From positions 1 through 38,969 of the forward strand of contig JBGPYM010000003.1 of NCBI GenBank assembly GCA_041493205.1: a stretch of 38,969 bases of DNA, written 5' to 3'. Below the pieces are notes generated by a model. That model did not search any database. It was not told the origin of the DNA and was given only the letters and a program-made list of their open reading frames with translations. Shown piece by piece: positions 1 through 38,969 of this stretch (within the stretch, counting starts at the first letter, position 1; every line of letters starts with the position of its first letter). A program made the translations under genes and the position numbers. This DNA comes from Bacteroidota bacterium. Its GTDB lineage: Bacteria; Bacteroidota; Ignavibacteria; UBA10030; UBA6906.

Positions 1-753
1 ATCGACGGCGGCCCGGAACGACGGGAGGTAGACTTCACGGAGCGTGCGCTCGGAGATATCCACCGTATTGTAATCCCTCCCCCCTTCCGCCCCCCCGTAG
101 GCAACGAAATGCTTGGCACAGGCAGCGAGGGAGGAAGCGTCGCGGAGGCGATCGCCCTGAAAGCCCCGGACTGCGGCGGCGGACATGGCGGAACAGAGAA
201 ACGGATCCTCGCCAAACCCTTCCGCGATTCTCCCCCAGCGGGGATCCCGTGCTATATCCACCATCGGGGCGAATGTCCAGTGTATACCGGCAGCGGTTGC
301 TTCGACGGCGGCGACCCGTGATGCGTGGCGGACCGCATTGGTGTCCCATGACGCGGCCATTGCGAGCGGGATAGGGAAGATCGTCCGGAATCCATGAATC
401 ACATCGAGGCCGAACAGGAGCGGGATGCCAAGCCGCGATTCTTCCACCGCGACGCGCTGCACTTCACGCGACTCGCGGGCTCCGACGCAGTTCAGGAGGG
501 ACCCCACGAGGCCTTTTCGCAGCTCTTCACGCCGTTCCGGGGGGATAACGTACTGCTTCGCCTTTTCGTCCCAGTCGACATGCGTCTGGTTTAACTGCCC
601 GATTTTCTCCTCGAGGGTCATGCGGGCAAGGAGCGAGTCAATTCTCCGTTCCGCGGCGGCATCCACCGTCCGCACTCCCTGGGAGAGTGCCGCCGGTTGC
701 GCGGGGAGAATCAGGATCAGTGCTGCAACGAGGGGACGTGTTCTGGCATTCAT
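1..753 (-). CDS. bglX: GH3 beta-glucosidase (BglX-like), N-terminal part; runs off the window edge
   Basis: Not in the ORF track; translated by hand from ATG 753 (ATGA overlap with the GH2 stop): MNARTRPLVAALILILPAQPAALSQ...MTLEEKIGQLNQ...SRLGIPLLFGLDVIHG...WTFAPMVDIARDPRWGRIAEGFGEDP...ACAKHFVAYGGAEGGRDYN. Classic GH3 motifs with a signal peptide. Confidence 0.93.
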   Translation of the reverse strand, partial: MNARTRPLVAALILILPAQPAALSQGVRTVDAAAERRIDSLLARMTLEEKIGQLNQTHVDWDEKAKQYVIPPERREELRKGLVGSLLNCVGARESREVQRVAVEESRLGIPLLFGLDVIHGFRTIFPIPLAMAASWDTNAVRHASRVAAVEATAAGIHWTFAPMVDIARDPRWGRIAEGFGEDPFLCSAMSAAAVRGFQGDRLRDASSLAACAKHFVAYGGAEGGRDYNTVDISERTLREVYLPSFRAAVD

Positions 754-3425
754 TTCGGTTGTTCCTGGGAGCCTGACGCGTATGCGAGGAGATTCAGCAT
801 ATACTGCCGGAGGACGGGGTCCACGCGGCGCGCAAAGAGTTCATCGGGCCCGGTTCCCGGCATCAACCGCCCCCGGACCTGCAGACGAGAAATGATCACC
901 TTCCCCGGCCCGACGGGCAATTCCGCAACGGCCACGACCGCGAGTTGAAGTCCGCAACGTGCGAGGACATGCTGGGCAACATTCGGCGTCACGGTATGCT
1001 GCGACACGACCTCACCGCCGTATCCGCCGTTGAACATCTTCAGGTGCTCCGGCAACAGTCCGTTCCAGAGCGGATGTGAGAGATCCTCGGCGAATATGTA
1101 TGAATCATATCCGCCCCTGTCGGCATCTTCACGGCGAACGACGGAGAGCTCGACACCCAGCGCCACATTGAGCGTTTCCGGTTCGGTGACATCGAACTCA
1201 GGCTCAATCAGGATGACGGAGTTCCCCTGCTGGAGAAATTTTGTGATGGCGCCGATGCGCGCCTGGTACCTGCCGCCGGCAATCATCCCTTCGCCGACAA
1301 CAAGCGTCGTGCACCGCCCAAGATCCACGTCGCGCACCGGGACAGCATCCACCCCCGCTGACAAAAGAAACTCGTGAATCCCGGGCTGATCTGCAAGGAT
1401 GGCACACGGCCGGTTCCGGAGGTGCGGAGCGACGTGCGGCTCCTCGAGGACGAACACCCTCTTTTCCGAATATGCAACACACGGACCGTTCCCGCGGCGG
1501 ATCTCCGCCCGAATCGTGAACGCACCGCTTCGATCCGGCAACATCACCGGAACGGGAAGGATGACCGTGTCGCACGGATTGATTTCCACCGCCTCTTCCC
1601 GCGCGGAAAGCCATACCCCATCCGGGTCCACGACCCCCCACCGGATCGTTCCGCTCTGAGGCTCCTGTGTGTCATTGAACAGGAACATTCTTACTGTGCG
1701 CTGCTCCTGTGCGGTACAATGGCGGTCCCAGAGTTCGCAACTGATGCCGAACGGGGCGAGCGCATTTTTGAGCGCCTGCAGGACCGGTTTGGGGCGAAGT
1801 TCCCTTATATCCCCGAGAAACCAATCGCCCGTGGGACCGTCATTGTTGCTCAGGTAGACAAACGGCTGGATTGCGTCCACGCGCATGCGCCTGAAAAGCT
1901 CCACGAGCTCCGAGGCAAGGAATGACTGGTGGGCGATGATATCGGACGGAGGGGGGTCATTCCCCAGCCAGCGCGTCATGACCTCCCGCGTCAGGGCCGT
2001 GGGATTCCCCTTCCTGTCCAGCCACCACCAGAGGAATTCGTTGATCATGGAGGGGGTGGCACAGCGTTCGATCCGTTCCAGCGCCTCCGTAAACCCGAAC
2101 CGGCGGTCGATCAGGACCGGTCCGAGAGAATAGATGTAGGGATGCTGCTCGACGAAGTCCACAGATTCCCACGGTCTTGTGGGATCGATGGTTTTCATGC
2201 GCGGAACAATCTGATGCTGCACCACCTCGTCCGTCGATTCGTTCAACGGATCCCAGATGATGATGCTCGGGTGATTCCAGTTGTCCTCGAGCCACCGGGT
2301 GAATTCCTTCTCAATTTGTTCGCGCGTTCCCGACGTCGTCCAGAACTGCCACTCGTTCTGGAGCAGCATGCCGTGTTCGTCCGCGACGTCATACCAGCGG
2401 TTGTACAACTGGCCAAGGTGATTCCGGAAGAAATTGAAATTATGCTCCCGGGGAATGTCGATCAGGAGTTTTTTCACCCACGCCATATCCCACGGGAGGG
2501 AGCCTCTGTCTGGGTCGGAGAAGAAGCGATGGAGGGCGATATTGCCGCCGCGAAGAACGATTTTTTTGCCATTGAGAAGAAAATCCCCGTCCCTGATCGC
2601 AAATTCTCGCAGCCCGAACGATGTACTCACCGCGTCGGTTGCTTTGCCGTCCAGCAGGCATTCCGCATCCACCGTATAGAGGAACGGATTTTCCGGCGAC
2701 CAGAGCGAAGGAGCGTGGATCGGAAGGTCCAGCGTGACTGTGCATTCGCCGGCTGCGGGAACGCTCACCCGGGTGGTTGCAGGATCTGATGCCTTTGTGC
2801 GCGAGACCTTTTCGGAGACCAGGGCCCTCAGTTCCGCCGTCAGATCCCGGGGACCGCTGTTTGTGATCCAGAACCTCGCCTCGACGAGGGCTTTGCGGAC
2901 GTTCGGGATCGTCTGCACCAACCGTATCCGCGGGTTGCCGCTCATCACGAGCACGACGTCCCCCCAGATGCCGGGGACAAACTCATTTCGTTCCTGGTCC
3001 TTCCCCACCGCACTCTCGGGAGGGAGAGTTTCCTTCAGGCCGACGCGGACGAGGAGCTCATTCTCCTTTCCGAAGATCACATGGCTGCTGACATCGTATT
3101 CCTGGGAGGTGTAGCAGGCACAATCGCCTCCGATGCGTGTCCCGTTGACGTACACCGAGGTGCCGTACATTGCCTGTTCGATGCGCAGGAACGCCAGTTC
3201 AGATGCGAAAGGCGACGAGGGAATGAATGTCCGGCGGTACCAGTGATACAGGTGGTCCTGCCACCGGTACGGAGGAGAAGCAGCGTCAACCAGCGCGGGG
3301 ACGGGGACCCGTTGTTCCCAGCCGGCTGCAGGCGGATGCGCCTCTCCCGGCGCGATCTCCCAGGTTCCGTTCAACGACTGTGAGAGCCTGGCGGAGGGGG
3401 AAGAGGGATGAGGGGGTGGTTTCAT
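750..3425 (-). CDS. GH2 family glycoside hydrolase, 891 aa, no evident signal peptide
   Basis: SLNGTW start, WYRRTF, VYVNG, GIWGDV, LWSPENPFLY, FGLREF..DFLLNGKKIVLRG, ADEHGML, NHPSIIIW..LNE acid/base motif. Confidence 0.88.
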   Translation of the reverse strand: MKPPPHPSSPSARLSQSLNGTWEIAPGEAHPPAAGWEQRVPVPALVDAASPPYRWQDHLYHWYRRTFIPSSPFASELAFLRIEQAMYGTSVYVNGTRIGGDCACYTSQEYDVSSHVIFGKENELLVRVGLKETLPPESAVGKDQERNEFVPGIWGDVVLVMSGNPRIRLVQTIPNVRKALVEARFWITNSGPRDLTAELRALVSEKVSRTKASDPATTRVSVPAAGECTVTLDLPIHAPSLWSPENPFLYTVDAECLLDGKATDAVSTSFGLREFAIRDGDFLLNGKKIVLRGGNIALHRFFSDPDRGSLPWDMAWVKKLLIDIPREHNFNFFRNHLGQLYNRWYDVADEHGMLLQNEWQFWTTSGTREQIEKEFTRWLEDNWNHPSIIIWDPLNESTDEVVQHQIVPRMKTIDPTRPWESVDFVEQHPYIYSLGPVLIDRRFGFTEALERIERCATPSMINEFLWWWLDRKGNPTALTREVMTRWLGNDPPPSDIIAHQSFLASELVELFRRMRVDAIQPFVYLSNNDGPTGDWFLGDIRELRPKPVLQALKNALAPFGISCELWDRHCTAQEQRTVRMFLFNDTQEPQSGTIRWGVVDPDGVWLSAREEAVEINPCDTVILPVPVMLPDRSGAFTIRAEIRRGNGPCVAYSEKRVFVLEEPHVAPHLRNRPCAILADQPGIHEFLLSAGVDAVPVRDVDLGRCTTLVVGEGMIAGGRYQARIGAITKFLQQGNSVILIEPEFDVTEPETLNVALGVELSVVRREDADRGGYDSYIFAEDLSHPLWNGLLPEHLKMFNGGYGGEVVSQHTVTPNVAQHVLARCGLQLAVVAVAELPVGPGKVIISRLQVRGRLMPGTGPDELFARRVDPVLRQYMLNLLAYASGSQEQPK

Positions 3426-3440
3426 GGCGCGCGGGAAATT

Positions 3441-4814
3441 TTACGGAGGCGTGTGTTCCAGCCAGCCCCCCGCGAATCCCGCCTTCTTCAGTCCCGTGAT
3501 CACATACGGATTCTTCTTCAACACTTCCCAGACCCGCCCGTTACGGTAATTTTCGATCATCAGGACGATCGGTCCCTGGTCAATCCCGACATAGTCCGGA
3601 TCGAACCAGCCTGACGGTGTCGCGCTTGTCCTGTACGTGGGATTGAATGCATCGACAAACCCGTATTGGCGCCAGACAGCGGAGCCGTATTTTGTACGCA
3701 GGGCGCGGACTGCCTGCAGACATATCCCGGGCGCAAAAGGGAGAGACGAGACGGCTGCAGTCGGCGCGATCGTCCCGTCGTCGAACGACCAGTCGACCGA
3801 CACCCCGCGGGCGGCATAGGTTTGGAACGTTCGTTCCCGGCCCATGACGGTGAAAGTCGTGTCACGCGGCCCATCGCATGCGGTCAAGCCCCAGACGGTG
3901 TCTGCATAATCGGCGAATGAGCGCGGGTTGTGTGCAGCATAGAGCCGGTGGGAGACAGTCGCGCGCCGGGAATTTTCAAAGTAGTCAATCCCTTTTTCAC
4001 GCATGTACGCGTCCGCGATGCCGCGGAAGTCGATCCAGCAATGCGAGTACTGGTGTCCGAACAGGGGACCGAAATTCACAAAATCGAGCCCGTAGAAATT
4101 TCCCCACACATACCGGGATATCCAGTGGCGCCATCCTTCGGGAGGGGCCGGATGGGTCGGAGAGCCAAATGCGAGGATATACATGACCATGGCTTCATTA
4201 TACCCGAACCATGAATCTTTCGACATTCCTCGTTCCGGGTACCACGCGTACGCAAGACCCGCCCTTCCCTCACTCAACCAGATCCAGTCAACACGGCGGT
4301 ACAGCGAGTCCGCCATTTCTCGAATTTCCCGCTCGGCCGCTGCGGGGCCGTTGTAATATGACTGTGCGAAGAGCACTCCCGCCATCAGGAGCCCCGTGTC
4401 GATCGTCGACAATTCGCAATTCCATTCGCGCGTGTTATCGGAGAGGCGCAGCCAGTGATAGAAGAAGCCCCTGTAGCCGGCGACACCCTGCGATTGAGCG
4501 CCCTGCGGCAATGAGAGGAGGTGCCGGAGAGTGTTCCGGACCCTCAGGAGTGCCTCTGCCCGTGTGATGATGCCGCGTTCAGCCGCGATGGGGTAGGACG
4601 TCAGGGCAAATCCGATGGCAGCAATACTTGCGGGAGAGGGCGTTGGTGAGCGGTCGGGGGTCATCCCGGTCGCCGGGTCACTTGTCTCGAGAAACCAGCG
4701 GATGGTCCGGGTCTGGAGAGTGTCCAGCAGTGGGTCCCACGACCGCGTGACCGGCTGTGCACACGATGACGCCGCCATCCCGGCCAGCACGAGGAGAGAG
4801 AGGCAGGTCTTCAC
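3441..4814 (-). CDS. GH144 (putative glucoamylase / endo-beta-1,2-glucanase family) enzyme, exported, possibly a lipoprotein
   Basis: ELSTIDTGLL, GYNEAM, GPLFGHQYSH, WGLTACDGP, DDGTIAPTA, YGFVDAFN, GIDQGP motifs. Probable GTG start at 4814 (VKTCLSLLVLAGMAASSC); the ORF-track extension to 5156 overlaps the upstream gene. Confidence 0.88.
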   Translation of the reverse strand: MKTCLSLLVLAGMAASSCAQPVTRSWDPLLDTLQTRTIRWFLETSDPATGMTPDRSPTPSPASIAAIGFALTSYPIAAERGIITRAEALLRVRNTLRHLLSLPQGAQSQGVAGYRGFFYHWLRLSDNTREWNCELSTIDTGLLMAGVLFAQSYYNGPAAAEREIREMADSLYRRVDWIWLSEGRAGLAYAWYPERGMSKDSWFGYNEAMVMYILAFGSPTHPAPPEGWRHWISRYVWGNFYGLDFVNFGPLFGHQYSHCWIDFRGIADAYMREKGIDYFENSRRATVSHRLYAAHNPRSFADYADTVWGLTACDGPRDTTFTVMGRERTFQTYAARGVSVDWSFDDGTIAPTAAVSSLPFAPGICLQAVRALRTKYGSAVWRQYGFVDAFNPTYRTSATPSGWFDPDYVGIDQGPIVLMIENYRNGRVWEVLKKNPYVITGLKKAGFAGGWLEHTPP

Positions 4815-4818
4815 GGGG

Positions 4819-6387
4819 TCACCGGAGAAGCACCATGATGCGGGCGGCGGAGAAGCGCCCCGCAACCACGCGGCAGATATAGACACCGGCTGCCGCTCCC
4901 CGCGCATCGAATTGGATTGCATGCGTCCCCGCATCCTGGAAGCCGTCCACGAGGGAGACAACCTCCCTCCCGAGGAGGTCATAGACGGCAAGGTGAACGT
5001 GCGCCGCAGCCGGGAGATGGTACGTGATGACGGTTGACGGGTTAAAGGGGTTCGGGTAATTCTGGGCGAGGGAATACCCTCCCGGGGACACCGGTTCCTG
5101 CACGCCTGTGACGGAAACAAATCCCGCCGCCTGCAGGCCTCGCTGGACGTCGGCATTCTTCATGAAACGCTCCCACACCTTCCCTGTCCGGTAATTTTCG
5201 ATCATGATGATCATCGGACCCTGATCGATTCCGATCACATCGGTATCCCACCAGCCGGCGCCAGGATTGAATGCATCCCGGAAGCCGTAGGTCGTCCAGA
5301 GCTGACCCCGGTAATTATTCCACATGTTGCGGATGACAGGAAGGGCGGCCTCGGGTGCAAACGCAATGGAGCTTATGGGCGCGGTCGGCGTAATGGTCCC
5401 ATCATCATCCTGCGCCGGTGGCGCTCCGCGCGCGCGGTAACCGGTCGGGGTGTCGCTTGCAGTGAGTCCCCAAAGGGAATCGCTGTATCCCATAAAGGCA
5501 CCGGGGTTGGCTACCGCATAGGCCCGCTGTGCAAGTGTCGCCCTTCGTGAATTCTCAAAATACGTTATTCCCTTCGACTGCATGTATTGGTCCGTGACCG
5601 ACCGGAAATCAAGCCAGCAGTGCGCATACTGGTGGCCGAAGAGGGGTGGAAACACCACGTAGGAATAGCCGTACAGGGTCTGCCACTGATATCCGGAAGT
5701 CCAGCGCTGCCATGCGGAGGAGGGAACGGGATAGGTGGGCGAGCCGAGGGCGAGCAGGTACATGATGGACGCTTCATTATAACCGATCCACTCTCCGTAG
5801 CCGGTGAATCCCGTTCCCGGTTGGTACCCCATCAGAACGCCAAGATGAAAATTCCGCATGAAATCCCAGTTCATCCTGCGGTAGAGTGAATCTGCAAGAC
5901 CGCGGATGGATTGTTCCAGCGAGTCGTTTCCAGAAAAGTATTCCCTCGCGTCGATGATGCCCGCCAGCAGGAGTCCGGTATCAATCGTTGAGAGCTCGGA
6001 ATCCCACGTTCTCGTTGCCGACGACATATCGAGAAAGTGATAGAAGAGCCCGTACTTGCCGCAATAGGCATTTCCATCTCCCTGCGGACCATACCAGAAG
6101 GTCCGGAGAGTCTGCAGCACCCGTGATGCCGCAGACGCGCGGGGCACCCATCCGTGGTCGGTTCCGATACAGATGCTGGTGAGGCCGAACCCGACGGAGG
6201 CGATGCTTGCAGGCGATCCGGACGTGTTCCGGTCGCGGATGAGCCCGTTGGCGGGATTGGCTTCCAGCCAGAAGAAGTTGAACGCCGCGTGCTGAATCGA
6301 ATCCAGAATCGCGGTGTCCGACAACTGCGCTTCGGCAGGTTCAGCGAGGAGCGTCAGCGCGCAGAGTGCACCGATCAGAAATCGCAT
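4819..6387 (-). CDS. GH144 family enzyme with C-terminal T9SS type A sorting domain
   Basis: Signal peptide ending AEA-Q; ELSTIDTGLL, GYNEA, PLFGHQY, WGLTASD, DDGTITPTA, GIDQGP; CTD LAQNYPNPFNPSTVITY...VYDLLGREV...GVYICRV. Confidence 0.9.
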   Translation of the reverse strand: MRFLIGALCALTLLAEPAEAQLSDTAILDSIQHAAFNFFWLEANPANGLIRDRNTSGSPASIASVGFGLTSICIGTDHGWVPRASAASRVLQTLRTFWYGPQGDGNAYCGKYGLFYHFLDMSSATRTWDSELSTIDTGLLLAGIIDAREYFSGNDSLEQSIRGLADSLYRRMNWDFMRNFHLGVLMGYQPGTGFTGYGEWIGYNEASIMYLLALGSPTYPVPSSAWQRWTSGYQWQTLYGYSYVVFPPLFGHQYAHCWLDFRSVTDQYMQSKGITYFENSRRATLAQRAYAVANPGAFMGYSDSLWGLTASDTPTGYRARGAPPAQDDDGTITPTAPISSIAFAPEAALPVIRNMWNNYRGQLWTTYGFRDAFNPGAGWWDTDVIGIDQGPMIIMIENYRTGKVWERFMKNADVQRGLQAAGFVSVTGVQEPVSPGGYSLAQNYPNPFNPSTVITYHLPAAAHVHLAVYDLLGREVVSLVDGFQDAGTHAIQFDARGAAAGVYICRVVAGRFSAARIMVLLR

Positions 6388-6420
6388 GAAAGACCCTTGT
6401 GTCTGCTCAGGACTGATGGA

Positions 6421-8823
6421 TCACTTTCCCAGGACCACTATGATGTGATGTTCCGAACCCGGGGGAAACACCGGAAGTGTTTTGCAGCGCGGCGGGTGTC
6501 CTTCGCACGCAGGAACCCCATCCACAACGACGCGGGCAACCCCCCATTCGACGCGTGCCGGATTCTTCACCTCGATGTTGTATGTTGCGCCCCGGAACAG
6601 CCGGCGGACGCGGTAGCCTTCCCATTCCCGGGGAATGCACGGGTCGATGACAAGCCCATCCTCTGCGGGGCGTACGCCAAGGATCCATTCAAGTCCCACT
6701 TTGAACAACCAGGTTGCCGACCCTGTATACCAGGTCCATCCTCCCCGTCCGAAGTGACGCGAATCGGGCCCTTCGATATTCCCCGCGGTGACATACGGTT
6801 CCGCCTGGTATCGTGCCGGGTTTTTCCCTCTCTTCACCGGATTCAGAGCCGAATAGATGCGATAGGCGGACTCACCGCGACCGATGCGGGCGGCGGCGAT
6901 GACCGCCCAGGTTGCGGCATGCGTATAGACTCCGCCGTTCTCACGTACGCCAGGGGCGTAGCGCGTCAGGTAGCCGACTTCCCGGTCGGGCATTGTATAG
7001 GCCGGACGCAGGAGGAGCGTCCCGATGTCAGACTCGAGCTGCTGCTCCACGATGTCGAACACCCTGCAGGCGCGTTCCGCATCTGCAACCTCGCCGATGA
7101 TGGCCCATGTCTGCGGATTGAGCCACACACTCCCCTCGGTATTTTCCCTGCTCCCCAGTTTTCCGCCCGAGTCCTTTGTCGCTCCGAAATAATATTCACC
7201 ATCCCACGCAATCGTATTAAGGGCCTCGCGGAGCCGGGACGCCCGCTCCCGGTACTGCGCCTCCCGCGGGAGATCTCCCCGACGGCGGGTGAGGGGCGTC
7301 CAGTCCAACAATATACGATGGAGGAAATGTCCGAGCCAAACCGACTCGCCTTTCATATCCAGTCCGACTGCGCTCAGGCCGTCATTCCAGTCACCCGCAC
7401 CAATCAGCGGCAGGCCCCGATCGCTGAACCGTTCCAGGGCTTTGTCGATCGCCCGTGTGCAGTGATTGAACATCGTTTGGGGTGCGGGATCGTCCACGAA
7501 CGGCTCGCGACATTCCAGAATAGATTCGTCGCCCGTTTCCTGAAGATACGCCGTCATGACAAAAGGCATCCAGAGGAGATTATCGGAAATCGTGTTGTGG
7601 AGACCCAGTTCGGAGATCGGATGCCACCAGTGGTAGACGGTCCCGTCGCTGAACTGGTGGCGCGCGTGCAGGAGGAGCTGACGCTTTGTCCCTTCGGGGT
7701 CAATCGGGAGCCAGATCTGGCTGTCCTGAAGCTGATCGCGGAATCCGTATGCTCCTCCCGTCTGGTAATATGCCGTGCGCCCCCAGATGCGCCCGGCAAT
7801 GGCCTGATATTTCAACCATATATTTTCCATCAGGTCCATCGACGGATCGGGGGTCGAGACCCTGGTCGTGCCGAGCAAGGCGTGCCACCGTCCGGTGACA
7901 CTGGCGAGTGCGTCCGCGGCCTGTTCCGGCGTGCGATAACGCACGATCAGCGTCCGTGCATGTTCCGCCGAGTCGGCACAGCCGAGCGTATACACGAGCG
8001 TCGCGTCTTCACCGGGCGCAAGGGTGAGGCGATTCTGCAGGCTGCCGCACGGGTCGAGTCCGTTTCCGACGCGGCGCACGAGCTTCCCGCTCAGCACAGC
8101 AGCCGGCATTGCAGGATTTCCGTACATCCCGAGAAAGGATTCTTTGTCGGTATCAAACGACACCGGGTCGGGACTGACGGAGTGGAATCCGACAAACGGC
8201 CAATCGGTATTCCAGTGGCCCCGGTCGGTTGGCACCTCCCAGAGGCGTTTGACGGCGAAGAGAGCGCCCGTGGTCGTGTCAAGGGACGTCTCGATGAAGT
8301 TCCTGTGAAACTCCCGGTGCCAGTCGGGCGCCTGACCGAGGCCCCATTCGAAGTAACTAAATGTGTCGATACGACGTTTCCTGCGCGAGCCGTTCCGGAT
8401 CCGCAGGACCCACACTTCCACCGGATCCTCCGGAGTCACGAACACGGTCAGGGCAGTGTCGACGCCGAAGTTCTTCGATTCAATTGTCGTATATCCGAGG
8501 CCATGCCGGCACCGGTAGTGATCGGGCCGGGCACCGACGGGTTTCCAACCGGCGGACCAGACGCTTCCGCGATCGTCTCTCAGGTAGATGTATTTCCCCC
8601 AATCATCCCTGATCAGATCCTGTTCCCAGCGCGTCAGCCGGTTGAGCTGAGCGTGCGTGCGCCAGCTGTATCCGCTTCCGGTCTGGGAAATTGTCAGGCC
8701 GTAGTCGCCGTTGCTGATGACGTTAATCCAGGGGCGGGGGGTTTGCGGAGTGGTGATGACGTATTCCGTGCCGTCAGGAGAGAAGAATCCGAAGGGAGTT
8801 TTTGCGAGCGTTGGAGATTTCAT
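6421..8823 (-). CDS. GH94 glycoside phosphorylase (~800 aa), Cgs/NdvB C-terminal type
   Basis: TPRPWINVISN, YQTGGAYGFRDQLQD, catalytic GDWNDGL, RENGGVYTHAATW, GRGGWTWYTGSA. Likely start ATG 8823 (MKSPTL); no signal peptide. Confidence 0.9.
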   Translation of the reverse strand: MKSPTLAKTPFGFFSPDGTEYVITTPQTPRPWINVISNGDYGLTISQTGSGYSWRTHAQLNRLTRWEQDLIRDDWGKYIYLRDDRGSVWSAGWKPVGARPDHYRCRHGLGYTTIESKNFGVDTALTVFVTPEDPVEVWVLRIRNGSRRKRRIDTFSYFEWGLGQAPDWHREFHRNFIETSLDTTTGALFAVKRLWEVPTDRGHWNTDWPFVGFHSVSPDPVSFDTDKESFLGMYGNPAMPAAVLSGKLVRRVGNGLDPCGSLQNRLTLAPGEDATLVYTLGCADSAEHARTLIVRYRTPEQAADALASVTGRWHALLGTTRVSTPDPSMDLMENIWLKYQAIAGRIWGRTAYYQTGGAYGFRDQLQDSQIWLPIDPEGTKRQLLLHARHQFSDGTVYHWWHPISELGLHNTISDNLLWMPFVMTAYLQETGDESILECREPFVDDPAPQTMFNHCTRAIDKALERFSDRGLPLIGAGDWNDGLSAVGLDMKGESVWLGHFLHRILLDWTPLTRRRGDLPREAQYRERASRLREALNTIAWDGEYYFGATKDSGGKLGSRENTEGSVWLNPQTWAIIGEVADAERACRVFDIVEQQLESDIGTLLLRPAYTMPDREVGYLTRYAPGVRENGGVYTHAATWAVIAAARIGRGESAYRIYSALNPVKRGKNPARYQAEPYVTAGNIEGPDSRHFGRGGWTWYTGSATWLFKVGLEWILGVRPAEDGLVIDPCIPREWEGYRVRRLFRGATYNIEVKNPARVEWGVARVVVDGVPACEGHPPRCKTLPVFPPGSEHHIIVVLGK

Positions 8824-8840
8824 GTGCTGTTGGTGAGCGC

Positions 8841-9893
8841 CTAGAACCCGAACGCCACAGTGATCCGGTGCACTGCTCCGAGGCGACCGTGAGACGCCCA
8901 TGCATAGTCAAACCGGAGTTCATTGCCGAGGCCATCCCATGCGACGCCACCTCCCGCTGTCAGCCCGAATTCGGAATCCGTCTGAAAGAGGTTTGCATAC
9001 CCCGCGCGGAGGAACAGGGTCTTCCTGAAGGCGTACTCCGCCCCGAAGCTCAGACATTCCGAATTGTCGCTCGAGTGCTGCGCATCTGCGGCGAGATTGA
9101 CAACGTTCCCCTCGTCAATGCGCAGTGGATACCCCAGACCGACGCGGAAGAGGATAGGCATCGAAAAGTCATCGGACACGAGCTCCGCAGGAATCGCGCT
9201 GTTGTCCCCGTACCGGGAAGGGTCGAGGTCGTACCGGATGCGCATGTCCGTTCCGGAGTAGTGATTTTTTGTCCCGAAATTCGTGAGGCTGGCACCGATC
9301 CGGAGGCCGTCCGCCGAAAGTTCGTACAGGGTACCGATATTGATCCCAAAGAGGTACGTGGAACTATGCCAGATCCTTTCAGTGACGTAATTCACCTGTA
9401 CGCCGCAGAAGAACCTGTCGGTGATGCGGACACCGTAGCCGACGCCGATCAGAAGGTCGTTTACGGAGTACCGCTCTCCGGTCCCGAGGGGCTGGTCCAC
9501 CGTACGAACGTCGATGTCCCCGGAACTCAGCGATGTGACCGCGACGGCGGCCGTGCCGATCTCGCCGAGCCGTACGGCCGCGATTGCGTGGCTGACCGTG
9601 ATGTCCGCGAACCAGAGGTTGTAGGTACACTGTACATCCGAATGTTCCAGAGCTCCGAGGGCGCCGGGATTGTAATAGCTGGAGAGCGCTTCTGTCGAGG
9701 AGGTGACACCGGCCCCGCCCATCGCCGCTGAACGCGCGCTCGGATCAATGAGCGTGAACTGAGCAACGGCAGTTCCGGTTTTGGACTGTGCGGCTCCCAG
9801 GGAGTGCACGGCGACGGTGACCGCAAGGACCCAGAACAGTCGCCGGCGTGCCGGGCATCCCCCGGGGGATGAATATCGTCTGCGCGTCTTCAT
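8841..9893 (-). CDS. PorV/PorQ-like (UPF0164-type) outer-membrane beta-barrel
   Basis: Signal peptide, then FTLIDPSARSAAMGGA and YYNPGALG (PorV/FadL-like N-terminus), alternating beta-strand pattern, FDYAW, terminal Phe (HRITVAFGF). Confidence 0.8.
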   Translation of the reverse strand: MKTRRRYSSPGGCPARRRLFWVLAVTVAVHSLGAAQSKTGTAVAQFTLIDPSARSAAMGGAGVTSSTEALSSYYNPGALGALEHSDVQCTYNLWFADITVSHAIAAVRLGEIGTAAVAVTSLSSGDIDVRTVDQPLGTGERYSVNDLLIGVGYGVRITDRFFCGVQVNYVTERIWHSSTYLFGINIGTLYELSADGLRIGASLTNFGTKNHYSGTDMRIRYDLDPSRYGDNSAIPAELVSDDFSMPILFRVGLGYPLRIDEGNVVNLAADAQHSSDNSECLSFGAEYAFRKTLFLRAGYANLFQTDSEFGLTAGGGVAWDGLGNELRFDYAWASHGRLGAVHRITVAFGF

Positions 9894-9905
9894 GGCCGGT
9901 TGATG

Positions 9906-12900
9906 CTATTTAATGATTGCGAACTTCCCGATGGAGGGGTCAAGCCCTGCCGCTTCCACGTGAAAGATATACAGGCCGGGAGCGACATCGAGATTATCCT
10001 TGGTCCGGAGGTCCCAGGCCACAAACCCGTTCGTGGATCCGTCATGGTGCAGGGTCTGGACGAGCGCGCCCCGTACGTCATAAATCCGCACGACGGCACC
10101 GACCGGCAACCCCCGGAATTCCATGCGACGCTCGCCCCTCCCGGAGACCGCAAAGCGTTCCGGCTCAAAACTTGCCGCGCCGACATAGGGATTGGGGACG
10201 ACATATGGCCCGGATTTATACTGTTCCTTCGACAACGCCGCATCGATGAATTCGCTCCGCGTGGTAAACAGGTAGAGATCGGGGGATCCGACCGGGATAG
10301 AGAACGATTCGCGGTACACGTCTCCCGGCGCCGGCAGGACGAGCGTACCGTGCTGGGCCTGGCCCACGGTGTCTATCTGGAGGCGCCAGGTGACCGTGGC
10401 CGCCGAACCGAAAAACGTCACCAGGTCGATGTAATCGCCCGGTGCGCTCAGGGTACTGTCGTTGTTAGCATCGTGGAAGAAGAACCGCATCCGTGAGGGC
10501 CCTGTCGGCGATGATGCATCAATTCTGAACTTGACCGGGACCGCGGGGCTTCCGATTGCGATAAGGCTTGTATCGATGTAGGACCCTGAAAATGTCAGGG
10601 TATAATCGGCCGGGTACCCGGGCCGCCGCACATCGGCCGAATCAATGTCTTTCCGGATGAACTTGAGCCGCGCATTCCCCAGGCTTCCTTGGAGAAATCC
10701 GCTCGCCACGGTATCCGGTGTGACAAGGTCCGGCGTCGCAATCACGGGGAGGAGCCCGGTTCCCACGGGCCCTCTCCCTTCCCCGTGGAAATCGGCTCCG
10801 GTGGTGAAGAGGGGCCTGTGTGCCGTCGAATCATAGAGTTCATACCGGGACGCATGGATGCGGCCGGGCACATCGACAGAAAACCGTATCACATATGTCC
10901 TGTCGCGCGGCACTTCCTTTGAATTCAGGACCTCCACCCCGACAACGGCGCTCCCGGGTCCTGAGTGCCGGATATCCGATGCACGGGCAGGCGTATAGCC
11001 CGTCACCCGCGGTTCCGGCCGCACCTCCACGACATTTGCCGGGAGGATGGTGCCACCGCGGACCGTCCTTGAAACAGCAATGGAGTTTTCGGACGGGAAG
11101 AAGGCGAGAGAATCCGATCCGCGGTCATACGCGCACACCGCGTAGAAATAATCCTGGCCATTCTTCACGGTTGTATCCGTCATGGTGTGCATCAGACCCG
11201 AATCGGTGCCAAGGTCGTAAGCGACACCTTCGATGATTTGCTTCGAGAAGCCCTTCACTCCGTTCTTGAGGTCGAACCGCTCGATCGGTTTTCCGTTTCC
11301 GAAGGGGCCGGTACCCCGGGCATTGCTGACGGTCTTCGGATCCCGGAAGTCCGGGTCTGTTGAACGGTAGATCTTGTACCCTTCAAAATCATTCTCATGC
11401 GTGACCGGATCGATTCCCCGTTCCGACACGTCGTTCCAGTTCAGGCGGACGTATCGATCGCCCGCCTCCGCGTTGACGATGGGAAGCGGAGGAGGGACAG
11501 CGAACTGGTAATTGGCGTTGTAAATCTGCTGCACCGTCTTGACCTGCGTCCGGAGTTCCTCGAGGTCCGCTCCGTACGCGAGTGCGAGGCTGAACCGTTC
11601 ACGGGATCCCGCCGGGAGACTGAAGGGTCCTGACGCAAAGAGGAAGCCGATGTTGTAGTTCAGCACGACTGCCGAATCGAACCGCGCCGATGGCGATGCG
11701 TTCGTAAACTGGGAATAGAGCATGGGGGGCCAGAGCCCGTAGAACACGATATCATCCACCGGATCGGTCTTGGACGGACCCTTGATCCTGTTCATTTTAA
11801 ATCCGGTCAGTCCGATCTGATCGGACTCATCCTTATCCGTCTGGTTGTAATCCGGTTCGCCGGGGGTGGGCACGCCGTCGCCTTCGCCCGGATCGTGGGA
11901 ACCTGGAATGCCGTCACCCCCTACGTCATCATAATCGGCCACCCAGTTCATGTTCTCATCGCCCGTCCACCACCGTCCCGCCTTGAACGCCGGCCTCGTT
12001 TCGAGTTTGCCGTAAAACGCCTCGAACTTTGAGAGGTTATAGTGTGCCAGGACGTACGACCGGATGTTATCCTGACCGATGATGAGCGTACCCGGATCGC
12101 CGTCGCGCCGCTCGTCCGTGATCCCATCGTCGTCGTCATCGATACCATTGAACGGGTTTCCCGGAGTCTCGAGGTACGCATATCCGAGATACCCTGTGGG
12201 GGAGCAGTTCCCGCGGAGATCGGATCCGTGTCCGGCCTTGTCCCACGTGTAGGTGAGGTTCAGACCGGAGGACCGGTCGAAATAAGCGTTGTCGTCGTCT
12301 GATTCCGCGATACCGTCGCAGGAGAGCGCGGAACCGCCGACCCCGGAATCCATGTAGAGACCGAAGATGATATTGTCAGGGTAATCCGTGGTCGATTCGT
12401 TCGAAATATCATAATGCCAGAAGATGACATTCGTGGCCTGGGGATTCGCCCACTGGAAACCGCGCACTTCCACCTTCAAGCCGAATCCATGGCGGGTCGC
12501 GTCACGGGAATCGGGATGGTAATCCCATTTATCGTAAAAATCGTCGTCCATGACAAAGAAGCTTTCCTGATCTGCGTTTGGACGCTTGCCGAAGTACCCG
12601 TTCCAGCTTCCCGGCCAGCCCGGATCGAACAGATCCGCTGTCTTATCGGGCCATTGTTCCGGCCAGGTCCGCGGGTCGTTGCTGATGGCTATCGATCGAC
12701 CGCGGTTGATGCCCGGATCCGGCTGGAGATACCCCGGGCGGGGTTCGAACCGCATGACTTTTCCGGTGTTCGGGCTCTGTTCCTGCCGTTCACGAAACCC
12801 TGTCTCCATGATATACGTCGGCAAACCGGCGGTGGTAACCTTTGCCAGGACGAACGGGGTAATGCCGTCGGAGTAATTCATCCCGGACCCTTTCGGGACC

Positions 12901-13157
12901 TCCGCCGAGTGGAATACCGACAGGTCGACGTTGAGCGGATCGAGGGGGTAATCGCCGACCATGCCGAAGTTCCAGAAGATCGAACGGATATTCCCCGCAT
13001 CGTGGGTTCCCGACCGTTCCACGTCCGTCCGCGATCGCTGCGATTTCGGTACGACGGGAAGCCACTGGGATTGTGCGTGGCATTCGACCGCGGCCAGAAT
13101 CAGAATCACGCGCAGCCCATAGCCGGCCGCCGGATGCAAGAACCTGGAATGCGTCAT
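9906..13157 (-). CDS. Large secreted hypothetical protein (~1080 aa) with acidic Ca-binding-like motifs, an FN3-like domain and an atypical T9SS-like CTD
   Basis: Signal peptide ending CHA-Q; DDDDDGITDE; FN3-like AGDRYVRLNW...FEGYKIYRS...YFYAVCAYD; C-terminus VVPNPY...VRIYDVRGALV...WDLRTKDNLDVAPGLYIFHVE...GKFAIIK. Start ATG 13157 (or TTG 13178). Confidence 0.8.
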   Translation of the reverse strand: MTHSRFLHPAAGYGLRVILILAAVECHAQSQWLPVVPKSQRSRTDVERSGTHDAGNIRSIFWNFGMVGDYPLDPLNVDLSVFHSAEVPKGSGMNYSDGITPFVLAKVTTAGLPTYIMETGFRERQEQSPNTGKVMRFEPRPGYLQPDPGINRGRSIAISNDPRTWPEQWPDKTADLFDPGWPGSWNGYFGKRPNADQESFFVMDDDFYDKWDYHPDSRDATRHGFGLKVEVRGFQWANPQATNVIFWHYDISNESTTDYPDNIIFGLYMDSGVGGSALSCDGIAESDDDNAYFDRSSGLNLTYTWDKAGHGSDLRGNCSPTGYLGYAYLETPGNPFNGIDDDDDGITDERRDGDPGTLIIGQDNIRSYVLAHYNLSKFEAFYGKLETRPAFKAGRWWTGDENMNWVADYDDVGGDGIPGSHDPGEGDGVPTPGEPDYNQTDKDESDQIGLTGFKMNRIKGPSKTDPVDDIVFYGLWPPMLYSQFTNASPSARFDSAVVLNYNIGFLFASGPFSLPAGSRERFSLALAYGADLEELRTQVKTVQQIYNANYQFAVPPPLPIVNAEAGDRYVRLNWNDVSERGIDPVTHENDFEGYKIYRSTDPDFRDPKTVSNARGTGPFGNGKPIERFDLKNGVKGFSKQIIEGVAYDLGTDSGLMHTMTDTTVKNGQDYFYAVCAYDRGSDSLAFFPSENSIAVSRTVRGGTILPANVVEVRPEPRVTGYTPARASDIRHSGPGSAVVGVEVLNSKEVPRDRTYVIRFSVDVPGRIHASRYELYDSTAHRPLFTTGADFHGEGRGPVGTGLLPVIATPDLVTPDTVASGFLQGSLGNARLKFIRKDIDSADVRRPGYPADYTLTFSGSYIDTSLIAIGSPAVPVKFRIDASSPTGPSRMRFFFHDANNDSTLSAPGDYIDLVTFFGSAATVTWRLQIDTVGQAQHGTLVLPAPGDVYRESFSIPVGSPDLYLFTTRSEFIDAALSKEQYKSGPYVVPNPYVGAASFEPERFAVSGRGERRMEFRGLPVGAVVRIYDVRGALVQTLHHDGSTNGFVAWDLRTKDNLDVAPGLYIFHVEAAGLDPSIGKFAIIK

Positions 13158-13185
13158 GGTGAAGGTCGCCTTCTCCAATGGGAGG

Positions 13186-15933
13186 TTACAGATTCACACG
13201 GAAACCAATTTCGATCCGTCGGGGCGCAGCGAAACGTGACGGATCAGCGAGCGTCGAGCGATCAGTTGCCGGCGTGAGCGAGTAGTACGGGCTGCCGGTC
13301 GTCGAGAAGACAAACCCGTTACCATAGCGTGAATCGAACACGTTGAAGACACGGAGAAAGACATTGAGGCGGACTTGATCGAACGTAAAGGACTTCTCCG
13401 CCCGGACATCCACCGTACCCCACGCAGGTTTGCCTTCCGAATTCCGCTCGAGGCCTGCACCGAATCCAGATCCGATTGCCGGCGTATAGGGACTGCCGCT
13501 GCCGTACTTGATGATCGCACTCATAACGTAATCGTTGGGGTTCACCAGGGTGAGCGCGGCATTGAGCGTGTGGCGCTGGTCCCAGTCGAATGATACCTGC
13601 CGGGGCCGCGGGTCCTCGCCTGCCGACGCACGGGTGAATGTCTCCCGCGGATCGCTTGAATTCCCCACCGCGTTCTGGAACGTGTAATTGAGGGACGCCG
13701 AGAAGTTCTCGGAAAACCGTTGATCATAGCTCAGCTTGATGCCGTAGACCGACCCGAAATCCACATTGGTAAACCGGGCATACTGAGCATCCGCATATGT
13801 CTCGATGAATTCCACACCGAGAAGGTCCCGGACATCCTTGTAGAACACGCTCAGGTCGACGCCGACGAGCCGGCCGAATTCCTGTTTGAATCCGAATTCA
13901 TACTGTGCCGTAAACTCCGGTTTGATGTCCGGGTTTCCCATCAGCGGAAACGTGCTGCTGGAGGCCTGGAGTCGGCTGAGGACAGAATAATCCGAATTGG
14001 CGTACAGGTTGCCGAGGCCCGGCATCTGATAAAAGTGACCGTAGGAGAAGTAGAGCGCACCTGTGGCGGTAATCGGATAGGAGACGCCGAGCCGCGGGGC
14101 GAGCGCAATCTTGCGGCTCGTCCGTTTCGGGAACGATTGCGGAATCTGGTGCGTGCTGTCCCCCTGAATTGCGTTTGCCGGGTTTTCGAGATTACTGGGG
14201 AGGGTGGTATTCGCATCGTAGTATTCCAGCCGCAGCCCAACGCGGATCATGAAATCCGTGAATTCCACCCTATCCTGGACGAACAGCGCCATTGACACGG
14301 GATGATAGGACTTCAGATTCTGGGCAAGAGTATCGGGCACGACATACACCTGCGAGACGCTCCCGGTCAGGATCTGGTAGGCGAGGGTACCGGGGGAACC
14401 GAACCCCACCGTGGCGAGCTGACCTTCGAACCCCGCCTTCACGAGGTGGATAGGAGTAACCTGGCTTGTCAGAGAAGCTTTCACAAGGAAGGCATTCGTC
14501 CTTTGTTCAAACCGTCCGATGTCATATCCCTGGATGGTCGCACCGAGCTCATAGTTTGCGTCACCCCGTGGTGCACCGGCGGCATAGTATCGCGGGTTGT
14601 CCAGCGCATCGAAGGCGTAATCCGTGTAGTGGAAGAAATTCTGACGGAGGTTCAGGGTGTAAAAGGTCGTTGGGGTGATGGTCTGCGTCCAGTCGATGCC
14701 ATGGACGACCGACGTATGGTTCTGGCGCCGCATGCCATCAGGATTGAATCGGAACGCAAAGTTGTACGGCCGCGACTGGCCGGTTGCACCGATGAACTGG
14801 TAACTGAGCTGACCGTCGGTGATGCTGTGGTTGGCGATCTTCACCTGACCGGAATACTCTTCGGAGTTTCCCAGGGGGATGACTTTTCCGTCGCCTCCCG
14901 GCCGGAAGGTCCTGCTGCCGAAATCCGATACGTCGGTCGGGACGAACAGACGCTCCCCGTAGAGGTACCCGTTGTCGCTGAACCTGCGGATGTTGACAAG
15001 GAAGGACGTTTCGGGCAGGCCAGTCGGGCCGCCGAGGGAGACTGTATAGCTCTGGAGCGGGAGAGGAAGTCCGAGATTTCGGAGGCCCTGACCGGCTGTT
15101 TCGCCCGGAAAGGACGGCCGCAGCCACTGTGACCCAAGATGCGGATAGATTGCGGCGTCGGAGCCGTTCACAACATAGAAGCCGCCATATGCTTCAGCGC
15201 TGACATCGAACCGTTCATCCGATCCGCTCCGCAGGACGGCATTGACGACCCCGCTCATGGCCTGGCCATATTCGGCGTCGAACGTCCCGCTGATGACCTG
15301 GACCTCCTGCAACACAGACTTATCGAGTTGAATGACGGAGGAGTTGTCGTACGGATTGTTCACCGAGACACCATCAACCTGGTACTGAACCTCGCCGATG
15401 CGTCCGCCCCGGAAATGGCCGTCGACGACGCCGGCCTGCAGGTTGACGACGTCTGCCAGACTCTGGACCGGGAGGATGTTGATATCGTCTTTATCGAGGA
15501 TTGCCACGGAGCTGGTCTGCCGGGTGTCCACGAGGGGGCGCTGGGCGATCGTCACCACTTCTTCCTTTTCAATGAGCGCCTCCGTGAGAGTCACGTTCAG
15601 GGTTGTCGTCTGTCCGGCATTGACCCTCACCTCCTTCACGACTCTGGACTGGTAGCCGACGGCGCTTGACCGCACATCGTAGATCGAGGCCGGGACATTG
15701 AGAATCACGTAGTTGCCGTCGATATCTGCAGCCGCGCCGAGTGTCGTTCCGAGGATCACGACCGTGGCGCCGACCACCGGCTGGCCTTTCGGGTCCGCGA
15801 TCCGGCCGGTCAGTTTACCGCGCGTATCCGCGGCAGCCGTCGAGGCAAGGAGCACAAGCAGCAGTGCGGTCCGGATCAGCCAGACAGGCATCCGATGACG
15901 AATCACTCCCGGGGCGGCGCACCGTTGATCCAT
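13186..15933 (-). CDS. TonB-dependent receptor with N-terminal carboxypeptidase-regulatory-like domain
   Basis: GKLTGRIAD..G.PVVGATV N-domain; plug HFRGGR..EVQYQVDGV and GTFDAEYGQAMSGVVN; barrel PRLGVSYPI, GNPDIKPE, C-terminal PRRIEIGFRVNL. Start ATG 15933 has GAGG upstream. Confidence 0.92.
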   Translation of the reverse strand: MDQRCAAPGVIRHRMPVWLIRTALLLVLLASTAAADTRGKLTGRIADPKGQPVVGATVVILGTTLGAAADIDGNYVILNVPASIYDVRSSAVGYQSRVVKEVRVNAGQTTTLNVTLTEALIEKEEVVTIAQRPLVDTRQTSSVAILDKDDINILPVQSLADVVNLQAGVVDGHFRGGRIGEVQYQVDGVSVNNPYDNSSVIQLDKSVLQEVQVISGTFDAEYGQAMSGVVNAVLRSGSDERFDVSAEAYGGFYVVNGSDAAIYPHLGSQWLRPSFPGETAGQGLRNLGLPLPLQSYTVSLGGPTGLPETSFLVNIRRFSDNGYLYGERLFVPTDVSDFGSRTFRPGGDGKVIPLGNSEEYSGQVKIANHSITDGQLSYQFIGATGQSRPYNFAFRFNPDGMRRQNHTSVVHGIDWTQTITPTTFYTLNLRQNFFHYTDYAFDALDNPRYYAAGAPRGDANYELGATIQGYDIGRFEQRTNAFLVKASLTSQVTPIHLVKAGFEGQLATVGFGSPGTLAYQILTGSVSQVYVVPDTLAQNLKSYHPVSMALFVQDRVEFTDFMIRVGLRLEYYDANTTLPSNLENPANAIQGDSTHQIPQSFPKRTSRKIALAPRLGVSYPITATGALYFSYGHFYQMPGLGNLYANSDYSVLSRLQASSSTFPLMGNPDIKPEFTAQYEFGFKQEFGRLVGVDLSVFYKDVRDLLGVEFIETYADAQYARFTNVDFGSVYGIKLSYDQRFSENFSASLNYTFQNAVGNSSDPRETFTRASAGEDPRPRQVSFDWDQRHTLNAALTLVNPNDYVMSAIIKYGSGSPYTPAIGSGFGAGLERNSEGKPAWGTVDVRAEKSFTFDQVRLNVFLRVFNVFDSRYGNGFVFSTTGSPYYSLTPATDRSTLADPSRFAAPRRIEIGFRVNL

Positions 15934-15963
15934 GGCAAGGGTCCTCTGTATGACACTTCGGGC

Positions 15964-16005
15964 AATAGAAAACGGGGCGGCCTGGGAACGGCCGCCTCGC
16001 TTTCT
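15964..16005 (-). terminator. Putative intrinsic terminator between the CBM9-like gene and the TBDR
   Basis: Minus strand GCGAGGCGGCC-GTTCCCA-GGCCGCCCCGT followed by TTTCTATT. Confidence 0.6.
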
Positions 16006-16014
16006 CATCAATCG

Positions 16015-16048
16015 GAAGAGCCACCGGCGGGGACGCCGGTGCCTCTTC
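16015..16048 (-). repeat. REP-like hairpin (GTAG family variant)
   Basis: + strand GAAGAG-C-CACCGGCG-GGGA-CGCCGGTG-C-CTCTTC; the core is identical to the copy at 21320. Confidence 0.8.
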
Positions 16049-16075
16049 ACACAGCCATGAACATGACGCGGGCAA

Positions 16076-17953
16076 CTACTTCAGCAGCATCATGCTCTTT
16101 GTTTGTGTATAGCGCTGCGCCCCGCTCTGGCCTGGCACAAATTCCAGACGGTAGAAGTAGACGCCTGATGCAAGGCCTGCTGCGTTGAACGAGTGTTCCT
16201 GTACACCGCCGGCAGTGACGGCGAATCCCGCAGTGGACACCTGGCGCCCCAGAATATCGAACACCGTCAGGGTCGCGGTCCCGCTCCCCGGGAGGGAGAA
16301 CCGGATCTTGGTCGACGGGTTGAACGGATTCGGGTAATTGCCGTACAGGCGGAATTCCTGTGCGAGTCCCGAGCCGTCCTGGTCGCCGACGCCGGTCACC
16401 AGGGTCGCATTATCCAGCAGGCAGAATGCCGGACTTGCAGCCCACGGCCATTCGCGGAACCACCAGGTGCGGGAGGCGGCGGTATCATGTCCGGCGTGGT
16501 TGAAGTCCACGTCGTGGAGGTTGAATCCGAGGGCAACCACCTTGTTCTGAGCGCCCGCGGTATAGCCGAGCTTCGCAAGATCAAGGACAGCTTCCAGCGT
16601 GTATCCGTTGTCCACGTCGTTGTTATTGTCGATCGTGGTGCCGCTCTTGAGGGCGAGGCCGTACGTGAGCGCACCGGCGGTCGAAGGGAGTTCATCGGCC
16701 CACCGGACCGAAGATCCGCCCTTGGCAACGCTATCAACCTGAATGCCGAACCGTTTGCGTCCCATGAAGTGGACGTTCGGGTCTCTGAGCGAGTCGATGG
16801 GTATATTCATACTGATCTGCAGCGCATCCATCCAATCATCGCTCACGGCATGGTTCACCGACTGATCCGCCACGTCGGCGCCGATATAGAGCTTGTCACC
16901 GAGGAAGAACATTTTCACTGTCGCAACGCCGGCGTCGAACGGTACTCCCGTCGGTGCGAACTGGCCGCTGTGTTCGGGTCCGATGGTCGGATAGGCGGCG
17001 CGGTTGGCGTCGTTCCCGTACTGGATGGTAAAGGAGGGAACATGTGACCAAACAGCGTCAGCCAGTGATCCGTCAACGGTCGGGGCGGCGAAATTCGTAC
17101 CGTTCGGTATCACCCTGTCATATGGGTATGCCGGGAGAGACGTTGTGTTGATATTGACGTCGCTGCGCACCAGCACGCGGCCGGCAAGCCCGCCGCCGTT
17201 GTTTCCCCATTCGTTGCCCCACCACGCCTTCGTCCCCACAAAGCTGGGGGTGTTGCTCCAGTCCCTGTCCCAGATACAGATGGTCATTTGCACGGCGTCG
17301 GTCGTCACGGAATTGGCGTTGTACCCGAGACTGTCGAGTTTCACCGCCAGTTCCATCCTCCACCCCTGGTCGGCCACACGCTGTCCCACGCCGTTCGTGT
17401 CCACGTTGGACTGTCCCTGGACCGTGGTCACGCCGGTGACGATATTCCTGCTGGGGAGGGCTCCAGCAGTCATATTCGGCAACTGACCTGCCCCGGCCGA
17501 ATCGATCCAGGTCGTGAAGATATCCTGATGGAGGGCGACTTTGCTCGGGTTGGCACGCTCCCGTCTGTTATAGATGCCTGCGAGGAGTCCGTCGCATGCT
17601 TCCCAACCGGCGCCTCCGACCGAGCTGTCCTTTGACGTAATAGCCAGGTAGAGGGTATTCGTCGTCTTGTTGACGAGGAATTTTACCACGGCATTTGCCC
17701 CATTACCGACGGGGGCTGTGCCGTTCATGACCTTCCAGCCGTCTTCGGGGTTGCCCGATTTCACGCCGTACTGGATTACGATGGAATCGGCCTTGGCCCA
17801 CGCCGCTTCGTTGAAGTTCCCATCGAGGGTGATAGTTGCGCCGAGGACATCGCGTGCCCAGACATAATCCTTTCGCGGCGAGAACTGCGCAAACACCGCT
17901 CCGCCGGCGAAGACGCCGACGATCAGCAGCATAAGCAGTCTGCGTGTATTCAT
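16076..17953 (-). CDS. Secreted protein with two CBM9/DOMON-like repeats and a T9SS type A CTD
   Basis: Signal peptide ending VFA-Q; repeated ITLDGNFNEAAW / PTVDGSLADAVW, LYLAITSKD / LYIGADVAD, GWRMELAVKLDSLGY / GYTLEAVLDLAKLGY; CTD LYGNYPNPFNPSTKIRF...GVYFYRL...KSMMLLK; GGAGG RBS. Confidence 0.8.
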   Translation of the reverse strand: MNTRRLLMLLIVGVFAGGAVFAQFSPRKDYVWARDVLGATITLDGNFNEAAWAKADSIVIQYGVKSGNPEDGWKVMNGTAPVGNGANAVVKFLVNKTTNTLYLAITSKDSSVGGAGWEACDGLLAGIYNRRERANPSKVALHQDIFTTWIDSAGAGQLPNMTAGALPSRNIVTGVTTVQGQSNVDTNGVGQRVADQGWRMELAVKLDSLGYNANSVTTDAVQMTICIWDRDWSNTPSFVGTKAWWGNEWGNNGGGLAGRVLVRSDVNINTTSLPAYPYDRVIPNGTNFAAPTVDGSLADAVWSHVPSFTIQYGNDANRAAYPTIGPEHSGQFAPTGVPFDAGVATVKMFFLGDKLYIGADVADQSVNHAVSDDWMDALQISMNIPIDSLRDPNVHFMGRKRFGIQVDSVAKGGSSVRWADELPSTAGALTYGLALKSGTTIDNNNDVDNGYTLEAVLDLAKLGYTAGAQNKVVALGFNLHDVDFNHAGHDTAASRTWWFREWPWAASPAFCLLDNATLVTGVGDQDGSGLAQEFRLYGNYPNPFNPSTKIRFSLPGSGTATLTVFDILGRQVSTAGFAVTAGGVQEHSFNAAGLASGVYFYRLEFVPGQSGAQRYTQTKSMMLLK

Positions 17954-17974
17954 ACAACCTCCCTTATTGAAGAA

Positions 17975-19024
17975 CTATAGTGATGGAATGTGTTGAATTA
18001 GTGGATCTCTCACATGAGCATGATACGACGTGCATCCGCATGATTCGCGCAGGACCAGCGTCGTCGGAAGCACGATCTGCTGTCTGCAATGGGTATTTTT
18101 ATTCCGCACTGCATGGAGGAGGGTTTCGATTGCGCGAATACCGAGATTGTGGATACCCACCTGTACCGAGGTGAGTGCCGGTGTCAGGTACGATGCAATG
18201 GGAACATCATCGAACCCGGCAACGGCGACACCTTCCGGGATTTGGATTTCTTCATCGCGGAACGCGCTCAGCGCGCCGATGGCCATGGAATCATTACATG
18301 CAAAGACCGCCGTCGGCCGCGGTGACAGGGCAAGGAGCTGTTTGGCTGCGTCAAATCCGGATGCTTCGGTGAAGTTTCCATCCACCTGGAACCGCGGGTC
18401 GGGCGTACCTCCGCCTTCCGTTATCGCGTCGGTCCAGCCGCGGAGCCGTTCCGAGGCGTCAATATTCCGTTCAGTCCCCTTGATGATGGCGATCCGCGTG
18501 TGCCCGTGCCAGAGAAGATGCTGCGTCATCGCGAAGGCGCCGCCGTAATTGTCGATGTTGAGCGAGTCGAACCCGTTCGATTCCACGTGGCAGTTCAGTA
18601 GGACGACCGGCAGCGATTGCGGAAGATTTTCGTTGAGGGTTTCCGCGTCAATGTGGGGAGACATGATCACGAGTCCGTCCACCCGCCCGCGCATCATCGT
18701 CAGGGCGGCGCGGATTTCCTCCCGGTTGTTGTGCGAGCTGGAGACCACCAGATGGTGGTGCGCCTTCTGGGCGGTCTGGTCGCTGCCTCGGAGCACTTCC
18801 GAGAAAAATTCGCCGAACAGATCGGGAAGGAGCAGTCCGATGGCGTCGGTCCGCTTCGTGCTGAGCCCCCGACCGAGGGCATTCGGCACGTACTTCAGGC
18901 GCCGGGCAACAAGGCGGACCTGGCGCTCCGTGTCCTCCTCCACTGGGCCGACGTTGTTAAAAACCCGGGAGACCGTTGCGATAGACACGCCTGCCTCGCG
19001 CGCTACGTCTTTTATTGTAATCAT
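17975..19024 (-). CDS. LacI family transcriptional regulator
   Basis: MITIKDVAREAGVSIATVSRVFN helix-turn-helix, YVPNALGRGL hinge, PTAVFACNDSMAIG, GFDD, PALTSV. Start ATG 19024. Confidence 0.96.
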   Translation of the reverse strand: MITIKDVAREAGVSIATVSRVFNNVGPVEEDTERQVRLVARRLKYVPNALGRGLSTKRTDAIGLLLPDLFGEFFSEVLRGSDQTAQKAHHHLVVSSSHNNREEIRAALTMMRGRVDGLVIMSPHIDAETLNENLPQSLPVVLLNCHVESNGFDSLNIDNYGGAFAMTQHLLWHGHTRIAIIKGTERNIDASERLRGWTDAITEGGGTPDPRFQVDGNFTEASGFDAAKQLLALSPRPTAVFACNDSMAIGALSAFRDEEIQIPEGVAVAGFDDVPIASYLTPALTSVQVGIHNLGIRAIETLLHAVRNKNTHCRQQIVLPTTLVLRESCGCTSYHAHVRDPLIQHIPSL

Positions 19025-19074
19025 CTGTGAGTTGTACCGCCAGGTGCTTACCAAATGGCGTGATTTACGACGCG

Positions 19075-19086
19075 GCAACCGTTTAC
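19075..19086. promoter_or_regulatory. Secondary imperfect LacI-type operator
   Basis: GCAACCGTTTAC, a 10/12 match to the core GTAAACGTTTAC of the main operator. Confidence 0.5.
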
Positions 19087-19106
19087 TGAGAGATGGGAAT
19101 AGCGGG

Positions 19107-19124
19107 CATGTAAACGTTTACATG
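19107..19124. promoter_or_regulatory. LacI-family operator (perfect palindrome)
   Basis: CATGTAAACGTTTACATG, an 18-bp perfect inverted repeat with the central CG typical of LacI sites; overlaps the predicted TSS. Confidence 0.85.
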
Positions 19125-19127
19125 GCC

Positions 19128-19156
19128 ATTATAGGAAGGAGGAAAGTAATTGTCAA
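19128..19156 (-). promoter_or_regulatory. Sigma70 promoter of the glycan locus
   Basis: Minus strand TTGACA (19156-19151), exactly 17 bp, then TATAAT (19133-19128); A-rich UP-like tract at 19157-19166. Confidence 0.88.
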
Positions 19157-19258
19157 GTTATTTTTTCGGCCGACCGTGAGAGTGGCTCTGGAGGGGGGAG
19201 AAAGGACCAAAAACGAGGAAAAAATGAGGGATATGGAAGAGGAAATTGGAATATGTGT

Positions 19259-20650
19259 TCAAACCGTCCGTGAGAAGAGCTTTTTTTCCCTGGCCATCGA
19301 CTCAAGGTAGGCATCGAAGCACATCGCGATATTCCTGAGGAGAAGCCGCCCCGCTCCCACGATTTGGATTTTTCCCGGGAGCGTGGTGACGAGACCGTCG
19401 TCGATGAATTGCCGGAGCGCGAGGAGTGAGGGGGCAAAATATTCTTCGAAATCGATCCCGAACTCCGCTTCCACCGCGCGCGTGTCGAGTTCCAGATCGC
19501 ACATCAGTCGCATGATGACATGCTTGCGCACGCGGTCATCGTCCGTCATCCGGTATCCGAGTCGCGTGGCGAAGTCTCCCCTGTCGATCGATGCATAATA
19601 GTCCGTCAGCGTTTTTGCATTCTGCGCATAGCTCCCCTGGAAGTGGCTGATTGCGGACATACCGAATCCGTAGAGGTCCGCTCCCGATTTTGTGGAGTAT
19701 CCCTGGAAGTTCCTGTAGAGGGTCTTCTCTTTCTGCGCCCGGGCGAGCTCGTCGCCGGGGAGCGCAAAGTGATCCATCCCGATGTAGTCATAGCCGCCGT
19801 TGGCAAGGACCTCGATGGTCATTTTAAGGATCGCGAGCTTGTCTTCCGGCGACGGGAGATCTTCGGGGTGGATCAGCTTCTGGTGCGGTTTCATCCAGGG
19901 CACGTGTGCGTAATTGAACACCGCAATCCGGTCCGGCCCGAATCCGATGACCTTCCGTACGGTCGTTTCAAATGTGGAGAGCGTCTGCAGGGGGAGGCCG
20001 TAAATCAGGTCGAGATTGATGCTCGTGAAACCGGTCTCCCGTGCCCAGTCGTACACCCGTTGTGAGACCGCTTCGGGTTGCACGCGGTTCACGGCAGCCT
20101 GCACCCTTTCGTCAAAGTCCTGCACCCCCATGCTCATCCGGTTGAAGCCGGCGTCCCGGAGGGCAACGAGGTGATCGCGGGTAAGCTCACGCGGGTCAAT
20201 TTCCACACTCATCTCCGCCGCCGGGTCGATTTCGAACGAGGATCGGATCGACTCCCCCATAGTACGGATTTCGTCCGGCGTCAGGTGGGTCGGCGTCCCG
20301 CCTCCCCAGTGCACCTGTACAACGCGCCGTTCCGGGGCGATCATAGGCGCCACGAGCCCGATCTCCTTCACGAGCGCGCGGTTGTACTCCGCGATCCTGT
20401 TCCTGTCACGGGTGACCAGCATCGTACACCCGCAGAAGTAACAGAGCGTGTCGCAGAATGGAAAATGGAAGTAAAGGGAGATGTCCCCTGTTGTGCCGGG
20501 TCCGTTGGTGGCGGCAATCTCTTCGCGGAAATCGCCGGCTGAGAATGAAGGACTGAATAGCGGTGCGGTGGGGTAGCTTGTGTACCTTGGACCGGGCCGG
20601 TCATACTTCCTGAGTAACCGGAGGTCTACCTTGGAAAACGGGGATCCCAT
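19259..20650 (-). CDS. hemN: Oxygen-independent coproporphyrinogen III oxidase (radical SAM)
   Basis: GPRYTSYPTA, SLYFHFPFCDTLCYFCGC (CxxxCxxC), WGGGTPT, YIGMDHFA, LYRNFQGYST, C-terminal FSRTV. Confidence 0.96.
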   Translation of the reverse strand: MGSPFSKVDLRLLRKYDRPGPRYTSYPTAPLFSPSFSAGDFREEIAATNGPGTTGDISLYFHFPFCDTLCYFCGCTMLVTRDRNRIAEYNRALVKEIGLVAPMIAPERRVVQVHWGGGTPTHLTPDEIRTMGESIRSSFEIDPAAEMSVEIDPRELTRDHLVALRDAGFNRMSMGVQDFDERVQAAVNRVQPEAVSQRVYDWARETGFTSINLDLIYGLPLQTLSTFETTVRKVIGFGPDRIAVFNYAHVPWMKPHQKLIHPEDLPSPEDKLAILKMTIEVLANGGYDYIGMDHFALPGDELARAQKEKTLYRNFQGYSTKSGADLYGFGMSAISHFQGSYAQNAKTLTDYYASIDRGDFATRLGYRMTDDDRVRKHVIMRLMCDLELDTRAVEAEFGIDFEEYFAPSLLALRQFIDDGLVTTLPGKIQIVGAGRLLLRNIAMCFDAYLESMAREKKLFSRTV

Positions 20651-20683
20651 GCTGCCTGCTCCTGCTTCGTTACCCTCTTACAC

Positions 20684-20698
20684 GCAAAGGGAGTGCCA
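20684..20698 (-). promoter_or_regulatory. Sigma54 (-24/-12) promoter of hemN
   Basis: Minus strand TGGCAC-TCCCT-TTGC matches TGGCAC-N5-TTGC; lies ~34 bp upstream of the ATG with an AGGAG RBS in between. Confidence 0.8.
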
Positions 20699-20767
20699 TC
20701 CCACACTTGCCCAGAACAGGCTGAAAAATGCATTTTGAGAACTCTTTTGGCCAAAAATACAGGTATT

Positions 20768-20783
20768 TTCGCATATCTGGGAA
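20768..20783. promoter_or_regulatory. Candidate enhancer (UAS) for a sigma54 activator
   Basis: TTCGCA-TATC-TGGGAA, near-palindrome of TTCCCA-N4-TGGGAA; a related site lies at the same spacing upstream of ccmF. Confidence 0.6.
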
Positions 20784-20808
20784 CCGAGGTCGGACACGGC
20801 GTCATCGA

Positions 20809-21267
20809 TCACTTCATGATGAGCGTCGGGCTTACCTCCACGATCGATGCGATGGAGTTTGCGACGAGGCAGTGTTTCTCCGCCTCGCGGAGGGTTGCAT
20901 GGACATCGGTCTCCGCGACCGAACCTGCCACCACGATCGTTGGGAAGATCACGATCCGGGTAAAGCGGTAGTCTCCGTCCACATATTCCAGAACACCGTT
21001 CGCATGACTGTTGTACGCAATGACCGGGATCTGCTTCTGGGATGCAAACGAGAGGAATGTGGCCATATGGCAGACTTCCACAGCCCCCACGAACATATCT
21101 TCGGGAGTCCATACTCCCGATTCGCCACGGAACTCGGGCGGGCTCGAAATGCGGAGCGTCGGCTTACCATCGGAGACGATCGTGCCCGATTTTCCTTCGG
21201 TCCATGAAGTGCTCGTCTTATAGGTAAACGACTTGTGCTTGACGCGAGGTTGCTGTGCAGTTTCCAT
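20809..21267 (-). CDS. OsmC/Ohr family protein
   Basis: SSPPEFRG...WTPEDMFVGAVEVC and EKHCLVANSI, the two conserved Cys of OsmC-like proteins. Confidence 0.88.
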   Translation of the reverse strand: METAQQPRVKHKSFTYKTSTSWTEGKSGTIVSDGKPTLRISSPPEFRGESGVWTPEDMFVGAVEVCHMATFLSFASQKQIPVIAYNSHANGVLEYVDGDYRFTRIVIFPTIVVAGSVAETDVHATLREAEKHCLVANSIASIVEVSPTLIMK

Positions 21268-21319
21268 TCTGTCTGCCTGGTATTATTTATACAGTCATTG
21301 GTTCAGCCTGAGAAAGAGC

Positions 21320-21343
21320 CACCGGCGGGGACGCCGGTGCTAC
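21320..21343 (-). repeat. GTAG-family REP element
   Basis: Minus strand GTAG-CACCGGCG-TCCC-CGCCGGTG, 3 bp after the LeuD-like stop codon. Confidence 0.85.
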
Positions 21344-21346
21344 TAC

Positions 21347-21835
21347 CTATGGTTGAACAAGGCGCCGGCGCGTGTAGAGTATCAGACCGCCCGCGTCGAG
21401 AATCTCCTGGCGTGCAGCGGGAAGCTCGACACACTGATACGACTTCCCCGCGGTCACGTTGACAACCTCCCGATCCGTTAAACGTATCTCGTCCCCCACC
21501 GCGGCGGTGAAGCCGGGGGCCGTGGCCAGCCGGAGGCCGAGGTTGATCGCATTCTGCATGAAAATGCGGGCGAAACTCCAGGCGATGATGGTGAGCTCAT
21601 GTCCCTTGAGCGCAGAGACCGCCTGCTCGCGCGAGGACCCGCAGCCGAAATTGTTCCCCGCCGCGATGATACTCCCCTGCGGCAGGGTCCTGGACCGGAG
21701 TGCTGCATTGACCTCGGCCATGTCGGCAAACGCCCACTGGGGAGTCTCGGACGGCAGAACCGTCGCCATGTAACGTCCCGGATAAATGACGTCCGTCGAA
21801 ATATCGTCACCGAGAGTGAGAATGACTGCAGGCAT
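21347..21835 (-). CDS. LeuD/LysU/HacB-like aconitase-family small subunit
   Basis: GDDISTDVIYPGRY, AGNNFGCGSSREQA, SFARIFMQNAINLG, ILDAGGL. Start ATG 21835 with GGAGG RBS. Confidence 0.9.
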   Translation of the reverse strand: MPAVILTLGDDISTDVIYPGRYMATVLPSETPQWAFADMAEVNAALRSRTLPQGSIIAAGNNFGCGSSREQAVSALKGHELTIIAWSFARIFMQNAINLGLRLATAPGFTAAVGDEIRLTDREVVNVTAGKSYQCVELPAARQEILDAGGLILYTRRRLVQP

Positions 21836-21836
21836 G

Positions 21837-23129
21837 TCAGCGTCCTCCTTTCCGGGGATCGGCAATAACGCCGGCGAGGGCGGATGCCGCGGCAACTGCG
21901 GGAGAGCAGAGGAACACCCGGGCATTGGGGTTCCCCATGCGTCCCTTAAAGTTCCTGTTTGTCGTCGAGAGTGCGGTCTCACCGTCCCCCAGGGCCCCTT
22001 CATGGACACCGAGGCACGGCCCACACCCCGGGTTCATGACCACGGCGCCGGCCGCCATGAAATCGGCGATGTATCCTTTTTCCAGGGCCTGGCGGTAGAT
22101 CTTCCCCGACGCGGGAAACACCAACATACGCGTGGCGGGAGCGACCGACCGGCCGCGCACGATGCCCGCCGCGACCTCCAGATCATCCAGTCTGCCGTTC
22201 GTGCACGAACCGATGACGACCTGCTGGATTTCGGTCCCTGCGACCGCCGCCACAGATTTCACGTTGTCCACCGTATGGGGGCACGCGATCTGGGGTTCCA
22301 GCGCAGAGACGTCGATGGCAACCGTCCTTTCGTATGCCGCGTCGGCATCGGGAACGACCGGCCGCAGCACATCGCGGACACCTGCCTCCTGCTGCAGGTA
22401 CCGGGCCGTTTCCTCATCAGCCGGCACGATGCCTGAAGTAGCCCCGGCTTCCACCGCCATATTGCAGAGGACGAGCCGGCCCGACGTGTTCATCCGCCTG
22501 ATGGTGTCGCCATGAAATTCAATGACCTTGAAATTCGCGCCCTGTGCCCCGATGGTACCGATCAGATGGAGAATCAGGTCCTTCGGCCCGACCATCGGAG
22601 GAAACATTCCCGTCACGACGACTTTAATGGTTCCGGGAACTTCGACATTCACTGCAGCGCCGAGCGACCAAACGCTGGCCATTTCGGTCGCCCCGATACC
22701 GAAAGCAAACGCACCGAGCGCGCCATGGCTGGTCGTGTGGGAATCGGTCCCCACCACCACCGCGCCCGGCCTCACGTATCCGCTTTCGGGGAGGATCTGG
22801 TGGCAGATGCCGCCGACGTCTCCGCGGATATCGTGAAACTTCTGAATGGCGTGACGGGTGACGAACTCGCGGACCTTTTTCTGGTTGCCCGCGGTTTTCG
22901 CAGACTCCGCGGGCACGCGGTGATCGAAGATGATCGCGACCTTCGAGGGATCCCAGATCCGGGGTTCGAGCCCGGTCCCCTCGAATATCTCGAGAAATTG
23001 ATTCACCACGAGCGCCGCATTCTCATGCGACATCGCCAGGTCGACGCGCGGCTCCAGCACCTCTCCCGCCTGCGACGACGCCCTGCCGCTTGCGCGCGCA
23101 AGGATCTTCTCAACGACCGTCATTCCCAT
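21837..23129 (-). CDS. LeuC/LysT/HacA-like aconitase-family large subunit [4Fe-4S]
   Basis: MGMTVVEKILA, FDH, GICHQ, GTDSHT, IGSCTNGR, PGCGPCLG, STTNRNFKGRMG. Confidence 0.92.
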   Translation of the reverse strand: MGMTVVEKILARASGRASSQAGEVLEPRVDLAMSHENAALVVNQFLEIFEGTGLEPRIWDPSKVAIIFDHRVPAESAKTAGNQKKVREFVTRHAIQKFHDIRGDVGGICHQILPESGYVRPGAVVVGTDSHTTSHGALGAFAFGIGATEMASVWSLGAAVNVEVPGTIKVVVTGMFPPMVGPKDLILHLIGTIGAQGANFKVIEFHGDTIRRMNTSGRLVLCNMAVEAGATSGIVPADEETARYLQQEAGVRDVLRPVVPDADAAYERTVAIDVSALEPQIACPHTVDNVKSVAAVAGTEIQQVVIGSCTNGRLDDLEVAAGIVRGRSVAPATRMLVFPASGKIYRQALEKGYIADFMAAGAVVMNPGCGPCLGVHEGALGDGETALSTTNRNFKGRMGNPNARVFLCSPAVAAASALAGVIADPRKGGR

Positions 23130-23130
23130 G

Positions 23131-24348
23131 TCAGATCACCCCGGTTTCTTTGAGACTCTGGATTTCCGCGTCACTGTACCCGATGCTTCCCAGGACGGCG
23201 CATGAATGCTCTCCCAGCTGCGGCGGAGGTCCCGTTACCGCACCCGGCGTTTTCGAGAATTTCGCCGTGAGGTTGAACAGAGGGAGATCGCCGATGCCGT
23301 CAACGCGTGTGGTTCCAAATGTGTTACGATGTTCCACCTGCGGCTGCCGGACGGCCTCGGGAAGCGACAGAATGGCCCCGGCAGGTACTTCCCGCGCGTT
23401 CAGCACGTCAACCCACTCCGCTGTGTTTTTGAGCATCAGCTTCGCCTCCAGGAGCGGGGTGAGCGCACGGCGGTTCTTCTTCCGGACGTCACGCTCCTTG
23501 AACCTCGCATCGTCCTTCAGCTCAGGAAGTCCGAGCGCGTCCGCGACAGCTTCCCACTGTTCCTGTTTGTTCGCCGCAATATTGATAAACCCGTCCTTCG
23601 TCCTGAAGACACCTGATGGCGCAGCGGTGAAGTTATCATTCCCCATCAACACCGGTTCCTGTCCCCCGATCATGAAGTTGGCGACAACCCACCCCATGAG
23701 CGGCATGATCGAATCCAGGAGTGCCACATCGATGAACTGCCCTTCGCCCGTCCGTTCCCTGTGGTACAGGGCTGCCATGATCGCAAAGGCAGCGTTCAGC
23801 CCTCCCACCGTATCGCAGACCGGGAATCCCGCGCGGAGGGGAGCCGTGTGGTCATCGCCATTGATCGACATTTCGCCGCTCAGCCCCTGGATGATCTGGT
23901 CATACGCAGGTTTGAGCGCGTCGGGCCCCGTCTGGCCGAACCCCGAGATCGCGCAATACACAAGGTGGGGATTGCGTGCGGCGAGCGATTCATAGGAGAG
24001 TCCGAGCCGTTTCATGACATCGGGGCGGAAGTTTTCCACCACGACATCCGCCGTTGCCGCAAGGCGGAGGAACACTTCTTTCCCTGCCGGAGACTTCAGG
24101 TTGAGCGTCAGCGATTTCTTGTTTGCGTTCTGCGCAAGATAGCTTGTCCCCATCAGCCGCCGGTTGTACTCCGGCACGCAGCCGAGCTTGCGCGCCAGAT
24201 CGCCGCCGGCAGGATTTTCAATTTTTATGACTTCCGCGCCCAGGAGTGCCAGGTGCAACGTGGCGAAGGGCCCGGAGAGGACATTTGTCAGATCGAGGAC
24301 GCGGATCCCCGCGAGGAGAGCCGTCCTCTGTGGGCGTGAGTCAGGCAT
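23131..24348 (-). CDS. Family III CoA-transferase (CaiB/BaiF)
   Basis: LAGIRVLDLT, LGAEVIKIE, NANKKSLTLNLK, DVVVENFRP, ISGFGQTGP, catalytic Asp in GFPVCD, PPQLGEH. Start ATG 24348. Confidence 0.93.
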   Translation of the reverse strand: MPDSRPQRTALLAGIRVLDLTNVLSGPFATLHLALLGAEVIKIENPAGGDLARKLGCVPEYNRRLMGTSYLAQNANKKSLTLNLKSPAGKEVFLRLAATADVVVENFRPDVMKRLGLSYESLAARNPHLVYCAISGFGQTGPDALKPAYDQIIQGLSGEMSINGDDHTAPLRAGFPVCDTVGGLNAAFAIMAALYHRERTGEGQFIDVALLDSIMPLMGWVVANFMIGGQEPVLMGNDNFTAAPSGVFRTKDGFINIAANKQEQWEAVADALGLPELKDDARFKERDVRKKNRRALTPLLEAKLMLKNTAEWVDVLNAREVPAGAILSLPEAVRQPQVEHRNTFGTTRVDGIGDLPLFNLTAKFSKTPGAVTGPPPQLGEHSCAVLGSIGYSDAEIQSLKETGVI

Positions 24349-25261
24349 GGAGTGCTTCCGCTTCCGGAATGGAGCCTGTTCTGTAGATAAGTCCGGGGAG
24401 TTCTCTGCCGAAGTGACCGGACACCGCACCGGCGAGCGTTGTGAGGCCGTCGAGCCGGACATCCCTGCGAATCCCCATGTGCTGCAGCATATGGACGAGA
24501 TCCTCCGTGCAGACGTTGCCTCCTGCAATCTTCGTAAAGGGGCATCCGCCGAGACCGCCGACCGAACATTCCAGTGATACCACCCCCGCCCGCATTGCGG
24601 CGAACGTGTTTGCCAGCCCCATACCGTACGTATTGTGAAAGTGGCAGGCGAGTTCAGCTTCGGGGCTCAGAGTCTTGATTTCATTGAACAACCGTTCCAC
24701 GCGATCAGGTGTTGCGTGTCCGGCGGTATCCGCCAGGCTGATGCGGGTGAGGCCGGCGTCGATGTAGCTGCGCACGATCCGCAGAACATCCTCCGGGGGA
24801 ACCGGCCCTTCAAACCCGCAGCCGAATGCGGACTGGACCGACACCTGGACAGCGTACCCGGCGCCGGCCGCCTGGCGCGCCATGGCGATGATTCGTCCTG
24901 TCGCTTCCGCGACGGGCATACCGGTATTCTTTCTGCTGTGTGTTTCGCTTGCCGACACTCCCATACAGAAGAGTCCGACGCCACACGCGAGGCCGCGTTC
25001 GAGCCCCTTTTCATTGAGCACGAGGCCGGAGAGGGTGACGTCCGCCGGTACCTCGCCGGTTGCGCGGAGCTGCCGAAACAGTTCGTCGGTGTCGGCCATC
25101 TGCGGGATTTTTGCCGGGTGTACAAAGGAGCCCACCTGGACCACATCCACGCCGGTCCTGACCAGGCGCATGAGCCATTCGAGCTTCACCGCGGTCGGGA
25201 CGATCTGATATTCCATCTGCAGACCGTCGCGCAGGCAGACATCGTGGAGAATGATCTTCAT
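24341..25261 (-). CDS. HMG-CoA lyase-like (DRE-TIM) acyl-CoA lyase
   Basis: DVCLRDGLQ, GSFVHP..IPQMAD, SASETHSRKN, AFGCGFEG, LADTAG, HFHNTYG, GGLGGCPF, GNVCTED. Start ATG 25261. Confidence 0.9.
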   Translation of the reverse strand: MKIILHDVCLRDGLQMEYQIVPTAVKLEWLMRLVRTGVDVVQVGSFVHPAKIPQMADTDELFRQLRATGEVPADVTLSGLVLNEKGLERGLACGVGLFCMGVSASETHSRKNTGMPVAEATGRIIAMARQAAGAGYAVQVSVQSAFGCGFEGPVPPEDVLRIVRSYIDAGLTRISLADTAGHATPDRVERLFNEIKTLSPEAELACHFHNTYGMGLANTFAAMRAGVVSLECSVGGLGGCPFTKIAGGNVCTEDLVHMLQHMGIRRDVRLDGLTTLAGAVSGHFGRELPGLIYRTGSIPEAEALHA

Positions 25262-25274
25262 GGCCGTTGCCGTC

Positions 25275-26399
25275 TCACTTCCGTATGGCAGCTGCAATTG
25301 CGCGGGCGCAGTCGAGCGTGGTGGCGCACCCCCCCATGTCGTACGTCCTGACCTTCCCCTCGCGGATGACGGCCGCGGTGGCCTCGTCGATCTGCTTCCC
25401 CTTGCCGGTCTCGCCGAGCCAGTCGAGCATCATCTTCGCCGCCAGGATTGTCGCAATGGGATTCACCTTGTACTGGCCGGCGTACTTGGGGGCTGAGCCG
25501 TGCGACGGTTCGAAGACCGCCAGTTTTTTCCCGATGTTTCCGGAACAGGCGAAACCGAGGCCCCCGACCATCTGTGCGGCGAGATCGGAGATGATATCCC
25601 CATAGAGATTGGGGGCCACCAGCACGTCATAGCTCATCGGATTCTTGAGGAGCCACATGCAGATCGCGTCGACATTTGCCTCGTCCATGGCGATGCCGGG
25701 AAACTCTTTTGCGACCCGTTTCGCCTCTTCCAGGAAGAGGCCGTCGGTTGCGCGGACCACATTGGCTTTATGGACCACCGTCACCTTTTTTCGACCGTTG
25801 TCGCGGGCGAATTCAAACGCCGCGCGGACAATCCTTTCGGATCCCCGCTTCGTATTCACTTTGCAGGAGACCGCGTACTGATCGCCGGCGAGGTCTTTGA
25901 ACGCCGCGAACGGCTTCGAAAGCTGTGCCAGGACGGCAGCGAGCTCGCGCGGGACCGGATTGAATTCCACGCCTGCGTACAGGTCTTCGGTATTCTCACG
26001 GAAAACGACGAGGTCGATCCCCTCCTTGAAATTGAGCGGGTTTCCCGGATAGGCCCGGCACGGGCGGAGGCAGGTATAGAGGTCGAACACCTGCCGCATG
26101 CGGACGATCGGCGACCGGTAGACGAGTCCTTTGCCTTTGAGAGCGGGAATGAGCTCCGCCTCGGCCGCGCTGACCGGCTTGGATGTGATGGCACCAAACA
26201 TGGCCGCATCGACTCTTCGGAGAAGGTCGATCGTGCGGGCGGGAAAGGCATCGCCTTCGCTCCTCCAGAACTCCCAGCCGATATCCCCGTGGATGTACTC
26301 GGCCTCCAGGCCTACGGCGTCCAGGACGATCCGGGTGGCTTCCATCACTTCGGTGCCGACGCCGTCGCCGGGCAGCCATGCAATCTTATAGGCACTCAT
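25275..26399 (-). CDS. Beta-decarboxylating dehydrogenase (homoisocitrate/isocitrate/isopropylmalate family), probably NADP-preferring
   Basis: LPGDGVGTEV, RSPIVRMRQ, FRENTEDLY, VHKANV, NLYGDIISD, FEPSHGSAPKYAG, NPIATIL. Confidence 0.92.
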   Translation of the reverse strand: MSAYKIAWLPGDGVGTEVMEATRIVLDAVGLEAEYIHGDIGWEFWRSEGDAFPARTIDLLRRVDAAMFGAITSKPVSAAEAELIPALKGKGLVYRSPIVRMRQVFDLYTCLRPCRAYPGNPLNFKEGIDLVVFRENTEDLYAGVEFNPVPRELAAVLAQLSKPFAAFKDLAGDQYAVSCKVNTKRGSERIVRAAFEFARDNGRKKVTVVHKANVVRATDGLFLEEAKRVAKEFPGIAMDEANVDAICMWLLKNPMSYDVLVAPNLYGDIISDLAAQMVGGLGFACSGNIGKKLAVFEPSHGSAPKYAGQYKVNPIATILAAKMMLDWLGETGKGKQIDEATAAVIREGKVRTYDMGGCATTLDCARAIAAAIRK

Positions 26400-26429
26400 A
26401 CGGTGGCGTAATCCTTTTCAGGTGGCGTG

Positions 26430-26484
26430 AAACAAGAAAACTCCGCCGGCCGGCCCGCGTCCGCGGCTCCCCGGTGCGACGGAG
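26430..26484 (-). terminator. Putative intrinsic terminator ending the ccmF-to-ferritin-like operon
   Basis: Minus strand CTCCGTCG...CGGCGGAG outer stem with inner CCGG/CCGG and CCGCG/CGCGG pairing, followed by TTTTCTTGTTT. Confidence 0.55.
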
Positions 26485-26497
26485 GGTGAGGCGGGGA

Positions 26498-26749
26498 TCA
26501 GTCCGCGATCCCGGTTTCCAGGTCCTTCTGGATCGTCAGCTCCTCAAGCTCCTTGCGCAGCGTATCCGCGTGTCCCTGTTCCATGTCCGCGAGGGACATC
26601 AGGACGCGCCGCGTGTGCACATTGCCGGTCATGGCCGCGGCGCGGCGGTAATAGTCGCGCGCATCCTCCTCGTCCGCAATTGCGAGCTCGAGGACATCCT
26701 GAATGGACATTGCGCTCCAGGCAAGGTCGTCGTGACGAACGTGAGGCAT
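26498..26749 (-). CDS. Small ferritin/rubrerythrin-like half-domain protein (83 aa)
   Basis: LELAIADEEDARDYY...LADMEQGH is one E-x6-Y-x22-E-x2-H unit. Start ATG 26749. Confidence 0.8.
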   Translation of the reverse strand: MPHVRHDDLAWSAMSIQDVLELAIADEEDARDYYRRAAAMTGNVHTRRVLMSLADMEQGHADTLRKELEELTIQKDLETGIAD

Positions 26750-26750
26750 A

Positions 26751-26999
26751 TCAGGCAAAGCTGTCGTTGATCTTTTCCAGCGTGTCAAATTTTACGGTCA
26801 GGATTTCCCGTTTTTCACGGAGGACCGCAATGGCATGTTCCCGCTCGCTGACGAGCGATTCCAGGATCTCCCGCACATCGGGGTAGTCACAACTGGCGAG
26901 GTACTCCCGGTACATCCCGACCGCCTCCTGTTCCCTCCGTTCCGCCAGTTCCAGGGCGCTGCACAGCCCCTTACACGAATGCATGCAATTCGGATCCAT
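26751..26999 (-). CDS. Small ferritin-like half-domain protein with N-terminal CxxxCxxxC (82 aa)
   Basis: GAGGAGG RBS before ATG 26999; CMHSCKGLC, then LELAERREQEAVGMY...SLVSEREH. Confidence 0.7.
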   Translation of the reverse strand: MDPNCMHSCKGLCSALELAERREQEAVGMYREYLASCDYPDVREILESLVSEREHAIAVLREKREILTVKFDTLEKINDSFA

Positions 27000-27027
27000 C
27001 AAATCCTCCTCTGCCGAACATTGTGTG

Positions 27028-27582
27028 TTACACGGCCGCTTCGACCGGTCCCGCGAGTTCCATTCCCCGCCGCAGCGCCGACTCATTCAGCGGGAGCAGG
27101 TGGTGGTAGCGCTCCGGAAGCACTTTTTTCAGCGCCGACATCACAGCGCCGGTTTCGACGACGTGCGACCGCTCGAGGAACGCCCCCAGGACGATCATGT
27201 TCATCGTTTTCGCGTTCTTCAGTTTCAGGGCCTCGACCACGGCGGCCACCGGAAGGATCTGGCAATCGGTCCTCGTCGGCGGGTGAATGATGCTGGTCGA
27301 TTCGTAGATGAGCAATCCGCCCGGACGAACGGCGGCCTCGAACTTATCGAGCGAGGGCTGATTCAGGGCGATGACCGTGTCGAATGTTGTGATTATCGGC
27401 GAGCTCACTTTCGCGTCGGAGACGATGACTATGCAATTCGCCGTGCCGCCGCGCATCTCGGGCCCGTATGACGGCATCCAGCTGATTTCCTTCCCTTCCA
27501 CCATACCGGCGTAGGCAAGGGTCATACCCATGGAGAGAACACCCTGGCCTCCGAATCCGGCGATGAGCAATTCATGTTTCAT
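27028..27582 (-). CDS. 2-oxoacid:ferredoxin oxidoreductase gamma subunit
   Basis: IAGFGGQGV, PSYGPEMRGGTANC, NMIVLGA. Confidence 0.93.
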   Translation of the reverse strand: MKHELLIAGFGGQGVLSMGMTLAYAGMVEGKEISWMPSYGPEMRGGTANCIVIVSDAKVSSPIITTFDTVIALNQPSLDKFEAAVRPGGLLIYESTSIIHPPTRTDCQILPVAAVVEALKLKNAKTMNMIVLGAFLERSHVVETGAVMSALKKVLPERYHHLLPLNESALRRGMELAGPVEAAV

Positions 27583-27594
27583 AACCCGGTCCTC

Positions 27595-28371
<777 letters not shown>

Positions 28372-28372
28372 G

Positions 28373-29467
28373 TCAGTACGCCTCCGCAGTCTGTGCAACG
28401 TCACGCCGGACTATCGCGTCGAGGGCCCGCACGACCTCATCGGGTGCGGGAATGATGCCGCCCATGCGTCCGTAGAAGCCGACCGGCACGCGGCCTTCGA
28501 CGGCCAGGCGGACATCTTCGATCATCTGTCCGGAATTCATTTCGACCACGAGGACGCCCTGGACCCGTTCCGCGAGTTCACGGATCGCGGTCGTGGGGAA
28601 CGGCCAGAGTGTCTGGGGACGGAGCAGGCCCGCCTTGATTCCCTGTGCGCGTGCAATCTCGACCGCACCTTTCGCGATGCGGGCGGCAAGCCCGTAGGCA
28701 ACGATCAGGTACTCGGCGTCGTCCGCGTGGAATTGCTCGCTCCGGGTCTCCGCCGCTGCAATGCGGCCGTACTTCTCCTGCAGGCGGATGTTGATCTGCT
28801 CCATCTTTTCCGGTTGAATGTGGAGCGAGGTAATGATGTTGCGTTCCCGTGATTTCGGCTTTCCGGTCGTGGCCCACGGCTTTGCGGGGATATGTTCGGC
28901 CGGGATGTACTCTTTGAACTGCACCTTCTCCATCATCTGTCCGAGGGCGCCGTCGGCAAGAATCATGACGGGATTGCGGTACCTGTCGGCGAGGTCGAAG
29001 GCGTCGTACACGAAATCCGCCATCTCCTGCACGCTTGCGGGCGCGAGCACGATCAGCCGGTAATCGCCGTGGCCTCCACCCTTGACGGCCTGGAAATAGT
29101 CTCCCTGCGACGGCTGGATGGTGCCAAGACCGGGTCCGCCCCTGTTGACGTTGACGACCAGGCAGGGGAGCTCGGCGGCGGCGATGTACGAGATGCCCTC
29201 CTGCATGAGGCTGACGCCCGGACTGGACGACGAGGTCATGACACGGGCGCCGGCGCCTGAGGCGCCGTACACCATGTTGATGGACGCCACCTCGCTCTCC
29301 GCCTGCAGGACGATCATTCCCCGGCGGCGGCCCTGGTCGGCCAGGTACTCGAGGATTTCCGACTGCGGCGTAATGGGGTATCCGAAATAGGCGTTGCAGC
29401 CGGCGCGGATTGCCGCTTCTGCCAGCGCCTCGTTCCCTTTCATCAGCTGGACATCGCTCACGGTCAA
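28373..29467 (-). CDS. vorB: 2-oxoacid:ferredoxin oxidoreductase alpha subunit (VorB-like)
   Basis: MKGNEALAEAAI, FGYPITPQSE, QAESEVAS, TSSSSPG, RGGPGLG, VVEMNSGQM. Confidence 0.9.
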   Translation of the reverse strand: MTVSDVQLMKGNEALAEAAIRAGCNAYFGYPITPQSEILEYLADQGRRRGMIVLQAESEVASINMVYGASGAGARVMTSSSSPGVSLMQEGISYIAAAELPCLVVNVNRGGPGLGTIQPSQGDYFQAVKGGGHGDYRLIVLAPASVQEMADFVYDAFDLADRYRNPVMILADGALGQMMEKVQFKEYIPAEHIPAKPWATTGKPKSRERNIITSLHIQPEKMEQINIRLQEKYGRIAAAETRSEQFHADDAEYLIVAYGLAARIAKGAVEIARAQGIKAGLLRPQTLWPFPTTAIRELAERVQGVLVVEMNSGQMIEDVRLAVEGRVPVGFYGRMGGIIPAPDEVVRALDAIVRRDVAQTAEAY

Positions 29468-29757
29468 TTCCTTTCGCTGTCGATGGAGACGGAGATATTT
29501 CCGGAAACATTACTGATGGTCGCGACCGGCACCTTCGCCTTTTTCTTGTTCTCGCGGTAGACGGTGATCACCGCGTCGGGACAGACGAGGGCGCAATTAA
29601 TGCACCCCGTACAATTATCCTTCACCAGCACCGCGTAGTGGTATCCCTGCGCGTTGAAGCCGGGGGCGAGCGCCAGGCTTTCCTGCGGGCAGGCATCAAT
29701 GCAGAGCTCGCATCCCTTACAGGTCTCTATCGCGAATGTTACGGATCCTTTCGCCAT
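29464..29757 (-). CDS. 2x[4Fe-4S] ferredoxin-like delta subunit of the oxidoreductase
   Basis: CKGCELCIDACP and CTGCINCALVCP. Confidence 0.92.
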   Translation of the reverse strand: MAKGSVTFAIETCKGCELCIDACPQESLALAPGFNAQGYHYAVLVKDNCTGCINCALVCPDAVITVYRENKKKAKVPVATISNVSGNISVSIDSERN

Positions 29758-29768
29758 CAGGCCGCTCC

Positions 29769-31103
29769 TTAGAGGTAGTGATGCTTTTTTGCAAATACTT
29801 CCAGGTCCGCGCGGAACTGCGGATGGGCGATGCTGATCAGCAGCTCCGCCCTCTGGCGCACGGACCTTCCGTGCAGGTTCACAACGCCGAATTCGGTTGC
29901 CACATAGTGGACATCGCCTTTGGATGTTGTCACCCCCGCCCCTTCCTGCAGCCGCGGCGCGATGCGGGAGATGGTCCCGGATTTGGCCGTCGAGGGGAGT
30001 GCGATGATGGGCTTGCCGCCTTCAGACCGTGCGGCGCCGCGGATGAAGTCGACCTGACCGCCGAACCCGCTGTAAAAGCGGTGGCCCATGGAATCGGCAC
30101 AGACCTGCCCCGTCAGATCGACCTCAATCGCCGAATTGAGCGCCACCATCCGGCTGTTGCGCGCGATGGTGAAGGGGTCGTTCGTGAACTGCGTCGGGCG
30201 GAACTCCATGGCAGGATTATTGTCGATGAAATCGAACAGCACCTGGGAGCCAAGGACAAAGGAGGTAACGATTTTTCCGGGGAGCAGGGTCTTGCGCATG
30301 TTGGTGATGACGCCGGACTCCACGAGCGGGATAATCCCGTCGGAAATCATTTCGGAATGAATCCCAAGATGTTTCCGGTCGCCCAGGAATTTGACCGTCG
30401 CGTCGGGGATGCGCCCGATTCCCAGCTGCAGCGTCGATCCATCCTCCACCAGTCCGGCCACGTTTTCACCGATCCGCCGGTACACCTCAAGTTCCTCGGG
30501 GGTCTCGTCGCCCTCCAGCTGGGGGAGTTCCTTGAGGGGGGTACTCACTTCGATGCAATAATCGATCTTGCTGATATGGATGAAGCTGTCGCCGAGGGTG
30601 CGCGGCATATTCGTGTTGACCTGCGCAACCACGATCTTGGCGACTTCGGCCGCCGCCTTCGTGCATTCCACGCCGACGCCGAAACTGCAGTAGCCGTGCT
30701 CATCAGGGGGAGACACCTGGATCAGGGCAACGTCCACGGGATATTCCCTGTTATACAGGAGAGCCGGGATTTCGGAGAGAAAGATCGGCGTAAAATCCGC
30801 GCGCCCCTCGTTGACCGCAGTACGGACATTTTTCCCGATGAAGAACGCGTTGTGCCGGAAGTGGCCGGCCATTTCGGGGCGGACGTACGCGGCCTCGCCG
30901 ACACCCAGCAGGTGGCACACTTCGACATCCCGCAGGTCCGCGTACCGTTCCACCATTGCATCCACGAGGACCTGCGGTACTGCGCAGCCCGGATGGATGT
31001 AGACACGGTCCCCCGACTGGATGACCGAGACTGCGTCGGCGGGGGATACGAATTTCCGTTCGTATTTCCGTTTGACCGTCGCAGAGATCGAGTTATAATG
31101 CAT
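29769..31103 (-). CDS. Acetyl-CoA hydrolase/transferase family (4-hydroxybutyrate CoA-transferase-like, family I)
   Basis: VSPPDEHGYCSFG, TLQLGIGRIP, LGIHSEM (catalytic Glu), EVDLTGQV, GFGGQVDF. AGGAG RBS before ATG 31103. Confidence 0.92.
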   Translation of the reverse strand: MHYNSISATVKRKYERKFVSPADAVSVIQSGDRVYIHPGCAVPQVLVDAMVERYADLRDVEVCHLLGVGEAAYVRPEMAGHFRHNAFFIGKNVRTAVNEGRADFTPIFLSEIPALLYNREYPVDVALIQVSPPDEHGYCSFGVGVECTKAAAEVAKIVVAQVNTNMPRTLGDSFIHISKIDYCIEVSTPLKELPQLEGDETPEELEVYRRIGENVAGLVEDGSTLQLGIGRIPDATVKFLGDRKHLGIHSEMISDGIIPLVESGVITNMRKTLLPGKIVTSFVLGSQVLFDFIDNNPAMEFRPTQFTNDPFTIARNSRMVALNSAIEVDLTGQVCADSMGHRFYSGFGGQVDFIRGAARSEGGKPIIALPSTAKSGTISRIAPRLQEGAGVTTSKGDVHYVATEFGVVNLHGRSVRQRAELLISIAHPQFRADLEVFAKKHHYL

Positions 31104-31131
31104 TGTCAACTCCTGAGAGAAACGTCAAGAT

Positions 31132-32457
31132 TCAATGTTGTGTCGCATCAATGGATGCTGCGAGATCCCGGATGATGTCTTCGGGCTTTTCCAGTCCGAT
31201 TGCCAGCCGGATCCCGCCCGGATCGAGTCCTTTTGCGATCTGTTCTTCCGGCGGGAATGCAGAATGCGTCATGGAGCCCGGGTGTTCGATGAGCGTGCGG
31301 ATGTTCCCCAGACTCACCGCCAGCGTAATGCAGTACGACGTGCGGGCGACGTGATTGATGAAGCACTCTGCGTGTTTCAGCGCGTCGGCGGGCTTTTCCC
31401 CCTTCATGACGAAGTAAATCATTGCGCCGGGGGCAAAATTGCCGTCATAGTCCACCATCTGCCGCCGGGCGAGCTCCTTCTGTGCGAACTGCGGCAGGCC
31501 GGGGTAGTGCACGCACGCGAGCTCCCGGCGGGTCGTCAGAAACTGTGCAACGGCCTGGGCGGTCTGCTGCATTTGCCGCATCCGGACTGCAAGCGTGGGG
31601 AGTCCCTGGACGAGCACCGGCCAGGCGCTCTTCGGCGAGAGGACGCCGCCGAAGTCCTTCCGGTAGAGCATGAGCCTGTCCCGGCTCCACTGGGGTCCGA
31701 TCACGACACCGCCGATGTCGGTCCCAAACCCTCCGATCGCCTTGGTAAGGGAGTGAACGACGAAGTCTATTCCGAGGGAGATCGGCCGCTGGCAGAACGG
31801 GGTGGCAAAGGTACTGTCCACCACCGTGTAGAGCTGTTCGTTTTCCCCGCGCGATTCGTTAATTTCACGCGCAATGTCCGCCACCGCTTTCAGGTCCGTC
31901 AACCGGAGGTTTGGATTGACGGGCGATTCCATATAGAGCACGCGCGTTTGCGGGGTGATCGACCGGCGCACCTCCTTCACATCGGTGAAGTCGATGAACC
32001 GCGCGTTGATCTTGAGCCGGGGGTACCAGTTGGTCAGGAGCGAGTAGGTGCAGCCGTAGATGGTCTTATGGGCGAGGATTTCGCTCCCGGCGCCGGTCAG
32101 GATGCCGAGAACACCGGCGATGGCGGCCATGCCGCTTGCAAACGAGACGGCGATTTCTCCCTGTTCCGCGAAGGCGAGATTCTCCTCAAGCATGTCCTTG
32201 TTGGGCTCGCCGAGCCGGTCATAGATGTAGATCGGCGCTTTTGCGGCGACCGTGAGTTCGGGACTCGAGTGCGCGAACTCGGCGAATCCCTGGGCGCCGC
32301 GGCCGGCGCTGTCGAGGCGGAAGGTCGCGGATGCGGAAATGGGGGGAAGCAGGTGATGGCTGTAATCCCACCGCGGATCGTTCATCTTTCCGTAGATCAG
32401 GTGCGATTCAGCGGAGTAGCCGTCTTCTTCGTTGGTCTTCGTCGTGTCGGTTGCCAT
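31132..32457 (-). CDS. megL: Methionine gamma-lyase-like PLP enzyme (Cys/Met metabolism family)
   Basis: YIYDRLGEP, FASGMAAI, IYGCT (the Cys is diagnostic of MGL versus YGGT in CGS/CGL), DSTFATP, HSLTK PLP lysine, AVSLG, HPGSMTHS. Start ATG 32457. Confidence 0.82.
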   Translation of the reverse strand: MATDTTKTNEEDGYSAESHLIYGKMNDPRWDYSHHLLPPISASATFRLDSAGRGAQGFAEFAHSSPELTVAAKAPIYIYDRLGEPNKDMLEENLAFAEQGEIAVSFASGMAAIAGVLGILTGAGSEILAHKTIYGCTYSLLTNWYPRLKINARFIDFTDVKEVRRSITPQTRVLYMESPVNPNLRLTDLKAVADIAREINESRGENEQLYTVVDSTFATPFCQRPISLGIDFVVHSLTKAIGGFGTDIGGVVIGPQWSRDRLMLYRKDFGGVLSPKSAWPVLVQGLPTLAVRMRQMQQTAQAVAQFLTTRRELACVHYPGLPQFAQKELARRQMVDYDGNFAPGAMIYFVMKGEKPADALKHAECFINHVARTSYCITLAVSLGNIRTLIEHPGSMTHSAFPPEEQIAKGLDPGGIRLAIGLEKPEDIIRDLAASIDATQH

Positions 32458-32492
32458 ACTGTTCGTCAGTCGGTGCTGGTGCGGGATGCGCG

Positions 32493-33554
32493 TCAGAGAA
32501 CTGTTCTCGTCCGGAGGACATCTTCCACGGGACGACGCGGCGTACGGGCGGGAGCAGCGAGTGAAAACCCAATACGCAGCAGGATTTGAGGCCAGGCGGA
32601 GAGCCCGAGCAGAGCGCGCAGTTGCACCCGGAGCTCCGGTACCTGTACGGGCATATTGAAATAACTGTGCTGCAGACCTTCCCGTGTCAGGGTCAGCAGC
32701 AATTTTTGCAGGAGCTGTCCTGCGTCCAGCCAGTGAGGTACCGTGTCTTCGCTCTGCAGGACGATGAGGCCGGGCGCCTCGATACAGAGATTCCTGTCGG
32801 CGGCGGACCGGATGACACTGACATCCAGCATCCGCGTGGTCCACTGTCCGAGGGCCGATGCCATGGTGCTGACGCCCAGCGCCGCCCCGGTGATGCCGTC
32901 CGGTTTCTTCGTCCAGTTGGGACGGACCCATTCGGCGCAATCGCCGCGAAAGGCGGGGTCTGCCAGCTGCATCCGGTCGGCCGCTTCCACAAGTTCTGCG
33001 ACCCCGGTATTGATTCTGCCATCGGAAGAGACATACACCCCGGCGAGTCCGTCTGTTTCCAGACCCCGTACGTGGCGGAGCAGCGATTCGGGCACGCGGG
33101 AGAGGAGGAACGGGTTGCGGTTGGTGTGCCGCCGGGGTATGGCTGTAAAGAGGGACATCAATGCCTCATCGCCGCCTGCGTCAGAGGAACGCGGGCTCAG
33201 GGAGAGGAAGGCCAGGGGCCGTTCGCTGTCGCCGCTCTCGTTGTAGCTTACCCGGCAGTCGAATCCAAACCGCTCGGCGGCCACGCGCAGGGTGAAGAGC
33301 GCCGTGCCGATGCTCATGAGCAGCTCGCGGTTTCCGGGGTCAACGACCGGCATACGCCGCGCATAGTCCGCATAGAGTTCGACGCCCTCGGGGGTAATCC
33401 CAAACCACCACGGCTGCGTGTTATGCGTCGAGGGGGCGAGGATCGCATAGCGCAGGAGAAATGCGAATTGCTCCTCCCGGGAGCCGTCGGCGGGATACTC
33501 ACGCTCGTCGACTGCATAGGGCGTGGTCATCGGATCAAAGCTGGAGCGTCCCAT
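32493..33554 (-). CDS. Acg-family FMN-binding nitroreductase-like protein
   Basis: YAILAPSTHNTQPWWF, DPGNRELLMSIG, IPRRHTNRNPF, WLDAGQLLQ, PQILLRIG, RTPRRP. Start 33554 (GGAGG) or 33611. Confidence 0.88.
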   Translation of the reverse strand: MGRSSFDPMTTPYAVDEREYPADGSREEQFAFLLRYAILAPSTHNTQPWWFGITPEGVELYADYARRMPVVDPGNRELLMSIGTALFTLRVAAERFGFDCRVSYNESGDSERPLAFLSLSPRSSDAGGDEALMSLFTAIPRRHTNRNPFLLSRVPESLLRHVRGLETDGLAGVYVSSDGRINTGVAELVEAADRMQLADPAFRGDCAEWVRPNWTKKPDGITGAALGVSTMASALGQWTTRMLDVSVIRSAADRNLCIEAPGLIVLQSEDTVPHWLDAGQLLQKLLLTLTREGLQHSYFNMPVQVPELRVQLRALLGLSAWPQILLRIGFSLAAPARTPRRPVEDVLRTRTVL

Positions 33555-33607
33555 GCGGCTTCCGTCCTCCCCGCCGATCTCAAGCCGTGTATTGTAGAGC
33601 ATCACAC

Positions 33608-33865
33608 TCATTTCTGGTCGTTACCGATTTGATCGGTGAGACACCGGATCGCGTCCACCGGACAATCTTCCATCGCTTCGAGCATGAATTCCTCTTCTTC
33701 GGCCGATTGCGGCTGGCGGGCAACAAAATAGGTGTTGGAGTCCTTCTGGAAATCGAAATTCTCCGGCGCCAGCGACGCGCAGTAGGCGCACCCGTCGCAT
33801 TCCTCCGTCGTGAAGTACTTTCCCGGCACGTTCCCCGGCAGTTTGATGGTATCTACACTTTCCAT
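33608..33865 (-). CDS. Single-cluster ferredoxin
   Basis: NVPGKYF...CDGCAYC...CPVDAI; GGAGG RBS within the end of ccmF. Confidence 0.88.
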   Translation of the reverse strand: MESVDTIKLPGNVPGKYFTTEECDGCAYCASLAPENFDFQKDSNTYFVARQPQSAEEEEFMLEAMEDCPVDAIRCLTDQIGNDQK

Positions 33866-35823
33866 TGCACCTCCTGTGTACGTTTGACTATGGCAAGAGC
33901 AAATCCGATGATCATCAGAACCATTCCACCCCAGAGGAGACTCATAAACGGTTTTATGCTCGCCTCCACCACCAGCCGTTCCGGCTGCGCCGGCGTGGCC
34001 TGGGCGGTCCGGAACCCTGACCCGCCCGACTCTCCACCGCCAAGCGCCTCCCCGTCCGCGGCAGCCTGTGCAGCTTCGAGACCAACCGGGGAGAGGTAAA
34101 AGTCGCGCGTAAAAAATGTCGCAATGTCGGGATTGCGCATCACTCCCTGCTCGCCTCCCGGAAACATGACGGGTGCGAGCGTGAACGACTCCCCGTCCCC
34201 TTCCACGCGGACGTGAAATTTGAACTTCCCGTCGGCGGTCGGCGCGAATCCGGTATACGTGAGGGTATGTCCCAGCGCTTCGCGCGGACGATTGAGCGGG
34301 AGCGTCACGTGCGCCCGCGATTCGAAACGGCCGCTCGCGATCATGCCCAGAAGGAAAATGGCCACGCCCGCGTGGGCCAGCTTTCCGCCGAGGAAGCGGG
34401 GGTCACCCCGGGCAATTCTGACGCCGATATCCACGTTGACGAAGAGCGCGAAGACCGACGCGAAGATGAGCGCGAGAGCGCCGGCATCCTCGACTCCCAG
34501 AATCGCCAGACTCGCAACGACGACAAACGACGCAAAGAGGCCGACTCTCGACCTTTGCAGGGTCGCTCCCCCGTCCTGTGTTTCCCATTGGGTATACAGG
34601 CTCAGTCCGATCAGGAGCCCCATCACAATCACGAGCGGGAGGTTGGTCGCGTTGTAGAACGACGGCTCGACGCGCAGGGCCGAGAAGATCGGTAGCGTTG
34701 TCCCGAAGGCAACGACCGCCGCACTGAGGATAAGGAGCATCGTCCCGGCCCCGAGGGAAGTCTCCCGGGAAAGCAGATGTCCCTCCGCAGGGTGCGGCCG
34801 GAGGTCCGCGCGGCGCGCGATCATGAGGCCCGCGCCGGCAACAGCGATAGCCCCGAGGGATCCGAGGAGGAGCCAGTAGGCTGCAGCCCCCGGATCCGTA
34901 AACGAGTGAACCGACGCGTCGCCGAGAATGCCGCTGCGTGTCAGAAACGTGCTGTAGATGACGAGAAAGAACGAGACCAGCGCGAGGGCGAAATTTGTCC
35001 GCATATATTTACCAGTGCGGAGCTGCGCGAGCATTGTGTGAAGGAGGGCGATCCCGGTGAGCCACGGCACCAGGGAGGAGTTCTCCACGGGATCCCACCC
35101 CCAGTACCCGCCCCAGCCAAGGACCCCATAGGCCCAGTAGGCACCGAGCATGATGCCGAGTCCGAGGACGGTTGTCCCGCCAAGGACCCACGGGAACGCC
35201 TGCGCGGGGAGAATGTCGTACCTCCGTTTCCAGAGCCCCGCGATCGCAAGGCTGAACGGCACGGCCATCGCAGCAAACCCGAGAAAGAGCACGGGCGGGT
35301 GGATGACCATCCAGAAATTCTGCAGCAGTGGATTCAGCCCGCGTCCTTCGGCCGGTATGGCAAGCGGCGCCTGCGGGAACATCTCCCAGACCGAGCGGAA
35401 GGGGGACTTCACTATGACAAAGGCAAGGAGGACCGTCTGGACTGTCATGTAGACCGCCATGACGGGTGCTTCGTTGCCGTGCCTTCGCGCGGCCGCCCGG
35501 AGGACGAGCGCGATCGCGCTTCCGCAGAGGGCCCAGAAAAGAAAGCTCCCTTCCTGTCCCGCATAGAAACTTGAAATCAGATACGCAAGCGGGAGGGCGC
35601 TGTCGCTGTAACTATAGACATACCCGTTTGAGAAATCGTGCCGGAGAAGGAGGACGAGGAGAAGGACGGAGGCGAACCCAACAACCACCACGGAGAGATA
35701 TAACAGTCGCCGCGGCCGGGCCGAGGATCCTGCCCGAGAGGAAGCCAGTCGGAAGTAGAGCAAGGCGGAGAGAGCCGCAGCGACCAGACTGAACCACACA
35801 CTCATATGTCCAAGAACAGACAT
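33853..35823 (-). CDS. ccmF: Cytochrome c heme lyase CcmF/NrfE family
   Basis: AGQEGSFLFW, GRGLNPLLQNFWMVIHPP, WWD domain WAYGVLGWGGYWGWDPVENSSLVPWL, FLTRSG..SVHSF. Confidence 0.94.
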   Translation of the reverse strand: MSVLGHMSVWFSLVAAALSALLYFRLASSRAGSSARPRRLLYLSVVVVGFASVLLLVLLLRHDFSNGYVYSYSDSALPLAYLISSFYAGQEGSFLFWALCGSAIALVLRAAARRHGNEAPVMAVYMTVQTVLLAFVIVKSPFRSVWEMFPQAPLAIPAEGRGLNPLLQNFWMVIHPPVLFLGFAAMAVPFSLAIAGLWKRRYDILPAQAFPWVLGGTTVLGLGIMLGAYWAYGVLGWGGYWGWDPVENSSLVPWLTGIALLHTMLAQLRTGKYMRTNFALALVSFFLVIYSTFLTRSGILGDASVHSFTDPGAAAYWLLLGSLGAIAVAGAGLMIARRADLRPHPAEGHLLSRETSLGAGTMLLILSAAVVAFGTTLPIFSALRVEPSFYNATNLPLVIVMGLLIGLSLYTQWETQDGGATLQRSRVGLFASFVVVASLAILGVEDAGALALIFASVFALFVNVDIGVRIARGDPRFLGGKLAHAGVAIFLLGMIASGRFESRAHVTLPLNRPREALGHTLTYTGFAPTADGKFKFHVRVEGDGESFTLAPVMFPGGEQGVMRNPDIATFFTRDFYLSPVGLEAAQAAADGEALGGGESGGSGFRTAQATPAQPERLVVEASIKPFMSLLWGGMVLMIIGFALAIVKRTQEVQWKV

Positions 35824-35858
35824 TGCTTCCTCCGATTATTTCGCCCGTACCAGACGGT

Positions 35859-35873
35859 TCAACATATGTGCCA
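35859..35873 (-). promoter_or_regulatory. Sigma54-like promoter of the ccmF operon
   Basis: Minus strand TGGCAC-ATATG-TTGA (GA instead of GC at -12), ~36 bp upstream of the ATG with a GGAGGA RBS in between. Confidence 0.65.
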
Positions 35874-35942
35874 CGAATACATGGGTTTTATGCGTGAAAA
35901 GGGGCGTGAAGGGGCCTCTTTTCCCTTTGCGAGAGCTCAATC

Positions 35943-35958
35943 TTCCAATCTCTGGGAA
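35943..35958. promoter_or_regulatory. Candidate enhancer (UAS) for a sigma54 activator
   Basis: TTCCAA-TCTC-TGGGAA; 13/16 identical to the hemN site, with the same 69-bp gap to TGGCAC. Confidence 0.6.
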
Positions 35959-36009
35959 TGGGTTGGCAGGAGTGAAAACGGCAGGATTTGGGGGAAATGG
36001 GGGGGGAGC

Positions 36010-36100
36010 CACCGGCAGGGACGCCGGTGCTACTAGCAAAAGACACGGGCGGGACGCCCGTGCCACTACCAAATGACACCGGCAGAGACGCCGGTGCTAC
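36010..36100 (-). repeat. Three tandem GTAG-family REP hairpins (period 33-34 bp)
   Basis: + strand CACCGGCAGGGACGCCGGTGCTAC (36010), CACGGGCGGGACGCCCGTGCCAC (36044), CACCGGCAGAGACGCCGGTGCTAC (36077). Confidence 0.85.
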
Positions 36101-36435
36101 TTCAGTCTATGGCGGAGCTGAGTTTCCTCGAGGACCTGAACGATCAGGGGGAAGTACCGGTCGAGGGCGCATTCGACATCGTCACGGAGCCGGCACGATC
36201 CATCAGCTGCGGCCACAGTGCAGACGCCGCAGACTTTTTTCCGGAGCTGTTCTTCATACGGCGCGATGGAGGAGCTGTAGACGGAATTCACCGCCTCAAG
36301 AATCTGCGGCAGGTGTGTTTTCAGCGCGCACGTGCGCCCCGGTGCGATCAAACATCCTCCCTCTCCATTGCCGTCTGCGCACCTGGCGCAGATCTTGGCC
36401 TGGAGCGCATCCCAGTACTCCTGCTCTGTCGTCAT
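36097..36435 (-). CDS. Hypothetical Cys-rich protein with two CX2CX8CX7C repeats (112 aa)
   Basis: AAGGAG RBS; internal duplication KICARC-x8-C-x7-CAL / KVCGVC-x8-C-x7-CAL. Confidence 0.8.
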   Translation of the reverse strand: MTTEQEYWDALQAKICARCADGNGEGGCLIAPGRTCALKTHLPQILEAVNSVYSSSIAPYEEQLRKKVCGVCTVAAADGSCRLRDDVECALDRYFPLIVQVLEETQLRHRLK

Positions 36436-36464
36436 CGCACAGTCTCCTTATGTATGCACAGTGA

Positions 36465-36557
36465 GACGGGCGGGGACGCCCGTCCTACTGCATCGTTGGA
36501 CAGGCAAGGACGTCCGTCCCGCCAGAGGCGGGACGAGACGCTACGCGCCGGTGCTAC
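36465..36557 (-). repeat. Second REP cluster (one intact, one degenerate, one half copy, plus a nested hairpin)
   Basis: GACGGGCG-GGGA-CGCCCGTC-CTAC (36465-36488); GACAGGCAAGGACGTCCGTC (36499); CGTCCCGCC-AGA-GGCGGGACG (36515-36535); CGCCGGTGCTAC (36546-36557). Confidence 0.75.
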
Positions 36558-37678
36558 TGCAATCTTCGGGGGCCTCCGTATGTATCGATCAGGTCCACCC
36601 AGCCGTTGATGTGTTTGGCCTTGTTTAGGATTTTGCCTGTGTTGTCGGTGACATCGCCGTGGCACCCCTGGCATCCGCCGAGGTCAGTGATGACGTAATG
36701 TCCGGCGGGAACGTAGTTCCCCGGCGATCCGCCGTGGCAGCTGTAGCACTGGCCGGCCGATGCGTTCGCGTTCCAGGACGGTGCCGCCTTGGCGCCCACC
36801 ATCACACTGTCGGTGTAGAAGAGCGTAGGATCGATGACCGGCGGCACCGCGCGCACGGCAGTCGCCTTGCGGAGCTTCCAGTTCCCGTGGCAATACGTGT
36901 TGGCGCACGTGGGCGCCGTGTACGCCGGTGCCGGCCTGACGGTCCCGTCACCCGACACGTGGTTCGCAAGCGTGTCGTTAAACACGACATCCGCGGGAAG
37001 CGGACCGATATGTCCGGGGGAGTTCACAGACGCGGGGACCGTGTGACACTCCTGACACCGCACGGCATTTCCCGTCGTGCCCGTGACGAGATGTTTCTGG
37101 TGCGCGCCGACGGCGGACGTCGTCGTGGACGTATCGCCTGCAACGCTCTTCGGCGGTGCGGCCGAGAGGAGATACGCAAGGCCCGTCAGGCTGGCTGACG
37201 CGCGGAAATTGCCGTGACAGGTGTTGCACGACTCGGGCGACTTCAGGTTGCCTGATGCGTCGGCGTGGCAGCCCGCACGCTGGCAGGTGACGTCAGCGAT
37301 CGGCCCGCCGGTGTACGCGGGGCCATGGCACCCCCTGCACTCCACGAGCGGATCATTATGGGCGCGCATATAGTTCGTGTGCCGTCCGCCGGGAAACGCC
37401 GCTGAATGCGGGAAGGCAGGATGGCAGGTAAAGCACTGCACGCCGCTGGTGCCCCCGGAAAAATTCGCTCCGTGGCAGGTCTGGCATGCTGCGTCGTCCC
37501 ACGCCTTCGTTTTGAGGAACCTTCCGTGGAAATTCGCGTCGGCCGCTGTGACCCATCCCGGATCGTGCACCGTAACGGCTGACGACACCGGGAGGGGAAG
37601 ATCCGTTTTCAACTCGCTGCACGATGCCGCCAGCAGCGCGCCTGCACAGGCGAAGACAATCTTAGTTTTCATGGTCAT
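36554..37678 (-). CDS. Nonaheme c-type cytochrome lipoprotein with CxxxxCH/CxxCH motifs
   Basis: Lipobox-like LLAASC; 7 CxxCH (CQTCH, CFTCH, CRGCH, CNTCH, CQECH, CYSCH, CQGCH) and 2 CxxxxCH (CQRAGCH, CANTYCH). Start 37678, 37672 or 37687. Confidence 0.9.
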   Translation of the reverse strand: MTMKTKIVFACAGALLAASCSELKTDLPLPVSSAVTVHDPGWVTAADANFHGRFLKTKAWDDAACQTCHGANFSGGTSGVQCFTCHPAFPHSAAFPGGRHTNYMRAHNDPLVECRGCHGPAYTGGPIADVTCQRAGCHADASGNLKSPESCNTCHGNFRASASLTGLAYLLSAAPPKSVAGDTSTTTSAVGAHQKHLVTGTTGNAVRCQECHTVPASVNSPGHIGPLPADVVFNDTLANHVSGDGTVRPAPAYTAPTCANTYCHGNWKLRKATAVRAVPPVIDPTLFYTDSVMVGAKAAPSWNANASAGQCYSCHGGSPGNYVPAGHYVITDLGGCQGCHGDVTDNTGKILNKAKHINGWVDLIDTYGGPRRLQ

Positions 37679-37686
37679 CTCTCTCA

Positions 37687-38904
37687 TTACTTGGTTCCGT
37701 GGCAATACCCGCAGAAGCCCCTGCCCGCAACGCCTGACGGGCGCGCATTCATATCCGTGTGGCACGCATAGCAGGTGGCCCCTGCATCACGATGCCACGA
37801 TCCATCCTCCTGATCCTTCATAAACCCGCCCGGATGTGTCTTCGGGTCGGTGCCTTTGATGCCGTCGGCATCCACGTGGCAGGTGAGGCAGACCGGATCT
37901 CCCCCCCGCACGTCATGGCAGCTCATGCAGCTTTCGATGTCACGCCGCGCAAGGGTCGCGTGGCTACCGCCGCCTGACCCGACCCCGATGGTGGTGAATC
38001 CCGCGCCGAGGTGGGACCCCGGCCGCGCGCCTGGCATGAGGTTGTCGCCTTCCGCGTGACATTCCGCGCAGAAGGTCTGGGCCGAGTGACAGCTAAAGCA
38101 ATCGGACGTCTTCGCCTTCGCATCGACGCCGTGAGTGTACCGGTAGTTCATGGAGTGCACCATCTGCAGGGTCATCGTTCGCGGCCCATCCGCGCCCGCG
38201 GACGTCCGCGGTGCGGGGTCGGTCATCAGCGCACTTTTCCCCATCTGGATGAACGCCGAGGCGCCATGGCAGTCGGCGCAGAAATTCTGCGTGTGGCACG
38301 TCGCGCAGCTCACATCCAGCGCGCCCAGCCGCGTCCGCTGGCGGTGTTCCTTCTTGAAATCCGGTACCAGGTGATCCTGCGGAATCAGGTTCGTGAAGCT
38401 GGTATGGCAGGCTTCGCACGTGCTGGTCGCCGCGGTGTTGTTATGGCACGAGGTACAGGCGGTCATTGCGGGCATGTTGGCGGTTCCGGCAAGCTCGACC
38501 TTGTCGAGTCCGGCGTGGCACGTGACGCATTCGACCCCCTTCATCGCAGTGTGCTGCGCGTGCGAAAAGAGGATGGTGCGTGCCGGCATGGCCGCCGCCT
38601 TGATATCGACGGTATCCCTGTGGCAGTAGTTGCAGGTGGTTTTAACCTGCTCTTCGTGGCACCCGTTGCAGTTTTCATGGGTGGGGCGAAGGTTGTCGGC
38701 GGAGGCGGCGCTGGTGAGTCCACCCTTGTGGCAGTCGGCGCATGCCACCCCTGCCTGGGTGATATGCAGCGCGTGCGAGAACTTCAGCGCCTTCGCGTCG
38801 TCGTTCTCAGTCCAACTATCCGGTGCCGCAGTTTTGCGCGCAACCGCGGTGAGAAGCGCACCGGCGAGCACCAGCGCGATAAGTATCAGCGTGCGTCGAT
38901 TCAT
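37687..38904 (-). CDS. 14-heme periplasmic c-type cytochrome (c3/c7-like N-terminal repeats)
   Basis: Signal peptide; 14 CxxCH counted; two FSHxxH...CxxCH c3/c7-type units, followed by paired CxxCH-x4/5-FCxxCH units. Confidence 0.92.
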   Translation of the reverse strand: MNRRTLILIALVLAGALLTAVARKTAAPDSWTENDDAKALKFSHALHITQAGVACADCHKGGLTSAASADNLRPTHENCNGCHEEQVKTTCNYCHRDTVDIKAAAMPARTILFSHAQHTAMKGVECVTCHAGLDKVELAGTANMPAMTACTSCHNNTAATSTCEACHTSFTNLIPQDHLVPDFKKEHRQRTRLGALDVSCATCHTQNFCADCHGASAFIQMGKSALMTDPAPRTSAGADGPRTMTLQMVHSMNYRYTHGVDAKAKTSDCFSCHSAQTFCAECHAEGDNLMPGARPGSHLGAGFTTIGVGSGGGSHATLARRDIESCMSCHDVRGGDPVCLTCHVDADGIKGTDPKTHPGGFMKDQEDGSWHRDAGATCYACHTDMNARPSGVAGRGFCGYCHGTK

Positions 38905-38969
38905 TACTTCACCTCCTGGGCAAAGAGCGACAGGCGTTCGGCAAACCAGTAGTTCAGTCGTACCTGGAG
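38904..38969 (-). CDS. 3' end of an upstream gene, possibly an outer-membrane beta-barrel
   Basis: Open frame LQVRLNYWFAERLSLFAQEVK*, with TAATG overlap into the cytochrome start. RLNYWF resembles a terminal beta-strand, but only 21 codons are visible. Confidence 0.5.
   Translation of the reverse strand, partial: LQVRLNYWFAERLSLFAQEVK

Follow-up and report, generated by a model that had tools for sequence, protein, structure and literature searches.

In Proteobacteria, TbpA-TbpB-Slam and similar clusters combine a receptor, a surface lipoprotein and a translocator barrel. In Bacteroidia, the ligand is handed to the receptor by SusD or a surface glycan-binding protein, and PUL prediction, as outlined in the published account, is keyed on susC/susD tandems. 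Other precedents come from the secretion system of type IX (T9SS), whose substrates are described as leaving the translocon attached to their cognate carrier, by which those of type B are afterwards anchored. According to a review, the C-terminal domain (CTD) of PorZ is retained and binds PorQ, and that of PorU stays on PorV.

The DNA analysed here (the window, 38,969 nucleotides) comes from a sediment bacterium. As noted in a preliminary description made from the sequence alone, three adjacent minus-strand genes encode a TonB-dependent receptor, a large protein and an outer-membrane barrel. We propose, with a probability of roughly 0.55, that they form one outer-membrane uptake module, in which a T9SS-exported glycan receptor and its private carrier barrel serve the TonB-dependent receptor, and that, within a large family of paralogues, this triad is the copy for beta-glucan. 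The triad is no isolated oddity but one of many copies of a module family. Such cassettes look like an undescribed, widespread alternative to the SusC/SusD glycan-uptake pair: as the preliminary description had supposed, a published description of the triad was not found, and PUL prediction keyed on susC/susD would miss these loci.

Organisation of the locus

The triad is located within a LacI-controlled locus that also encodes GH94, GH144 (two genes), GH2, GH3 and CBM9 proteins. Its features are as follows.

1..753, minus strand: GH3 glycosidase, N-terminal part (Glyco_hydro_3, 160.1 bits); the gene continues past the window edge
750..3425, minus strand: GH2-family glycosidase (Glyco_hydro_2 domains)
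3441..5156, minus strand: second GH144-like gene, without T9SS tail (PF10091, 267.6 bits, match from residue 315 onward)
4819..6387, minus strand: GH144-like glucanase carrying a T9SS tail of the ordinary type A (PF10091, 266.1 bits; TIGR04183, 34.0 bits)
6421..8901, minus strand: GH94 phosphorylase (Glyco_hydro_94, 383.9 bits; GH94 supersandwich, 283.3 bits)
8841..9893, minus strand: PorV/PorQ-family outer-membrane barrel, 350 aa (NF033709, 182 bits, cut-off 90)
9906-13178, minus strand: large middle protein, 1090 aa (no Pfam family at E<=0.01)
13186-15933, minus strand, open reading frame extending to a GTG at 16050: TonB-dependent receptor (PF00593 and PF13620 matches)
15973..15999, no strand assigned: hairpin rich in G+C (stem of 10 bp with 9 G-C pairs), lying between the likely start of the receptor and the CBM9 gene
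16076..17953, minus strand: secreted 625-aa protein with a CBM9-like domain (CBM9_1, 25.1 bits) and an ordinary type A T9SS tail (Por_Secre_tail/TIGR04183, 34.8 bits, cut-off 23)
17975..19078, minus strand: LacI-family transcriptional regulator (LacI HTH, 57.8 bits; Peripla_BP_3, 122.9 bits)
19128..19156, minus strand: sigma-70-like promoter just upstream of the LacI gene (12/12 consensus positions; consensus match only)

The LacI-family regulator is likely the sensor of the locus, and a homologue occupies the equivalent position in most related loci; the gene of the CBM9 protein is kept upstream of the receptor in the closer ones. Promoter-like sites are, in total, as numerous in the region as chance would give. 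The hairpin may serve as an attenuator or an mRNA 3' end.

Among solved structures, the GH94 phosphorylase is closest to the GH94 domain of cyclic beta-1,2-glucan synthase (E 4e-157), followed by cellobiose phosphorylase (E 2e-141); the enzyme is presumably cytoplasmic, because a signal peptide was not seen by eye. The tailed GH144-like glucanase, the surface or secreted copy, has XCC2207 (3e-103) and the endo-beta-1,2-glucanase 5gzh (2e-50) as solved relatives. The listed start of the second GH144-like gene overlaps the previous gene, so its true start is probably internal.

TonB-dependent receptor and SusD status

From the GTG, the receptor reading frame (13186-16050) encodes 954 aa, with an ATG at residue 40 (position 15933) and a further one at residue 54 (15891) that precedes a hydrophobic, signal-like stretch. 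The product matches TonB_dep_Rec_b-barrel (PF00593, 111.6 bits, cut-off 27) and CarboxypepD_reg (PF13620, 64.1 bits), and scores 23.2 on Plug (cut-off 23.9). With the SusC/RagA model TIGR04056 it reaches no more than 64.9 bits where 368.25 are required, the match being confined to the N-terminal extension. Judged by these profiles, the receptor is a SusC-like N-terminal CarboxypepD_reg extension joined to a non-SusC barrel, in agreement with its original assignment as a non-SusC receptor.

The locus had also been called SusD-less, and this is true genome-wide: the assembly, 92.9% complete, has no SusD_RagB matches, and none of its TonB-dependent receptors reaches the SusC cut-off. The suggestion of a functional replacement of SusD was too strong in that SusD genes coexist with the cassette in three of the five cassette-bearing genomes tested, which makes the cassette an alternative and not a strict substitute.

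Large middle protein

The large protein has no Pfam match at E<=0.01 and no sequence match in the PDB at E<=1. The following parts were distinguished.

13068..13178, minus strand: signal peptide, residues 1-37 (signal-peptidase-I type, read from the sequence, with Gln after the likely cleavage site)
11493..13067, minus strand: head domain, residues 38-562 (galactose-mutarotase-like beta-supersandwich)
10224..11492, minus strand: stalk, residues 563-985 (an Fn3-like domain, then more beta-sandwich domains)
9909..10223, minus strand: C-terminal domain, residues 986-1090 (divergent type-A-fold T9SS CTD, PorZ-like class)

At its N-terminus, the protein has what reads as a signal for signal peptidase I and no lipobox, as expected for the non-lipoprotein first described; a lipobox pattern was found in 2/35 homologues, within the hydrophobic core in both. 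The AlphaFold2 model of the head (pLDDT 80.1, pTM 0.82) contains insertions of about 250 residues, including invariant Asp/Gly-rich motifs, and its Foldseek match has an E-value of 4e-7. In VIA-align comparisons the head resembles the non-catalytic N-domains of dextran dextrinase (9ju0, Z 19.7, rmsd 3.1 A over 255 residues), GH15 glucoamylase (1lf6, Z 19.3), glucodextranase (Z 19.2) and the GH94 domain of cyclic glucan synthase (8rf9, Z 18.2); galactose mutarotase itself gives Z 14.6. The model of the whole protein has a pLDDT of 77.1, and the stalk, which matches Fn3/Ig domain arrays in Foldseek and is also present in shorter middle proteins of other cassettes, follows the head. Neither a SusD fold nor a catalytic barrel was found in the head model, and the structure models and fold searches bear out the initial view that the large protein is neither SusD nor a recognisable hydrolase.

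Two features speak against a binding role: some enzymes use this mutarotase-like fold for catalysis, and the head contains a large number of acidic residues that are invariant. It is conceivable, though rather unlikely, that the large protein represents an undescribed enzyme family (glycanase, lyase or epimerase) and is anchored at the surface as a barrel-held counterpart of SusG, not of SusD, beside a receptor that needs no binding partner. In aldose epimerases, the catalytic domain is a supersandwich of this kind, which also figures prominently in the matches to lyases and a GH174 fucanase, invariant Asp, Glu and Trp residues are numerous in the head, and the head differs between cassettes as enzyme specificity would. 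However, the best fold matches align to a non-catalytic N-domain, the model has no (alpha/alpha)6 or TIM barrel, CAZy-type Pfam matches are absent, and a T9SS-secreted GH144 for the surface cut is already present in the locus. The occurrence of one such protein per receptor, strictly adjacent, is the pattern of a co-receptor.

C-terminal tail

In the model of the whole protein, the tail has seven strands between residues 992 and 1088. VVPNPY is invariant, there is an inserted loop of 20-25 residues and FAIIK closes the chain; the columns of the tail have a mean identity of 61%, compared with 37% over the entire large protein. Scanned alone, the tail scores 16.9 bits on TIGR04183, below the cut-off of 23 that both neighbouring type A tails (34.8 and 34.0 bits) exceed, so it does differ from them as had been observed. 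In hhalign, it aligns with local type A tails at 90.5% probability over a 49-column core.

The PorZ CTD was matched by all 35 orthologue tails and all 16 cassette tails of a 4.8-Mb relative (G001), compared with 1/18 ordinary type A tails of the same loci. Likeness to the PorU CTD does not discriminate, since 17/18 ordinary type A tails match it as well. Among the 35 tails, the type B model TIGR04131 matched one (E 0.12), and CHU_C weakly matched 19. These profile comparisons identify the tail as a divergent CTD of the type A fold, with its closest likeness in PorZ. The pairing of a type B CTD with PorP/SprF, cited in the preliminary description, is therefore not the closest precedent, the barrel being of the PorV/PorQ family.

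Synteny, copy number and co-divergence

Relatives of the large protein (31-80% identity) were found in 63 loci, a locus being testable for the receptor if it had at least 600 bp of room. The receptor lies directly upstream in 59/59 testable loci and the barrel directly downstream in 53/54, with intergenic gaps mostly from -4 to +40 bp. According to their labels, the records belong to Ignavibacteriota, Kryptoniota, Rhodothermales, Balneolales, Neomarinimicrobiota and Eisenbacteria; thus the synteny that had been predicted is conserved across distant lineages, and the arrangement is far beyond chance.

All 21 PorV-family barrels above the cut-off were inspected in G001. Fifteen follow the order receptor, tail-bearing protein, barrel, and two more have all three genes in a different order; the remaining four are the canonical PorV beside PorU, the canonical PorQ and two without a receptor. 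The middle proteins of the cassettes are beta-rich and 630-1230 aa long. Cassettes of G001 adjoin alginate lyases, GHL10, GH38, a CBM20 protein and a sugar-binding protein; two other cassettes are flanked not by glycan enzymes but by Ser/Thr kinases with TPR repeats (L102) and a muramoyl-alanine amidase (L106). The fragmented genome of the window has tail-protein and barrel pairs on five further contigs, one with a receptor.

Co-divergence was tested on 12 paralogous G001 cassettes (Mantel, 5000 permutations). The correlations were 0.72 for barrel and tail, 0.89 for barrel and receptor, 0.81 for receptor and tail, and 0.89 for receptor and body of the middle protein, and 0/5000 permutations reached each value. 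What this shows is joint duplication of the genes of a cassette, and not contact between their products.

Barrel and its modelled complex with the tail

The barrel does not reach the cut-offs of 250 for PorV proper (73.1) and 220 for PorQ proper (85.4), and has no PorP/SprF match at E<=0.01. A barrel tree did not resolve whether the cassette barrels make one branch. The T9SS itself is present (SprA, canonical PorV).

Docking of the tail in the barrel, as envisaged at the outset, was reproduced by complex modelling: ipSAE was 0.92 in three runs with the cognate tail, a value that concerns docking and not specificity, and the best of three controls gave 0.00. The partner pLDDT was 79-80, and at least 83% of contacts were common to the runs. 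In calibration, the ipSAE mark was reached by 58/80 solved complexes and 2/110 mismatched pairs, counts that are approximate for the alignments used here. PorV-CTD complexes are reported as already solved, so the model may pass through likeness to them, although the sequence of this barrel reaches only E 1e-4 against solved PorV. Counted by hand, the predicted interface (38 of 105 tail and 48 of 350 barrel residues) includes 8/16 invariant tail columns and 4/21 invariant barrel columns, an enrichment that is not clear in this model. In keeping with the private barrel first suspected, the barrel behaves as the partner of the large protein, its co-divergence with the other components included, and we propose that it is the private carrier and anchor of that protein.

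An explanation of about the same low probability as the enzymatic one is that the large protein and the barrel form a T9SS pair of cargo and carrier (adhesin or component of a cell-surface coat), merely co-regulated with the receptor by substrate induction and not part of a three-part machine. The model support concerns the tail-barrel contact only, some cassettes have no glycan enzymes nearby, and in two order variants (L093 and L099) the barrel adjoins the receptor and the tail protein is elsewhere in the locus. Yet the receptor is adjacent in every testable locus, few-base gaps or 4-bp overlaps suggest coupled translation, the receptor diverges with the body of the middle protein as closely as with the barrel, and 17/21 G001 barrels have a receptor in the locus. 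It is very improbable that the barrel, instead of being an anchor, helps to assemble the receptor, in the manner of BamG, the PorV-like member of the BAM complex in Bacteroidota, or is a channel of the FadL type in its own right: weak BamG and FadL/Toluene_X matches exist (16.3 and 19.8 bits for the window barrel, 28.8 bits for that of L100, and 68.7 bits on BamG for a second barrel in L094), but none of these scores comes near the BamG cut-off of 250, barrel and tail diverge together, the model places the tail on the barrel with high confidence, and in every cassette the barrel is paired with a protein of the same tail class.

Proposed mechanism

In the proposed uptake module, the 1090-aa protein would be exported by Sec via its signal-peptidase-I signal and would cross the outer membrane through the T9SS. 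At the translocon, its PorZ-like CTD might be recognised by the adjacently encoded barrel instead of the housekeeping PorV, and the barrel would take the protein out of the translocon. With the tail uncleaved, the protein would then stay on the barrel at the cell surface, in the way that PorZ is kept by PorQ, and the Fn3-like sandwich stalk would raise the mutarotase-like head. The head may bind a glycan or its oligosaccharides (in this locus most likely beta-1,2-glucan after cleavage by the GH144 enzyme that the T9SS secretes) and hand the ligand to the co-encoded TonB-dependent receptor, which is the job of SusD or a surface glycan-binding protein in Bacteroidia. The imported oligosaccharides would then be finished by the second GH144, the GH3, the GH2 and the GH94 phosphorylase, under LacI control.

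Comparison with known systems

The cassette resembles SusC/SusD in that a TonB-dependent transporter gene adjoins the gene of a dedicated surface partner in a regulated glycan-enzyme locus, and in the many paralogous copies per genome with differing enzyme sets. The N-terminal CarboxypepD_reg extension is common to SusC and the cassette receptor, although the latter fails the SusC model (64.9 vs 368.25 bits). Unlike SusD, the cassette partner is neither a lipoprotein nor of the all-helical TPR fold, but beta-rich and T9SS-exported, and a PorV/PorQ-family barrel is an obligatory third gene.

In the PorZ-PorQ and PorU-PorV pairs, as the published accounts describe them, a CTD-retaining T9SS substrate is held at the surface by a PorV/PorQ-family barrel, as proposed for the cassette; the cassette tails are most like that of PorZ (51/51), and the cassette barrel belongs to the same family. 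However, the cassette barrels are extra paralogues alongside the canonical PorV and PorQ, and each adjoins its own cargo, which is outside the secretion machinery, and a TonB-dependent receptor. The type B pair SprB-SprF, in the accounts available, follows the logic proposed for the cassette, in which a carrier barrel dedicated to one cargo is encoded by the neighbouring gene, takes that cargo from the translocon and anchors it, whereas the cassette tail is not of type B, its barrel lacks a PorP/SprF match at E<=0.01, and its cargo is tied to import, not gliding.

The proposed combination of a TonB-dependent receptor and a surface-exposed co-receptor, displayed via a dedicated outer-membrane barrel, recalls TbpA-TbpB-Slam and, as far as its published description goes, BtuB-BtuG of Bacteroides. 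The families and the export route are unrelated to those of TbpA-TbpB-Slam: a lipoprotein and Slam there correspond to a T9SS CTD and a PorV-like carrier in the cassette.

Gene organisation of the locus

The window, with a G+C content of about 60%, belongs to an assembly of 3.2 Mb in 381 contigs (92.9% complete) and carries the genes considered here as a single run on the minus strand, from 19078 to 1.

Genes of the run (positions in the window, strand, description)
17975-19078, minus: LacI-family regulator
16076-17953, minus: 625-aa protein with a CBM9-like domain and an ordinary type A T9SS tail
13186-16050 (as ORF), minus: TonB-dependent receptor (TBDR)
9906-13178, minus: large protein, 1090 aa
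8841-9893, minus: PorV/PorQ-family barrel, 350 aa
6421-8901, minus: GH94 phosphorylase
4819-6387, minus: PF10091 (GH144-like) gene with a type A tail
3441-5156, minus: PF10091 (GH144-like) gene without a type A tail
750-3425, minus: GH2 gene
1-753, minus: GH3 gene, start only

ORFs and family-model scans confirmed the coordinates and descriptions that had been given for the receptor, the large protein and the barrel, which together are termed the cassette. With the GH94, two GH144-like, GH2 and GH3 genes, the CBM9 protein and the LacI-family regulator, the run has the co-located glycan-degrading enzymes and regulator of a PUL. The T9SS translocon SprA is encoded in the same genome, as well as a canonical PorV on another contig (252.3 bits), and all 24 sequencing runs among the matches listed are of sediment-metagenome DNA.

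A G+C-rich hairpin (15973-15999; 10-bp stem with nine G-C pairs, T-rich flanks on both strands) separates the CBM9-protein gene, which ends at 16076, from the receptor gene, whose start is probably at 15933 or 15891, and could act as an attenuator or as a stable 3' end, setting different levels of the two genes. The second GH144-like ORF (3441-5156) shares about 340 bases with the first, and Pfam matches it only from residue 315 onward. Its true start probably lies further inside, immediately ahead of a short hydrophobic stretch with a Cys at its end; this Cys could belong to a putative lipobox, in which case one copy of the enzyme would be T9SS-secreted and the other a lipoprotein. The window also has, at 33853-38904, a CcmF-type cytochrome c maturation gene and, after it, two genes for multihaem cytochromes, one of them with an MtrC/MtrF-like domain, hinting at extracellular electron transfer.

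Conservation and multiplication of the cassette

A scan of one genome per species gave 63 loci with a relative of the large protein (31-80% identity), labelled in the public MAG records as Ignavibacteriota, Kryptoniota, Rhodothermales, Balneolales, Neomarinimicrobiota, Eisenbacteria and unclassified Bacteroidota. The preliminary description had proposed synteny as a check, and the gene order proved to be kept elsewhere: the receptor lies directly upstream of the large protein in all 59 loci with room to show it, and the barrel directly downstream in 53 of 54, the intergenic gaps being mostly -4 to +40 bases. L039 is the only related locus with room downstream and no barrel, and its next recognised gene is on the opposite strand. 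Closer relatives keep the entire locus, that is LacI, CBM9 protein, cassette, GH94 and GH144. Five other contigs of the window's genome (C111, C351, C193, C355 and C380) likewise encode a protein with this type of tail immediately upstream of a PorV-family barrel; C355 also has the receptor, and most of the five break off at the cassette.

In the more contiguous 4.8-Mb genome of a relative (G001), every PorV-family barrel over the cut-off, 21 in all, was inspected. Fifteen stand in the order receptor, tail-bearing protein (514-1229 aa), barrel, with one gene split in three of these cases, and two more are found with the same three genes in another order (loci L093 and L099). The other four are a canonical PorV beside PorU (979.5 bits), a canonical PorQ (253.6 bits) and two barrels without a receptor. 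Genes neighbouring the cassettes code, among others, for two alginate-lyase-type enzymes, a GHL10 protein, a GH38 mannosidase, a CBM20 protein and a sugar-binding protein; Ser/Thr kinases flank one cassette and a muramoyl-alanine amidase another. Pairwise distances computed for the receptor, the body, the tail and the barrel of 12 cassettes of this genome correlate strongly with one another (Mantel r 0.72 to 0.89, 0 of 5000 permutations), indicating that the cassettes duplicate and diverge as units. PF00593 at E<=1e-5 finds 25 TBDRs in this genome, 10 of them within cassette loci; since it missed several cassette receptors, no cassette fraction of the TBDRs is given.

Locus L091 of the same genome (G001:C8:2715767-2731693) holds two cassettes with the same head type, tail to tail, one barrel gene being split by a frameshift. 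In the alginate-lyase cassette, a second barrel of 482 aa (L094:4544-5992) follows the PorV-family one; BamG, the PorV-like component of the Bacteroidota BAM complex, is what it matches best (68.7 bits vs a cut-off of 250).

The profile of the head of the large protein was found in 87 of 201 sampled genomes of the phylum and in 53 of 110 genera, with up to 12 copies per genome; it was missing from some of the sampled families (0/39, 0/13 and 0/12 genomes). Among 90%-identity clusters at least 3898 relatives of the large protein were counted, and the 120 best hits listed all bear the source name 'hypothetical protein'. The tail class has 3662 representatives at E<=1e-10.

Receptor and the absence of SusD

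The receptor matches the TBDR barrel model PF00593 with 111.6 bits (cut-off 27) and the Plug model with 23.2 bits, 0.7 under the cut-off at E 1e-4, and was counted as having both the barrel and the plug of a TBDR. It carries a CarboxypepD_reg extension, as in SusC. Its score against the SusC/RagA model TIGR04056 is 64.9 bits, over model positions 2-118 only, which misses the cut-off of 368.25, and none of the TBDRs of the window's genome passes that cut-off. SusD_RagB (PF07980) has no match in the whole genome at its 92.9% completeness, and the gene adjoining the receptor is not a SusD, having no Pfam family and a beta-rich model. The locus was thus rightly called SusD-less. The further claim of a functional replacement of SusD does not hold strictly: three of five cassette-bearing genomes also have SusD genes, so the cassette is better regarded as an alternative to SusD.

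Structure of the large protein

Signal peptides and domain boundaries were read from the sequences and models. At the N-terminus, 35 homologues have what reads as a signal-peptidase-I signal with Gln after it, and a lipobox pattern occurs in two of them, both times within the hydrophobic core. By eye, the signal peptides (window 13068-13178; loci L027-L089) end in small-x-small and then Gln in most of the 35, and the window's barrel and CBM9 protein have the same ending. These endings resemble the 'Q-rule', which, according to the abstract of PMC5837995, is valid in Bacteroidetes and not across the entire FCB group.

The large protein matched no Pfam family and no PDB sequence at E<=1, and the protein atlas gave unnamed clusters only. 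The model of the whole protein (pLDDT 77.1, pTM 0.68) begins with a large domain at the N-terminus, continues with an Fn3-like one and further sandwiches, and ends in the tail; Foldseek returned for it only generic Fn3/Ig arrays, plus PorZ at rank 8, with TM <0.1. Because these matches were generic, the head (residues 38-562) was folded alone (pLDDT 80.1, pTM 0.82). It resembles the non-catalytic N-terminal supersandwich of several enzymes: dextran dextrinase (Z 19.7, 3.1 A over 255 residues), a GH15 glucoamylase (Z 19.3, 3.1 A over 235 residues), glucodextranase (Z 19.2), cyclic beta-1,2-glucan synthase in its GH94 domain (Z 18.2), and further GH94, GH149, GH65 and GH116 enzymes; galactose mutarotases match at Z 14.6. 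Foldseek agrees (E 4e-7, probability 1.00), with a TM of only 0.33 because of insertions: the match runs across the entire head but takes in about half of its residues. Invariant Asp/Gly-rich motifs in the insertions look like candidate calcium sites. Judged from its model, the head is thus predicted to be a galactose-mutarotase-like supersandwich, matched as a whole domain.

A GH94/GH15-type enzyme was considered and rejected: the (alpha/alpha)6 domain is missing, the models are beta-rich with few short helices, and the aligned ranges cover N-domains only. A known hydrolase or a SusD fold had been named as outcomes that would speak against the proposed machine; the large protein has neither a SusD fold nor a catalytic barrel, the head model being beta-rich with no SusD-like helical fold.

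In G001 this head occurs in five cassettes, and what the remaining ones have in common with these is the Fn3-like part and the tail alone, which makes the head the variable part of the protein and presumably the substrate-specific one.

C-terminal tail and its barrel

The last 105 residues form the tail (CTD) and the best-conserved region of the protein (mean column identity 61% vs 37% overall), in which an invariant VVPNPY is followed by an inserted loop of 20-25 residues and the end reads ...FAIIK. Scanned alone against TIGR04183 (type A), the tail of the window's protein scored 16.9 bits and missed the cut-off of 23.

Tails matched by four CTD models (orthologue tails; cassette tails of G001; ordinary type A tails of the same loci)
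PorZ CTD model: 35/35; 16/16; 1/18
TIGR04183 (type A): 24/35 at E<=1, best 7e-4, none reported over the cut-off; 14/16; 18/18
PorU CTD model: 35/35; 13/16; 17/18
TIGR04131 (type B): 1/35 (E 0.12); none; 5/18

The PorZ match covers the last ~65 positions of NF052228, with a best E of 1.4e-7 among the 35 orthologue tails and 2.6e-10 among the 16 tails of G001. Since ordinary type A tails match the PorU model too, that match is uninformative; on profile scores the discriminating match is the one to the PorZ tail, and the cassette tails appear PorZ-like. hhalign gave 90.5% between the tail and the local type A tails over a 49-column core, and the predicted structure of the tail has seven strands. 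This core homology and the seven-strand model put the tail in a divergent subclass of the type A fold, not in type B. The type B analogy of the preliminary description was accordingly abandoned: TIGR04131 matches a single orthologue tail, and CHU_C, another type B model, matches 19 of 35 under its cut-off (best 1e-4).

In a review, PorZ is described as keeping its CTD to bind the PorQ barrel, and the PorU CTD as staying on PorV; the same text suggests that cognate PorV-like barrels shield the CTD from cleavage. According to a cryo-EM study of the translocon, each substrate exits while bound to its cognate carrier, and for type B substrates this carrier is also the surface anchor.

In one subgroup of cassette proteins (L100:5669-8887 and L102:7037-10315 of G001; C193 and C355 of the window's genome) the normal tail end is followed by a conserved extension of 8-10 residues (…EQQILDRY/F/W), so that the tail is not at the very C-terminus. 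The best tail-profile scores belong to proteins of 1821-3930 aa with 11-17 tandem tail-like domains (P0121-P0123, P0126 and P0133), in which the fold serves as a repeat and not as a terminal signal.

The barrel matches the PorV/PorQ-family model NF033709 with 182 bits over positions 2-326 of 326 (cut-off 90) and stays under the equivalog cut-offs of PorV proper (NF033710, 73.1 of 250) and PorQ proper (NF033711, 85.4 of 220). The PorP/SprF family of NCBIfam gave no match to the barrel at E<=0.01. In a tree of 21 barrels the deep forks are not resolved, and because of the long branches of PorV, PorQ and the barrel of locus L108 no separate clade of cassette barrels is claimed.

Docking of the CTD in the barrel, another check proposed earlier, was modelled with each partner given as an alignment of 34 matched sequences. 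The model places the tail on the barrel with an ipSAE of 0.92 in all three runs, vs 0.00 for the best of three controls; partner pLDDT is 79-80 and at least 83% of the contacts are common to the runs. In the calibration of the method 58 of 80 solved complexes attained the mark, as did 2 of 110 mismatched pairs; these figures hold only roughly for custom alignments. The result may partly be recall of the solved PorV-CTD binding mode; the sequence likeness of the barrel to the solved PorV is only E 1e-4. The model speaks to the docking of the cognate pair, not to specificity, and invariant residues, counted by hand, are not clearly concentrated in the predicted interface (8/16 in the tail, 4/21 in the barrel).

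Proposed mode of glycan uptake

We suggest that the large protein may be a T9SS substrate, the PorZ-like tail of which would be taken at the translocon by the adjacently encoded barrel, and that the barrel would then hold the protein on the surface with its tail uncleaved. The stalk would raise the carbohydrate-binding head, which would capture glycan and feed it to the adjacent TBDR, in the role of SusD or of a surface glycan-binding protein. To this reading, a T9SS-exported, barrel-held putative glycan-binding partner feeding the receptor, we assign a probability of roughly 0.55. The receptor is its weakest link, its contact with the partners being putative.

It is rather improbable that the large protein is instead a surface-anchored enzyme, an idea to which the mutarotases among the head matches would point and which has to account for the missing catalytic barrel. 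Just as improbable is the idea that the cargo-carrier pair is merely co-regulated with the receptor; the tight spacing and the joint divergence of the parts argue for a closer tie. That the barrel is a receptor assembly helper or itself a channel seems very unlikely, the tail being placed on it in the model.

For the window's cassette, beta-1,2-glucan is the likeliest ligand. Solved endo-beta-1,2-glucanases are among the relatives of the GH144-like proteins, the best solved relative of the GH94 protein is the phosphorylase domain of cyclic beta-1,2-glucan synthase, and GH144, GH3 and GH94 enzymes cooperate on beta-1,2-glucan. Cellobiose phosphorylases score almost as well for the GH94 protein, so the ligand may also be a beta-1,4 or mixed beta-glucan.

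A bolder and quite tentative extension is that the cassettes might represent a third general architecture of outer-membrane nutrient uptake, i.e. a stable three-part complex, in which a T9SS carrier barrel beside the TBDR would hold a non-lipoprotein, CTD-anchored co-receptor above it. Carriers would then have been recruited from secretion into import, the lineages Ignavibacteria, Kryptonia, Rhodothermia and their FCB neighbours would capture glycans mainly through the cassettes rather than through SusC/SusD, and the substrate range would be set by head swapping.

Comparison with known systems

The earlier statement that no characterisation of such a three-part machine is known stands: no description of a receptor/CTD-protein/PorV-like cassette was found in the open literature, subscription journals and supplements being outside the scope, nor in the accessible text of PMC10202324, PMC10994853, PMC5317091, PMC3534657, PMC5753385 and PMC13543919; genes of this kind may be present in the gene tables published with the Melioribacter and Caldithrix genomes. 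Glycan-uptake loci are now recognised, as described in the literature, via the susC/susD tandem, and the terms T9SS, type IX, Ignavibacteri and Rhodotherm are all missing from a 2026 review of bacterial glycoside transporters. With recognition keyed on the tandem, the cassettes are invisible to it, yet they are common, 15-17 of the 21 PorV-family barrels of G001 being given to them. If the model holds, it would offer a rule for predicting substrate-uptake loci in sediment and soil lineages in which SusD genes are rare or missing, reveal a new role of T9SS carrier proteins, and provide a natural experiment on a non-lipoprotein partner serving a TonB-dependent transporter.

The cassette may be likened to the SusC/SusD pair in its way of working, but it differs from it on both defining points, the SusD gene and the SusC model score. 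Compared with PorZ-PorQ, the anchor of the cassette would work alike, but via extra paralogues dedicated to import loci.

What the first reader, a model, noticed from the sequence alone, without database searches (positions are those of the whole stretch)
21347..26399. Synthase-less chain-elongation cassette: HMG-CoA-lyase-like enzyme + CoA-transferase III in place of LeuA/homocitrate synthase
Seen: dehydrogenase, HMG-CoA-lyase-like gene, family III CoA-transferase and LeuC/LeuD-like genes are tightly coupled. The DRE-TIM enzyme has the lyase signature GGLGGCPF, not the synthase GxGERxGN. Known: LeuBCD-type sets normally pair with an irreversible, CoA-hydrolysing synthase, and an HMGL-family (R)-citramalyl-CoA lyase with a family III transferase exists in Chloroflexus. 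Inference: a reversible, thioester-conserving route (acetyl-CoA + 2-oxoacid <-> acyl-CoA <-> hydroxy acid <-> isomer <-> longer 2-oxoacid). Candidates are homocitrate/2-oxoadipate (catabolic reverse of the AAA steps), ATP-free citrate cleavage, or citramalate/2-oxobutyrate linked to the upstream MGL.
Basis: partly seen in the sequence, partly recalled or inferred. Interest (0 to 1): 0.78.

Follow-up and report, generated by a model that had tools for sequence, protein, structure and literature searches.

The report
Synthase-free 2-oxoacid elongation gene cassette
Five tightly packed genes, conserved as a unit in uncultured bacteria of many phyla, look like a leucine-type keto-acid pathway in which the usual CoA-wasting synthase is replaced by a CoA-ester lyase plus a CoA-transferase, which would make the route reversible and energy-saving; its substrate is still unknown.

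Summary
Window 26399..21347 (minus strand) holds five genes with gaps of 13, -8, 1 and 1 nt: an NADP-IDH-like dehydrogenase, an HMG-CoA-lyase-family lyase, a family III CoA-transferase, and LeuC- and LeuD-like subunits. The genome also has canonical leuA/B/C, citrate synthase, aconitase and IDH, so this set is an extra.

- **Conservation:** all four partners flank the lyase, in the same order, in 49 of 57 related loci with room for them, across about 10 phyla. In 5 of 5 genomes where the lyase-transferase pair stands alone, a cassette-type LeuC lies elsewhere.
- **Not Leu/Ile biosynthesis:** 17 of 24 carriers in the class lack LeuA, and 25 of 34 carriers tested lack KARI.
- **Not a citrate synthase replacement:** 22 of 24 carriers have citrate synthase.
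- **Substrate:** the specificity loops are invariant and match neither IDH, HICDH, HACN nor LeuB/LeuD. My best guess is (R)-citramalate (pyruvate + acetyl-CoA <-> 2-oxobutyrate + CO2), at about 0.4. Homocitrate/2-oxoadipate is about 0.2.

Eight literature searches found no paper on the cassette. The scan has met it at least nine times on other DNA. Biochemistry is needed.

The parts
25275..26399 (-). NADP-IDH-like beta-decarboxylating dehydrogenase (374 aa). Its substrate-helix motif is YRSPIVRMRQ, and it has a ~14-aa insertion just before that motif.
   Evidence: Pfam Iso_dh 1.3e-87, and all NCBIfam equivalogs fall below their cut-offs. The motif SPIVR[ML]RQ is present in 57 of 57 orthologues. 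It shares the signature SAPKYAGQ.KVNP with the genome's own NADP-IDH.
24341..25261 (-). HMG-CoA-lyase-family (DRE-TIM) acyl-CoA lyase (306 aa).
   Evidence: NF004283 scores 264 bits against a cut-off of 246. The best solved relative is 1ydo (E 2.7e-56). It forms a distinct clade: the next full-length cluster representatives are at most 44% identical.
23131..24348 (-). Family III (CaiB/BaiF) CoA-transferase (405 aa). Its start overlaps the lyase stop by 8 nt.
   Evidence: It is the only CoA_transf_3 gene in the genome. The nearest solved chains are 10uh and human SUGCT 9br6 (E about 1e-80).
21837..23129 (-). LeuC/HacA-type large subunit of an aconitase-family hydro-lyase (430 aa).
   Evidence: It passes PRK00402 (545 against 385), hacA_fam (517 against 386) and IPMI_arch (507 against 410). 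The equivalog models HacA_Meth and LEU2 are below their cut-offs.
21347..21835 (-). LeuD/HacB-type small subunit (162 aa). It has the GSSRE motif and a substrate-recognition loop GRYMATV.
   Evidence: The loop GR[YF]MAT is present in 53 of 53 orthologues. MJ1277 reads ARYLVYT, MJ1271 reads GPYLRTT and PH 1v7l reads GRYNLTK.
21320..21339 (-). Terminator-like hairpin directly after the LeuD-like gene.
   Evidence: 8 pairs, 7 of them G-C, with tail GCTCTTTCTC. The number of such sites in the region is not above that in shuffled sequence, so this is shape only.
27031..29757 (-). Four-subunit 2-oxoacid:ferredoxin oxidoreductase upstream on the same strand. Subunits: delta 29757..29464, alpha 29467..28376, beta about 28404..27598, gamma 27582..27031. 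It is a likely but lineage-specific partner.
   Evidence: The alpha subunit scores 555 bits against PRK07119 (VorB subfamily, cut-off 399). An OFOR at 50% identity or more lies near the cassette in 14 of 80 loci. A distant OFOR lies directly upstream in L072, L081 and L091.
26501..26788 (-). Small rubrerythrin/ferritin-like gene between the OFOR and the cassette.
   Evidence: PF02915, 3.2e-08. It is conserved at this place in the Ignavibacteria-type loci.
29772..31109 (-). Acetyl-CoA hydrolase/transferase-family gene, resembling butyryl-CoA:acetate CoA-transferase.
   Evidence: TIGR03948 309 bits, cut-off 675. It is present in only 3 of the 80 loci.
31135..32400 (-). Methionine-gamma-lyase-like PLP enzyme. 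The start codon is uncertain.
   Evidence: best NCBIfam matches are MGL models, 321 bits, below cut-off. It lies upstream of the cassette in 12 of 80 loci.
20812..21267 (-). OsmC-like peroxiredoxin-family gene downstream.
   Evidence: It lies at the same place in 8 loci.

Best explanation
The five genes encode one self-contained pathway module. It is a CoA-dependent, thioester-conserving and therefore reversible version of the one-carbon 2-oxoacid elongation or shortening sequence.

Steps (all inferred from the enzyme families):
1. The HMGL-type lyase interconverts acetyl-CoA + a 2-oxoacid with a 2-alkylmalyl-CoA.
2. The family III transferase moves CoA between that ester and a free acid, probably succinate or acetate, giving the free 2-alkylmalate.
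3. The LeuCD-like Fe-S hydro-lyase isomerises it to the 3-alkylmalate.
4. The NADP-type dehydrogenase interconverts that with the next longer 2-oxoacid + CO2.

The most likely substrate is (R)-citramalate. The module would then link pyruvate + acetyl-CoA with 2-oxobutyrate + CO2. It would act as a sink for 2-oxobutyrate from threonine or methionine in amino-acid-dependent bacteria, and possibly as a source of 2-oxobutyrate where CimA and IlvA are missing.

My odds are about 0.75 for the generic module and about 0.4 for citramalate/2-oxobutyrate. The direction in vivo is open.
For: **One functional unit**
- The genes are tightly spaced, and the lyase and transferase genes overlap.
- All four partners are present in 49 of 57 loci with room, in one order, with a median spacing of 12-39 nt between tblastn match ends.
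- 5 of 5 genomes with a lone lyase-transferase pair carry a cassette-type LeuC (70-78% identity) elsewhere.
- Neighbours outside the five genes are heterogeneous.
- A tree of the concatenated dehydrogenase, transferase and LeuC sequences mixes phyla: 17 label changes against a minimum of 9.

**A distinct enzyme set**
- The lyase clade is separated from other HMGL proteins, which are at most 44% identical.
- The specificity loops are invariant: 53 of 53 and 57 of 57.

**No distal-carboxylate binders at the known positions**
- The small-subunit loop reads YMAT, against YLRT in homoaconitase. The role of this loop is stated in PMC7308503 (passages read).
- The dehydrogenase has Ile where IDHs have Asn, and Val where T. 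thermophilus HICDH has Arg85. The roles of these residues are recalled, not taken from a call.

**Citramalate specifically**
- The only described pairing of an HMGL-family lyase with a family III transferase acts on (R)-citramalate (EC 4.1.3.46 and 2.8.3.20). PMC8307300 names these two as a possible indirect route to (R)-citramalate (passages read).
- (R)-citramalate is the isomer that LeuCD and LeuB use (established knowledge).
- An MGL-like gene, which would produce 2-oxobutyrate, lies in the same gene string in 12 of 80 loci. A Ser/Thr-dehydratase-like gene lies near the cassette in L059.
- 3 of 7 LeuA-positive carriers of the class lack both CimA and IlvA. Only about 3 of 54 LeuA-positive non-carriers lack both a second LeuA-like gene and IlvA.
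- 4 of 9 KARI-positive carriers of other phyla also lack both.
Against: - No activity was measured.
- A loop without Arg does not exclude homoaconitate. PMC7308503 reports that the P. horikoshii small subunit (loop YNLT) can replace the homoaconitase small subunit in T. thermophilus.
- The dehydrogenase belongs to the IDH/HICDH side of the family, not to LeuB. It also carries an invariant extra Arg one position after the HICDH Arg85 site, which might bind a distal carboxylate.
- The best NCBIfam and PDB neighbours are homoisocitrate and homoaconitate enzymes and a glutarate/HMG CoA-transferase.
- In Elusimicrobia the cassette is followed by a GABA/2-aminoadipate-type aminotransferase and an aldehyde:ferredoxin oxidoreductase.
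- All 44 genomes tested, carriers and non-carriers alike, have methylmalonyl-CoA-mutase-family genes. A second sink for 2-oxobutyrate or propionyl-CoA is therefore not obviously needed.
- The CimA/IlvA complementarity rests on small numbers of related genomes. In G000 it may be an assembly gap, because contig C59 ends about 0.7 kb upstream of leuA.
- Orthology to the Chloroflexus enzymes could not be tested.
Confidence: 0.4

Rival explanations
1. The module has the same architecture but works on homocitrate. It would link 2-oxoadipate + CO2 with 2-oxoglutarate + acetyl-CoA through homoisocitrate, homocitrate and homocitryl-CoA. This would be a backwards front half of the aminoadipate pathway, for example for lysine breakdown. 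The neighbouring OFOR would turn 2-oxoglutarate into the succinyl-CoA that the transferase needs.
For: - The best NCBIfam hits of the dehydrogenase are methanogen homoisocitrate dehydrogenases (334 bits). T. thermophilus HICDH ties with an IDH as the best solved relative.
- LeuC passes the hacA_fam cut-off.
- The transferase is nearest to succinate-glutarate and succinate-HMG CoA-transferases.
- An invariant Arg lies next to the HICDH Arg85 position.
- In Elusimicrobia loci L067 and L068 the cassette is followed by a class III aminotransferase (also 369 bits to a 2-aminoadipate transaminase model) and an aldehyde:ferredoxin oxidoreductase.
- Earlier scan notes e1-689614, e1-723128 and e1-2101356 reached this reading.
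Against: - The small-subunit loop has no Arg, and the Arg85 position holds Val.
- I saw no saccharopine genes within 8 kb in L067.
- 5 of 24 carriers of the class (G010, G017, G022, G076, G163) have no PF03435 match at all. The family is otherwise common, over the cut-off in 188 of 251 genomes.
- The aminotransferase scores higher as a GABA transaminase (470 bits) and is below every cut-off.
- This reading does not explain the partial CimA/IlvA complementarity.
Confidence: 0.2
2. The module has the same architecture but works on isopropylmalate. It would reversibly interconvert 2-oxoisocaproate (leucine skeleton) with 2-oxoisovalerate (valine skeleton) + acetyl-CoA. This could balance branched-chain keto acids or the acyl-CoA primers of iso-fatty acids in bacteria that cannot make them de novo.
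For: - Hydrophobic Ile-Val sits where LeuB has Leu-Leu.
- The small-subunit loop has no Arg.
- The adjacent OFOR alpha subunit matches the VorB (2-oxoisovalerate) subfamily above its cut-off, in the window and in L033.
- Most carriers lack branched-chain amino acid synthesis.
Against: - Nothing specific points to the isopropyl group.
- The VorB name is a subfamily label, not a tested activity.
- The dehydrogenase is IDH-like, not LeuB-like.
- An OFOR lies near the cassette only in a minority of loci.
Confidence: 0.12
3. A citrate version. A citryl-CoA lyase plus a succinyl-CoA:citrate CoA-transferase, with a LeuCD-type aconitase and an NADP-IDH, would act as an ATP-free citrate cleavage or synthesis branch of an (r)TCA cycle together with the OFOR.
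For: - The dehydrogenase keeps the IDH-type Arg-Ser and the NADP signature.
- An OFOR neighbour is present.
- One carrier, G078 (100% complete, 9 contigs), has no citrate synthase, no other aconitase-family gene and only a weak second Iso_dh match.
Against: - The IDH Asn that binds the gamma-carboxylate (role recalled) is Ile in 57 of 57 orthologues.
- The small-subunit loop has no Arg.
- 22 of 24 carriers have citrate synthase. The three genomes without it are all one genus, including a non-carrier.
- This genome has citrate synthase, aconitase and two IDH-type genes.
Confidence: 0.06
4. Not one pathway. The lyase would be an ordinary HMG-CoA lyase of leucine or ketone-body catabolism. The transferase would activate acetoacetate or hydroxymethylglutarate. 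The LeuBCD-like genes would merely sit beside them.
For: - The lyase passes NCBIfam's HMG-CoA-lyase subfamily cut-off and keeps all catalytic motifs.
- The transferase resembles succinate-hydroxymethylglutarate CoA-transferase.
- 3-oxoacid CoA-transferase genes lie upstream in L067.
- The lyase-transferase pair stands alone in 8 of 57 loci.
Against: - The five genes stay together across about 10 phyla while their surroundings change.
- In 5 of 5 split cases the LeuC-type gene is still in the genome.
- The lyase clade is separate from the bulk of HMGL proteins.
- Hydroxymethylglutarate is not a 2-hydroxy acid, so it cannot be a substrate of an aconitase-type enzyme (established chemistry).
Confidence: 0.05

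Closest known systems
(R)-citramalyl-CoA lyase (EC 4.1.3.46) with succinyl-CoA:(R)-citramalate CoA-transferase (EC 2.8.3.20) of Chloroflexus aurantiacus
   Same: An HMGL-family lyase is encoded next to a family III CoA-transferase, and together they interconvert a 2-alkylmalate with acetyl-CoA + a 2-oxoacid without losing the thioester. The gene adjacency and enzyme families are recalled from Friedmann et al. 2006/2007, which I could not read. The EC pairing is named in PMC8307300.
   Different: Here the pair is fused into one operon with LeuCD-like and IDH-like genes. Orthology to the Chloroflexus proteins was not tested because no sequence was at hand. The substrate here is unknown.
Canonical 2-oxoacid elongation: LeuA-LeuCD-LeuB, CimA-LeuCD-LeuB, homocitrate synthase-HacAB-HICDH, AksA-AksDE-AksF
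   Same: The isomerase (two-subunit aconitase-type hydro-lyase) and the beta-decarboxylating dehydrogenase are the same, and so is the overall carbon logic.
   Different: No condensing synthase is present; a lyase plus a transferase take its place, so CoA is not hydrolysed and every step can run backwards. The specificity loops differ from the characterised members. The cassette occurs in genomes without any Leu/Ile synthesis.
Citrate lyase and citramalate lyase complexes (CitDEF type), and citryl-CoA synthetase/citryl-CoA lyase of Hydrogenobacter
   Same: The hydroxy acid is activated by acyl transfer and then cleaved by a lyase into an acetyl thioester and a 2-oxoacid (knowledge recalled).
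   Different: The protein families are unrelated (CitE/CitF or citrate-synthase-like, with an ACP-bound or ATP-dependent mechanism). They are not linked to LeuCD-like or IDH-like genes.
HMG-CoA lyase (HMGCL, YngG) with succinate-hydroxymethylglutarate CoA-transferase (SUGCT)
   Same: These are the nearest solved relatives of the lyase and the transferase, and the catalytic motifs of the lyase are conserved.
   Different: The lyase is only about 36-44% identical to other HMGL clusters and forms its own clade. Hydroxymethylglutarate cannot feed an aconitase-type isomerase.
[quoted passage not shown]
   Same: A designed route from 2-oxobutyrate by carboxylation to citramalate, then citramalyl-CoA, then pyruvate + acetyl-CoA (passages read).
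   Different: It is purely theoretical. It uses a hypothetical carboxylase, methylaspartate and mesaconate, not a reductive IDH-type step and a LeuCD isomerase.

Membership tests
HMG-CoA lyase family (Pfam PF00682, NCBIfam NF004283) | DRE-TIM domain scoring over the curated cut-offs | tested here: met
   PF00682 scores 147 bits (cut-off 29) and NF004283 scores 264 bits (cut-off 246).
HMG-CoA lyase family (Pfam PF00682, NCBIfam NF004283) | Catalytic and metal-binding motifs: Arg-Asp, His-x-His and the Cys loop GGCP | tested here: met
   RDGLQ, HFHNTYG and GGLGGCPF align with the same motifs of 1ydo, 6nds and 2cw6. The roles of these residues are recalled.
HMG-CoA lyase family (Pfam PF00682, NCBIfam NF004283) | Cleaves HMG-CoA to acetoacetate + acetyl-CoA | not testable with these tools
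   An enzyme assay is needed.
(R)-citramalyl-CoA lyase / (R)-citramalate CoA-transferase pair (EC 4.1.3.46 / 2.8.3.20) | An HMGL-family lyase gene adjacent to a family III CoA-transferase gene | tested here: met
   The two genes overlap by 8 nt here. They are adjacent in 69 of 71 loci with room.
(R)-citramalyl-CoA lyase / (R)-citramalate CoA-transferase pair (EC 4.1.3.46 / 2.8.3.20) | Orthology to the characterised Chloroflexus proteins | not tested
   No tool gave me these sequences. NCBIfam has no matching model among the hits, and cluster names were only automatic.
(R)-citramalyl-CoA lyase / (R)-citramalate CoA-transferase pair (EC 4.1.3.46 / 2.8.3.20) | Activity with (R)-citramalyl-CoA and (R)-citramalate | not testable with these tools
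   An enzyme assay is needed.
Family III CoA-transferases (PF02515) | Full-length CoA_transf_3 domain | tested here: met
   E 1.2e-123, profile positions 1-366 of 366. All NCBIfam equivalogs are below their cut-offs.
LeuCD / HacAB two-subunit aconitase-family hydro-lyases | Large subunit over the family cut-offs, and a small subunit with the GSSRE motif | tested here: met
   PRK00402 scores 545 (cut-off 385), hacA_fam 517 (386) and LEUD_arch 119.5 (109). GCGSSRE is present in the small subunit.
LeuCD / HacAB two-subunit aconitase-family hydro-lyases | Substrate-recognition loop of a characterised type: IPMI YLVY or HACN YLRT | tested here: not met
   The loop is Y/F-M-A-T in 53 of 53 orthologues. 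It matches neither type, so neither an IPMI nor a HACN assignment is justified.
Isocitrate dehydrogenase (NADP) | Ser-x-Asn gamma-carboxylate site on the substrate helix | tested here: not met
   The cassette reads R-S-P-I. The genome's own IDHs read R-S-I-N and R-S-A-N, and IDH 6ltf reads S-S-I-N.
Isocitrate dehydrogenase (NADP) | NADP-type cofactor signature | tested here: met
   SAPKYAGQYKVNP aligns with SAPKYAGQDKVNP of the genome's own NADP-IDH. The NAD-type paralogues read SAPDI. The meaning of this signature is recalled.
Homoisocitrate dehydrogenase | Arg at the T. thermophilus HICDH position 85 | tested here: not met
   Val aligns with Arg85 of 1x0l/3asj, and an Arg follows one position later. 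The role of Arg85 is recalled (Miyazaki 2003).
3-isopropylmalate dehydrogenase (LeuB) | Glu-x-x-Leu-Leu substrate helix, and closest similarity to LeuB | tested here: not met
   Ile-Val sits at the Leu-Leu positions, but Arg replaces the Glu. LeuB structures score E 1e-40 to 1e-52, against 1e-71 for IDH and HICDH. TIGR00169 scores 195 against a cut-off of 353.
Synthase-based 2-oxoacid elongation operons (leu, cim, lys/AAA, aks) | A LeuA/CimA/HCS-type condensing synthase in the pathway | tested here: not met
   The only DRE-TIM gene of the unit scores 35-84 bits on the synthase models, whose cut-offs are 414-950. 13 carriers have no other PF00682 gene in the genome.

The most novel reading that the evidence does not exclude
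The cassette is a natural, fully reversible keto-acid homologation module. Together with the neighbouring ferredoxin-dependent 2-oxoacid oxidoreductase it could run reductively. For example: propionyl-CoA + CO2 gives 2-oxobutyrate; 2-oxobutyrate + CO2 + NADPH gives 3-methylmalate; this goes to citramalate, then citramalyl-CoA, then pyruvate + acetyl-CoA. That would be an undescribed route for assimilating CO2 and propionate, built like the reductive TCA segment but one carbon shorter. It would be the natural counterpart of a cycle so far proposed only on paper.
Probability: 0.1. Interest if true: 0.9.

Novelty: new variant of a known kind. Interest (0 to 1): 0.7.

Why it matters
All textbook 2-oxoacid elongation routes (leucine, isoleucine via citramalate, lysine via aminoadipate, coenzyme B) begin with a synthase that hydrolyses the thioester, which makes them one-way. 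A widespread operon that swaps the synthase for a lyase plus a CoA-transferase would show that nature also runs this chemistry reversibly and without losing the thioester energy.

If true, this would matter in four ways:
- It would change how amino-acid and organic-acid turnover is reconstructed in abundant uncultured soil and sediment bacteria, where these genes are now auto-annotated as HMG-CoA lyase, IDH and LeuCD.
- It would give the orphan Chloroflexus citramalyl-CoA enzymes a possible physiological context.
- It would offer ready-made parts for engineered keto-acid or CO2-fixing pathways.
- It would make a clear, cheap biochemical test possible: five soluble enzymes against four candidate substrate series.

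Tried and rejected
**Readings rejected or weakened**
- Isoleucine or leucine biosynthesis as the general role: rejected.
  - 17 of 24 carriers of the class have no LeuA-type match.
  - 0 of 5 such carriers (98-100% complete) have KARI.
  - 20 of 29 carriers of other phyla have no KARI.
- IlvA absence as a sign of the cassette's role: rejected. The IlvA regulatory domain is over its cut-off in only 2 of 251 genomes of the class, whether carriers or not.
- Replacement of citrate synthase: rejected.
- Replacement of the methylmalonyl-CoA route: no support, since 44 of 44 genomes have the mutase family.
- A requirement for saccharopine dehydrogenase: not seen.

**Tests that gave no discrimination**
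- KARI absence against cassette presence in the Gemmatimonadetes class could not be tested. KARI is over its cut-off in 29 of 91 genomes, but only the centre genome (1 of 91) has the cassette. This sample includes one unpublished genome, G298, which had no match over a cut-off.
- Further conserved neighbours: none beyond the lineage-specific OFOR, MGL-like, rubrerythrin-like and OsmC-like genes.
- Plasmids of cultured bacteria: no cassette-type LeuC; all 42 matching records are under 60% identity.
- Names for the nearest lyase clusters: only automatic 'hydroxymethylglutaryl-CoA lyase'.

**Operon signals**
- The promoter and terminator scan was not above shuffles.
- The intergenic fold upstream of the dehydrogenase gene was not better than shuffles.
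- No RNA holder was listed among the sequencing runs, and read laying was not used.

**Literature**
- Searches found no paper describing the cassette.
- Friedmann et al. 2007 (PMC1855784) and two guessed DOIs are not held.
- Supplementary files were not consulted. Supplementary Figure S1 of PMC7308503, which shows the loop alignment, may bear on the loop argument.

**Not run**

Full report
**What is there**

The window's minus strand between 26399 and 21347 carries five open reading frames that fill the reported interval exactly:
- a 374-aa Iso_dh-family dehydrogenase,
- a 306-aa HMGL-like protein,
- a 405-aa family III CoA-transferase,
- a 430-aa LeuC-like large subunit,
- a 162-aa LeuD-like small subunit.

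The spacers are 13 nt, an 8-nt overlap (ATGCCTGA), 1 nt and 1 nt. All five match their Pfam families with E-values of 4.4e-12 or better, four of them below 1e-42.

The lyase passes NCBIfam's HMG-CoA-lyase subfamily cut-off (264 bits against 246). It scores only 35-84 bits on the LeuA, CimA and homocitrate-synthase models, whose cut-offs are 414-950. Its RDGLQ, HFHNTYG and GGLGGCPF motifs align with those of solved HMG-CoA lyases.

**Genomic setting**

Upstream on the same strand lie:
- a small rubrerythrin-like gene;
- a four-subunit 2-oxoacid:ferredoxin oxidoreductase, whose alpha subunit matches the VorB subfamily (555 bits, cut-off 399);
- an acetyl-CoA hydrolase/transferase-family gene, resembling butyryl-CoA:acetate CoA-transferase but below cut-off;
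- a methionine-gamma-lyase-like gene, also below cut-off.

Downstream come OsmC-like, HemN, LacI-type, Por-secretion-tail and TonB-receptor genes. Multihaem cytochrome genes lie at 36.5-38.9 kb.

The window is contig C24 of a 3.2-Mb, 381-contig genome bin that is 92.9% complete. The bin also holds a canonical leuA-leuC-leuB cluster (C59), a citrate synthase (C362), an aconitase with an NADP-type IDH (C286) and another IDH-type gene (C135). The cassette's transferase is the only family III CoA-transferase in the bin. The cassette is thus an extra set, not a replacement for leuABCD in this organism.

**Is it a unit?**

The best 80 loci were kept. All are from metagenome bins labelled Ignavibacteriota/Bacteroidota, Gemmatimonadota, Acidobacteriota, Myxococcota, Elusimicrobiota, Latescibacterota, Fibrobacterota, Chlorobiota or Pseudomonadota.

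Counting only loci with enough flanking DNA:

| Gene beside the lyase | Loci with the gene | Loci with room |
|---|---|---|
| dehydrogenase (upstream) | 60 | 69 |
| CoA-transferase (downstream) | 69 | 71 |
| LeuC | 56 | 63 |
| LeuD | 54 | 61 |
| all four, same order | 49 | 57 |

- The median spacing between tblastn match ends is 12-39 nt.
- The eight exceptions mostly have the lyase-transferase pair alone. In the five such genomes I searched (L036, L038, L046, L089, L059), 5 of 5 carry a cassette-type LeuC (70-78% identical) elsewhere.
- Genes outside the five are heterogeneous: PhoH, a diadenylate cyclase, Bat proteins, a histidine kinase, an alkaline phosphatase, peptidases M1 and M20, histidine ammonia-lyase and a Nuo/Mrp subunit.
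- In two Ignavibacteriaceae loci a nucleotidyltransferase/HepT toxin-antitoxin pair is inserted between the transferase and LeuC.
- A FastTree of the concatenated dehydrogenase, transferase and LeuC sequences (44 loci plus the window) needs 17 changes of phylum label, where 9 is the minimum. The branches are short, with a median end branch of 0.13. This fits repeated transfer of the whole cassette, though mislabelled bins would look the same.
- Within the window's own class the cassette is patchy: 24 of 251 genomes including this one, and 5 of 6 in its family.

**A distinct enzyme set**

A search over 1.84 billion cluster representatives places the lyase in a small clade. Two full-length representatives are 65% and 53% identical. 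After them, full-length proteins drop to 44% identity or less and 239 bits or less.

The small subunit's substrate-recognition loop reads GR[YF]MAT in 53 of 53 orthologues. The dehydrogenase's substrate helix reads SPIVR[ML]RQ in 57 of 57, and YRSPIVRMRQ in 56 of those.

By alignment to solved proteins, the small-subunit loop compares as follows:

| Protein | Loop |
|---|---|
| cassette LeuD-like | GRYMATV |
| M. jannaschii isopropylmalate/citramalate isomerase (3vba) | ARYLVYT |
| M. jannaschii homoaconitase (2pkp) | GPYLRTT |
| P. horikoshii LeuD (1v7l) | GRYNLTK |

PMC7308503 (passages read) states that this five-residue region in a flexible loop decides substrate preference. It also states that the P. 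horikoshii small subunit can replace the homoaconitase small subunit in Thermus. The missing Arg therefore argues against a distal carboxylate but does not exclude one.

In the dehydrogenase, Val aligns with Arg85 of T. thermophilus homoisocitrate dehydrogenase, and Ile aligns with the Asn of the IDH Ser-x-Asn site. The substrate helices compare as follows:

| Protein | Substrate helix |
|---|---|
| cassette dehydrogenase | YRSPIVRMRQ |
| own NADP-type IDH (C286) | IRSINVALRQ |
| own second IDH-type gene (C135) | FRSANVALRK |
| own LeuB (C59) | EQGLLALRK |

The cassette enzyme shares the SAPKYAGQ.KVNP signature with the genome's NADP-IDH, whereas the NAD-type paralogues read SAPDI. It also has a ~14-residue insertion before the helix and an invariant Arg one position after the Arg85 site. 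The functional meaning of these residues is recalled from the IDH, HICDH and IPMDH literature and comes from no call. Overall the enzyme is IDH/HICDH-like in backbone (best solved relatives E about 1e-71, LeuB types 1e-40 to 1e-52), with a remodelled and partly hydrophobic gamma-site.

**What it is not**

*Not a Leu/Ile biosynthetic pathway in general.*
- In the class, LeuA-type matches (about 290 bits or more, plus one of 240 bits) occur in 61 of 251 genomes, but in only 7 of the 24 carriers. In 13 carriers the cassette lyase is the only PF00682 gene.
- Five such carriers (98-100% complete) have no KARI/IlvC (0 of 5; the control rings in 14 of 14 reference genomes).
- Among 29 carriers from other phyla, 20 have no KARI.
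- This is roughly the background of these lineages: KARI is over its cut-off in 29 of 91 genomes of the Gemmatimonadetes-class sample (which includes one unpublished genome). I therefore claim no enrichment, only that the cassette is common in bacteria that cannot make branched-chain amino acids.

*Not a citrate synthase substitute.*
- 22 of 24 carriers have citrate synthase.
- The three genomes without it belong to one genus, one of them a non-carrier.
- One carrier of that genus, G078, also lacks any other aconitase-family gene.

*Not tied to propionyl-CoA or saccharopine metabolism.*
- Methylmalonyl-CoA-mutase-family genes are present in 44 of 44 genomes tested, carriers and non-carriers.
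- Saccharopine-dehydrogenase-family genes are common in the class (188 of 251 over the cut-off) but missing from at least five carriers.

**Which substrate?**

The only chemistry that uses all five enzyme types is:

acetyl-CoA + 2-oxoacid <-> 2-alkylmalyl-CoA <-> 2-alkylmalate <-> 3-alkylmalate <-> longer 2-oxoacid + CO2.

Hydroxymethylglutarate itself cannot be handled by an aconitase-type enzyme, because it is not a 2-hydroxy acid.

*For citramalate (pyruvate + acetyl-CoA <-> 2-oxobutyrate):*
- The only described HMGL-type lyase and family III transferase pair works on (R)-citramalate. PMC8307300 lists EC 4.1.3.46 plus EC 2.8.3.20 as a conceivable indirect route to (R)-citramalate. The Chloroflexus papers themselves were not available.
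- (R)-citramalate is the LeuCD/LeuB isomer.
- The known distal-carboxylate binders are absent.
- An MGL-like gene lies in the same gene string in 12 of 80 loci, and a Ser/Thr-dehydratase-like gene lies near the cassette in L059.
- There is a partial complementarity with the known sources of 2-oxobutyrate:
  - This class makes isoleucine through a bona fide CimA next to leuA (672-793 bits on TIGR00977, cut-off 450). IlvA is almost absent from the class, with 2 of 251 genomes over the cut-off.
  - CimA was confirmed in 9 of 15 genomes tested. It is missing from 3 of the 7 LeuA-positive carriers: G000, G206 (100% complete, 8 contigs) and G012.
  - Only about 3 of 54 LeuA-positive non-carriers lack both a second LeuA-like gene and IlvA.
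  - In other phyla, 4 of 9 KARI-positive carriers have neither CimA nor the IlvA regulatory domain.
  - These are small numbers of related genomes. In G000 the leuA contig ends about 0.7 kb upstream of leuA, so a cimA gene could simply be unassembled.

*For homocitrate (2-oxoadipate <-> 2-oxoglutarate + acetyl-CoA):*
- The nearest models are homoisocitrate and homoaconitate enzymes and a glutarate-type transferase.
- The dehydrogenase carries the extra invariant Arg.
- In Elusimicrobia a GABA/2-aminoadipate-type aminotransferase and an aldehyde:ferredoxin oxidoreductase sit directly behind the cassette. I saw no saccharopine genes there.

*For isopropylmalate:*
- The hydrophobic site, and the VorB-type OFOR neighbour.

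I put citramalate at about 0.4, homocitrate at 0.2, isopropylmalate at 0.12, citrate at 0.06 and 'not one pathway' at 0.05, with the remainder for another or a broad substrate range.

**Direction and operon structure**

The direction cannot be read from sequence. The NADP-type signature and the ferredoxin-dependent OFOR would suit reductive carboxylation, that is, shortening a 2-oxoacid by adding CO2 and releasing acetyl-CoA. The CimA/IlvA gaps would suit the forward direction. A reversible module could do both.

A terminator-like hairpin follows the LeuD-like gene (21339..21320). The scan's site counts do not exceed shuffles, and the intergenic fold upstream of the dehydrogenase gene is not better than shuffles. 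The DNA is held by sediment-metagenome runs, 12 of them with at least half of the sampled words. No RNA holder was listed.

**Known or new?**

Eight full-text searches (and the passages) found no paper describing this gene set. 'Homocitryl-CoA' and 'isopropylmalyl-CoA' did not occur in any paper listed. The nearest texts are the review that lists the lyase and transferase as a possible indirect citramalate route (PMC8307300) and a preprint that designs a synthetic 2-oxobutyrate-to-citramalyl-CoA cycle (10.1101/2025.11.21.689712). Public annotation calls the lyase 'hydroxymethylglutaryl-CoA lyase'.

This scan has already reported the same cassette at least nine times on other genomes, with readings split between citramalate and homocitrate. 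Those notes gave me the Elusimicrobia lead and the NADP remark, both of which I re-examined here.

I class it as a new variant of a known kind: known enzyme families and known carbon logic, with a new synthase-free, thioester-conserving architecture. It is widespread and unassigned.

Noticed in passing
L040:6423-7047 and L052:7515-8139: A nucleotidyltransferase (MNT) and HepT-like RNase toxin-antitoxin pair is inserted inside the cassette, between the CoA-transferase and LeuC genes, in two Ignavibacteriaceae bins.
   Followed up: partly
class-wide survey (G001-G250): The IlvA regulatory domain is over its cut-off in only 2 of 251 genomes of the class. LeuA-positive genomes almost always carry a bona fide citramalate synthase beside leuA. 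The class therefore appears to make isoleucine by the citramalate route, and about three quarters of the sampled genomes have no LeuA-type gene at all.
   Followed up: partly
G017, G078, G179 (one genus of the class): No citrate synthase was found in three genomes that are 99-100% complete. G078 also has no aconitase-family gene other than the cassette LeuC, and only a weak second Iso_dh match.
   Followed up: partly
Gemmatimonadetes-class sample G256, G281-G370: KARI (IlvC) is over its cut-off in only 29 of 91 sampled genomes (which includes one unpublished genome). This suggests widespread branched-chain amino acid auxotrophy in these bins, or incompleteness of the bins.
   Followed up: no
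L071 and L092: The cassettes of a bin labelled Latescibacterota and a bin labelled Gemmatimonas sp. are nearly identical (end branches 0.021 and 0.016) and share flanking genes. This points to either very recent transfer or a mis-binned contig.
   Followed up: no
window 32496-33611 and L014:973-2351: A nitroreductase-like gene (weak Pfam hits) is conserved upstream of the MGL-like gene in 8 of the Ignavibacteria-type loci. A small 4Fe-4S ferredoxin gene lies beside it in 4 of them. Their relation to the OFOR and the cassette is unknown.
   Followed up: no
window 33856-38904: CcmF and two multihaem c-type cytochrome genes (with Geobacter-type CxxxxCH and MtrC-like domains) lie a few kb from the cassette. 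This hints at metal or extracellular electron transfer in this sediment bacterium.
   Followed up: no
L067:6151-6708: In the Elusimicrobiales locus, a 185-aa ORF directly upstream of the dehydrogenase gene has a weak beta-carbonic-anhydrase hit (E 3.3e-4, below cut-off). If real, it would fit a carboxylating direction.
   Followed up: no
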